A model generated the notes under the pieces. That model searched no databases, was not told the DNA's origin, and saw nothing but the letters and a program-made list of their open reading frames with translations. DNA of 64,000 bases from Flaccisagitta enflata (Eukaryota): NCBI GenBank assembly GCA_965153355.1, contig OZ231126.1:35030001-35094000 (forward strand), written 5' to 3'. Below are positions 1-64,000 of this stretch, piece after piece. Position 1 is the first letter of the stretch. Each line of letters starts with the position of its first letter. The position numbers and the translations under genes were made by a program.

Positions 1-470
1 GGCTCAAATCCTAGCCCTGAGGCTCAAATCCCAGCCTGGAGCCTCAAACCCCAGTCTTGAGGCTCAAATCCCAGCACCGAGGCTCAAATCCCAGCCGTGA
101 GGAGCAAATCCCAGCCTTGAGACTCAAATGTCAGCCTCGTCGCTCAAAACTCAGTCTCTTAGTTCAGATCCTAGCCAGGAGGCTCAAATCCCAGCCTGGA
201 CGCTTGAATCCCAGCTTGGATGCTCAGATCACAGCCTGGTAGCTTGTATCCCAGCCTGGAAGCTCAAATCCCAGCCTCATGGCTCCAATCCAAGCCTCAA
301 GGCTCCAATCTCAGCCTCAAGGCTCAAAACCCAGCCTCAAGGCTGAAATACCAGCCTCAAGGCTCATATTCCAACCTTGAGGCTCAACTCCCAGTCTTAA
401 GGCTTAAATCCCAGCCTTAAGGCTCAAATCCCAACCTTAATGCTCAAATCCCAGCCTTGAAGCTCCAAAC
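1..470 (+). repeat. 20-bp satellite GGCTCAAATCCCAGCCTTGA (inside a family-B-like element ending ~590)
   Basis: ~23 diverged tandem units, followed by GGTACCGCTGACC. Confidence 0.9.
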
Positions 471-1317
471 TTGCTAAGCATAGGTCATCGGCCCCTTCAG
501 GGCCACTGCCCCTCTTACCACCACACATCCAAATATACTCTCATGGGGGCAACGGGTACCGCTGACCATCTAACGCTTTTGTGACTATTTACTTTTTTGG
601 CGTTTTTGAGCTTTTTGAGCTTACAGCTCCTGCCCAGATGCCCTAGTGACCTTCTCCAGCACTGCCCCTGCCCACTAGGGTAGCCCTGTATCCGGCCTTG
701 TTCAGTGACAGGGGGCCTGTTGAAATTATAAAATGGAAATGAAAGATTAAGAAACATAGTTCTCCTCTAAAATTGTTTACAGAGAGAACTATGTTTTTAA
801 AAATGCAAAATTTTCCTTCATTAGAGAGTGCTATAATTTCAACAGCAGCCAAAAATGAAATAAATGTAAAATTTCACTAAAAACCTTGATTTTCTTGCCT
901 ATTTTCATGTCAAAATTACATAGTCAAAATTACAAAATTACATAGCATCAAGGCTAGGATTTGAGTCAGGGGGGGACGGACATACGGAGGAGGAGGAGGG
1001 GAAGAAAATTCCCAAGATGTGTGAAAGCATAGGTCATCAACCACTTCGGGGGCCACTGCCCTGCTCCCCCTTCAACTTCAAGCACAACCTACTTAGGCAG
1101 GGCAAGAGTACCGCTGACCATCTAACAAATTTGCAACTGTTGTTTGTCATTTTGACCATTTCTGCCTTAATATTGGGTTGCTTTGTTGTTTTTGAGCATT
1201 ATCTTTTGTAGGAGCTTCCTCTCCAGAAACTCTTAATCATTGTTGTGTTGTTGTGGTTGTGGCTGTTGTTATTGTTGTTGTTGTTGTTGTTGTTGTTTTT
1301 GTTTCTGCACAACTTAC

Positions 1318-1463
1318 ACATGTTCTAGTCCCGCCATGAGAAGAAATTTATTGTCGGCAATGAAAAGTAAGAGTAATACCAAAATGACAGGAAAATGGTA
1401 AAAAAGTAAATCCCAAATAAAATTTGATGACCAGTATGCGAACATCCACAATCCAGAAAGAAT
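1318..1463 (-). CDS. ABCA-subfamily transporter exon (TMD2 segment ILSGLWMFAYWSSNFIWDLL...)
   Basis: Minus strand TTTTGTTTTAG|ATT CTT TCT GGA ... GAA CAT GT|GTAAGT; 146 nt, phase 0 in. Continues the upstream exon ending ...GAKHLQ to give the ABCA signature KHLQ-x-x-SG-x5-YW-x-x-NFIWD. Confidence 0.9.
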
Positions 1464-2408
1464 CTAAAACAAAAATGAATGATTTCATGACATTATTTGA
1501 CCACGCAACTATTAGCATTATTATTATTTATCCGTCCGTCCGTCCATCCGTTGGTCGGTCCGTCCCCATCATACTTTTGCGGTGTTTTTGAACATTTTGA
1601 GCTCAGAGCTCCTACCCAAATGCCCCAATGACCTTCTCCATCACTGCCCCTGCCTACCCGCAAGGAACTAGGGTAGCCATGTATCCGGCCTTATTATCAT
1701 TAATACTACCATTATCATTTCTATTTCTGTTATCATCATTATGATTATGATTATCATTCTTTCTATTATGATTATTTTCATTTTTAGTCGCGTGCACGCG
1801 ACTCTACAACCCGCTCTGTCGGTCGGTCGGTCGGTTGGTCGGTCCGTCGCACAGTGGACCGTGACCCTGAAAAATTCAATTGGTATTGTTTTGGGGAGTA
1901 GTAAATTACCATAACATTCTCACAGTTTTAAAGAAACGTCATGGAACGTCAAGCCCTAATGAGGAAAATAAACCCATACTACGGTAGCTTTCACTTAGCA
2001 CTACATCCGTGGGTAGGGGGATCCTCGCGCAAACCTCCGTTCTGTAGTGTGGAGTAAAAGGTTCTATGCCATAGTGGTGTGGCAGTGATCAGGAATTTAT
2101 CTTCTTAAATCTGTCGTATCACCTCAAGGAATAGCCTTATTGCTTCCAAAACGAAATCACCTTACTGCATTCTGAGCGAAATACTTTTTTTCGCCTTTTC
2201 TTCATTTTTTTTCTTCCTTTTTACAAAGATTGAAGAAATGATGAAAATGAGATCGTGAACAATGACGATGATCACGACCTAAACAATGATGATGCTGAGG
2301 GCACAGACGATTGTAACTGACATGACTGAGACAGACAGCATATGAATTACACAACAATGAGCGGTTAAATGTGGCCCCGTCACTCTCCCTGTCCATTTTC
2401 GGTCCGAT

Positions 2409-2709
<301 letters not shown>

Positions 2710-2973
2710 CGGCTAGCTCTCTGTCACACTAGTTGAAATTTGAAATCAAAACAAACATTCAAAAACATAAAAAACATTCAAAAACATAACAAACATTCAA
2801 AAACATAACAAACATTCAAAAACATAACAAACATTCGAAAACAAAACAAACATTCGAAAACTAAACCAACATAAAAAAACATTAGCCTTTAAAAACACAT
2901 AAATCACGTAACTAAATATTAACATTAGATGATAAAACACGGTTTCAATGTCAAAATTTAAACATTTGATGTC

Positions 2974-3057
<84 letters not shown>

Positions 3058-3405
3058 CACAGACGGAGTTTATGTACAGAAACTCGTTTTTTTTAGGTGC
3101 GCCAAAGCAGGTCTATAACTGGCTGTGTCCGTGGGTTGATTGGTGGGTAATTTATACGTAGCCGTAGGGTTACAAAATGAAACGTGATATACGGCTACTT
3201 CAGTCGCGTGCGGGTGGGCAGGGGCCATAATTGAGGTCAGCGGAACATTTGGGCAGGAGCAATGAGGCCAAAACCCCCATTAACGCCGAAAAAGTAAAGT
3301 GTGACGGACGGACGGACGGACAAAGCAGGGTGTAGAGTCGCGTAGCACGCAACTAAAGACTAAATTCGGAGACACGCTAAGTGCATTGTCTGGCAATAAT
3401 AGCCC

Positions 3406-3898
3406 TTTTTGGGCAGCGGCCCCAAAGGGCCGATGTCCTGTAGGACACAGGGGTGAATTTCCATAGGTCCGTACGTCTGTCCGTCCATCCATCTCCCCCC
3501 CAAGCTTCTCAAGCCTCAAATTCCCATTGAATAACATGGGAAATGGACAAAACACAAACTTCCCATTGAATAACATGGGAAATGGACAAAATACAAACTT
3601 CCTATTGAATAACATGGAAAACTGATGAAAAACTAAGAAAAATGTAAAATTCCCATTGAATAATATAGCGAGTTGACAAGATATTGAAAAAAATGCAAAA
3701 TTCCCTTTGAATATCATGGAAAATTGCTACCAGGGCCTCATGTATGCCCTCTCAGGACATATGGAAATTCACCCCTGTGTCCTACAGGACATCGGCCCTT
3801 TGGGGCCGCTGCCCTGCCTTCACTCCGATTCTTCAGCTAATCACTCCAAGCAGGGCATCGGGTACCGCTGACCATGTGCGATCTTTGGATGACTTGTT
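3406..3898 (+). mobile_element. HINE-like family B
   Basis: TTTTTGGGCAGCGGCCCCAAAGGGCCGATGTCCTGTAGGACACAGGGG, an inverted copy of this near the 3' end, a (GTCC)n tract, and a 3' tail GGTACCGCTGACC...GACTTGTT. Confidence 0.7.
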
Positions 3899-4217
3899 AG
3901 CCCATATGCAGGCTAACACTTCAAAAGTAACTTGACTTTGAAACGAGGCCGGATACACGGCTACCCTAGTCGCGTACGGATGGGTAGGTGCAGTGATGGA
4001 GAAGATCTCTGGAGTAGTTGGGCTGGAGCAGTGAGCTCAAAACGCTCAAAATGCTCAAAAACGCCAAAAAGTAAAATGGGGACCGACCAACGTATGGATG
4101 GATGGACAGACAAAGCGGGGTGTAGAGTCGCATAGCACGCGACTAAAAATATACAAAAAAAAAAAAAATTCACTACAACAACAACAACAACAAAAACAAA
4201 AACAAAAACAAAAACAA

Positions 4218-4274
<57 letters not shown>

Positions 4275-5277
4275 CGTTACTACCAGGAAACATTGAACGA
4301 GCCTGTGAGCGGAGTGAGCGGTGCGAGCAAACGAACGTAGTGAGCGACCGATTGGCCCGTTTAAAATGCAGTTGTCATGTGTCCGTCAGTGGTTCAAATC
4401 TACCACAGATGGATATGCCACAGATAAATAGTAAAGAGAGAAAAAAAATAAGAGTCATGAAATTTTTAACTGGTGTGATCTATGCAAGACTTGATTAAGA
4501 ATAAAACAAAAAAAATCGATCTGCCTCAATGACGCCCATTTTCAATTCATCTTTCCGGCCTAAAATATTTGAAAATGTCTAGATTTCTTTGTTAATTTTC
4601 TTTCTTTGTAAATTTTCTTTCTTTGTAAATTTTCTTTCTTTGTAAATTTTCTTTCTTTGTTAACGTTCTTTTTTTTTCTTTTTGTAAATTTTTCAAAATA
4701 GTTATCAAAATACGAAAAATTGCTACGAATTTGTTGGGAAAAAAATCGAAAAACATTTTTCAATTTTTTGAGTTTCGCTTAGGAATTAATTTTTTCCATT
4801 TTCGCTTGGGGCGTTTTAGAAAAGTTGAGTCACAACTAGGCTCGCCCGGGGCTGGGGTTGAAATTGGTACAGGGTGAAAGAGGGCACTTTTTTACACCCT
4901 CTGGAAAAAAGCAGGGCACTGTCGGACCAATACTTTAGGCGCTATGAATTCTTTAATCTTTTTTTATTTTTTCACATTTTCCGCATTTTCCTCAAATATC
5001 AATATTTTTCATCGATCTCTATTTTGGGCCTTTATGTAACAATAAAAAATTCAGTAGAGAGCATCAGTAGATGGTGGGAGCATAGGGAGGGAGATGGAGT
5101 GGGAGGAAGAAGAGGGAGGGAGAGGGAGGGAGAAGGAGGGAGAGGGAAGAAGGGAGTGGGAGAGAGGGAGGAGGGAGGGAGAGGGGGGACAGGGAGAGGG
5201 AGGGGGAGGGTGGGAGAGAAGGAGGATAGGGGAGGGAGGGTGAGGGAGGAGGAGAGGAGGGAGGGAGGAAGAGGAAG

Positions 5278-5322
<45 letters not shown>

Positions 5323-6236
5323 CACAAAAACAGACTCACACACACCAAAAAGCGCGTGAATGTGATGAAGAAAGAAAGAACTGAAAAAACAAAAACAATT
5401 TTTTGATTTTTTTTCCGGTCGGCGAGAGCCGCCTTTACTGGTACCAAGATTAGAATTCTTACTCCAAGACGGGACTTTTCCTTGAAAGTAGACAAACAAT
5501 GAGTCTTTGATTCAAACCAACAAGCCTCAAGTTCAATCTATTCCAACCTGTCCGTCTGTCTTTTAATCAGTTCTATTATGTCACCGCTCATGTTGCTACA
5601 TCGGCTTGCCAGTCTGTCAGTCTTACTTTTTTGGGGGGTATTTATGGTCTAGATATAAACCTTCGCTCGTCTTCGCTGGTCTATCGGAATTTTCCGATTC
5701 AACTTTTTAAGGTGGCCGATCCGAAGATAGTTATCGCTTCGCCATTTTTTCTTTAAAAATACTTTCAAATTTTACATCATTAGAAAGCCTGGCGTTTAAG
5801 CTTTCCTCTGTTCGTTTTATCTTTTTAGTTGCGGACACGCAACTCCATAAGAGCCTTTGTCTGTCCGTCCGTCGGTCCGTCCGTCCGTTGGTCCGTGAAC
5901 ACGAGTCGAAGAGTGTGAAAACGCGCATTTCCGCCCCTGCCCACCCGTCCGCAACTGGTATTGGCCGTGTATCCGGCCTTGTTAATACTCCTAATTGTTT
6001 AGACATAGTGATCAAAAGAAGAAACACTGTTCATGATTTCATGGGCGCTCAAGCGTGAAATACACAGTCTGAAAACGAAGAATGTTCGTGATTTTTTTTA
6101 AGTGGTGGAATCCATCGTAACTTTTTTTACCCAAACTTTGAAAGCTCATATCTCATGAACGGATTGACTGATTGACTTGATTGACAAATCATGATTGACT
6201 TGAAACTTCACACATCAGTAGACAAGGTCATATGAT

Positions 6237-7104
6237 GGGGGTCAGGTGGTTCTAGGTGGTCGGCTGGTATTTTTCAGCGTCAGGGGTGTATAATAGCCAC
6301 GGTGATGGTGCTTTAGGGGGGTCAGGTGGTTCTAGGTGGTCGGCTGGTATTTTTCAGCGTCAGGGGTGTATAATAGCCACGGTGATGGTGTTTTAGGGGG
6401 GTCAGGTGGTTCTAGGTGGTCGGCTGGTATTTTTCAGCGTCAGGGGTGTATAATAGCCACGGTGATGGTGTTTTAGGGGGGTCAGGTGGTTCTAGGTGGT
6501 CGGCTGGTATTTTTCAGCGTCAGGGGTGTATAATAGCCACGGTGATGGTGTTTTAGGGGGGTCAGGTGGTTCTAGGTGGTCGGCTGGTATTTTTCAGCGT
6601 CAGGGGTGTATAATAGCCACGGTGATGGTGTTCTAGGGGGGTCAGGTGGTTCTAGGTGGTCGGCTGGTATTTTTCAGCGTCAGGGGTGTATAATAGCCAC
6701 GGTGATGGTGTTTTAGGGGGGTCAGGTGGTTCTAGGTGGTCGGCTGGTATTTTTCAGCGTCAGGGGTGTATAATAGCCACGGTGATGGTGTTTTAGGGGG
6801 GTCAGGTGGTTCTAGGTGGTCGGCTGGTATTTTTCAGCGTCAGGGGTGTATAATAGCCACGGTGATGGTGTTTTAGGGGGGTCAGGTGGTTCTAGGTGGT
6901 CGGCTGGTATTTTTCAGCGTCAGGGGTGTATAATAGCCACGGTGATGGTGTTTTAGGGGGGTCAGGTGGTTCTAGGTGGTCGGCTGGTATTTTTCAGCGT
7001 CAGGGGTGTATAATAGCCACGGTGATGGTGTTTTAGGGGGGTCAGGTGGTTCTAGGTGGTCGGCTGGTATTTTTCAGCGTCAGGGGTGTATAATAGCCAC
7101 GGTG
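6237..7104 (+). repeat. 80-bp tandem array, ~11 nearly identical copies
   Basis: GTCAGGTGGTTCTAGG... recurs at 6241, 6321 ... 7041. Confidence 0.97.
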
Positions 7105-8568
7105 CGTCGGTCCGTAACACTTTGCTTTTTCGCGTCGTTTTTGATCATTTTGGGTCGTCTGGAGTTATTTTGAGTCATTTTTTTGTTGTTTTTAGTCATC
7201 TTTAGTTGTGTTTAGTCATTTTTGGTTGCTTCTGGTCATTTTTGGTCATTTTTGGTCATTTTTTATCATTTACGTCACTTTGTTGATTTAAGTCATTTGT
7301 GTTGTTTTTGGGCATTTAAGGTAATTTTAAGTCATTTTAAGTCATTTTGGGACATTTCAGGTCTTTTTTGGTCATTTGATATGGTTTTTTGGTATGTTTT
7401 GGTCATTTATGTTTTTTGGTTTTTTGGTTTTTGGTTTTTGGTTTTTGGTTTTTGGTTTTTGGTTTTTGGTTTTTGGTTTTTGTTTTTTTTGGTTTTTTGA
7501 TTTTTGGTTTTTTGGTTTTTGGTCATTTAACATGGTTTTTTGATATGTTTTGGTCATTTATGTTTTTGGTTTTTTGGTTTTTGGTTTTTTGGTTTTCTGG
7601 TTCTTTGGTTTTAGGTTTTTGGTTTTAGGTTTTTTGGTTTTTGTTTTTTGTTTTTTTGGGACATTTCAGGTCATTTTTGGTCATTTAACATGGTTTTTCA
7701 GTATGCTTTGGTCATTTATGTTTTTTTTTGGTTTTTGGTTTTTAGTTTTTGGTTTTAGTTTTTTTTTTTTTTGGTTTTTGGTTTTTGGTTTTTGGTCATT
7801 TAACATGGTTTCTTGGTATGTTTTGGTCATTTATGTTTTTGTTTTTTTGTTTTTTTGTTTTTTGTTTTTTTGGCTTTTTTGTCATTTATGTTTTTTGGTA
7901 TGTTTTGGTCATTTATGCTTTTTGGTATGTTTTGGTCTATTTCAAGTCTGCTGGTTAAAGTCTGATGGTTTAAGTCTGATGGTTTAAGTCTGATGGTTTA
8001 AGTCTGATGGTTTAAGTCTGCTGGTTTAAGTCTGCTGGTTTAAGTTTGCAGGTTTAAGTTGGCTGGTTTAAGTTGGCTGGTTTAAGTTGGCTGGTTTAAG
8101 TCTGCTGGTTTAAGTCTGCTGGTTTAAGTCTGCTGGTTTAGGTCCGCTGGTAATAGTCTGCTGGTTTAAGTCTGCTGGTTTAAGTCTTCTGGTTTAAGTC
8201 TGCTGGTTTAAGTCTGCTGGTAAAAGTCTGCTGGTAAAAGTCTGGTGGTTAAGGTCTGCTGGTTTAAATCTGGTTTATTCATTTTTCATTGATTGGGTTG
8301 ATAGAGTTGATTAATTTGACTCAATTACAAAAGTCACCACTTTTTCCAGTGGTCTCGGCCTTTAATTGGGTGGGTTTCCACGGCCACCAATACCTCATTA
8401 AGCTGATTTATTCATCAATTTATTCAAGTCAATCTAGTCAACTAAATCATTTTATTCATTTCTGATATAACTCCCTAATCAGTCATGTTGATTCAAAAGA
8501 TATAATAAGAAGTCAGGTCAATTCAGTTTTTTATGTCTCGCACGCGACTTATAGGTGTTGGCCTTGTT
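7105..8568 (+). mobile_element. Helentron-associated non-autonomous element (HINE family A) with internal satellites, 5' end missing
   Basis: Ends GCACGCGACTTATAGGTGTTGGCCTTGTT. Internal GGTCATTT(T), TTTTTGG and 14-bp GGTTTAAGTCTGCT arrays. An inverted full copy lies at 58084-59316. Confidence 0.7.
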
Positions 8569-8947
8569 ATTACTATGATTACCATTATTATTATAATCTT
8601 ATGATTATCATCTTTATTACTGTAATTATTATCATTGTTTGTTGGTAAAAAAGTTGAAGTCAGTCTTTGACTTTTTGACATATTCAAGAGAAACAGGGTT
8701 TTTATTTTCTTTTTGGAAAGTTAGGAATCTCATCCAGCTGATTGGTCCCTCCAACAAAATTGATAGGGTAAGTAAATTTGATAATTCTCTTTTATTTGGC
8801 GCCAAGCAGAATGCTCTACAACAAATATTTGTCACGCTATGATTTTTTCGTGATTTACTTACAAGGAATTTGAATGGAATTTTTTTCATATTTAGTTCTT
8901 GCTTGACTCGTCGTACAACGTTGTGAAAAAAAGAAAATGAAAATTGA

Positions 8948-8989
8948 AACCAAATTTTCGAGTGTATTACAACGACTCTTCTTCATGGC
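8948..8989 (-). ncRNA. Candidate minimal hammerhead ribozyme (variant core) at the PLE 3' end
   Basis: Minus strand GCC ATGAAGA A GAGT cgttgtaatac ACTC GAAA ATTT GGT. The core resembles CUGANGA with C3 replaced by A; stem II is GAGT/ACTC, followed by GAAA and a short stem I. PLE termini are known to carry minimal hammerheads. Confidence 0.45.
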
Positions 8990-9140
8990 AAACAGAAAAA
9001 GGAATACAAAATGGAAAACAGAGAAAGTCAACAAGAAGGCGATATGGGATGGAGAGGAGGATACAATGGACACAATGGATGAATGAAAGTCACGAAATGG
9101 AGAAAAAGAGAGAGAGAGGCTGATCAGCCAAAGTGACTGA

Positions 9141-9876
9141 TCAGGTGAGCCCCCGGTCCCCTTGAGAGGCCGCTCTGCTGCGGGTTGTCATGCGATGAGT
9201 TGGTTGGGCCAATTGGGCGATTGCGGGTGGCTGAACAGTTTTGGCTAATGTCTCATCATCTTGAGATCGGTGATTTGTTCGAGGACGGCCTGGAGCTCTT
9301 TTTTGGGTGGAGAGGCGAGGCTCGGCGGGATCGTGAGTGGCCGGTGGTTCTGGCTTTTTGATGGCTGCTTTGATGAGAGAATCCCAACAATGGGGTAAGG
9401 TGTGACGACCCTCATTGCGGTTGAGAGACGGAGAGAGAGCGCGGATGGCCATAGCCTCTTTAATGCCTCTTTTGAAATAGTCATCTTCTCTCGCTATGAT
9501 CTTCACGTCCTCAGTGCGGAAATGATGTTGGGTGTCAGCTGCATGTTTCATGATGGCCGATTTGAACATGCCGGGTGCAGATTGGGCGGTGGAGAAGTGC
9601 TCTGCATTTCTAGCTGTGGCGGATCGGCCCAATTTGCCAACGTAGTCGTCTGGGCAGGGGTTCCCATTGGCTCCAGTGCAGCCGTGGTAATAAACTACTC
9701 CATTTATGTCGAGTTTTTCAATCTTGTCTTTTGGGTGCACCAGATGTTTGCGTAGCGTCCCGCGCGATCGAACCGAAGTGGATATTCCCACTTGGCGGAA
9801 GCACCTGGCGAGCGTCTCTGTGGTGCCGGCATGATAAGGCAGGATGATATGGCCTTTACGCTGGTTGTTGTTGTTT

Positions 9877-9944
<68 letters not shown>

Positions 9945-11543
9945 GGTCATTGTCTTGGAGATGTATGTGCCTTGATGGATGGCCCAGGGTGGGTAGCCGT
10001 TCAGAGTGAGAGCATCATGGACGCGTTTTTTCTCTTCCTGCTTACCTGCGTGAGTAGATGGAATGATCTCAGCGGACATGTAAGAGCACGGACGGTGGCG
10101 AGTTTGTGTTGCAATGGGGCATGTGAGTCGAAGTGGATATATTGGTTTGTGTTGGTTTCCTATAGACGTCGAAGGAGAGGGAACCATCGTCGTTGCGTTG
10201 GATGTCGACGTCCAGCATATGAATCCGGCCATCGACCTCCTCCTCCTTCGTCCATTTAATGTCAGGATGTATCGAGTTGATGTAAGTGAAGAGTGAGTCT
10301 GCGTAGTCTGCATGAATGGCAATGAGCGTGTCGTCGGCCTTACTAAGCCAAAAGAGGATAGAGTTGCGATGTTCAAATGCGGCGAGAGCCTTTTGTTCGA
10401 AGTCCTCCATGAAGATGTCCGCCAGAGGGCTTGAAGTTGATTTGCCCATTCCCAGACCACGGGGTTGTGAGTAGTATTCACCGCCATAATGAAAATAGGC
10501 TAATTCGATGTCCAATTTGAGAAGCCTGACAATGTCGTCTGGTTTGATGGGTTTCCTCTCTTTCAGTTTGGAGTCGGCTTTGAGGGCTTCCCCAGCAAGT
10601 TCGATGGCTTCGTTGGTGGGGATGTTCGTATACATGTTGGAGAGATCATACGAGTATAGGCGGTGTGTAGATGGAATAGTCACATGCTCTAGGTTGCCTT
10701 TCAGGTCGGTGCTGTCCTTAAGATGGTGTTGGGTGTGGCCGACCAAAGGGCTGAGGATGCGTCCCATCTCTTTGGTGAGGCCGGTGAAGATGGTGTCGCT
10801 GGCAGAGACGACGGGGCGCATGGGCATACCCTCTTTGTGTATTTTTGGATTGCCGAAGAAGAGAGGAGGCTGGGTGGTATTTGGGTATATGCGCCAGTAG
10901 ACACCGGGTGGTACATATTCCTTAATGGGAGCCAGGGCCGCCACTAAGGTTGTCTTGTGGGCATTTGTGGGATCCGACGGGAGTTTCCTGTAGGTGGTTG
11001 TATCGCTAAGGAGAGCTCGCATTTTATTGTCGTATTCCTTTTGGTCCATTACCACCGTGGCTCTGCCTTTGTCGGGTGGGAGGATAGTGATGGATTTATC
11101 CTGTTTTAGGTCGTTAATCGCCTTTCTTTCATCCCTCATGAGGTTGGATGTGGGATGACGTTTGGCGTTGGAGAGGATCGCATTAGGTTTGGAGCGGATG
11201 GTAGATGCTTCCTTGGTCTCTGGGCCCACCAAACGTGTGGCTGATTTGATGGCCACGATGAAGTCTTCAATGGGCGGCGCTGATGGTGTGGGCACATAAT
11301 TGAGACCTCTTACAAGGACCAAGTGTTCAGCGGGAGTGAGTGTTCTAGATGACACGTTGATCACCCACTTCCGCTTTGTTTCTTCGTTGGCGCTAGTGGC
11401 GTTGGTGTTGCCATTGCTACTTTCATTTTTTTCGGCGATGAGGCGATTGAGTTTACATTTTAGCCGCTCCCGCCAGGTGTTAAAGACGCGAGTTTCTTTT
11501 TGGTGGAGGAGAAAGAGGGCGGCGCTGTAGGTTTCCTCATTGA
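9141..11543 (-). pseudogene. Penelope-like RT/GIY-YIG polyprotein with two frameshifts (~10148, ~10075)
   Basis: Motifs WVINVSSRTLT..E..VL.RGLNY, ADKG-like PPDKGRATVVMD, GNPKIHKEGMPMRPVVS, YDLSNMYTNIP, GLGMGKSTSSPLADIFME, KADD, VYRKPT. A shifted frame then reads QYIHFDSHAPLQHK, followed by LNGYP, GVVY..C...C...YVG..GR....R..EH, R..KEA..I and LNRNEG. Confidence 0.92.
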
Positions 11544-12860
11544 CGGAAAAACAAATGCCACTACTACGGAAAAACGAATGCCACTACTACAACAGTGCAA
11601 TCTCCACCGGAATTTTTATCAATTTTTAAAAAAAAATTTGTGTAGGATCAGTAAAGGAGTCTGTTTATGTTTACTAGAGTATGCAAATAAAAAAAAAATG
11701 TTTATGAGCACAGCTGCTCATCTGTGAGGGCGTTTTTGAACGTTTTAGCTCATTAAGCTCACTTAGCTCAGTCTATTCTTTCTGATTTCAAATACAATAA
11801 ATAAATAAATATTTTCATACTTGTTTAACCAAGCAAATAAAAAAAATAGGATAAACAAATCAATGTTTTGATTCAAACCTACAAATACAAAAAAGCATGT
11901 CAGTGAGAAAAGCTGGTCCTCTGGTTGAATTATTTCTAATATTTTAGCTCATCTAGCTTATTTGGCTCAGTTCTATTTTTCTCTGATTTTCAGTGCAATC
12001 AATACATACAACTGCTTTTGATTTGATATAACCATTAAAAAATTTTCAGTGACTGAAGACAAAAGCATGGTGAAAAGTGACCAATGCTTAAGACTTTTTT
12101 CCTCAAGGCGACAACTGCCATTACTGGTATTTCTGTCAGCATTGTATGCGACAGTCCAAACAAATGGTGCATTCGTTAGAACTACAGACTGCAAAATGCC
12201 ATCTTGCATCGAATCATTGTTTTCCATATGCAAATAAATGGACGTGCATAATAACCCTCAGGGCAAAAAAATGGTGGATTTTTAAAAACAAATTTTATCT
12301 ACCTTGAAACAAGGGATGCAGGGTCACAATATTGAACTAGTAACTCCGGACACAACTCATATGAAAGAACTTTCAAAGAGCTTTATACCCATCACCAGTT
12401 TTAATCCATTTTTCTTACTTTGTGGTGATGATAAGTTATAAGAATCCAACATTTTTCTGCCCCCATGGTTAGAAGGATAGCACACACTACCCGCCAGAAC
12501 AGAGGTAGAATGATGGTCTCTAACTATGATAGTTTTTGGGTTATTGTGGCGTGTACAATACAAATCTAAAAGAAACTAAATGACTTTTGGAGTGCTTTTT
12601 GAAATATTTGCAAAAATGGTGTAAATTCAATAAGTTTCCATCATACCACTTTGTGATGATATTTTTTTGTATTTTTCAACGTAGATTCGGATTCAGTGCT
12701 CTGCAGTTAATTTGATATGTCACACTAAGTATTTTTGAAAAAGAAATAAAAAGTTGATTTTTTCTTCACACTGCAATATAATACATAAGTTTTTAACAGG
12801 GTGTGCAAAATTATCCGGACTCGGCAGTGACTTTTCTTAAAGACCCTGTAAAAGAAATAA

Positions 12861-13246
12861 TTTTTAGTCGCGTGCACGCGACTCTACACCCGGCTTTGTC
12901 CGTCCGTCGGTCCGTCGGTCCGTCCGTCCGTCGTTCCGTCACACTTTACTTTTTTTGTAATATAGCGTCAACTCTTAGGTAATTTTAGGTCTTTTTTAGT
13001 CATTAACAGTTATTCTAAGTCATTTTGAGTCATTCTAAGTCATTTTAAGTTATTCCGAGTCATTTTAAGTTATTTTAGGTCATTTTTGGTCATTTGGTTT
13101 TTTAGTCATTTTAAGTCCTTTTTGGACATTTTAAGTCATTTTAAGTCATTCTAAGTTGTTCTAAGTCGTTCTAAGTCATTCTAAGTCATTCTAAGTCATT
13201 TTTACCCTGTAAATCTCGCACGCGACTTATAGGTGTTGGCCTTGTT
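12861..13246 (+). mobile_element. HINE family A
   Basis: TTTTTAGTCGCGTGCACGCGACT...(GTCC)n...AGTCATTCTA repeats...GGCCTTGTT; a near-identical inverted copy lies at 37243-37589. Confidence 0.75.
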
Positions 13247-13839
13247 GAAAACATGAGGGGTAGATATTAAAAAGTACCCTTTTTACTCGCGTGCACGCGA
13301 CTCGATAACCCGCTCCATCTGTCGGTCCATCCCTCCATCCGTCCGTTGGTAACACTTTGCATTTCAAGTCATTCTATTCATTTAGATCATAAACGTCATT
13401 TCTAGTCATTCTAAGTTGTTTTATGCCATTTAAAGCCATTTTTAGCCATTTTAAGTCATTTAAAGTCATTTTACATCATTTTTAGTCATTTTTGGTCATT
13501 TTTGTCATTTTATTCGTTTTGATCATTTAAGTGATGTTTAGTCATCTTAACTTGTTTTAAGTCATTCAAATTCATCTCAGGTCAAATCCTGTTATTTTAA
13601 GTCATTTCAAATAATTGTTTGTCAGTATACATCATTTTAAAGTCAAAGCTAAAATTCTTTATATTTGTTTAATCAGGGTGTTCCGGGATCACTCTCGAGG
13701 TTGGACGGCAGGCCTTCAAGCTGAAGACATTAATCGACCAACATCAAAATCGAGTACGAAACACTTAATAAGACTCAGATAATATACTCAATAAACTATA
13801 ATTATATCAGACAAACTAAATTAGCTTCTCAGGCATGCG

Positions 13840-14031
13840 TAAGGCCTTGCGGGTTTGGCCGTGAGAGGGCCGAGGCTCGGTTTTAAGGCCAAACCCGAAA
13901 TTCGGTTTTGCCTAAAGACCCGACCTTATTTTCAAGGTTTTTTTTTGGTTCTATAATATTCTTTCATTCTTTCACTTATCAATTTTTTTTTCTTTTCACC
14001 TTTATGATCATATTGTGTGTGTGTGTATTTT

Positions 14032-14127
<96 letters not shown>

Positions 14128-14528
14128 TTTTTTTTCTCTCTCTCTCCCCTTAGTTGCATCTATTTCTTTGTTTTTTTCTTATTAGGTTGTTCAAACTAGT
14201 TTTTTCCCCTTTTTTGCTGAAAGTTTTATTCAGATTTTTTGCTGTCTCTGTCTGTCTGTATCTGTGTGTGTCTGTGTATGTGTATGATTCTTTTTTTTTT
14301 TTCAATAATGTCTTTCTTTTTCTTTTTTTTTCTGTTTTTCTTTCTTATTTTTTTTCTCTCTTTTTTTTCTATCATTTTCTTTTCTCTCTGGCAAATAATC
14401 AGACATCTTTTTGTTACTATATTTACTTAAAAAAACAATGTAAACCCGACATAGACCCGAGGAAAGGTTTTGAGGTATTCCGAGCCCGAACCGAAACCGC
14501 GGAATAAAACGCCATACGCAAGGCCTTA
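13840..14528. mobile_element. hAT-like MITE
   Basis: 12-bp TIR TAAGGCCTTGCG/CGCAAGGCCTTA and perfect 8-bp TSD GGCATGCG. Confidence 0.88.
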
Positions 14529-14846
14529 GGCATGCGAACCGGAACCAAAACTTCCAAACACGCCAACACTGACAACGCCAGAATGTGTATAGATAACTTT
14601 CTGAAAGGCCGAATCAGACAAAGAACAACAAATACAAATGCAGTGCGGGTCCCAGCTCAGACAGCCTGAATATGAATACGCGTGACGATGCGACACGAAA
14701 AAAATCAACCGCGACGAAAGATAAAAATAAGGCAAAAGTGACAACTATGGTTCAACAGAATAAGAATGCAACCGGTACGAGCAAAAAGGAGAATAACATG
14801 TTGAAATCAGTGACAACAGACACAGCAAAAAACGCGCCCGGTGCTA

Positions 14847-15821
14847 AACAAGGCCAACACTTATAAGTCGCATGCGGGACATAAATGTTTCTATTAACCT
14901 GACTCCACCAGTTTCAATTAAAGCCTTGAAACCCACCAGTTTCAATCCAAGCCCACCACTTTCAATTCAAGCCCACCACTTTATATTCATGCCCACCAGT
15001 TTTTGCACCCAGCAGTTTCAATCAATCCACTAGTTTCAATTCAAACCATGAAACCCAGCAGTTTTAATTTCAGCCTTGAAACCAAGCAGTTCCACACAAC
15101 CCAATTATCCCTTTGTTCCTGTGATATAAATTCCCGGGAATTACTTATTCCTTTGAATTCCCAGGAATTTCATTGCCAATTCCCTAAAATTCCTGATGAC
15201 TTAAAACGTCTTTAAATGACAAATGGCATGGAAAATGTCATGAAAAATATCATGAAAAATGTAAAATGTCTTCAATCTTAATGACTGTAAATGGCCTAGG
15301 TCATTTAGACCACCTAAGTCATTTCAAGTCATTTTCATTTACTTTAAGTCACTTAGGTCCTTTTTTTGTCATTTTTGTTAATTTTTGGTCATACTAAGTA
15401 ATTTTTTATAATCTTAGCCATTTAAAGTCATGTAAAGACATTTTAAAAGTCATTGAAAGTCATTGAAAGTTGTCAGGAATTTTAGGGAATTAGCAATGGA
15501 ATTCCTGGGCATTCAAAGGAATGACAAAAATAATTCCAAGGAATTGATATCACAGGAACAAAGAAAAAATTGTGTTGTGTGGAACTGGTGGGTTTCAAGG
15601 CTGAATTTAAAACTGGTGGGTTTCAAGGCTGGAATTGAAACTGATGGGTGCCAAAACTTGAATTGAAACTGGTGGGCATGAACATAAAGTGGTGGGCTTG
15701 AATTGAAAGTGGCAGGTTTGAATTGAAACTGGTGGGTTTCAAGCCTTTAATTGAAACTGGTGGAGTCAGATCAATAAAGATATTTCTGTCATGCACACAA
15801 CTTATAGGTGTTGGCCTTGTT
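14847..15821. repeat. ~1-kb inverted repeat made of two HINE 3' halves
   Basis: AACAAGGCCAACACTTATAAGT... at left and ...ACTTATAGGTGTTGGCCTTGTT at right, with mirrored CCCACCAGTTTCAATT units. Confidence 0.8.
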
Positions 15822-16629
15822 AGCATTCAAAACCAAAATTCACATAGAATAAAAAAGTCAGAAATAAAACTTTTCAGGTAAATTTGAGTCAGTTAAAACT
15901 CCTTAAAGATATTCATTAAAAAAACCCTGACATTTTGTTGTTAGTTTTTCTTGCCCTTTCGGCTTAGTCTATTTGCTTCCATGAACTCCATTGATGTTGA
16001 TTTGAGTTACCTTCCTCAGCAAAGTGTGTGTCAAGCTAAGAAAGTCACTATGGAGTAGTTACAAACACAAAAATCTATGATTTTGTCACCTATTTTGAAT
16101 AAAATCCTGTCAAAATCAAAATCTTTGCAACAAATCATTAAACTCCCCTAGTAACATGGGATTTAGAGAAGACCTACAATCTATTCTAGCTTCTAGTATG
16201 ACTAATTGGGGTACTCTGGCTCAAATTTCATTGTGCTGTGGCACTTCTATGAATGGTTTTCTTTCAATGGAGCAAGTCTGGATAATTTTGCACGCCCTGT
16301 TATTTCTTCTTCAGAAATATATAGTGGGACACATCAAATGAGCCGCAAACCACCCACTGAGACCGAATCTGCAGACAGAAATAATGAAATAAATCATCAT
16401 AGAGAGTAATGATAAAAAATGTATTAAATTAATACTACTTTTGTACATATTTCAAAAAGCGCCCCAAAAATGATTTAGTTTTTTTTAAGATTTGTATTAT
16501 ACACACCACAAGGACTTGAAACCTATTAGAGTTACAGACAATCATTCTAAGCCAACTCATTCCGTGTTCTGGGGGACAGTGCACACATCATCTTAGGGAA
16601 TCGAAACATAACAATGGTACACAACTTAC

Positions 16630-16803
16630 CTGAAGATGTTTTGCGCCAGTCACTCTCTCTGATATTACATATTGTGAAAAAAAAGGCGTGACGAGACAAA
16701 GACCAACAACCAGAGACATCAATGAGTATCGCAAGTGTTCCCTTTGGCTTTCATCAGGTTGATTTTTGGTTTTCATTGTTTTTGGAAGGGGATGATTATA
16801 TAC
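16630..16803 (-). CDS. ABCA-subfamily transporter exon (VYNHPLP...ERVTGAKHLQ)
   Basis: CATCCAG|GTA TAT AAT CAT CCC ... CAT CTT CAG|GTAAGT; 174 nt = 58 codons, phase 0/0. Contains the NHPL and ER-x3-AKHLQ motifs typical of the ABCA second half. Confidence 0.92.
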
Positions 16804-16976
16804 CTGGATGAGACCAACAACAACCATCAAAGTTGTTAGTCAAGTGCACATGGATGTCGCATGTGTCATTCAATTGATCGGTCAGATGGCTGGTGGGGTG
16901 ATCAAACGGAAGCTTTCTCAAAACAAAGCCATATCAGTCATGTTTATAAACCGTCTCTAAATCAAATTGAAATATA

Positions 16977-17755
16977 CAGTATGATTGTTTTCGTTTGTAA
17001 CATTACATGACGACATAACTTTTAAAGTTGTAGAGATAATCCTATTCTGAAAAAAGATAGTGAATGAAATTGAAAATACATTTTATGCTATTAAACTTCC
17101 ATGACTTTTCAGCAAAAATTTGATCTAGATTTCTTACTATTAGTTGTAAGGCAAATTTGACTAAAATGAACTGTTTTTCATGTTTGGAGATAAACTGTTT
17201 TTCTTTGGATTGCTCTTATTTCTTAACAATTTGACCTACAGATACCAGGTTGGTCTCAAATGAAAGATAATTTGAAGTAGTTTTAGAAAATAAAAAGAAA
17301 GAAACCTATTTGGAAACACGTATCATAAAAAAACATAAAAGAAATGGGATCATTTTTGAAAATTATAAAAAGTTCCTGCCTATAGTTATTAAATTGTATT
17401 CAAAACATCAAATCCGTGCTTACTTTTCAGAAAACCTTAAAACTAGATCAAATTATCTTTCATTTGAGACCAATCTGGCATCTGTAGCTCAAACCGTTAA
17501 GAAATGAGAACAATTTTAAGGTAAACAGTCCATTTGTTAAATTTTCACGAAATTTTTCAATTTGACAATTTGTCAAGTTGTGTGGTAATTCATTTTTTCA
17601 TCAGAGAATCAAATGTTACTAAGTAGATCCTTTGATTGATATATTATAAAATGTATTTTCATAGTCTTTTAGGAACTTTTTTCAGAATTCAATTTTTTGA
17701 ATTATTTTTGGAATTATGTCGTCATGAAATGTTACAAACAAAAACAATCATACTG
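16977..17755. mobile_element. Tc1/mariner-like MITE
   Basis: TA|CAGTATGATTGTTTT...ATGACGACATAA and inverted TTATGTCGTCAT...AACAATCATACTG|TA. Confidence 0.88.
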
Positions 17756-20752
17756 TACTAAACCTTTTTAACTTGTAACCATGGTGTCAATAAAAATGGC
17801 CGCCTATTCGAACCCCGCCCTGAGGTCAATTATTCGACTAGCTTCATAACTTTTTAGGTGGTGATAGAACTCCAAACTTCTGGCTCAGCAAAAAAATCAG
17901 AACTTAAAAAAGTTTATAAATGTACCCGTGGCATTAATTTTTGTGGAAGGCATAAAAATATGGACTGCCAAATCATTTTTTTTTTGTAATGTTTTACAAA
18001 AACTCATGCCAGAGGCGCAAAAATACACATTTCCGAGTTCTGACTTTTGCAGCAGGTCAATAAATTGTAAAACTATCACACAAAAAAATTTGCCTTGTAT
18101 CAAAAATTCATTTCATTAAAGAGGTTGGACAAGAGGTGTTTAAGAGATGATTTTTCACCTTTTCACTAAAATCTACAAAAAATAGTGCAAAAATTAAGTT
18201 CTGATTTTTTTGTTGAGTCAGAAATTTGATGAACTATTTCCACCTATGAAGTTGTAGGACTAGTTGCAAAAATGAGCTCACTGTAAAAAATTGAAGTTAG
18301 TAAAAATTTTCTGTTAACAACTGATTTTACTCCCTTGTTTAAAAATCATCACTGTGACCACAGAAATTAACTTTTTTGAGTTCTGATTTTTTTGCTGAGT
18401 CAAATATCATTAAAATTTTCTTCATCCTTAAAAAATTCAAACGCGACTTTTTTCCAAATTTGAGACCAATGTCAAGATTTGGCTGCACGCTTCAGCCTGA
18501 AATTTGTATATTGCTGTGTCATTTTTTTTTGTACCAGAGAAATAAGTTATGAGCCAGATAGAGTTGAAACGCTTAATGTACTACCTAAAGCATGAGTCTT
18601 CGTTCACCTATAAACATGAATAACCTCACTTTGGTAAAAGATAAGTAGGGAAAATTGGTTAGATCTGGAAACAGCCTCAAAAAATCTTCCATTTGAGTCC
18701 AATCCCGTCCCAGTAGCTTAATGCGTTTAGAAATGAGAGCAATTTAAAGATTGCTTGTCACTTTTGAAAAAAAGGAAATGAATTGTGAAATTTTCCTGTC
18801 TCATGCATCTTTCCATACGCGTGCTTGACTAGACATGAAAAAACATGACTGAACAAACGCAAGTGGTTGAAAAAGGTTCAGGGGCTGCTAATGCAATTCA
18901 CCAACATTTATCCCCTCAAAGAATTTCTGGATCAAGAAGATGTTAAAGACAATCTAAAACTAAAAAGGGACTGACAAAAAATCGCATATGATGTTAAATG
19001 ACAAGGTTTGGTAAAGTACCTCCACAAGCCTCACAAATCATTGCATTGACCTATGGGAGCAGGTTTTGCTGATGCAGGAAGTCAGATGAAGTACAGTACG
19101 AGTATCGAAGAACTGTATAACTAGGGGGAAGCCATATCTGCCAAACGGCTAGGATAGGCAAAGAAGTGTGTTCAACTTTACGACGGTTCACAATCGAGAT
19201 TTTTGGCTTGTACGTCAAGAAGCATGACATCAGCGAGTATTTCAAATTTCAGGGCAATCGCATCAATAGTTTAGAAGTTACGGCCGTTTTCATACTTAAA
19301 AAGTAAAAGAGAAAAGCGACGTTCTTTTCTGCCGTTCTTTCTTCGAACTCGCCCCCAATCAATTTTTTAAAATTTTTTGAAAAAAGTAAGGTTACAGGAT
19401 TTTGGATATAGGCGAATTAAACAATTTCTTATCGATTGCACCTCACTTTTAAAAACCATTTTTCAAAAAAATATTTTGTGATTTTTAGTCGTGTGCTACG
19501 CGACTCTACACCCCGCTATGTCGGTCCGTCGGTCAGTCGGTCGGTCGGTGCCCCTTTTACTTATTCAGCGTTTTTGAGCTTTTTGAGTAGACTGCTCCTG
19601 CCCAAATGCTCTGTTGGTCTTGTTTTTTCTAAGTCCCTGACGCGCGACACAAAATTTTTCTAAGTTTTTTGTAAAAAAGTGAAAATACAAGGTTTTGGAT
19701 CTAAGCAAATCAAACAATTTCTTATTGATTACAGCCCACTTTTAAAAACTATTTTTTAAAAAAAAATATTCTATAATTTCTTTTTTTTCTAAGTCCCTGA
19801 TGTGCGACACAAAAATTTTCTAAGTTTTTTGTAAAAAAGTGAAAATACAAGATTTTGGATCTAGGTGAATCAAAAAATTTCCTATTGATTCCACCCTTTT
19901 TTTTCAAAAAAAAAAAATTTCAATAAGGGCTTTTTTGGGGGCCTTTAGGGGCCCCTAAAAAGAAAATAATGTTTAGTTAAAGCCGACGGTGAGAGAAATT
20001 GAATCTCTGTCAAACAAAACCAAGAACACCTAGATCAGTGGTGATTTGCGCCTTCAATGACTCTCAACACTTCAGGGGGCGAGTTTTTTTAAAAACGAGA
20101 TGCGCATTCAGCCTCATAAATTTTTAATTGTTGCTCGTTCCCTAGCTAGGATTCACAATCAAATTTTTTACCACATAATGCACCTATAGGTCAACTATGT
20201 TGTTTGAGGTTTTGGAGCCAGTCCAACAAATTCATTTTTTTTAGTCCAAAAATTTTTTTTTTCAGTTTTTTGCTGATTTTGACTATAAAATTACACTCAT
20301 ATGTATATTAGTTAGACACATTTACACAAATTTCATTTTTTGTTGGGGATTTTCCGCCAATTTTTGTAGCTATGGCACCCAAAACTCAAAAAACACTAAA
20401 AGTGGAATATTTCCTAAGATTTTCAATATTCATATTCCAGAATTTCACATATGCAGTGAAGCCGTTTTAGAGTTATGATGGTCCGAAGTTTCAAAAAACA
20501 CCAATTTTTTAACAAAAATTAAGAAAATTTTTCAAAAAAATTGAAAAAAAAATGTTGTCTTCAGGGTTTTGGATCTGGGCGAATTAGATATTTGCCAATT
20601 GTTCTGACCCCCCTTTATAGTCCATTTTTTGAACATTTTTCGCTAATTTTTTACCCAAAGATTTGGTGGAAAAATTGGTGTTTTTTGTAACTTTGGACCA
20701 TCATAACTCTAAAACGGCTTCACTGACAAATGTGAAATTCTGGAATTTGAAT

Positions 20753-20932
20753 TAGTGAAAGTCGAAGATTTGGCTTCGGCATCGACCTACTGACCGGGAC
20801 ACTACCCTAACTGCGGAACCGAAGTCGAAGTTGTTATCCAACTTCGGTTTGCAGGAGTCAGGAGTCAGTATGAAGTAGGTAGAAGGTTCAAAGTTGGATT
20901 CTTTTAAAGGAGAAAAAAAGAAAAAAGAGAGA

Positions 20933-21012
<80 letters not shown>

Positions 21013-21744
21013 GACAGAGAGAGAGAGAGAAACAGTGAGAGAGTGACAGATGGGGAGAGATAAAGTTAGATGTTTTAATTCAAAGAATGTAAGAGTATGT
21101 TAGGAAATGTAAGAAAATATAAGACAAAGAGAGAAAGAAAGAAAGAAAGAGACAGACAGACAGACAGACAGACAGATAGACAAATAGAGAGAGAAGGAGA
21201 AAGAGAGAGGGAGAGAAAGAAAGAAACAAAAGGAGGGATAAATAAAGAAACAGAGAAAAGAGGGAGAAAAAAAACATGAAAATAAAAATACAAATGATTG
21301 AAAAAAAATCATTTAAAGAAATATCAGAACCACTAGTTTTGCTTCAGAGATTAACTTAAACTTTAAAAACAAAGCACATATTTGTATTGATATGTTTAAA
21401 TAAATGAAATTTCACTTATTGGTATCATACTATTTCTCACATTCAAAAGCAAAAAGAAATGATAAATCAATAAAAGATTTTAAGTTATTTTTTTTTAAAA
21501 AGAGAAATAAAAGTGAAAAATAAAGCAAGATAAAAAAAAAAAAAAAAAACAAGATAAAAAATAAAATCAAAATTTGATATTTATCTTTATAATATAAAAA
21601 AAATTTGATTCAATCAAAAAATTGAAGTAACTTTGAACTTCGGTTTTGGACTTCGGCAACCTTTGGATTCGGTTTCGGAAACAAAGTCACTGTAATCTTT
21701 GGCTTCGGTTCGACTTTGGTCTACCTACCTTTGGTCTAACACTA
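20753..21744. mobile_element. hAT-like non-autonomous element containing (GA)n
   Basis: TAGTG...CACTA ends; 8-bp TSD ATTTGAAT/ATATGAAT (1 mismatch); subterminal CTTCGG/CCGAAG repeats. Confidence 0.6.
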
Positions 21745-21870
21745 ATATGAATATATGCTTATACTTGAGTAACTTCAGCAAAAAAGAAGGTTTCTGAACA
21801 AAAAAAAAAATTTATGCAAGCTCAAAAATGGCTAAAATGCAAATTTTGCTGATTTTGCTCTGACAAAGTA

Positions 21871-22472
21871 CAGTGGGGTTCGTGGAATAACAGCCTAAAC
21901 TGGAGGAAGCTATTTAAGTGTCTTAATTTCATTTGACAAACTTGATATTTAAAATATAAGTTGTTTAATCGATGCTTTTGTCCCTGAGTTTTTTGGTTGC
22001 TATGGAAACCAAAATTATTTTTTCAAACATTTATAAACACTAAAATATCAATATTTTGAGAAATATTGTCAGGGAACATTGCTCAAAATTAAATTTGCTA
22101 CAACTTTCCCACAGTATGATCTGTAAGAATATTGCTTGTTTGGCCGTTGCTAGGGGGCATCACACCTAGCAACCGCCAAATGATGCTCCCTAGCAATGGC
22201 TAAACGAGCAATATTCTTACAGGACATACTGTGGGAAAGTTGTAGCAAATCTAATTCTGAGCAATGTTCCCTGATTATATTCATCAAAATATTGATATTC
22301 TAGTTGTTATAAATGTTTGAAAAAAAAATTTTTGTTTCCTCAGCAACCAAAAAACTCAGGGCCAAAAGCATCAAGTGAACAACTTATATTTCAAATATCA
22401 GGTTTGTCAAATGAAATTAAGACACTTAAATACCTTCCTCCACTTTAGGCTGTTATTCCACGAACCCCACTG
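21871..22472. mobile_element. Palindromic Tc1/mariner-like MITE
   Basis: TA|CAGTGGGGTTCGTGGAATAACAGCC ... GGCTGTTATTCCACGAACCCCACTG|TA; arms ~280 bp. Confidence 0.9.
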
Positions 22473-23124
22473 TAACTTTGAACGTCAATATCTCCGCAGC
22501 AAATAGTCGCAGTGAGCTCAAATTTTAGGTGAAGTTAAGGTAGATAACAGGTAACAACTCTACCAAAAATGAAGATGATTGGATGACAGGAACAGTTTTT
22601 ATTCAACCTCAAAAAATGGATCATTTTTGCAATTTTTGAGAAACAATTTTTTTTTCTAACAGGGCTAGCTCAAAATTTTTTTTAGAGACTTTTAATTTGT
22701 TATTAATTATATCAATATATGACAATTGACAGAATTTTTTATTTGAAAAAAAAAATTTTTGATCAAAAATTGTCCTACACTGCATTTTGTGAAAAATTCA
22801 AAATTTCATAACTGTATCAAGATTTCATTTTGAGAGCTGAAATTTTGCACACTTATTAGTGAGTCCTAAAACTACTACCACGCCAAAAATCAGGCGATTT
22901 TATTGAAAACCTTAGGAAATATTCCACTTTTTGTATTTTTTAAGTTTTTGGGTGCCATAGCTACAAAAATTGGCGGAAAATCCCCAGCAAAAAATGAAAT
23001 TTGTGTAAATGTATCTGACTAATATACATATGAGAGATTTTTTTTTAAGGTTAATTTTTGTAGTCAAAATCAGCAAAAAACTGGAAAAATTTTTTTGGAC
23101 TAAAAAAAATGAATTAGTTGGTAT

Positions 23125-23952
23125 TGTCACAAAGCATGGTCTTGCACCAATTTTGTCTATTCTTATGGATTATTTGGTTTGTATTTAGGCCTTAGATTTT
23201 GATTTATTGATTGATATTTTTGGTTATATTTAGATATTTTACTTAGATTTGATCGTTTTATTTAGACTGGTTTTATCGTTTGCAGTTATTACAGGTTTGA
23301 ATTATTCTGATTTCATTTATTGACATTGCTTAAATTTATTGATTGATTTATTGCCTCGTTTATTCGTTTATTTCATGCATTTATTGATTTGTCCGTCTGA
23401 TTTGTCCTTATTTCTGTCCAAATTGTTTATGTTTATCCATATGATCTTTTCTTCCCTTGCATTTCGTTTCTGTCATGAATCTCCTGCGTTTTTTGTTATT
23501 TGGGCTATTTTAGACCAAATTTGTAGTGCCCTCAATTGACCATTATTTGCATTTTTTACTGGCTGACGCAATCGAGTGTCGAAGGGAAATTGAAGATTCC
23601 TTGATATTCTATCGCCTTCTAGAACTTTTCGTTGCTTAGATACCGCCATTTTGCCGGCAATATTTCCTACAGACTCTAGAAAGACGCTTCGAATTGCTAA
23701 AAACTACGTTTCCGTATATTAAATAGACAATTTTTACCATTATTCGTACCGATACGAGCATCATTAGGACGCTTTTCGACTTCCCTGAGCACCAAACAAA
23801 GCTTTAACTAACTTCGCCTACGTTCAAATAAAAGAAGATTTCGTTAAGATCGCACCGTATTTGTTCGGGGTTTGAGTTTCAGTCAACAGCGGCGCAGCCG
23901 CATACAGGAAAGCTAGCGGCATTGGGCATTTAGTTTAGTACACCAGAATACA
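23125..23952 (+). repeat. 5' LTR (828 bp)
   Basis: TGTCACAAAGCATGG...CACCAGAATACA, repeated at 30972. Confidence 0.9.
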
Positions 23953-24911
23953 GTTAAAGCTTTAAATAGCGCATGCCCTGGCTCTTTTGTATGTGTCTAT
24001 CGTTAAAGAAAACCTCCGACGAAAACCAAGAACCGCTTTAGAACCATCGCTTGTATGGGATGAAGTATTCGACGATAATCAAGAACCCACTCAGAATCAG
24101 GAATCAGGAAACCGACGCGACGATCAAGAATCAACTCAGAATCGATGCTCAGCGTAATCAAGAAACTGAAGCCCGCGCGACGTTCAAAAACAAAGACACA
24201 GACACGTATCTCATGAAAGAACAAAAGAAATCCAAACAGAAGAAAACTTGTAAATGAGTCTTTCTTCTCCGAGGCAGCGCGTGAACAGAACAACTTACGT
24301 GAATAATTAGAACATCAATCTGACAGTCCCCGCTCACCCGGTGACCATCGGAAACACCGCATTTTGCACACGTGAATTTGCACATCCCTAGAAAGTTAGT
24401 AACATTGTGGCTCAAGGGTCTTCGGTTCTCGAAGAAACTTGGGCTTTCAGCCAGTTTTATTACATGCAGTCAGAACATTGTTTCTGAGGTCCCTCGTTCG
24501 CTAGTGACCTCGGCTAGCTAGAAATACTCTACTAGAGTTTAGAAATTACAAAGAACCCCATACCGGGTTAATTTGGCCCCCGTCAGTCAGTCAGATTTGC
24601 TAGAATTTAGAACCGTCTATTCTTCGAAGAACCCCTAACTGGGTAATTCGGTCCCATCAGTCAGAACATCAGGCTAAGGATAACAGCTGATTAGGCCTCG
24701 GTAACCGAGGACTTTCAAGCTGAGATTTTACAGGTCATTAGGGTCATTTGTTCAGAGCTTGTTTGTAGCTCTAACAGCAAAACAAAACTCGAGAGTTGGG
24801 CCTATTTTGGCACCTAAGTTCGAGTCTCTATGTTCATCAGAGGGTTCTAAACAGTCCCGTATGTCCCGCAGGCCCAAGGGCTGCGGGATGTACTATCACA
24901 GGTATATTATA

Positions 24912-25509
24912 ACAGTGGCAAAATAAAAAAAGAGACAACGTGTTTAGCTGATTTGTGCTGAACTGAAGATTTAAACTATAAAAAATCAGTGACCGTTTGA
25001 AAGATCTGCGAAAGATCTTTCAAATGAGACATTGCTGGTTATTCTAGCTTTATTCGTTTAGAAATGGCACAAGAATGAATAAAAACATTGCCATATTCAA
25101 TTTTGGGATTCAACTGAATTTAAAAGGTTTTGAAAAGAAGTAGTGCACTTTGACAAGCTGTAACTCTTAAACAGTTTGAGTTACAAATCTGGGATTGGTC
25201 TTAAATGAAAGAAAATTCAAAAATCTTTGAAACAACATCAAAAAAAAAGTTCAAATAAATTTTTGTTCCATGTTTTTTATGAATTAACAAAAAGTTGCAG
25301 CTTTTTCAATGTGACTTTTTCACTTTTGACCATCTACTCTTTATTCTGATGTCATTTCTAAAGCAATAAAGCTATGACAACCAGCATGGTCTCATTTTGA
25401 AGATCTTTGGAAGAGCTTTCAAATGGTCATAGGTTTTGCCATGTTTTTCTCATTTGATGAATGTGAAACATTGAAAAACATTTTGACTCTTTTTTTATTT
25501 TGCCACTGT
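24912..25509. mobile_element. Tc1/mariner-like MITE
   Basis: TA|ACAGTGGCAAAATAAAAAAAGAG ... CTCTTTTTTTATTTTGCCACTGT|TA. Confidence 0.8.
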
Positions 25510-25984
25510 TACCCAACTATCCCGCGATGTTAGTTTGAATTTAGAGAGGAAGAGAATCCCTTTAAGCTTGTAGTAGCTTGCGCGGCAAAACCTCTAATTC
25601 CAACGTAAAAAAAGAAATAGAACTTGGAAAGGTAGAAAGAAAGAAAGAACAGTAAGAAAAAACGCAAATGATAAAAAAAAGAGGAAGAAAAAGGAAAAGA
25701 GAGAAAGAAAAGAAAGAGAGAAAGAAAAAGAGAGAAAGAAAAAGAAATCGGGAAAGAAAAAGAAATCGGGAAAGAAAAAGAGAGAAAGAAAAAACGCGGA
25801 AAAAAAACATACGGAAAGATAGAAAACACGAAGACACCCTGCCAACCCGAGGACAGAGAGCGGCCGTGCCCGCACGTCTGTAGCTCAAGCCAGTTCCGCG
25901 ATCCTGTTTCTACTCAGAACTTAGAAAGACGAAGAAATGAAAGAAACTATGAATCAGAAATAATATTCGAAGAACTTGGAAGGA

Positions 25985-26175
25985 AATAAAGAACTCGAAA
26001 GTTAGAAAGAACTCAAAAGTTAGAAAGAACTCAAAAGTTAGAAAAAACTCGAAAGTTAGAAAAAACTCGAAAGTTAGAAAAAACTCGAAAGTTAGAAAGA
26101 ACTCGAAAGTTAGAAAGAACTCGAAAGTTAGAAAGAACTCAAAAGTTAGAGAGAACTCGAAAGATAGAAAGAACC
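25985..26175 (+). repeat. 19-bp tandem repeat AGAACTCGAAAGTTAGAAA, ~10 copies
   Basis: Directly visible array inside the 23125-31578 LTR element. Confidence 0.9.
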
Positions 26176-26733
26176 TGGGAAGATAGTAAGTAGTAACTTC
26201 GGTCAGTTAGAATCCATTTGACCAGGAAAATAGAAGTATTTGTTACCAATGAAACTCAATTCGATTGAACAGATTCAGTTTTGCATACTGCATCAGATAT
26301 ATTATCGCCGATTACGCCTTGGAAACTGAGGACTTTCGGATGGGCGAATTTTAAGAAAAATCGAGAAAGGGGCCTCAGTCTCATTCTCGGCCTGCTCAGT
26401 CTCATTCTCGGCCTGCTCAGTCTCATTCTCGGCCTGCTCAGTCTCTTCCTCGGCCGGCTCAGTCTGACTGCCTATCTGCTCTATTAGATTTGGGTACCTC
26501 TTCCCCCTCTTGGAGCACCGCCCGATACATACCACAGCTGGACACAGACGGATACAGACCACAGTCCCAATCACAACAGACTCAGCATTCAGCACAAATG
26601 ACCGAAAACCAAAATTCATGGGAAGCGGCAGGGTCCAGCTCATTTGAAACTTGGGCGAGTTCCGTGAGCCAACCACAACCACACACCACCCAAGCACAAT
26701 CACAAAGTAGGGAAGTGGAAAACCTTGCAAGGC

Positions 26734-27362
26734 CACCGTGTTGCCTAGCTGTGATAGGTAGGAAAAAATGACTCAGCATAGTGACCTATTCTAGGTTGTT
26801 GCTTACATGTAGGTGCATCTCACCATACATGGAACTAAAAATTCTGTTGGGATTTTTTTGAAAAATATACAAAAAACACATTTTTTTATACAATTTGTGC
26901 CATAAATCTCTGTGATCAATTTTTAGATAATTTTCGAGTTCAGAATTGAATTTAGATGATGTTTTCTGTTTCGTTTGATATGTCACACTATATTCTTTCA
27001 AAGAAAGAAGGAAAGTTCATTTTTTGAATATAATACTACAATAATAAATATCATTTTAAGTATTTTATAGACAAAATGAACTCTTTATTCTTCTTTAAAA
27101 GTATATAGTGTGACATATCAAACGAAACAGAAAACATCATCTGAATTCAGTTCTGAACTCGAAAATTATCTAAAATTTGATCACAAAGATTTATGGCACA
27201 AATTGTAAAAAAAAATGTGTTTTTTATATATTTTTCAAAAAAATCCCAACAGAATTTTTAATTTCATGTATGGTGAGATGCACCTACATGTAAGCAACAA
27301 CCCAGAATAGGTCACTATGCTGAGTCATTTTTTCCTACCTACCACAGCTAGGGAGCACGGTG
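26734..27362. mobile_element. Foldback MITE, Chapaev/CMC-like
   Basis: CACCGTG...CACGGTG termini, ~290-bp inverted arms and a 4-bp TSD AGGC. CAC/GTG ends with a 4-bp TSD are Chapaev hallmarks. Confidence 0.85.
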
Positions 27363-27775
27363 AGGCTTTTCTGTGGCAATTGCGATCCTACTACTGCTCA
27401 AAACTCAGTCCGGCCTAAAACTCATGTATATTGGCCAACGCTGCCCACCTATTATGACCCCATATTCAGATTACCCACTCCCTCTCGGGGTTCACCACAA
27501 AGTCAAAATGTCAATCAACATTCAAGACAGATTGACTCAGACTCACCAACCCTTTTGCGCGCAGCTGGAGTGAGTCACACACCGTCATACATCCAACCCA
27601 CTTCGTTTCATCCTACTCCGGTTAAGGTGCAGATAAGCCATGAATTATTTGTGCCATCAAAATTAGGGATGGCTGTGTTGGCTCAGTCAAACAATCAGGG
27701 TCAGTCTGAAGACTCTCCTACCGTCATTGGCCTTGAAAATGACATCAAGGAGGCAATAGAAATTTCCACAGAAAA

Positions 27776-28557
27776 TGAAGCCGAGGCCAACTCAGAGGCC
27801 CAGGCCAACTCAGAAGCCAAGGCCAACTCAGAAGCCAAGGCCAACTCAGAAGCCAAGGCCAACTCAGAAGCCAAGGCCAACTCAGAAGCCGAGGCCAACT
27901 CAGAAGCCGAGGCCAACTCAGAAGCCGAGGCCAACTCAGAAGCCGAGGCCAACTCAGAAGCCGAGGCCAACTCAGAAGCCGAGGCCAACTCAGAAGCCGA
28001 GGCCAACTCAGAAGCCGAGGCCAACTCAGAAGCCGAGGCCAATTCAGAAGCCGAGGCCAACTCAGAAGCCGAGGCCAACTCAGAGGCCGAGGCCAACTCA
28101 GAAGCCGAGGCCAACTCAGAAGCCGAGGCCAACTCAGAGGCCGAGGCCAACTCAGAAGCCGAGGCCAACTCAGAAGCCGAGGCCAACTCAGAAGCCGAGG
28201 CCAACTCAGAAGCCGAGGCCAACTCAGAAGCCGAGGCCAACTCAGAAGCCAAGGCCAACTTAGAAGCCGAGGCCAACTCAGAAGCCAAGGCCAACTCAGA
28301 AGCCGAGGCCAACTCAGAAGCTGAGGCCAACTCAGAAGCTGAGGCCAACTCAGAAGCCGAGGCCAACTCAGAAGCCAAGGCCAACTCAGAAGCTAAGGCC
28401 AACTCAGAAGCCGAGGCCAACTCAGAAGCCGAGGCCAATTCAGAAGCCGAGGCCAACTCAGAAGCCAAGGCCAACTCAGGAGCCAAGGCCAACTCAGAAG
28501 CCAAGGCCAACTCAGAAGCCGAGGCCAACTCAGAAGCCGAGGCCAACTCAGAAGCCA
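27776..28557 (+). repeat. 18-bp minisatellite (GAAGCCGAGGCCAACTCA), ~43 copies
   Basis: Near-perfect tandem array; open in frame as EAEANS/EAKANS. Confidence 0.97.
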
Positions 28558-30971
28558 TTTAGTCCATTTTTAAGCGAACTTCAGTCTTAGTATCAGACTC
28601 ACTTGTGCATTCACATTTAGAAATGAGGACAATTTGTAAATATTGTGCATTATTTTCATTTCTCTTTGAAATCAATGCTCTTATTTTTTGAAACATGATC
28701 TTTGCGTGACTCTACAAGCGGGTCAAATTCCCTAACAACAAATATGATATTTGCGTGACTCTACAAGCGGATCACGCTTCCTTACAACAAACTTAGTCAC
28801 TCAGACGACCAAGTTTACTGTTGTGCAACCGTGTGCAAACCCATTGCTAGTTTCATTTTAAAGGCCCACAATGCCTGCAAGAAAAACGAAATAAGTGATA
28901 GGAGTCCATCATTTGAAAATTAATCCACTCATGTCTCTAGAAGCTACACTATACAGCATGGTTAACCGGAAAATCAAACATATGGTTTTGCTCGCTAATG
29001 TGAACAATTCAATTCTACTTGCTTAATTCTAGATGTAGGTTATGCTTGTAGAGCTTCAGAATTTTGAACCTTGGGATCCCAAAAAACTTCAGACCTAACC
29101 TCAGAACCTCAGAACCTCTCCCACTCAGTTAAGTATGGTATGAAATCCTGAAGCCGCAGAGGCGAGTTGGAAACAACGTTGGATACTGTGCCCTAATGTT
29201 TAGAAGGGAAACATTGTAACATCCTCTCCCACATACCTTAAGTATGGTATGAAATCCTGAAGCCGCAGAGGCGAGTCGGACGCGACGCTGGACACTGAGC
29301 CTTTGAGCTCAGAAGGGAACAACAGAAGCAAAACAGAACCAAAACTTTGTAAGTGAAAATAAGTGGCAGTGCACTAGCTCCTCTGTAATTTGGGCGAGTT
29401 CCACTAGTTTTCACTCTCGAGGTATCTTCATTGTAAATATCATCATTCAGTTATCTTCACCTTTATTGATTTTGAGAATTTAATCATTTACCATCCCCAA
29501 CATAGACAATGAAATGATAAGATGAATTTATCTGGTAATTTTAGATTCAAATGACACGTCATAAAATGTCTAAAAGAGACAAGAAAAAACAAACGAATCA
29601 GAACATATGAAAGAACAAAAAGAACAAGAAAATACAAACGAATCAGAACAAAGAAAACGAACCCAAGTCAGAACAGAAAGAAACAGAACGAGACAAAACA
29701 GAAGAAAACATTGAAGAACCAGACTTGCTAGAAATCAAAATAAAAGAAGAAGAATGTGAAACATTAGATTTAGAAGAAGAGTTAGGGATTGACAGGGACC
29801 TTTCCTCTCAACCCGTACAGAACAAATCGTCACGGTTCCCGAGGAAGGAGAACGTTACGGCATGTGGTACGACGGAGTCTACCACAAACTCTATCGCCAA
29901 ACCTGGATTGACCAACACAAAGCGGCATTTTGGGACAGCTACATAAATGACAGTTGATTGCTCAACCACCTCTGAATCATTGCACTGATTGATGTTTTCG
30001 CGAGACAGAAATTGGTGACAGTGGCGAGGAGGGTGATTTGGCGCTAGTAAAGCTGATGACATGTGTGGACGGAAGTCGCAAGCCTGAAACTCATCTTCTA
30101 TGTGATATTGGCTTCCAAGTCTTCAAGCATCAACAAATTTGAACATTTAGTAACTTTTGTCAGTGACATCATCACCGAGAATTAAGCCAATGGTGAGCGG
30201 CAGTCTCATCTCGCTTTGAAGTTGGAGGAGTCCCGCGAACCAGATGGTAACAACACTAACAACGAGACAACATTAACAACAAGCGACAACTTCAACAGTA
30301 ACATCAACAAAGACAACGAGGGCGAAGAAGGACAACAACAATCTAACAACAACGATGGCGGGAAGACTAGGACAATAATTCATCGACGTCAAAGAACAAT
30401 TCTCGGCGGAATCGACTCCTCAATCCACTTTCTTTCGACAAACGGACAATTTCAGCGGATCGATCCAATCTGCATTCATTCGGCAAACGGACTCTCTAGC
30501 GGGTTAAAACAATCCGCGTTCCATCGAATTTGAGCAATTTCATCGCTATTAGACTCTTCATTCGAAGTGCTTACTGCAAACTAACTCTTTTAGACTACTC
30601 TTGACTAACGATCTAGCGCTTTCGGTCATCTATCATCGACAATTTGAAACTTGCAGTTCCGGCAAGATTCGAAAGATACAGATTCTCCCACCCCCCCACC
30701 CGCGCATACCAGAAACTAACTTAACACCTGAGACAACTAGCATAGAAACTTTATGTAGCATGCGCACATTTTAATTGAATTTAATTATACGAGGCAGAGC
30801 ACAAGCGCTCTTAGAAGACGACGAAAGCATTCATTTTCATGATTTCACTACAGTGTGTTATACTTCAAATGTTACTCAAAAAATTGGACAAGACCAGGCT
30901 TCAAGACTAGTTTAGTTTTTTCCTCAAATTGGTATATTTGGTATATGATTTTGACTCAAAAACGGGGGGAG

Positions 30972-31578
30972 TGTCACGAAGCATGGTCTTGCACCAATTT
31001 TGTCTATTCTTATGGATTATTTGGTTTGTATTTAGGCCTTAGATTTTGATTTATTGATTGATATTTTCGGTTATATTTAGATATTTTACTTAGATTTGAT
31101 CGTTTTATTTAGACTGGTTTTTATCGTTTGCATTTATTACAGGTTTGAATTATTCTGATTTCATTTATTGAAATCGCTTAAATTTATTGATTGATTTATT
31201 GCCTCGATTATTCATTAATTTCATGCATTTATTGATTTGTCCGTCTGATTTGTCCTTATTTCTGTCCAAATTGTTTATGTTTATCCGTATGATCTTTTCT
31301 TCCCTTGCATTTCGTTTCTGTCATGAATCTCCTGCGTTTTTTGTTATTTGAGATATTTTAAACCGAATTCGTAGCGCCCTCAATTGACCATTATTTGCAT
31401 TTTTTACTGGCTGACGCAATCGAGCTTCGAAGGGGAATTGAAGATTCCTTGATATTCTATCGCCTTCTAGGACTTTTCGTTGCTTAGATACCGCCATTTT
31501 GCCGGCAATAATTCCTACGGACTCTAGAAAGACGCTTCAAATTGCTAAAAACTATGTTTCTGTATACACCAGAATACA
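30972..31578 (+). repeat. 3' LTR (607 bp, internally deleted)
   Basis: TGTCACGAAGCATGG...CACCAGAATACA, followed by TSD GGTAT. Confidence 0.9.
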
Positions 31579-31727
31579 GGTATGGCTCCAAAACCTTAAA
31601 CAACATAGTAGACCTTTAGGTGCATTATGTGGTAAAATGTTTGATTATGAATCCTAGCCGTTTGGCAGATATGGCTTCCCCAGAGTTATACAGTTCTTTG
31701 ATACTCGTACTGTATTTAAACCATAAT

Positions 31728-32438
31728 CAGGCCTTTTTTTAGTGATTTTTTTGGCAGAGCATTCCGGGCTCTCTCCTCATATTTTCAAGGAGCCCGGCAA
31801 AAAAATAGAGAGCCCAGTAAAATAAGCCCAAAACAGGGCATAAGGTTGGGCAGGGGCAATACTACAGTGCAACAAAACTAAACTACAATAATGCTTCACG
31901 CCTACATACCTTGCAATGACCTAAAACGTTGAAAAAAAGAAGACTATTTCAAAAATGTTTTGGACCAACATAGCAGGGTGTAGTCTTGTGTCCGCGACTA
32001 AAAATGCTGATTTGAAAATGAGCCCGTATACCTGATCACCATATTTTTTCATCTTTTCAGGCAGCAAAAAAATCATTCGCAAGAATGCAACTACACAATG
32101 AAAGAAAGTTTCTTTCAGTATCAACAATGTCATACAGAAAGGGTAATTTCAACCATAGTATCAATGTTTTCAGCGTTCCTATCAAAAATGCCAAATTCAT
32201 TAGTCATGCAATCAAAAGTTACACAGGGTTCACAAAATGCATACTACTATAAAAATCTCTGCTGCATGACGACCCATTTTTTTTTAAATCCACAATTTAG
32301 ATTTAGCAGATGCGCTAGAGTAGAAAATATCCAGCTAAAATTGAGAGAGCAAACCCGGCTCTCTGCCAGTAAATTTTGTGTGCTCGGGAGCAAAATAGAG
32401 AGCATCGGGTTCCCAGGCACGCTCTAAAAAAAGGCCTG
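31728..32438. mobile_element. hAT-like MITE
   Basis: TIR CAGGCCTTTTTTT/AAAAAAAGGCCTG and perfect 8-bp TSD ACCATAAT. Confidence 0.85.
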
Positions 32439-33136
32439 ACCATAATATAAGTTGATTTGTCCATATTTTTATATCTAAACAAGTATTTAGCCCAAGTGAA
32501 CAACGACTTTTGCTCTAGGTTGTAAGCACAGAATTTTCAGCTATAAACGCATAACATGAATAAAAGAAATGGATAAGTGAATGAGGGACTGTCATAACTT
32601 GCAGTAAGTGGACAATGCTCGGGTCCACGTAAAACATGGGGCGCTTTCAATTTCTAAATGTAAACTTTTATCATAAATTCTTCAACAATCAAGAAGCCAG
32701 AAATTGTTTCAAATCCTCTGCCACTGCCGCTGTTGCTGCTGCTGCAAATAATTCCCATGTTTATGTGTTTTTTGTGTTTTTTTGCTTTGTTTCAAAAGAT
32801 GGCCGCTAAAGAACAATATTTGCCAGTAATTTCTTTGTTGATAATCACTAACACAAAAAAAGGCAAAAGCGCCCAAGGAACATCAATATGATAAGGTTAA
32901 TTTGACATCCACACTGAAAGTAAGACAGCTCATGATCTCTTGATGAACATAAAACGCAAGGGCAGGGATGCCTACTTAATGATATTGAGGCTAATTCCAC
33001 CTACAAATAGGAAAAACATTTTTTCCACCATTTCAGAATATAAAATTAAAGGAACAAAATTTTTCTCAAAATCAATTCAGATCAGATTAATAGTACATTT
33101 GCATGAATATTGACACACCCAAATGTCACAGCCTGA

Positions 33137-33969
33137 AACAAGTCATCCAAGGATCGCACATGGTCAGCGGTACCCGATGCCCTGCTTGGAGTGATTAGCT
33201 GAAGAAGTGGAGTGAGAGCAGGGCAGCGGCCCCAAAGGGCCGATGTCCTGTAGGACACAGGGGTGAATTTCCATACATCCTGAGAGGGCATATTTGGGGT
33301 AATTTTCCGTGATATTCATTGAGAATTTTGCATTTTTTTCAATTTTTTGTCAATTTGCCATGTTATTCAATAGGAGTTTGAGGCATGAGAGGCTGGGTTT
33401 AAGGCCCAAGAGGCTGGATTTGAGGTCCAAGAGGCTGGATTTGAGGCTTGAGAGGTGGGATTTGAGGCCTGTGAGGCTGGATTTGAGGCCTGAAAGGCTG
33501 GATTTGAGGCCTGAAAGGCTGGATTTGAGGCCTGAAAGGCTGGATTTGAGGCCTGAGAGGCCAGATTTGAGGCCTGAGAGGCCAGATTTGAGGCCTGAGA
33601 GGCTGGATTTGAGGCCTGAGAGGCTGGGTTTGAGGCCTGAGAGGCCAGATTTGAGGCCTGAGAGGCCAGATTTGAGGCCTGAGAGGCCAGATTTGAGGCC
33701 TGAGAGGCTGGATTTGAGGCCTGAGAGGCTGGATTTGAGGCCTGAAAGGCTAGATTTGAGGCCTGAGAGGCCAGATTTGAGGCCTGAGAGGCCAGATTTG
33801 AGAACTGAAAGGATGGATTTAAGGCCTGAGAGGCTGGATTTGAGGCCTTAGAGGCTTGAGAAGCTTCAGAGGGGGGGGACGTACGTACGTACGGACGGAC
33901 GGACGGACGTAAGGAAATTCACCCCTGTGTCCTACAGGACATCGGCCCTTTGGGGCCGCTGCCCAAAAA
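33137..33969 (-). mobile_element. HINE-like family B with 21-bp satellite (GATTTGAGGCCTGAGAGGCTG)
   Basis: Same ends as 3406-3898 in reverse; ~22 tandem units at 33377-33850. Confidence 0.75.
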
Positions 33970-34004
33970 GGGATAGTGAATTCACAGCTCAACATTTTTT
34001 TTGC

Positions 34005-34661
34005 TTTTTGGGCAGCGGCCCCGAAGGGGACGAAGTCCTGTAGAACACAGGGGGACTTTCGTTCGTTCGTTAGTTCGTTAGTTCGTTAGTTCGTCCCCCC
34101 CTTATCAGGCCCCTCAGGCCTAAGATCTGGCCTCTCAGGCCTCAAATATGGCATCTCAGGCCTCAAATCCAGCCTCTTAGGCCTCTCAGGTATCAAATCC
34201 AGCCTCTCAGGCCTCAAATCCAGCCTCTCTCACCTCTAATCCAGCCTCTCAGGCCTCAAATCTAGCCTCTCAGGCCTCAAATCCGGCCTCTCAGGCCTCA
34301 AACCTGGCCTTTCAGACCTCAAATTAGGCCTCGCAAGCCTCGAATTGAAATTACCATGCCTCAAACCTGTCCTCTCATGCCTCAAATTAGGCCTCAAGTT
34401 AGTCCTATCAAGCTTCCAATTGGCATTCTCAGGCCTTACATCAGCCTTCTTAGACCTCAATGTAAGCTCTTAAAGGCCTTCAGTCAACCCTCTATGTAGC
34501 ATCTCATCCACAAAAGGCAGGACAAACGAAAGTCCCCCTGTGTTCTACAGGACTTCGTCCCCTTCGGGGCCGCTGCCCTGCTTCCCCTCACTCCAACTCA
34601 CAATCACTCAAAGCAGGGCAAAGGGTATCGCTGACCATATATTGCCCTTGGGCGACCTGTT
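34005..34661 (+). mobile_element. HINE-like family B variant with 21-bp satellite
   Basis: TTTTTGGGCAGCGGCCCCGAAGGGGACGAAGTCCTGTAGAACACAGGGGG sub-TIRs; 3' GGTATCGCTGACC...GACCTGTT. Confidence 0.72.
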
Positions 34662-34706
34662 GAAGGCTAATTTGACCATGTGAAAGAGCTTGAAATTTAG
34701 ATTCTA

Positions 34707-35763
34707 CAGTTAAATCCCGCTCTAATGGATGTCAAGGGACTAACAAGTTTTATCTGTTTAAGGCAGAATTCTGTTTATTGGCCTTGAATCTGCCCTCTCA
34801 GGCCTTGAATCTGCCCTCTCAGGCCTGAAATCTGCCTTCTCAGGCCTGAAACCTGTCCTCCCAGGCCTTAAATCTCCTTAAATCTCCCCTGCAGATTCCA
34901 GGCCCGAGAGGGCAGATTTCAAGCCTGAGAGGGCAGATTTCAGGCCTCAGAGGGCAGATTTCAGGGCCTGAGGGGGGACAGACAGACGGATGGAAGAACA
35001 AATGAACGGACGAACAAAAGTCCCCCTGTGTTCTACAGGACTTTGTCCCCTTCGGGGCCGCTGCCCTGCTTCCTCTCATTCTGATTTACAACCATGCAAA
35101 GCAGGGCAACGGGTATCGCTGATCACATATTGCCTTTGGGCGACCTGTTTTTTTTTGTGGCGTTTTAGGGCGTCATCACACACAAAAAATGAAAACAGAA
35201 CTCTGTTAAAACTTTGGTTTTTTACATGATCTAAATTTTAAAAAATGCATCTAGGGGATAGTGATAGCAAAAATCAATGAAATAAGACCATGCTACATTA
35301 CAATTTGACTATGTAGTTCTCTTGCGCTGCCTAGAGATCAAATTCTGATGCAGCTAAACCCTGCTACACCAGCAAGCATACAAATTGTGGCGAAGCAAGA
35401 AGCGGTGCTTCTTGGAAATGTTAGAAATATCCTTGATATTCTTATATAGAAAACCCATACGCCTCCCATATGCTTCTCGGAAGTTTGGAAGAATTTTAAC
35501 CCCTGTTTACCAGATCCTAGAACAATGGAAATCCCCCTATAACGAGTGCTGAGAGAAAGTCCCTGCCATTTTTCTTTACTTTCTTTGTTACATAACTCTA
35601 CTGTGACCGGATCCAACGTTAACGGAAAATCCTCAAATAACAGATGGACTGGCCAGTCTGCAGACCTGTAATCTTCCGCAAATAACAGATGGCGGCCACC
35701 AAAAGACAAAAGTAGTGCAAAATCATCAACGGGGAGGGGAGAGAGGTCATTAGTTAAATCAGG

Positions 35764-35843
<80 letters not shown>

Positions 35844-36532
35844 CACAGACAGACACACAGGCAGGCAGACAGAGACCCTTACATAATATAGCCATTTTGA
35901 GGGCGCTACAATCGTTAACTGATTTTGGACTCCTTTTGACTCGTTTTTCCATCGCCAGGAGGGTTTAATAAACAGGGACTCAAAATGTTGAGTCATAAAA
36001 AAAACCATCTCAAGACCATGGGGATCACAAAATCACAAATGGGCAGGGGCATTCAACCCCCAGCCTCACCCCACTCCCACCTCAAACCCCCCCCACACAC
36101 ACACTCACCCACACAAAAACATTTGCTATCTGAAATGCGTGCTTTTTGGACTGATGGACCAACAGACCAATGGACAGACAAAGCCTGAAATTGTGTGTCT
36201 CGGACTAAAAAAGGGAAAATCTTGATTTTAAGGCACACTTGCTTGATTTAAGATGGCCTAAGATTGTTCATTGGTCTGTTCATCCCTTTTATGGTCCTTT
36301 TTTGAAACGGCGCATTTTAAATGATATGTGTTGAGGGAAAGGGGTGGGCAGTTGTGGGCCCCTGCACACCTGTCTGCATTAGTTGTTAACAAAATCCTTG
36401 CGTTTTCAAAATGCCTTTTATTTGACTGCAGAATATAGCAAAAAAGATATGTTGTTTTAGCAGTAATGCAATCCGGCAATAATGTATAAAATTTGTTGGT
36501 CCCTTGAGAACCGTTATAGCGGGATTTAACTG
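34707..36532. mobile_element. pogo/Tigger-like TIR pair (one expanded element or two fragments)
   Basis: TA|CAGTTAAATCCCGCT at 34707 and AGCGGGATTTAACTG|TA at 36532. Confidence 0.45.
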
Positions 36533-36802
36533 TATTACATTTTTGCTGGCATCACTTAAACGTTCCGGCGCTGGCGGGTCCGCTAGGGTGGGGTTCAACT
36601 GTGCCTTGAAAATATGAAGTCCTTATTACCCATGCGTTTGGGCACAATTAAGTTATACATTTTGTTTGTACTGAATCGTGTACAGAATTCATATGACGGC
36701 AATACATCCCAGCTGTCTGTGATGACAGTGTGAGTGCCATTTTGTCAGTAATATCAAACAATTTTACCTTGCCTACTGCTTTCAGTCTATCACTGAACCT
36801 AC

Positions 36803-36929
36803 CGTGATTTCCTTGTCATCTTTGAAAGCTTTTGATATAGCATTGACCATTAGTGTCAATGAAGCTGGTAAAGCATGGAGGATCAAATCGTTATGGTAGA
36901 TTGTGGCCATTGTCCCAATGTCTTTGTAC
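36803..36929 (-). CDS. ABCA-subfamily transporter exon (YKDIGTMATIYHNDLILHALPASLTLMVNAISKAFKDDKEIT)
   Basis: TTTTAG|G TAC AAA ... ATC ACG|GTAGGT; 127 nt. Has the N-x4-HALP-x6-NA motif. Ends in IT and joins in phase to VYNHPL, giving the conserved ITVxNHPL. Confidence 0.88.
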
Positions 36930-37242
36930 CTAAAATATCAATGATAATTTTGTTACAGTAAAGCTCTGTAATTACATTATTATGTTGTCAAACTATTGAA
37001 ACATTACTCAACAAGGCCGGATACACGGCTACCCCAGTTGCGTGCAGGTGGGCAGGGGCTGTATTTGAGGTCTCTTCATCCTTTGGGCAGGAGCAGTGAG
37101 GCCAAAGACCACAAAAACCTTGAAAAAGTAAAGTGTGACAGATGGATGGACCAACGGATGGACCAACAGATGGACCAATGGATAGACCAATGGACCAATG
37201 GACCAACAAAGCGGGGTGTAGTGTCGTGTAGCTCGCAACTAA

Positions 37243-37589
37243 AACAAGGCCAACACCTATAAGTCGCGTGCGAGATTTACAGGGTAAAAATGACTTAGAA
37301 TGACTTAGAATGACTTAAATGACTTTAAATGTCCAAAAAGGACTTAAAATGACTAGAAAACCTAATGACCAAAAATGACCTAAAATAACTTAAAATGACT
37401 CGGAATAACTTAAAATGACTCAGAATGACTCAAAATGACTTAGAATAACTGTTAATGACTAAAAAAGACCTAAAATTACCTAAGAGTTGACGTTATATTA
37501 CAAAAAAAGTAAAGTGTGATGGACCGATGGACGGACGGACCGACGGACGGACAAAGCGGGGTGTAGAGTCGCGTGCACGCGACTAAAAA
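37243..37589 (-). mobile_element. HINE family A
   Basis: Reverse complement of 12861-13246, abutting a short family-A copy at ~37010-37243. Confidence 0.75.
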
Positions 37590-38534
37590 TACTGATTGCA
37601 GAGCATTCTGCTTGAAGAAAAGTGAAAGAAATATATCTGATAATTTTTTAACAGCTTCGTTGGTTTTGTCCATGGCTGCAAGAGGGCGAAACTTCCCTAT
37701 CAGAAAATGAAAAAAAACATGTTTCCCTTATTTTGATCAAAATATCAGTATCTGGCAAGCATCCATGGGCAATATTTAGCGTGTCAACAGGGGTCAAAAT
37801 AGAAAATTTTATGAGACAAAAAAACAAATCATGGAAATGATCAACATAAATATTTCATTGCAAAAATTGCATTAAGATTGGACAAAAGACCTAGTATAAT
37901 TTTCATTAGGATATTCACTATAAATGTTGAACCGTGACCCAATTGGCATCCATGCCCGCGCCATTAATCTGTTGCTATTTTATTCAGCCTCGACCGTGTA
38001 ACATTTTTAGCTTCATTTTGGCTCCGGTAGGGGGCGCCTCTAGTCATGTTTGTAGTCTCTGACAAATGCCCGTCTTTTCGCTTATTCTAAAAATATCTTG
38101 TTTATATTCAGTCTTCTCTCTGTCCTGCTGATGACAACATCTCATGATTTTACTCCGGTTTTGTGCCATTTTCATGCCCAGATTTGTGGAAAAAGGGGCC
38201 TAAGAGAAAGCATATAAGAACTGCCTAAACAAGTGGATTATTTATACCCTGAGGGCTAGAGACTTCAAAAAGACATATCAGCTTTCGCTTTGGTGGATAT
38301 TGTTTGTGGGTTATCCATCCATCCATCGCTTTTGTGGTCATCAGTGCATGCCTTGCCCCAGAGGCATTCTTGGAGATCTTCTGTGTTCCTGGATTCGGGG
38401 TAGGTCTACAGGCTTCTTCACTGTCCCAATGCCCCTGCCATTTGTGGGTTGTTTGTTCATGTTCTACATAAAATATTCAAAACATTTTTTGTCTTCTGAT
38501 GTGCAGAGGCGCTGATTGTGCAGCAGCACGCAGC

Positions 38535-38600
<66 letters not shown>

Positions 38601-38997
38601 CTAAAAATGTTCTTTTTCAAATGCAGGTTTTTAAGAAAAAAAGAGCATGGGCCTTCAGAAATTTGGCAAACTTCCGTAAAAATCGCAGACAGAGAAAAAG
38701 AGCTGATGATATTTTTGGCGCTACATTAATTCCTACTTGAATGTGTATGTCTACCTGCCTGTCTGTTGATACATCTGTCTATCAATCAAGCTCAAAAGCT
38801 AGTAAGATAGATAGATAAATGTATGAATACACTGATACATACCTAATTAGCGCCACTCCCCTAATTAGTATCCCCTTTTTTAGTCGCGGACACGCAACTT
38901 TACACCTTGCCGTGTCGGTCGGTCCGTCCGTCGGTCTGTCGGTCACATTTCTAAATTGCGATCGGTTTTCGCATTACTGCTCCTGCCAAACCGTCCG

Positions 38998-39546
38998 TAT
39001 CAAAGAGATACTGCGCCCGAGCCGCTCGGCGGTGAGAGGACGATAGCGATAATGACCGATCTCCAAAACAACTCCGTACATCGGATCATTATCGTCATTC
39101 ACCCTCTTACCGTACGAACAACAAATCAAGATACTCTCAATTCATTTAATAATCGTTCCAAAGGCATCTCCAACTTCGCTACAGATTCTCAGGTTAATAG
39201 ATCGCACTGACTGACATTATAGAAGGACAGAGGGAGGAGGAGGAGACGGAGGGAGGAGGAGAGGTAGGAGGAGAGGGGAGAGGGAGGAGGAGAGGTAGGA
39301 GGAGAGGGAAGAGGGAGGAGGAGAGGGAAGAGAAGGCGCGGGACGAAGACAGGACGAAGAAGAAGGACGAACGCGGGGTTAGGGCAGGGGCAGGGGGAAG
39401 TAGGGCTCGGGTCAATCATGATTCGCTCTATTCATTTCTCGTATTTCCTTTGTTCAGATTACAAGTACAGATATCCAGTATATCGGCCTGTTTCTCTAGA
39501 TCATAGCGCAGGAGCTCTGTCGACGAACGCCACCATCTCAGTGATA
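38998..39546 (+). repeat. 5' LTR (TATCAAAGAGAT...ATCTCAGTGATA)
   Basis: Direct repeat of 50628-51176, with 12-bp imperfect terminal inverted repeats. Confidence 0.95.
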
Positions 39547-42500
39547 GTAATCTGAGAATCTTCGTACGAATGCGCTAATAATATTTCCTTTCCAGAAATC
39601 GCGATACGTCTAATAATTTTTTTTTCAGAAAGCAGACTCTTCGACGCGTGAAATTACAAATATCCGGACACACAAACAGACAATCTTCTCACAGATCAAA
39701 CATTAACCTTTCTTCCTACAGGAGCAAGTACTAACGATCTTTGCCTCCCTTTAGCGTGACCTTCCTTGCGCCTAGCGCTGTCGGTCAAACAAACAAGGCC
39801 GCCCTCTTGCTCTCCTTGCGCCTAGCGCTGTCAGCAAAGGCAAAGCCAAACAACAAGTCCGCCCCACTGCTCTCCTTGCGTCTAACGCTGTCAGCAGAGG
39901 CGAAGTCTCTCCTAGCTCTCCTTGCGTCTAACGCTGAGGCGGAGAGAATAACACAGTTGAGAATTTCTATTTATACAAAATTAAAGATCAGAGACAATTT
40001 CAATTCAGAAACTTATAACAGTCTGTTTAACATAAACAAAAATTAAATTCAGAAAAACGAGCACACTCGTAACAGACTTAAACTCCGCGTATCGATCATA
40101 CGGTTTCCGCGCATATCTTCCCAAATCACGTGACATTTCGTACCCCGTTATAACTAACCTACGACACTATCGTACGAGATAACCTCGACTTCCGACTTCG
40201 CGACCGCGCTCTTCGTCATCGTTAAAAATACTCGTACCCCGGTTCAGTTAACTGACGACTTTCGGTCACCGACAAACTTTATCGGTCAAAGTCCATACGA
40301 ATCGCCGCCTCCGCTCGGGAACCAATATTCTGTCAACCGATTTCGTTCGCATTTCCTTTTCCTGTTCTCTACTACTCCGGCTCTCCCCCTCCTCTTCTCC
40401 GCACACCCGATCCCAAATTATCACCGAGCTATCGTAAAACCCCGTTCGTGCTCGTGCCGTTTTGCACCGCCGACGCCGATCCGCGGAAATTACATTGCTT
40501 TCATGAACAAATAAAACAAAAACTTTACTATTGCCAAATATAATTTCAATATTTGTTGCTTATTCTGTAGAAAAACGCGCAGATAGGGACAAACTCGTCT
40601 TTAGCTAGTCCATCAAATTAGCGCGTTCATTACAAACAACCTTTGTTGCCATACGGACATAGTAGTCTCGTGATTGTCGTTGCTAAGCGCACAGAGTAGT
40701 TCCGTTATTACCGTTGCCAAAGGGCACAAATTATAAACGTCATATTTGTAGCCAGTTGGGCCGTAGAAAACGCGACGCCCGGTGGGCAGTTTCTGGTCAG
40801 ATTGCGTCATCGTACATAAACAAACAAACAAATTGCCGTCGGAAGCACTAATTAACCGGTAGAACGTCATAAGTTCTGTAGGCCATGAATCAGATTCGTT
40901 AAAGCGGACGAAGAGAACAAAGTAAACATTTAAAACACACAAAAGACAGTCATACAAGACATTTAACACTCTGACATCGTCTATCGTGCTCGTACCGCCG
41001 GCGCATTCAAATCCGCCGCCGTGAATTCATTGACTTTGCTCTACCTGGTAAACAATAAAAACATTGTTCATTGCAAATACAATTTAAATACTTGCCATTC
41101 ATTACAAAGAAGACACGCAGATAAGGGAAACAATCTCGTTCTAGCTATTTTGATAATTTTGCGTGTCCTCATTCTATTCCCAAACTGGTACCACTGTTGT
41201 TATTTACGTCATTGACTCTCTCTTTTAATTGCGACGCCCGGTTGGCAAAAAAGAGGTCACGTGACACCCGATTTACGTCCTAAGCATCGTATCACGTTGT
41301 TAACGCCGTCCGCTGGGCGTCAAGTGCACCTTTCATTTTTATAAGAACCTAGTTTATAAGAACATCAAACCTCGGAATCGCTCAAAAATTCTGAACATAG
41401 TAATTTTACTAGTAGTTGTCTCTATCTATTTGAAGGCTTCAGAAAAAGAAAATGACGTTCATATAAAAAAAATAAAAAATGTAAATGAAGTTGGTCTCAT
41501 TATTTGTAAAAACGACCCGATCCTCATATTACGCGTAAAGATCACCAACAAGAATTGTACAGTATTTTAAATAATCACACGTTTGGTCAATTCTGTAAGT
41601 CATCGCATAAACGCCAATCTGCTGCACTATCTTTTTACAAACTGAGGCAAAGAACTGAGTCACGACTTTTTTCTCCCACGCTCCTAAATCCGTCAGATCT
41701 CACGAAACCGCTGTTCAACAGACAAAACAAAGCAACGTCTTCAGTAGAGTTGTGTAAAGACTTCACACAACAGAACGGAACAAAACAAAACCCTAACAAG
41801 ACAAAACAAAACAAGTACCAAAACAAAAACGAAACAAAACAAACATAGATTAAACAAAACACAGTAACAGTGAGACAAACAAACAATCAAACAACAACAA
41901 AAAAAAAAAAAAAAAAAAAAAAAATAAAAATAAAAAGCAAAACGGAACAAAACAAGACAAAACAAATTAAAACAAACCGAAACAAACAACAAACAAGAAT
42001 GACAAAACGAAACAAGACAACGAAAAACAAATACTATTTGTAAGACTCGAAACGCCTTTAAGCAGTGCTTAAGAATAAAACAAAACGAAACAAAACAAAC
42101 AAGACGTAACAAATACTAATCAAAATTAAACAAAATAAAACTAAGTGACCTAACAAAACAAGAAAACAAAACAACAAAATAAATAACAAAACCAAGACAG
42201 GTAACCCAAAACAAACGGCAAGGAACCAATCTAAACAGACATGATATGACAAAACACTAAATCCAAGCAAACAAGATAAAACTTACGAATATAATCAACA
42301 AAACAAAACAAGACAAAACAAAACAAAACGCAAAACAAAACGAAACAGAAAATAACAAACAAAACGAACGGTTGAAAACAAACGGAAACAAAACAACGAA
42401 ACAAAACAGATCAATACAAAACAAAACCCAAATAAAACAACACAGTAAGGTAAACAAGACAAGACAACAAGTAAAACGAGTTTAAACTCAACAAAACAAA

Positions 42501-43171
42501 ATATCAATAAACTGACAAAACAAGAAACGGACTAGAGAAACGGAACACAACAAACAAAAAAAAAACAAAAAAAAAAAAAAAAAAAAAAAAAAAACAAAAA
42601 AAAAAAAGGAAACAAAAAACAAGAACGGAACACAAATACAACTATAAATAAGACAAACAAAATTTAAACAGACCTTCGAAAAAAAAAAAAAAAAAAAAAC
42701 AAAAACAAAAACAAAAACAAAACGAAACAAAGAACACAAGAAAAACAAAACAAATAAACCGACAATCCTTTAATTGACATTAACTCATCTATCCAACTTA
42801 TAAATCAACATCAGTTTCCTGCTTACATCAACTATTACGCGTTTCTCTCTCTCCCCGCAAATCTGAATCATCGTCGCTGTACAACAGACAACGTCATCAA
42901 TTTCTAGTGGCATCTAGTGTTAGCTCAAACTCTCTATGTCCATCCGTCATCAAACCAATTCCGACAAACATCAACGTCATCTGTCAAACACCATCTAGCG
43001 GAGAAACACAAATGAAACAAAACCACAACTACAAAGTTCTCACGGAGTAGCATGTACAACAGGCGAAGTTAGGGCTAATAAAACCCAACTATTCTATCAA
43101 CAGTACCCCAAATTGCATTTATTTGCTCATTCATCCCCGAATCATACTTGTCACCTTCCAAAACCGCTATC

Positions 43172-45943
43172 ATGCCGAAAAACAAGGAAACAAGCCCTAA
43201 AAACATGCGGCGTCTCTCAAGGGACCTCTTCAGCGACGCAGAAATTTACCAAGAAGTTGCACAAAGAGCCTATGAGTCACAGACCGAAAGCGACAAAGAC
43301 GATGCCACTTGGAGACGCAGCATGTTGGTCAAGTTGACAGAAGAGGCTGTGTGCTGCATTGAGGCAGCAGGAAAGAAAGGTCGCAAATGCCCAGAACTAA
43401 AAGAAGCTCTCAAGCATGCCCAAACATCCCTCAAGGGCCCACATTCAGACTCCACTACTGCGACTTCCGTTGACAGAGATAACGTCGATGCCGCGATGCC
43501 GCAAGACGACACAGAATCTCTGGTCACGAGATCTTACTGTTCAGGTAGCTCGAACAATCAGAACGAATCATCGCTTGACTCAGATGAAGACGCTAACCCA
43601 CATCATGACTCAACGCCCCCTTTGATTTGTTCACCACCAACCAATGAATGCTCAACCAACCAACTCAAACCCAAACCAACCAGGTCAGATCGAGGACAGA
43701 CAGCTGGAGGGTCTGAGTTCATTGACAAACGCCTACCAACCAAAGATCATGTCAACTTTAGACCAGAGCTGCCCACCTCCTCTCACCAACCAACTCAGCA
43801 ATCAGGAGAACAAACAACCCAACTACCCACCCAACCCAGCCAAAAGTCTCAAAACCAACCATCAGAGAAATTAGCCACCCGGTCAACCACCCAGTCAACG
43901 ACAGGAAGCACAAAAAGACCACCCAGCCAGTCAACCTCCAAATCAGCTATCAAAACCGCTCAACCCATTAAGAAGTCAACCACCCAATTGACCACCCAAC
44001 CACCCATCAAAACCAAGCAAAAGCCACCCATTGACAAGCAACCTAAATCAGCTCCCATCCACAAGAACCCACCAAGCTCTTTCATATCCGGCCACAGATC
44101 AACCACCCGAAATGAACCAAATCCACCCCCATCCCATAGCAAGGTAAACTCAGCCATCACCAAGTCGTGTTACACAGAGCCATCAACACACTCAACCAGA
44201 GCCAACAAGTCGTGCTACACTACACCATCTACACACTCGACCAGGATAACTGAGTCTCAATATGCAGCAACATCTACACACTCAACACGGTTGAGCAAGA
44301 ACACAAATAGATCAACGGCCGTCTCAACAAAACACTCATCAAAGAGATTCACAAAGCCATTATCTAACATCTCTGACGCATCAAATGCCGCATCAGAACT
44401 GAGACAGAATCGTGAAGAGGCAGAAAGAGAAAGAGAAGAGATCCGAAGCCAGCAGGAAGAATTAGAGAGAATAATGAGAGAAGAATCTCAACAACACGAA
44501 CAAGCCGCAAGAGAGGAAGCAGAAAGGATAGCTATACAAGCAAGAGAAACGGCAGAAAGAATTGCTAGGGAGACTAACGAAAATCTACAGGAAGCAATCA
44601 GAATTAGCGCAAGACAAGCAAGAGAAAAAGTAAGAGATGTTAACCGTAGAGAACAAGAAAAACACAGTGACATTCTAGACAGAATGTCAAACTCATCAGG
44701 CGGGTCAAGAACATTCTACACGACCAAGACAAGAGAGGACAGCGGAACAGAGGTGTACGGTGTGGCAGCAAGCAATAGACTTATAGCACCAAGCAACAGA
44801 ACGGAGGATGAGTCTCCAAACAGACATCGGTCAGTCAGTGAGGTCAGTGGCTGCACCGTTAGGGCATCAACTTACCACACTGTCGCTCAAACTGCAACAA
44901 GCACGAGAAACGGGCAAGAAAGTCACCAACAAAAAACCAACAGACGCCCAGAAGAGACTCGGAAACAGAGAGACGCACACAGTCAAGCTCAGTCTCAACC
45001 AAACAAAGAACGCAGTCAGACCACCATACCAGCGACATCAAACCAACCATCAAACCATTCCATCGTCACAGGGGTACGTGAAACCCCTCAGGCAGTAGAA
45101 ATTCGCGCTGTTGCTGAGGAAACAACTCGAGCAACACTTGCAGCAGCAGGGATCAACAAAACCCCTAATGGGCGTTCAAGTCTCGAGGCGTTGAAAATTG
45201 CTGAAAGAAGAAGACCATCAATTGCATTTGATGGTATCAACAAGTCCATTGATTTCGACGAACACATGAAGAATTTCCTCAGCGCCGTTGACATGCCTGA
45301 TCTCTCCACCAAAGACAGGCTGAAAGAGTTTCAACACTGGTTCAAATCGCTGGCATTAGCCCGGATCAACTGTTACATGCGACGCACCGACACAGACGCA
45401 GCATTTGAGGAAGCAGTGGAGCGTCTCAAGGCTGAATACGGAAACCGGAAGCAATCGGCTGAAGACATGCTGCAAAGCACACTTGAGGGACATGTCATCA
45501 AGAAACACCAATTTGAAGAAATGAGCGAGTTCATTTTCAAGGTGGAAGGGACATACACCCTGGCGTGCGAAACGAACAAAGAAGGAGACTTTGACAGAGA
45601 GTCAGTTTACAAGCGAATCCTAAACAAGAAGCTTCCTCATCTTAAGGAAAAGTGGTCAAAGTACGCTTGCAGACTGCCAGATGACTACCCAACGTTTCGA
45701 CAATTTCCAGACTTTCTTCTCCTAAACATACGCGCCTCAACACTCCTCCATGAATACAACGACGATCAAGGCGCCGAAGAAAAACAAAAGGCATCTGACG
45801 TCGCAGTCATCAACTCGACGATGGCGCCACAGACAATGTGGCAACTGCCCGTACCGTATGACCCCTCAATACCACCCCCACTGCCTCCCCAGTTCTACTG
45901 TACAACACCACCCCCCTGCTTACCAACAGCATATAACCAATAA
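43172..45943 (+). CDS. BEL/Pao-type Gag-like protein (~923 aa from the first ATG)
   Basis: Uninterrupted ORF with an S/T/P/Q-rich region and an E/R coiled coil. These are followed by FDG...F.....NF..AVD..DLS.KDRL..F..WF...A...I......D..FEEA.ERLK.EYG and ILNKKLP...KW...PTF.QF..FL, resembling the DUF1759/BEL-Pao capsid region. No CCHC knuckles or pol motifs seen. Confidence 0.75.
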   Translation: MPKNKETSPKNMRRLSRDLFSDAEIYQEVAQRAYESQTESDKDDATWRRSMLVKLTEEAVCCIEAAGKKGRKCPELKEALKHAQTSLKGPHSDSTTATSVDRDNVDAAMPQDDTESLVTRSYCSGSSNNQNESSLDSDEDANPHHDSTPPLICSPPTNECSTNQLKPKPTRSDRGQTAGGSEFIDKRLPTKDHVNFRPELPTSSHQPTQQSGEQTTQLPTQPSQKSQNQPSEKLATRSTTQSTTGSTKRPPSQSTSKSAIKTAQPIKKSTTQLTTQPPIKTKQKPPIDKQPKSAPIHKNPPSSFISGHRSTTRNEPNPPPSHSKVNSAITKSCYTEPSTHSTRANKSCYTTPSTHSTRITESQYAATSTHSTRLSKNTNRSTAVSTKHSSKRFTKPLSNISDASNAASELRQNREEAEREREEIRSQQEELERIMREESQQHEQAAREEAERIAIQARETAERIARETNENLQEAIRISARQAREKVRDVNRREQEKHSDILDRMSNSSGGSRTFYTTKTREDSGTEVYGVAASNRLIAPSNRTEDESPNRHRSVSEVSGCTVRASTYHTVAQTATSTRNGQESHQQKTNRRPEETRKQRDAHSQAQSQPNKERSQTTIPATSNQPSNHSIVTGVRETPQAVEIRAVAEETTRATLAAAGINKTPNGRSSLEALKIAERRRPSIAFDGINKSIDFDEHMKNFLSAVDMPDLSTKDRLKEFQHWFKSLALARINCYMRRTDTDAAFEEAVERLKAEYGNRKQSAEDMLQSTLEGHVIKKHQFEEMSEFIFKVEGTYTLACETNKEGDFDRESVYKRILNKKLPHLKEKWSKYACRLPDDYPTFRQFPDFLLLNIRASTLLHEYNDDQGAEEKQKASDVAVINSTMAPQTMWQLPVPYDPSIPPPLPPQFYCTTPPPCLPTAYNQ

Positions 45944-48900
45944 CGATAACCGCGCCTCCAGCATAATCAGCATTCATCGCAATCACACATGCTAGAGAGA
46001 CATTTTTCAAACAATAACTGAGACTATCATAACCTAACGTCATTGATCAAATTCAAAGATAAATGTTTGAACAATTTAACACTGATTGCACCAAATTGTG
46101 GACGGCGGGGGCAAATTACCTCTGTCATCTGGTGTCATTTCATTTGTCATACACATGCTAACTCTTACAATTTGTCATCTTGCATTTGTCATTCCTTTTT
46201 TGCCACTTGTCATTTCCTGCTCAGATCGGCCAAATTCAGGCTTTAAAAATTGAATATAATCATCAAGACAGATGTGACCATTGTAGTAAATAAAAGAATA
46301 AATGAACATCCTAAATGAATGTGAGAGTGAATGTGACATGCCATCGAGAGAATGTGAGGGATAGTTCATAACAAAATTTCACTTTGACCTCTTTGACGCG
46401 TAAAGAGAGTAATACAGTCATTTGTTTATGTTTCCTACTATGAACAACGGTCACAAATGTATGTCAATAGTCTTTACTAAATTAAACGAATTCTTGAATA
46501 TTTGTAAGGGATCAGTGAATCAAAAGAAATAATAACAAATGAATTTAAGATGTTTTTCTCAGTTTGTGTTGATCTGGTGCAGGAAATTCTTGTCACATCA
46601 TCATTTTGTCACATAACCATTTTGTCACATCAACACATTGTCACATTGTCACACTGTTTGTAACAAAATTCATCGACTATTTGCAATTAACCATTGTCTC
46701 TCCATCTTTATCGTACTGAAACATACAAAATTTTTAGTCTAACCATTGTAACCCGCTTGACGGCGGGGGCGCTGGTTTGACTCAAACCCTATGTAAGACA
46801 ACGAACTCATAACTAAATGAACAACGAACTCATAACTAAATGTCCATCATCCATGTTCACTGTCAAAAAACAAATGCTCAATATTACGCGTCAATTTCCA
46901 TTGAATGTAAGAACGTTACTATGTTATCCTTTCCAACATGCTGGACGGCGGGGGCGCTGTTGGACTAAAATCCTAAGTCAAAAACTTGCTTTAAACCCCC
47001 GCATAACTAACATCCTTCATAGATGTTTCCTGTTAAAAAACAAATGCTCAACAATACGCTTCAATCTTCATAATGTTCTTATCCTGTCCAACATTCTCGA
47101 CGGCGGGAGCGTTAACCCTTTTGTCCATCGACAGACTGCATAGAAAGACATCAACAAGCTGTCATTTCATCACTATCAAACGTCTACAAACTTGACATTT
47201 CACCAACAATAGTGATGGTTCAATGTTGGTCATTACGCCAACATTCGTTTGGCAAACAACTACACCACTGTTGCATAACCATGTACACCACTGTTCTTAC
47301 GGCGGGGGCAAGCAAGCGTCCATGCTGAAACATTTCACTATCTAGATAAACAAAAGACAATAATACGCAAGACACCCAACAAATTCTCACATTTCTTACG
47401 GCGGGGGCAATGTTGCACCCAAAATTCAGTCTTTCCTCATCATTCATATAAGCTGTGTAGTAAAATACACTCCACCGTTCAGATTCTCACCTCTTGCACG
47501 GTGGGGGCAATAGAAACTGCATGAAACATATAACCCTACAACGTTACTGCCTTTCCTCCATCGCCTCAAATCTAAGAAACAGTTAACATTCATATAATTC
47601 AAGCACCCGCAGCAAATTTAAAGACAATAACGTTACTTAATCAAATTTAGTCATGGCTCACGTTGTCAATACAACAACATTTGGAAACAATTTGTTGACA
47701 TTGATCAACACAACAAAACTAAATCAAGTTTGTTCATCGCTGTATTAAATCAACTCAATAACAAAAAAAAAAAAAAAAACAAAAACAAAAAAAAAAAAAA
47801 ACCAAATAAAAACAAAAAATACAAAACCAAACAAAAAATAAAAGCTCAAAACAACAAACGACAAAGAAACAAAGAATCTCAACAAGCAAGATGATTCAAG
47901 TGAATACATCAAGCAGCGATCCGTACAAAAAAACAAGCGTACGCAGACCCAAAGGGTAATGACAAAACAATCTAACAGACAGGAAAAATAAAAATGCAAA
48001 TTTATGACGCTCAGACCCGTGAACTAGACGAACACAAAAAGACCAACTTGATTTAACAGGTTGTCAACAATCATCAATCTAAATAGATTTCAATGTATTA
48101 TTCAAATGAAATATTAGATATTCAGCAATATTAATTCTAAAGGTTCGGCAATGTCATTTGTTTAATGTTAGAACATTAAGACACTCAACATAGTAAAAAC
48201 AATAGAAAACTAACAATACAAATTTCTAGCGTAAAACATTAAAATAAACAGTATTGAACAAACAATCTGAATAAACAATCGTAAATAAAGAATGTTGATA
48301 AACAATCAAGGTTAAACAATCAAGGATTATTACATATTGTATAGAAGAGTGTGTTTCTTAAATCGCTTACAGAGTAGCTAAGATTTGACTCCAAAAGCTT
48401 AAGATTTTTTTTGTCGTTTGATAAAACATAAAAAGAAATTTACAAAAAGAAGAACCAGCATGCTTCAGCTATTTGGCACTTCATCAAGAAAACCACTACA
48501 ATGTCGCTTAGGAGTTTGAAAAGGTATTTCTCTCGTGAACTCAGAGGGTCAGGAGACAACTTTGACTGAAGCGAATTTTTCATAAAATTGCCCTCATGGA
48601 ATCAACACCCCTGCGATCGCGGTCAACTTGCATATTATAGTGGCCCATGATCATATGAGTTAAGAGAGGTGAAAATAATTGTGGTATCATTGTCTTTTAA
48701 AGCGCCAAACTAATTTTTATCGCTGGCGTTTGGTTGAGTTACTTTAGAAAATTTAAGTATCTTTTATTATGCTAATAATTCACTTTTCTTTTACTTAAAA
48801 TAAAAAAAAAAGGTTTTTGAAAATTCCGACCCAATTTTACCCTGATGAGGACCTGTACATTTCAGCCAAATTTCCTACCAAAACAGTTTCCTTCATGTTT

Positions 48901-49886
48901 AAAAGGACTATGACAAGCATTACTGAGGTTCTTGTACATAACAAACTTGCTGAATAAACAGTTAACGAACACTATTGCTCCGCCCGGAACATATCAGATG
49001 AAAAAAGGGAAGATTTAAAATGTCTAGCAATGTTGATGTTAAAGTGAAACAATGTCAAGGTTAAGGTTAGATTGAAACAATGTTAAAGTCAAACAATGTT
49101 AATGTTGAAGGTCAAACAATGTGAGGCTTAATGTTTGAACATCAAAACCAACAATAACAAATAAAATCCTTAACAAAGGTAAAATAAACTAGGCAAATAT
49201 TAAACAATACCTAATAACATTGTTTAACGTTGTTTATTGTTGTTTAATGTTAAGACATGTATATGAACAGTAAAAAAAAATTGTTAAATAACAATGCTAG
49301 AACATTAAAACCGTTTAAAACGTTAAATATACAGAAAAAATGGTAGATAAACAATATCAAAATGTTTAGAGATGAAAATGTCTAATGTTAATACATTAAA
49401 ATACATAATGTTAAGAAAGCGACTTTGATTAAGAAATATCAAATAAACAGTGTTAAACACTGTTAACATTTAATGTTAAAACAAAAATAAACATTCTTAA
49501 AAATGTTGAAAAACCAGATTAAAATGATATTAAGATAAAATCAACATCAAATAAATAAAGTTGAATAAATAATGATAAACAAAAATAAACAATGTTCAAT
49601 AAACAATTTTGAAACAATAAGATAATGTTTAAAAACAATGTCAAAGCATTAATATTTAACAAACAAGGTAAAAGCATCAAGAAAAAACAATGTCCAATAA
49701 ACATTGTTTAAGCATCAACATATAAAATGAAATAAGATTAAAAAAAAACTAAACAAATAATATTTACAAAGCCTAATATTTAATATTAAGCAAATAAACA
49801 ATGTGAATTAAAAAACAATTTTAATGGAACAAAATTAATTAAAGAATGTCAAAACAGTAAAAAAAAAAAAAGTTTAAATAAATCAG

Positions 49887-49938
<52 letters not shown>

Positions 49939-50613
49939 TTTTTGAATAAACGATGTTAAAACGTTAGAAATGCAACGTTGAAATAAACAAGGTCAAATAG
50001 ATAATGCTAAAATACAATGTTAAAACATTGATAGCATACTGTCAAATAAACAGGATATACAAGGTTAAAATAAGAACATGTAAAAATACCTTCTAAACCC
50101 CAAACTAAAGTAAAACATGAAATCTCAAAACAGTTAAACCAAAATAATAAACATGTGACAATCCCGATATTCACTTGAAATAGTATTCGATTTAATAAAT
50201 AGGTTATAAAATCAAAAAAAAAAAAAAACCCTTATAGCAATACATATACAATAAAAAGATCATACAAAATAAGAAACAATAAAACAAAATGAAAATAACG
50301 AAATAACACTCTCTAGAATACGATTGAATCTCTATTATCACAGAAAAGAAAACGGGCACAGAAGACTCACTGTATAAATACTAACACTAACAATCAAACT
50401 TGAGATGAAAACCATACTGAACTACAATAACAAATAAAAAGACGGAAATACAGAGACAACTTTATTTACCCGAAAGTTAACAAACGTCAGTCAGCCAACA
50501 AACGAACAAACACACGAGGAGCACAAAATGACATCACAGGAACACGATTCAGAGAGGGCGCATACGGACTCGGTCACAGTATCTCCCACGGTATCCCTTC
50601 GTCTTTCCTCCTC

Positions 50614-50627
50614 AGGATAGGCGGGGG
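50614..50627 (+). other. Polypurine tract of the 38998-51176 element
   Basis: AGGATAGGCGGGGG immediately 5' of the 3' LTR. Confidence 0.8.
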
Positions 50628-51176
50628 TATCAAAGAGATACTGCGCCCGAGCCGCTCGGCGGTGAGAGGACGATAGCGATAATGACCGATCTCCAAAACA
50701 ACTCCGTACATCGGATCATTATCGTCATTCACCCTCTTACCGTACGAACAGCAAATCAAGATACTCTCAATTCATTTAATAATCGTTCCAAAGGCATCTC
50801 CAACTTCGCTACAGATTCTCAGGTTAATAGATCGCACTGACTGACATTATAGAAGGACAGAGGGAGGAGGAGGAGAAGGAGGGAGGAGGAGAGGTAGGAG
50901 GAGAGGGGAGAGGGAGGAGGAGAGGTAGGAGGAGAGGGAAGAGGGAGGAGGAGAGGGAAGAGAAGGCGCGGGACGAAGACAGGACGAAGAAGAAGGACGA
51001 ACGCGGGGTTAGGGCAGGGGCAGGGGGAAGTAGGGCTCGGGTCAATCATGATTCGCTCTATTCATTTCTCGTATTTCCTTTGTTCAGATTACAAGTACAG
51101 ATATCCAGTATATCGGCCTGTTTCTCTAGATCATAGCGCAGGAGCTCTGTCGACGAACGCCACCATCTCATTGATA
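50628..51176 (+). repeat. 3' LTR (TATCAAAGAGAT...ATCTCATTGATA)
   Basis: Direct repeat of 38998-39546, preceded by the PPT and followed by the TSD. Confidence 0.95.
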
Positions 51177-53080
51177 GTCCGCGACTGGATTGCCGTGTAT
51201 TCGGCCTTGTTTTAAAAGCAAAATCCTTCACTAGCAGAGAATCTTTTTTATTTATAAACATTCTTTTTAAAAATAAAAAAAGAAACTAAAACATTGAAGT
51301 TTGGAGAAAGTTTGTGCAATTTTTAATCTTTTTCCCTTCACTTACTTCCTCATTTTTCAATTTCTTCTGAAAAAATTTTGATCAATACTTTTTTAGAGGG
51401 CTAAAATGACAACTTCAAATTATGATTTTTAGTCGCGTACTACGCAACTCTACATCCCGCTTTCTTGGTCCGTTGGTCCATTTGTCTGTCGGTCCGTTCA
51501 TCCATCATACTTTATTTCTTTTGTGTTTTTGCGGTCTTTGGTCTCACTGCTCCTGCCCAAATGATGAAGTGACCTCAAAAATGGTCCCGCCCACCCACAC
51601 GTGACTGGGGTAGCCCTGTATCCTGCCTTGTTTAAGTGCCCAGGGCGTTAATAAGAAGAAATACAAAAGGAAGATATGCAGCCAGGCCAGTCGGAAGATT
51701 TTGGTAGTTAGTTCCTGCTGCTCGGAAGGAAAACAAAATCAGCGGGTCTGCTGATGTGTTTGCATAGAAAATGAAAAGACAAATATGAAAATCATAGCCA
51801 AAATCAATTTCAGTAGAACCTCACTAGATTGAGCGCACCCGCTTATAAGGCATGCTTGCCTAAAAGGCATAAGATCTGCTGTCCCATCAAAGATTTTGTA
51901 GTTATTTCTACGTTAGCAAAATGCAGCTTCATGATAAGGTATAATCTTGCTTAGTCCCTTGACATGCGCTTTATGGTGAAGCTCAACTGTACCACGTTTT
52001 TGGAAAAATTTTCACAGCAACAAAAAAGTTGCAAGCAAGAATTCATTAAAAACCCAACAAATTAAGCTAATATTGTGGGATTGGACTTATATCAAAGATA
52101 TTTCAAAGATTGGAAGAGAAAGAATGGAAACATGTCAAATCAACAAATCTGTCTCTTCTCCACCCCTTCCAATATGTTTCTCAACAAGGCCGGATACACG
52201 GCCAATAGCTGTTGCAGATGGGTGGGTAGGGGTGGATATGCGCGTTTTCCCACTTTTCAACTTGTGCTGACGGACCAACAGACGGAAGGACGGATGGACC
52301 AACGGACGGATGGATGGATGGACAAAGCCTCTTAAAGAGTTGCGTGTCCGCAACTAAAAAAGATGGGTTCCTGTTAAAGCATTTCCACTAAAACATGACA
52401 TCGTGCTTGAGTGGAATAGGAAACTAGTCAGCGGTACCTGATGCCCTGCTTAGATTAATTAGCTGCAGAAGTGGAGTGAGAGCAGGGCAGCAGCCCCAAA
52501 GGGCCGATGTTCTGTAGGACACAGGGGTGAATTTCCAGACATCCTGAGAAAGCACATTTGAGGCCTTTGGGGCTACCTTCCTTGTTATTCAGTGAGAACA
52601 TTGATTTTTTTTCTATTTCATTGTCAATTTTCTATGTTTTTCAATCAGAATTTTGCAGTTCTTTCAAAATCTTGTCAATTTTCCATGTTAATCAAAAGGG
52701 ATTTCCCATATTTTCAACTTCTAGTAAATTTTCTATGTTATTCAATGGGAATTTCATATTTTTTTAATTTCTTTATCAATTTTTCATGTTATTCAATGGG
52801 AATTTTGCATTTCTTCAATTTTTCATGTTATTCAATGGGAACATGAGGCTCAGAAGCTTTGGTGTGAGGGGGGGACGGATGGATGTACGGATGGACGTAC
52901 ATACAGACGGCATACGTCTGGAAATTCACCCCTGTATCCTACAGGACATCGGCCCTTTGGGGCCACTGCCCAAAAAGTAGTGCTCTTTGGAATTCGAGCT
53001 TTAATGGAATTGGGAATAACTGATTTTATCACAATAGAAAAGATTAGGTTCTCTGAAGAATTCCCCTTCTTTCCCCTTAC

Positions 53081-53125
53081 CTGTCACTATTTCTCTTTAT
53101 CTTAGTGGACTTAAAATAGATTATT
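53081..53125 (-). CDS. Probable 45-nt micro-exon of the ABCA gene (IIYFKSTKIKRNSD-R)
   Basis: CTCTTTTGCATTTAG|A ATA ATC ... GAC AG|GTAAGG; open frame, phase 2/2, compatible with the next exon. No recognisable protein motif. Confidence 0.5.
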
Positions 53126-53438
53126 CTAAATGCAAAAGAGAAAATTTTTTTCCATATTTACCAATATTCTAGTCATTCTAAGTGATTCAGAGTCATTCTA
53201 AGTCATTTTAAGTATTAACTTAGATTAAGTTATGTCAAGTCACTTGAGTCCATAAGGTCAATTTTGTCATTTAAGTTATCTAAGTCATTTAAAGTATTCA
53301 AGTCATTTTAGTCATTTAAGTCATTTAAGTCATTAAGTTATCTTAAGCCATTTTAAGTCATATTAAGTCATTTTAAGTCATTTCAGGTCATCTTGAGTCA
53401 TTTTAGGTCAATTTAAGTCATCTTAAGTTATTCATGTC

Positions 53439-54012
53439 CCACAGACCACCAAATCCCACCCTGATGGGAAATAAGTCCCTAACGACACTTAATCCCACTC
53501 AAGCCAACTGCACAGACCACCAAATCCCACCCCGATGGGAAAAAACTCCCTAATGACACTTTATCCAGCTCACGCCACCTACACAAACCATTATATCCCT
53601 ACCTGATAGGAAATAAGTCTCAAATGACACTTTATCCCGCTCAAGCCACCAACACAGACCACCAAATCCCACCCTGATGGGAAATAAGTCCCTAATGACA
53701 CTTTATACCGCTCAAGCCATCTACACAGATCACCATATCCCATCTTGATGGGAAATAAGTCCCTAACAACATTTTATCCCGCTCAAGCCACCTACACAGA
53801 CCATGTACCACCAAATCTCACCCTGATGATAAATAAGTCCCTAGCGACTCTTTATCCCGCTCAAGCCACCTACGCAGACCACCAAATCCCACCCTGATGG
53901 GAAATAAGTCCCTAACGACTCTTTATCCCGCTCAAGCCACCTACGCAGACCACCAAATCCCACCCTGATGGGAAATAAGTCCCTAACGACTCTTTATCCC
54001 GCTCAAGCCACA
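53439..54012 (+). repeat. 71-bp minisatellite, ~8 copies
   Basis: CAGACCACCAAATCCCACCCTGATGGGAAATAAGTCCCTAACGAC... with period 71 (e.g. 53875 to 53946). Confidence 0.92.
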
Positions 54013-55564
54013 CGTGACTTATAGTCCCTAAGTCTCCTTAAGTTATCTAAGTCATTTAAAGTATTTAAGTCATTTTAGTCATTTAAGTTATTTTAGGTTA
54101 TCTTAAGCAATTTTAAGTCATATTAAGTCATTTTAAGTCATTTCAGGTCATCTTGAGTCATTTTAGGTCAATTTAAGTCATCTTAAGTTATTCATGTCAA
54201 TTTAAGTCATCTTAAGTTATTCATGTCCTTGGTTTTCTAATCAATATTGCTAGTGTCAGTACTTCCATCAGTACATTAGTAATCTTTGATTGTAAATTTT
54301 GTAAGGTATTTTGTGTATACTAACTGGTATAGGCCTGTCCAACCCTATACTAATGAGGTATGCAGTCAAGCTGATAGTATTGTCAGTTAAGCTTTTTTGT
54401 TTGTCAGTAATAAAGGATAGTTGTGAGCAATCCAGAGTAAACACCATTGAAAGCTTGCAAGGCTTTCATTCTTTGTGTATTGGAGAATTCTGGCCTCCTT
54501 TTTTAAGGGCAATGTTGTTTCAACTTTTATAGATGTTAACCTTTTTTTTATAAATGGAATTAATGATACTCCATTACTTTTACACATTTTTTCGATGGAG
54601 ATATACTTTCTTTTAAACTTTCTTTTTTCTTGTTAATTTTCAAATATATTTTTGTTTTACTTTATTATCTCTGCCTACGCTCATTACTAAACATGTAGAT
54701 TATTCTTTCCTGCCGAGTAGCAAAAATTCTTCCTTATAGTCTGCCAACAAGTCATACTTCCCTAACTTACTAAAATACACCAAGAAAAAAACCAAAACAC
54801 CAAGAAAAAAAAACAAATATTTTATTACTTGATTTGTCAGGTATGAGACGACGCATTCATATCATATTTAATTGCCAAGCCAATTGCTAATGGTATTGCT
54901 GACCGCAAAAAGGCACTTTGAGACACTTTGAGAGAAACACCTATAAGATGACTTAAATTGATTTTAAATGACGCAAAACGACCTGAAATGACTTAAAATG
55001 GCTTAAAAGGACTCAAAATGACTTAAACGACTAAATTGACCTGATTGACTTAAGTGACTTAATATAACTCAATATGACTTAAAACGACTAATAATGACTT
55101 AGAATGTCTCAGAATGATTTATAATGACTTACAATGACTTACAATGGCATTTGGGAATGAGCTGTACACTCAAAAAGCTTGAAAACGCTGAAAAAGTAAA
55201 AAGGGGACCGACCAACCAACCGACCAACTGACAGACCGACAAAGCGGGGTGTAGGGTCGCGTAGCACGCAACTTAAAACTGACTCAATATAAGTTTTCTC
55301 ATTAGATCCCCATGACGTTGTCCCAGGGTCTTGAGACCACAATTTTTGAATTCCTCGTGAAAAATTGTGCGGAATACTGCAAAACTGTGCCTTTTTGGCA
55401 AAACCGAAATTTAAAATCGCACTCGTTTTCATCAGTACTACCCTTGATTATTTTGCCGCCATTTTTTTCCGTCAGTGGTAACTAGATGGAATCTGTTTCT
55501 CTCTTTGAAACTTCCGCGTAGTCTTTGATGTTGCATTACAGGGTAGATTCCGACAAAGAATAAT

Positions 55565-55588
55565 AGAAGAAGAATAATAGAAGAAGAA

Positions 55589-55619
<31 letters not shown>

Positions 55620-55790
55620 AAGAAGAAGAAGAAGAAGAAGAAGAAGAAGAAGAAGAAGAAGAAGAAGAAGAAGAAGAAGAAGAAGATAACAATGAAAGAG
55701 AAGAAGAAGAAGAAGAAGATAACAATGAAAGAGAAGAAGAAGAAGAAGAAGAAGATAACGATGAAAGAGAAGAAGAAGAAGAAGAAGATA
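55565..55790 (+). repeat. (GAA)n microsatellite
   Basis: Direct; resumes at 56489 after the inserted element. Confidence 0.97.
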
Positions 55791-55796
55791 ACGATG

Positions 55797-56488
55797 AACA
55801 GGTCGCCCAAGGGCAATATGTGGTCAGCGATACCCGTTGCCCTGCTTTAAGTGATTGTGAATTGGAGTGAGGGGAAGCAGGGCAGCGGCCCCAAAGGGGA
55901 CGAAGTCCTGTAGAACACAGGGGGACTTTCGTTCGTCCTGCCTGAAGAAGTGGATGAGTTGCTATAGAGGGCTTACTAAAGGCCTTCAAGTGCCTAAACT
56001 GAGGTCTAAGACGTCTGATGTAACGCCTCAGAATGCCATCGGAAGCTTGAGAGGGCTGACTTGATGCTTGAGAGAGCTGGATTAAGGCTTGAAAGGTCAG
56101 ATGACTGATTTGAAGCCTGAGAGCAATAAATTGAGGCTTAGATAGTTGATTTAAGGCCTGTGAGGCTTGATTTGAGGCCTGAGAGGCCTAATTTGAGGCC
56201 TGGGAAGCCTGAGAGGCCTGAGAGGCCAGGTTTGAGGCCTGAAAATTTGGAGTTGAGGCCTGAGAAGCCTAATTTGAGGCCTGAGAGGTTGGATCTGAGG
56301 CCTGAGAGGCCGGATTTGAGGCCTGAGGCTGGATTTGAGGCCTGAGAGGCCAGATTTGAGGCCTGAGAGGCCAGATTTGAGGCCTGAGGGGGGGACTAAC
56401 GAACGGACGAACGAACGAACGAACGGACGAACGAAAGTCCCCCTGTGTTCTACAGGACTTTGTCCCCTTCGGGGCCGCTGCCCAAAAA
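55797..56488 (-). mobile_element. HINE-like family B variant inserted in a (GAA)n tract
   Basis: Reverse complement of the 34005-34661 type, with a GAA microsatellite on both sides. Confidence 0.72.
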
Positions 56489-57227
56489 GAAGAAGAAGAA
56501 GAAGAAGATAACGATGATAGAGAAGAAGAAGAAGAAAAAGATTGTGATGAAAGAGAAGAAGAAGATGACAATGAAGAAGAAGTAGAAGGTGACTGAAAAA
56601 AAAGAAGAAGATGCTGATAAAAAAGTAGATGATAAAATCATGGTCTTGAAAGTCTGTGGAAACGAATTCAACTTCTTATGCTTCAACTACTCGTTACTCC
56701 ATGCACGCCTGACAGACAAATAGAGGAAAAGATAGACAAAAGATAGACAAGCAGATAGACAAAAAAGAATCAACGGAATCCATTTTAAGAATGACAGTAA
56801 GAGCGGCTGACTAAACTTAAACATGGAATTTACTTTGTGCATCTACTGACTTTTTGACTGATAGCATCCTACTTAACGGGTTTGCGACGCTATGCGACAG
56901 CAAGGAGTGGGCTGGGCTTTTGGAATTATGTGAAGATATATCATGGGTACATGTATGCCCATTTTAAGCAATTTTCTAATAGTCGAAGGTGGCCTTATAG
57001 TTCTTTTAATATTTCATTTAATTTTTATAATGTTTTTTTCCACATCAAATAAAACCCAAATTTTGCTCAATGAATCATCGGATATTTCTAATATCATTTC
57101 TGATGACAGATTTTTAAAAATTTCAAAACTAATGACATGGCTCTTGTGTGAGTATTGTGATTTTTTCCAGGTAAAAAGTCTGTTTTGATTAAAATGCTCC
57201 TTATACTTTGGTTTACTGTTGTACTGA

Positions 57228-57437
57228 TTTTTAGTCGCGTGCACGCGACTCTACAACCCGCTTTGGCGTCGGTCGGTCGGTCGGTCGGTCGGTCGGTCGG
57301 TCGGTCCGTCACACTTTACTTTTTTTTGTGATTTTATTTCTTTGACCTCACTGCTCTTGCCCAAATGGTCTGGTGACCTCAAAAATGGCCCCTGCCCACC
57401 CGCACGCGACTTCGGTAGCCGTGTATCCGGCCTTGTT
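57228..57437 (+). mobile_element. Short HINE family A (representative of >10 copies, e.g. ~3943-4149, 5822-5983, 51425-51633, 52183-52361, 57527-57686)
   Basis: 5' TTTTTAGTCGCGTGCACGCGACT, (GTCG)n, second sub-TIR GCACGCGACT, and 3' GGTAGCCGTGTATCCGGCCTTGTT hairpin. Confidence 0.75.
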
Positions 57438-58083
57438 TTATGACTAAAACATATCGTCCTATTTCAAATAAAGCTTTTTCTTGAGAGTCTGACTATGTTT
57501 TCAAATTTTTTTTTTAATATTGTTCACTTTTTAGTTGCGGACACGCAACTCTATAAGAGGCTTTGTCCGTCCGTCCGTCGGTCGGTCGGTCGGTCCGTCG
57601 GTCCGTCGGTGAGCATGAGTGTGAAAACGCGCATTTCTGCTCCTGCCCACCCGTCCGCAACTGGTGGCCGTGTATCCGGCCTTGTTAAAATTCATACTGA
57701 AAGATTAGTGTGTCTCAACGACGGCTAACGTTGGATGGCGCCCAGAAAGTTTCTTCAGAGAATACTTACTCAATAAACCATAGAGAACAGTATAGTAACT
57801 TTGCCACTTATTTTTTCCGGCGAAATGATTCACCAATAGTGAAGAGTGGAATGGTTGTAGTTAAGTTGTAATTATCACTGATAGTTTAATAATCTGCTTT
57901 TGACCAAACTGATTAAGACACAATGAAAATTATTGTGACACTTCAGTTTCACCAAGAGCAAAAAAATCACCATGTTTTCTACCAAAAACAAATAATTCAC
58001 CTGATAATATATGTCACTTTGGGTAGTTAACAGAGAAGATTGATGCAAAATATCATCCGAAAAAAAATAGTGATTTTTCTTTT

Positions 58084-59316
58084 AACAAGGCCAACACCTA
58101 TAAGTCGCGTGCAGGACAAAAATGACTGAACTGACCTAACTCCTTATTTTATCTTTTTATCGAAAATCAGACTTAAACCAGACCCAAACCAGAACCAAAC
58201 CAGACTCAAACCAGACTCAAACCAGACTCAAACCAGGCTCAAACCAGGCTCAAACCAGACTCAAACCAGAATAAAACCAGACCTAAACCAGACCAAAACC
58301 AGACCAAAACCAGACCTAAACCAGACCTAAATCAGACATAAACCAGATCTAAACCAGACCTAGACTGGACATAAATCAGACATGAACCAGACTTAAACCG
58401 GACTTAAACCAGACTTAAACCAGACTCAAACCAGACTCAAACCAGACTCAAACCAGACTTAAACCAGACTTAAACCAGACTTAAACCAGACATAAACCAG
58501 GCTTAAACCAGACTTAAACCAGACTTAAACCAGACTTAAACTAGACTTAAACCAGCAGACTTAAACCAGCAGACTTAAACCAGCAGACTTAAACCAGCAG
58601 ACTTAAACCAGCAGACTTAAACCAGCTGACTTAAACCAGCCAACTTAAACCAGCCAACTTAAACCAGCCAACTTAAACCAGCCAACTTAAACCAGCGGAC
58701 TTAAACCAGCAGACTTAAACCAGCAGACTTGAAATGACATATATGACAAAAACATACCAAAAACATAAATGACCATAACATACCAAAAAACATAAATGAC
58801 TAAAAAAGAATGACCAAAAATGACCAATAATGACCAATAATGACCAAAAATGACCAAAAATGATCAAAAATGATCAAAAATGACCAAAAATGACCAAAAT
58901 GACCAAAATGACCAAAATGACCAAAATGACCAAAATGACCAAAAATGACCAAAAATGACCAAAAATGACCAAAAATGACCAAAAATGACCAAAATGACCA
59001 AAAATGACCAAAATGACCAAAAATGACCAAAAATGACCAAAAATGACCAAAAATGACCAAAAATGACCAAAAATGACCAAAATGACCAAAATGACCAAAA
59101 TGACCAAAAATGACCAAAAATGATAAAAAATGACCAAAAACAACCAATAATTCTCAAAAATACCAAGAAAATGATTCAAAATAACTCCAGACGACCCAAA
59201 ATGACAAAAAACGACACAAAAAAGCAAAGTGTTACGGACGGACGAACGGGCGGACGGACGGACCGACGGACGGACCGACGGAGCGGGTTGTAGAGTCGCG
59301 TGCACGCGACTAAAAA
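58084..59316 (-). mobile_element. HINE family A with 9/10-, 11- and 14-bp internal satellites
   Basis: Minus strand starts TTTTTAGTCGCGTGCACGCGACT (palindrome), then (GTCC/GTCG)n, and ends CACGCGACTTATAGGTGTTGGCCTTGTT. This is the DINE-1/pearl-like layout. Confidence 0.75.
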
Positions 59317-60411
59317 TGATTAATTTTATAAATTTCACAAATAAATATTTAAAAATTCATAAACAGATATCAAAAATTGTCTTATAATAAAGAAAGTTGA
59401 CATGCAGGTGGTTTAGTTCTTTATTTAACTACCATAAAAATTTCATGACTTTTCCTCACCAGGAAGTGCCCCATTTAAAACTCTAAACAAAAAACATCCT
59501 TTTTTTCATATTTATATTGAATCTGACATAGGTGCACCCTAGATAACAAATTTGCATAGAAATTGAAAAATTGGAAAAACCAAAAACATCAGATGCTAGT
59601 AAATTACATGATCTCAGGTCTGATGTTTTTAAAAATGCAAAATATTCATCTATGCTCAAGATTTGTTATTTAGGGGATGAAAAATGTTTTTTTCAAAAAC
59701 TTCAAATTTTGCAATTTGGAATAAAAAAACTCACAAAATTGATACTTTAAATCCACTGATTGTTACAAAATTTGAAATGCTTAAGGTTAAATGCTTCCTT
59801 TGACTACCATTCAAATTTCATGACTTTACTCCAATGGGATTTACCCCAAATGAATTTTTCAAAATAAAATATCTTATTTTTTGAAATTCAATTGTCAACT
59901 GACATTCTTTAAAAGGTACCTGACAAAGACATCCAAAATGCTAAAAATCATATGGCAAAAAAGTTTTATACTAGTGTCAGATAGATATGAACAGCCTCTC
60001 AAAAAAAATTTGACCATATTATACAAACTGTGTCGGAAATAATGCAGTACAGATACCTCTTTAAAATAATTCTTACTCTTTTCTAAGATTTTGCTCGAAA
60101 ATTTTGCCAATTTAAGATCATTTTACTGTACAAAGCACGCAATTTGAACACTGATTCTGTAAAATAGTATGAATGGGCTCACATAGCACACGTCAAAACA
60201 GATTTTTAGTCAAAAATGGATAATTCTATGGAAAAAATGGTGCAAAAAAGTGATGGAACAAAAGTGTCAAGATATGGTTCATGATGTCTTAATAATCTGA
60301 TTTTGACTAATCTGATTTTGACAAATATGATGGAATCAAATCAAATCTGAGATTCACGCCGGGGAAACGAGACGCTCTTTACAATCTGTCGGCAGATGAG
60401 AATGCATATGA

Positions 60412-60493
<82 letters not shown>

Positions 60494-61839
60494 TTTTCTT
60501 TTTGTTCACTTTTTTTTTCTCCGTCTGCCAATAGCTGCCGACACGCCCTTTTTGTGCCGAGTAGTGGCGCTACCCGCTACTCCGTAATCTACACTGCTGT
60601 TACTAAAGGGTGCGTGGACATTTGTTTTTAATACTGAAGCCTTGTCTGTTGCGCACCACCGTACATCAGGGTAAACAGCGCTTTTTTTTTTCAAGACAAA
60701 AGTCTCCAGCTGATTTGTATGTTGAAGTGAATAGGTCAAAGAGCAATCAGGCAAGAAACTGGCTAGAATTGAGTTGTTTGAGAGATAAACAGAGGGGGGC
60801 TAACTGAATGGAGGGAGGGATGAAAAATATGATAAAATAGTGGCGAACCAAGGTTTTTGGGCTTTTGCTCTTAATCTGCGGGGTAGATTTGTTTCTTTCT
60901 TGGATTACACTTAGCTACTATTATAACAATGAGTTAGGAAAAGTTGTGTCAAATATTACCTATTTTCACATAGTTGAATTGAGCTATGTTATAGTAGTGT
61001 TTTGGGTCAAAATTAGTCGAAATTGTCATTTTTGGTATTTTTCAAGCTACTATGTGGAAAAAATATTGACATTTGGGTCTCAATGCTGGTTTTAACTTGC
61101 AAAGTACTTCTCCCTCAACATTACTTCCAAATATGAAGGTCCCATGAAGATTTTTAGTCAAGAAAACAGGCTTCTGAAAATCAGTGAAAATAGAAATGAT
61201 ATCAGCCACTATTGCCGTCCTTACACCCTAAATGATAGAGTATTTTGAATTCAGAGCATGGTTTTAAACTTTAAGTGATTACGCAAAAAAAGAAATGAAT
61301 TGAGGGGGGCCCCGCGCCCCTAGCTAAGCTTAGGGCCCCGAGCCTCATTGATCTGTCTCAGAATAAACTTTTAATGTGAGGGGCGTCAGAGGCTTTAATA
61401 GCAGAGCAATGATGATGTGGGACAAAGGAATAAAAACACAACAATGGATCTCGTCATGCAAAAACCAGCAACATGACAATTAGACATTGCAGGACGCAGT
61501 AGAATATGACTTAGATTTTTCCACTTGGGCATAAGTCATTGTGTTTCAGGTGTCTCACCAAGACTCAATTTCAAATAAAAGCACCCTCAGACAAGGAAAA
61601 CATCTTCCATGTTTTTTCTTGCTCTTCCTCCTCCTTATACATTTCAATGCAAACATGGGGTGTGGCACGGAAGTAGATGTTATGATCTGATGCTGTTTTT
61701 CTTTGAATATGTTCTTGCGCACTGTTTAATCATATGCCTGAGTTGCAAAGCCCAAATCATGTTCTGTCCTCTCATCTCATCTCAAATTTGCAGGTCAGGT
61801 ATGGCAAGGATCAGTGTTTTAGAAATATCATCCCTGATA

Positions 61840-62400
61840 CAGGGTGATTTTTTTCAAGTGGGGGAGAGTATTAAGGCATCAAATTTTAGTTATGCCATTT
61901 CAGGATGAACCAAAATTAGTTTATAGTTGCAAACTACTTGACATTTATTTTTCAAGAAAGAAAAAATATTTTTGGCAAATTTTGTTAATATTTTTATCAA
62001 ACCCAAAATTTCAGGAAAATCAATGTTTTTTTATGAAATTGCTTATATGGATGAAGCTGAAATTACAAAATTTTAGTAAAAAACTGTTTTGAATAAAAAC
62101 CAGAATTAAAATATCCAAATTAGTGATAAAAGTAAACTGACATTCAACTTTTTGACCAAAATAAGTTTTTTTTTTGCATAATTCAAAAATTCACTATTGT
62201 GAAAAAATGATATGAACTTAATGGATTGAAAATGGTCAACTATGCTAAATTGAATTCAAAACTGGTCAAAAATATTTTTTCCTTCTTGAATATCAAATGT
62301 CAAATAGTTTGCAAGTATAAACTAACTTTGGTTTATCTTCAAATTGCATAATAAAATTTGATGTCTTAATACTTTCCCCCACTTGAAAAAAATCACCCTG
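61840..62400. mobile_element. Tc1/mariner-like MITE
   Basis: TA|CAGGGTGATTTTTTTCAAGTGGGGG ... CCCCCACTTGAAAAAAATCACCCTG|TA, with long imperfect arms. Confidence 0.88.
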
Positions 62401-62456
62401 TACATATGTGGTACATGACGGTGGGTTTGTTGACTTAGTTTTGAAAGATAGCTTAC

Positions 62457-62514
62457 CTTGCAATTGATCCATGTGAGGCAACATCTTTGAAAAGACTGAT
62501 GTGAGCTTCTTCCT
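62457..62514 (-). CDS. Probable 58-nt exon of the ABCA gene (EEAHISLFKDVASHGSIA-R)
   Basis: CTTCTTTCAG|AG GAA GAA ... GCA AG|GTAAGC; strong splice sites and a phase-2 exit compatible with the downstream exons. A second reading frame is also open, so the frame is uncertain. Confidence 0.5.
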
Positions 62515-63372
62515 CTGAAAGAAGTATTAAGATGCAGAAATGAATTATAACATGACTATTGAACGATTGAGTTCCATCTTAGGGAACAAAAAATGAACAA
62601 CTAGATTTTCTTAGGTCTGAGGGAAAGCGACAAGGACATTTTTGAGAAATCAGTATGTTTTTGCAACAATAAAATCATCACTAATAGGCGACATAAATGA
62701 CATCATGCTTATAAAAGAAAAGACAATGACGCAACAACAATGGAAAAAGCCATCCCACGATATAAAAACAAAAGGCAAATTACTCATTGCAGAATACATC
62801 TGATCCTTGAAACAATGCTTTACAGTTTATGAATTATGTCATCACAATTTTTCACAGAAACAGAAATAGAAATTTTTAATTTCTGAGGAAACCAAAAGTG
62901 CTAGTTATCTTTTTGTGTTTTGTGCTTAAACACCTTTATGATGTCTTCGACACAAAATATATTTGTTTATGGTCAATTAGGCAACTCTTAATGCTTTGAT
63001 ACAAGTTTGTTTTGATTGAGAATGTGAGTTTTTCTGAAATGATCATTAGCTATTACAGATGAATAGTCGCAAAAGCGTTAGATGGTCAGCGGTGCCCTGC
63101 CTAAGTAGGTTGTGGTTGAGGTTGAAGGGGGAGCAGGGCAGTGGCCTCGAAGGGGTCGATGACCTATGCTTCAGGACATATGGGGAATTTTTCCCTCCTC
63201 CTCCTTCTCTTCCTTCTCCTCCGTCCCCCTCCCCTCTGACTCAGAGGGGGGTAGGAAGAAGATAACAAAATATTTTTTGAGGAAATTACACTTATGAAAG
63301 TTATAAAGAAGATATTTTATCTTTGCGACATAGTTCTTTACAAACTACTCCATGCTTGTTTCTTTCACAACA

Positions 63373-63945
63373 CACTATGGATCCTGAGAACCACCAGGAC
63401 GTTTTTTTGATTGCTGTGAATTTCTCCTTTGTTTGGTATAGTCCTAACATGTAGGAATTAAGATCCAACCATTAAAAGATATTTCATTTAATCCTTTTTT
63501 GAAAAAATTTCAAAATTAACTGTTTCATATCTTATTTTGCATGAAAGATTTACTGGGCATGTAGAAAATATTTGAATTCCTGATGTAATTTCCCTTCATT
63601 TGGTCGCATTATATATTTTGATGAAAAAATAAAATTTCATTTTCTTAGCCACCATTATTAATTTTGAACAGTAGCTAAAAAAACTTGAATTCTCCTCAAA
63701 GATATAAAGTTTGACCTACCAAATGAAAGGAAAATACATCTGAAATTCAAACATGCTATCAAAAAATCTTTTTTACCTGGCCAATAAATTCTGTGCGCAA
63801 AATAATATGTAAAATCTCCAAAAGGGCTAGATGAAATATTTTTCAATGGCTGGATCTTGATACGTGCATGTGAGGACTCAACCAAACTGAAAAGAAACTT
63901 ACAGTAATCCAAAAATCATCATGGCGGTCCTCAGGATCCACAGTG
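63373..63945. mobile_element. CAC-ended MITE (CMC-like)
   Basis: CACTATGGATCCTGAGAACCACCA vs inverted TGGCGGTCCTCAGGATCCACAGTG; flanks AACA/GACA. Confidence 0.65.
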
Positions 63946-64000
63946 GACAATTATAAGCAAACATCTTATTTTCAGCTTTCTCGTGCCAAATGATTTTCAT

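Follow-up and report, generated by a model that had tools for sequence, protein, structure and literature searches.

A gag-only BEL/Pao-type LTR retrotransposon with a candidate Tf1-like self-primer

Results

Positions 38998-51176 of the 64-kb window are one recent insertion of an LTR retrotransposon. The element is non-autonomous (gag-only) and belongs to a BEL/Pao clade. Its two LTRs, each 549 bp long and in forward orientation, occupy 38998-39546 (5′ LTR) and 50628-51176 (3′ LTR). Alignment and BLAST showed that they are 99.5% alike, with three differences (39121, 39247 and 39541), and comparison with DNA contigs showed that at all three it is the 5′ LTR that differs from most of the family. 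The termini of the 5′ LTR are TATCA...TGATA and not TG...CA. A 5-bp target-site duplication, GTCCG, flanks the element upstream (38993-38997) and downstream (51177-51181). The empty site was seen in contigs of the DNA runs X2, X1 and X12, which join 38997 directly to the sequence after the 3′ LTR. A polypurine tract on the forward strand, AGGATAGGCGGGGG (50614-50627), adjoins the 3′ LTR, so that the LTRs, the short target-site duplication and the polypurine tract of a BEL/Pao element are all present. BLAST detected no further copies of the element inside the 64-kb window besides its own two LTRs. In the DNA contigs of organism A the LTR reached a word depth of 5,600-35,500 and the stretch following it, which is the candidate primer-binding site (PBS) described below, had the same depth. 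The retrotransposon family is abundant and young. Since the PBS is as deep as the LTR and lacks variants at 5% or above, the LTR/PBS junction was used in recent transposition. Word depth falls 4-fold past 39625, which suggests that there are other internal sequences. Small shares of the stretch also occur in marine metagenomes and were not taken as evidence of habitat.

The only gene of the element is gag. The open reading frame (43172-45943, forward strand) is intact and encodes 923 aa, and a profile search placed a DUF1759-like C-terminal capsid domain at about residues 725-860 of the stop-to-stop frame. A protein of 923 aa in the public protein set is 98% identical to it. The DUF1759 match of the window protein was weak (E 0.0011-0.017, under the cut-off of Pfam); among the 23 aligned members of the gag family, 16 matched DUF1759 at E ≤0.1 (best 2.7e-5) and four matched PNMA. 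The DUF1759-type capsid domain of BEL/Pao elements is thus present, though weak in the window protein. No pol domain was found among the 33 open reading frames of at least 50 aa in the internal region. The element keeps its LTRs, PBS region and polypurine tract while pol is gone, as in other non-autonomous gag-only LTR elements. Fused gag-pol relatives were absent among proteins of 1669-4765 aa, which is weak evidence, and no pol domain was present in any of the 44 long gag relatives scanned among the 150 matches listed.

Because the gag alignment of 23 sequences proved too divergent to search for loci, an alignment of four sequences was used. It returned three short metagenome loci, and upstream sequence was available only at one of them, L002. 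The L002 gag matches the gag of the element (BLASTP E 1e-33), is its nearest relative with genomic context and sits upstream of a pol fragment. Close full-length homologues of this fragment carry Peptidase_A17 (Pao peptidase) and DUF5641: PF05380 was present in all of the 30 best longer homologues and PF18701 in most, which was confirmed for three. The BEL/Pao pol (PF05380 Pao peptidase, reverse transcriptase, integrase and DUF5641) is therefore absent from the element itself and found only in relatives, and the chromovirus-type pol and gag of the Tf1/sushi clade of Ty3/gypsy were not found. Taken together, the DUF1759-like gag and the Pao-type pol behind the related L002 gag assign the lineage to BEL/Pao and not to the chromoviruses, in line with the affinity that the initial annotation had proposed. 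Viral contigs were scanned with the pol protein and with the PBS-plus-palindrome string and gave no match.

During reverse transcription of LTR elements, the minus-strand primer anneals within a base or two of the LTR end. Identity between the LTRs ends at 39546, hence the primer site must begin within a base or two of 39547. The sequence at the LTR end starts with TAAT and the first TGG beyond it lies at 40757, 1.2 kb away, so the CCA end of a tRNA cannot be the primer. This bears out the earlier observation that no TGG-type PBS follows the 5′ LTR; the letters and coordinates given with that observation were all exact. The element has neither a PBS for the 3′ end of tRNA-Arg nor one for that of tRNA-Gly, and neither tRNA genes nor Rfam families were found in the 64-kb window. 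BEL/Pao elements are described as tRNA-primed in the ICTV profile (PMC8742986), which is also how the initial annotation had regarded them.

A single spacer base (G39547) separates the 5′ LTR from a candidate PBS, TAATCTGAGAATCT (39548-39561, forward strand). This site is the reverse complement of an LTR segment, AGATTCTCAGGTTA (39183-39196, forward strand), over 14 nt, save for one G-U pair (G39193/T39551). The perfect core of the duplex comprises 10 nt (39183-39192 with 39552-39561). The pairing that had been noted from inspection of the DNA was thereby confirmed, and the LTR segment, the presumed start of R, is the candidate self-primer. Two features of Tf1-type self-priming are consequently present: a PBS position beside the 5′ LTR with complementarity to part of that LTR, and the lack of a PBS complementary to a tRNA 3′ end. 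The complementarity was compared with shuffled and random sequences, counting ungapped helices with at most one G-U that start at most 6 nt from the LTR end. Among 2000 dinucleotide-shuffled LTRs, 2 reached a helix of 14 nt, as did 39 of 3000 random positions of the window, which is rich in tandem and low-complexity repeats. The RNAduplex energy of -19.0 kcal/mol was reached by 16 of 1000 LTR shuffles and by none of 1000 sequences made by shuffling the 18 nt next to the LTR. When the 64 kb were searched for the complement of the PBS (at most 3 mismatches), the closest matches were the two LTR copies, with 2 mismatches each, and the other three matches had 3 mismatches each. The complementarity between LTR and PBS is real and exceeds chance moderately, not overwhelmingly. 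The second LTR pair of the window was also considered as a self-primer; its best duplex (-9.5 kcal/mol) was equalled by 117 of 1000 LTR shuffles and was rejected as chance.

The LTR segment lies downstream of a putative promoter. A motif scan identified the TATA-like TTTAATAAT (39145-39153, forward strand), which also holds AATAAT, a possible variant of a poly(A) signal. No other strong TATA-like motif occurs in U3, and this one is located 30-38 nt upstream of 39183, where the initial annotation had placed an AT-rich motif at a distance of about 35 nt. A39183 is preceded by C. The distance from the TATA-like motif would be the geometry expected if the segment at 39183 starts R. With a transcription start at ∼39175, the adjacent TTCGCTAC (39175-39182, forward strand) could lengthen the duplex (3+4 bp, two bulges), and its predicted pair probabilities track those of the central duplex. 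In the polyA RNA run X24 (organism A, ∼6% of 30 Gb), 10 reads fell on the stretch, all of them less than 95% alike, partial, and confined to the purine tract 39220-39300. Metatranscriptome contigs span 39115-39608; such contigs cannot show a transcription start and may derive from DNA.

In the ‘pretzel’ structure of Tf1-type elements three duplexes are formed, of which the two extra helices join PBS-adjacent sequence with the LTR downstream of the self-primer (bioRxiv 10.1101/2022.12.06.519325). On the 5′ side of the central duplex, two flanking helices can be proposed for the element: CACTGA (39205-39210) with TCAGTG (39538-39543), and ATCGC (39201-39205) with GTGAT (39541-39545). Both need G39541. 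The 3′ LTR has T at this position, and so does almost the whole family in the DNA contigs (run X2, 6816 of a depth of 7241; X1 and X12, the entire depth). As both helices depend on this private base, the central duplex alone is solid. The suggested extension by CACTGA/TCAGTG, like the other candidate of 5-6 bp, exists in the element copy but needs a base that is in the minority in the family. A 3′-side helix to the sequence downstream of the primer was not seen in the predicted folds. For most of the family, the three-duplex ‘pretzel’ of Tf1 is thus not evident.

When the RNA ended at 39610 or earlier, folding predicted the central duplex in both the MFE and the centroid structure, with a mean pair probability of 0.84-0.98. 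When the leader past 39620 was included, the predicted probability of the central duplex fell to 0.01 or less, and a local hairpin together with pairing between purine and pyrimidine tracts prevailed. The competing hairpin spans the LTR/PBS junction (39536-39557, forward strand; TCTCAG/CTGAGA with a 10-nt loop) and reaches a predicted pair probability of ∼0.9 with the leader beyond 39620; its closing pair again uses the private G39541. The predicted fold turns on the chosen 3′ boundary of the RNA.

The DNA contigs of the three runs showed no family variation of at least 5% in either 39183-39196 or 39548-39561. This conservation of the two segments is indistinguishable from the youth of the family. 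The G39193-T39551 wobble is likewise fixed, and C at 39551 was not seen at 5% or more. In the standard model of reverse transcription, the plus-strand strong stop copies the primer. A PBS used in this way would be expected to drift until it matches perfectly, with C39551 in roughly one half of the new copies. The fixed wobble is compatible with self-priming provided that the primer stops at 39192 or that repair is biased, and not otherwise.

A perfect 10-nt palindrome, TTCGTACGAA (39561-39570), was found by motif scan right after the PBS. Together with the preceding C it forms an 11-mer that also occurs in the leader of L002 (449-459). A role of TTCGTACGAA in dimerisation is only a guess. BLAST of the L002 upstream region against the LTR and leader of the element gave no match, leaving the 11-mer as the only common sequence. 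The L002 leader formed no helix of at least 12 nt with the 440 nt upstream of it; the best had 11 nt and two G-U pairs, at a locus whose LTR end is not delimited.

Discussion

In Tf1/Tf2, experiments have established self-priming as the alternative to priming by a tRNA, and it has been predicted from similar sequence evidence in other lineages (PMC7175516; PMC6317226; bioRxiv 10.1101/2022.12.06.519325). Among these are the plant Ty1/copia TAR lineage (Houba, Osr-1) and Tcn1 (Neumann et al., 2019; PMC6317226). The initial annotation had ascribed self-priming to the Tf1/sushi group of Ty3/Gypsy, where it is indeed described, and was in this respect too narrow. A literature search that covered titles, abstracts and passages of some of the papers yielded no description of self-priming in BEL/Pao elements.

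Like Tf1/Tf2 and the Tf1/sushi group, the element lacks a tRNA-type PBS and has an LTR-adjoining site that is complementary to an LTR segment at the expected mRNA start. The length of the duplex is of the same order, with 11 nt in Tf1 and here a perfect core of 10 nt that extends to 14. Unlike the Tf1/sushi chromoviruses, the element is of BEL/Pao type by its gag and by the pol of its relatives. Its duplex contains a G-U pair, the two accessory ‘pretzel’ duplexes are not evident in the family majority, its LTR termini are TA..TA instead of TG..CA, and its transcription start and RNase H cleavage are presumed. The predictions for the TAR lineage and Tcn1 were likewise drawn from sequence, namely from the lack of a tRNA PBS and from an LTR that is complementary to the PBS position. 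They concern another superfamily and another host kingdom, and many elements per lineage, whereas here a single family is concerned. The LTRs, the 5-bp target-site duplication, the polypurine tract and the DUF1759-like gag are shared with canonical BEL/Pao elements (Belpaoviridae; PMC8742986), and in relatives of the element pol includes the Pao peptidase (PF05380) and DUF5641. In contrast to the canonical elements as profiled there, the element has no tRNA-Arg or tRNA-Gly PBS and no pol, its leader of 3.6 kb is very long, and its LTR termini are unusual.

We consider a Tf1-like self-primer in this third LTR superfamily plausible, though somewhat short of probable. Transcription would begin past the TATA-like box of the 5′ LTR, at ∼39175-39183, and the 5′ end of the RNA would fold back onto the LTR-adjoining site at 39548-39561. 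The RNase H of a partner element's reverse transcriptase would then cleave where the duplex ends on its 3′ side, behind 39196 or, with the perfect 10-nt core alone in use, behind 39192, and the freed 3′-OH would prime the minus strand, with copying of U5 and R. Strand transfer would require a poly(A) site well past 39196. On this model, which we put forward tentatively, a marine-animal BEL/Pao clade may have dropped tRNA priming and come to use the 5′ terminus of its RNA as the primer. As a whole, the interpretation of the initial annotation is supported in part: the BEL/Pao affinity, the lack of a tRNA PBS and the LTR complement are borne out, and self-priming is weakened by a ‘pretzel’ that is not evident, by a flank helix that needs a private base, by the fixed G-U pair and by a fold that depends on the RNA boundary.

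The strongest alternative, which we regard as doubtful rather than remote, is that the primer is a host RNA without a CCA end, such as the 5′ half of a tRNA or a tRNA cleaved internally, like the primers of some copia-type elements, and that the 3′ end of this RNA is an exact complement of 39547/8-39561. In that case, the match to the LTR would be a coincidence or a by-product. A perfect match of such an RNA to the PBS would explain the fixed T39551, which merely wobbles with the LTR segment, and both half-tRNA PBSs in LTR elements (PMC6317226) and tRNA priming in BEL/Pao (PMC8742986) have been described. The half-tRNA-primed copia-type elements (Osser/Bianca lineages; PMC6317226) resemble the present one in a PBS that does not start with TGG. 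As described there, they have no complement of the PBS inside their own LTR, whereas our element has one and no matching tRNA is known for it. A host-RNA primer would not account for this 14-nt complement, which was equalled by 2 of 2000 shuffles in one comparison and by 16 of 1000 in the other. In the tRNA sense, the PBS forms no anticodon arm around any possible U33 when inspected by hand, and the window contains no tRNA gene or Rfam family, so it offers no positive evidence for such a primer. If a host RNA proves to be the primer, the case would be an ordinary one.

We judge it unlikely that the two segments reflect an inverted duplication or a long-range leader structure (for packaging, dimerisation or translation control) that has no part in priming, with some other molecule as the primer. 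Similarity does continue with indels between 39175-39196 and the complement of 39548-39570, like that of one duplicated block, and the occurrence of TTCGTACGAA in L002 points to leader signals other than a primer. There is also a precedent in the fungal GalEa copia elements (Conserved Hairpin Site for PBS; PMC5445492), which likewise lack a PBS, have a conserved palindrome or hairpin beside the LTR end and are described there with no known priming model. The GalEa palindrome spans the LTR end and no LTR complement is reported for it in that account, whereas here the palindrome lies 15 nt past the LTR and a 14-nt LTR complement is present. Moreover, synthesis has to be primed at 39547-39549, for which no other candidate is seen, and a location at the LTR end with one spacer base is required of a PBS and not of a packaging helix. 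That the 14-nt complement arose by chance in low-complexity, repeat-rich sequence is very unlikely: a helix of equal length with the upstream 549 nt occurred at 39 of 3000 random window positions and 16 of 1000 LTR shuffles matched the duplex energy, but long helices elsewhere would be expected mostly within tandem or inverted repeats, the two segments are not of low complexity, and the match falls precisely on the primer position, not far from the predicted promoter.

If the element does prime with its own RNA, self-priming would have arisen in, or been kept by, all three superfamilies of LTR retrotransposons, which would bear on the idea that hairpin or self-priming preceded tRNA priming. 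Confirmation would also mean that annotation pipelines requiring a tRNA PBS under-call such elements. It would further imply that tRNA-independent priming is not bound to the chromovirus reverse transcriptase/RNase H, and it would provide a second, unrelated reverse transcriptase/RNase H for the study of how RNA-RNA duplexes are cleaved.

Structure and insertion site of the element

The LTR retrotransposon at 38998-51176 is delimited by direct repeats (38998-39546 and 50628-51176) of 549 bp each that differ at three positions in a pairwise BLAST alignment. Both LTRs are bordered by the 5-bp duplication GTCCG, and a polypurine tract (50614-50627) adjoins the 3' LTR. DNA contigs of three public runs join 38997 directly to sequence past 51181, and because of this empty target site the 12.2-kb unit could be identified as one insertion. 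In run X2, one of the DNA-contig runs, the repeat around the insertion (38950-39003 and 51177-51210) reached a word depth of ∼2.9 million, read at 38950-39003; in the contigs of organism A, an organism with public sequencing runs, it was ∼100 times as abundant as the LTR family, and uninterrupted targets were common. The LTR limits, set by the duplication and the empty site, give the termini TATCA...TGATA (38998-39002 and 39542-39546), which depart from the TG...CA that is, to our knowledge, near-universal. The sole long ORF (43172-45943, 923 aa) is intact and encodes gag. The 33 further ORFs of at least 50 aa in the internal region showed no match to protease, RT, RNase H or integrase. This copy is gag-only and therefore dependent on a partner for pol. 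A-rich low-complexity runs (AAACAAAAC-like) are present at 41750-42770 within the 3.6-kb leader and at 47745-47900 past gag, and tandem arrays of period 8-80 crowd the entire window.

Pairing between the leader and the LTR

The initial annotation had described a 5' LTR followed by no TGG-type PBS and, one base past the LTR, a segment (39548-39561) pairing over 14 nt, with one G-U, with 39183-39196 inside the LTR. Both observations were confirmed, and all its coordinates agreed with the sequence. The perfect core joins 39183-39192 to 39552-39561. The next TGG occurs at 40757, leaving the + strand free of TGG across 1,210 nt (39547-40756). In LTR reverse transcription the U5 end marks the position of the primer's 3' end, so the primer of this family must pair from 39547-39549 onward; judged by the letters there, a tRNA CCA end is excluded. 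Self-priming is argued mainly from the forced primer position, the excluded CCA end and the LTR complement. The AT-rich motif noted earlier upstream of 39183 was recovered in a motif scan as TTTAATAAT (39145-39153), the only strong TATA-like motif in the upstream part of the LTR. It would place the predicted transcription start at ∼39175-39183, where A39183 is preceded by C. With a start at ∼39175, 39175-39182 could pair additionally with 39564-39570 (3+4 pairs, two bulges).

Chance is an improbable origin of the pairing. An ungapped helix of at least 14 nt arose at the equivalent place in 2 of 2000 LTR shuffles and at 39 of 3000 random window positions, and the duplex energy was equalled by 16 of 1000 LTR shuffles and by none of 1000 PBS shuffles. 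When up to three mismatches were allowed, the closest window matches to the PBS complement were the two LTR copies (two mismatches each), followed by three others with three. The signal is real but moderate.

Assignment to BEL/Pao

The C-terminal part of the ORF matched DUF1759 (Pfam) weakly, with E values of 0.017 when the whole frame was scanned and 0.0011 when the domain was scanned by itself; both fall short of the curated cut-off. A full HMMER scan returned 239 relatives of the gag at E ≤1e-3; DUF1759 was matched by 16 of 23 aligned family members (E ≤0.1) and PNMA by 4 of 23. None of 44 long relatives scanned, among 150 listed of the 239, carried a pol domain. The nearest relative with context, the metagenome locus L002, encodes a gag similar to that of the element (BLASTP E 1e-33, 35% over 177 aa); an in-frame stop follows, then an ORF that matches aspartyl protease and RT and is truncated by the contig edge. 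PF05380 (Pao retrotransposon peptidase) was present in all 30 best of 213 longer homologues of this pol fragment (E ≤1e-3), and PF18701 in most; a re-scan of three agreed (PF05380, E 1e-32 to 1e-38). Since these homologues carry PF05380, the element is assigned by sequence homology to BEL/Pao, and not to the chromoviruses. A chromovirus-type partner was one of the conditions set to refute the initial annotation, and the outcome favors the annotation, though through a relative and not the true partner. In L002 a single stop codon (2847-2852) parts gag from pol in the same frame, and read-through is suggested as the mode of pol expression in its BEL/Pao clade.

Family variation

The LTR had a word depth of 5,600-35,500 in DNA contigs of organism A. 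Depth remained at LTR level (∼19,000-22,000) over 39544-39597 and was 2,900-4,300 past 39625, which suggests that several internal variants carry the common LTR and ∼70 nt of leader; one of these variants may be the autonomous partner. In one contig 39630 is linked directly to 39703, with 72 nt missing, and the family depth drop past 39625 is ∼4-fold. The family contigs contained no variants at ≥5% in either paired segment or in 98 nt around the first. At all three LTR differences the 5' LTR departs from the family majority. One departure, G39541, is required by both 5'-side flank helices (TCAGTG/CACTGA and GTGAT/ATCGC), which are therefore accidents of this copy, including the CACTGA/TCAGTG extension proposed earlier.

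The palindrome and a second LTR-like pair

Directly past the candidate PBS lies a perfect 10-nt palindrome, TTCGTACGAA (39561-39570). The leader of L002, a distant relative, contains it too, again with a C in front (449-459), ∼100 nt before the gag start; nothing else aligns between the two leaders, and the chance of a common 11-mer is roughly estimated at a few percent. The palindrome may serve in dimerisation or packaging. No comparable helix was found in L002, whose LTR end was not located. That the pairing reflects leader structure or a duplication with no tie to priming is unlikely.

A second LTR-like pair of ∼594 bp (23125-23718 and 30972-31566; 96-97% alike) starts with TGTCAC and has a PPT-like AAAAACGGGGGGAG before its 3' copy. 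No matching TSD was seen, and no TGG lies directly past the 5' copy. A hairpin (TCGTA-CCGA-TACGA) follows that copy by ∼25 nt, with TTCGTAC common to the first element's palindrome. Self-priming geometry was rejected for this pair, its best LTR/post-LTR duplex being at chance level. The interior contains an 18-nt tandem array within an ORF (27324-28562).

Priming of the element

Because the primer is copied into the plus strand in the standard model, a self-primer of 14 nt would be expected to turn T39551 into C in roughly one of every two new copies. The G-U wobble pair is fixed, and this conversion was not seen at ≥5% in family contigs. A cut after 39192 would avoid the conversion: the primer would then be 10 nt long and match perfectly, and the spacer would be 5 nt. 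Fold prediction gave the central duplex a mean probability of 0.84-0.98 for RNAs ending at 39565-39610, 0.24-0.29 for an end at 39620 and ≤0.01 from 39640 on; past 39620 the predicted winners were a hairpin (39536-39557) and purine tract/downstream pyrimidine pairing. Predicted folding of the duplex is thus dependent on RNA context. The purine tract (39225-39420, ∼200 nt, GGAGGAG-type units) occupies much of the presumed R/U5, dominates predicted folds via leader pyrimidine runs and draws unrelated RNA reads. In the polyA RNA run, 10 of ∼12 million reads matched, all partial, <95% alike and on this tract.

According to the ICTV profile, a host tRNA (Arg or Gly) serves as primer in Belpaoviridae (PMC8742986). 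Here a non-canonical host RNA is a possible though doubtful primer. Self-priming is experimentally established for Tf1/Tf2, whose first 11 nt are described as pairing with the PBS, with the RNase H cut between nt 11 and 12 (PMC7175516). It is predicted for Tf1/sushi (PMC7175516; bioRxiv 10.1101/2022.12.06.519325) and also for Tcn1 and the plant copia TAR lineage (PMC6317226), so that the restriction to Tf1/sushi in the initial annotation was too narrow. Unlike Tf1/sushi elements, described with a three-duplex 'pretzel', the present element has no evident pretzel. Fungal GalEa copia elements are reported to lack a PBS and to have a conserved palindrome/hairpin, with no priming model known (PMC5445492). 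Among the titles, abstracts and text parts searched, no self-priming was reported in BEL/Pao. The observed pairing stands, and its interpretation as Tf1-like self-priming is plausible but unproven; we favor it tentatively, at somewhat below even probability. If true, self-priming would occur in a third LTR superfamily.
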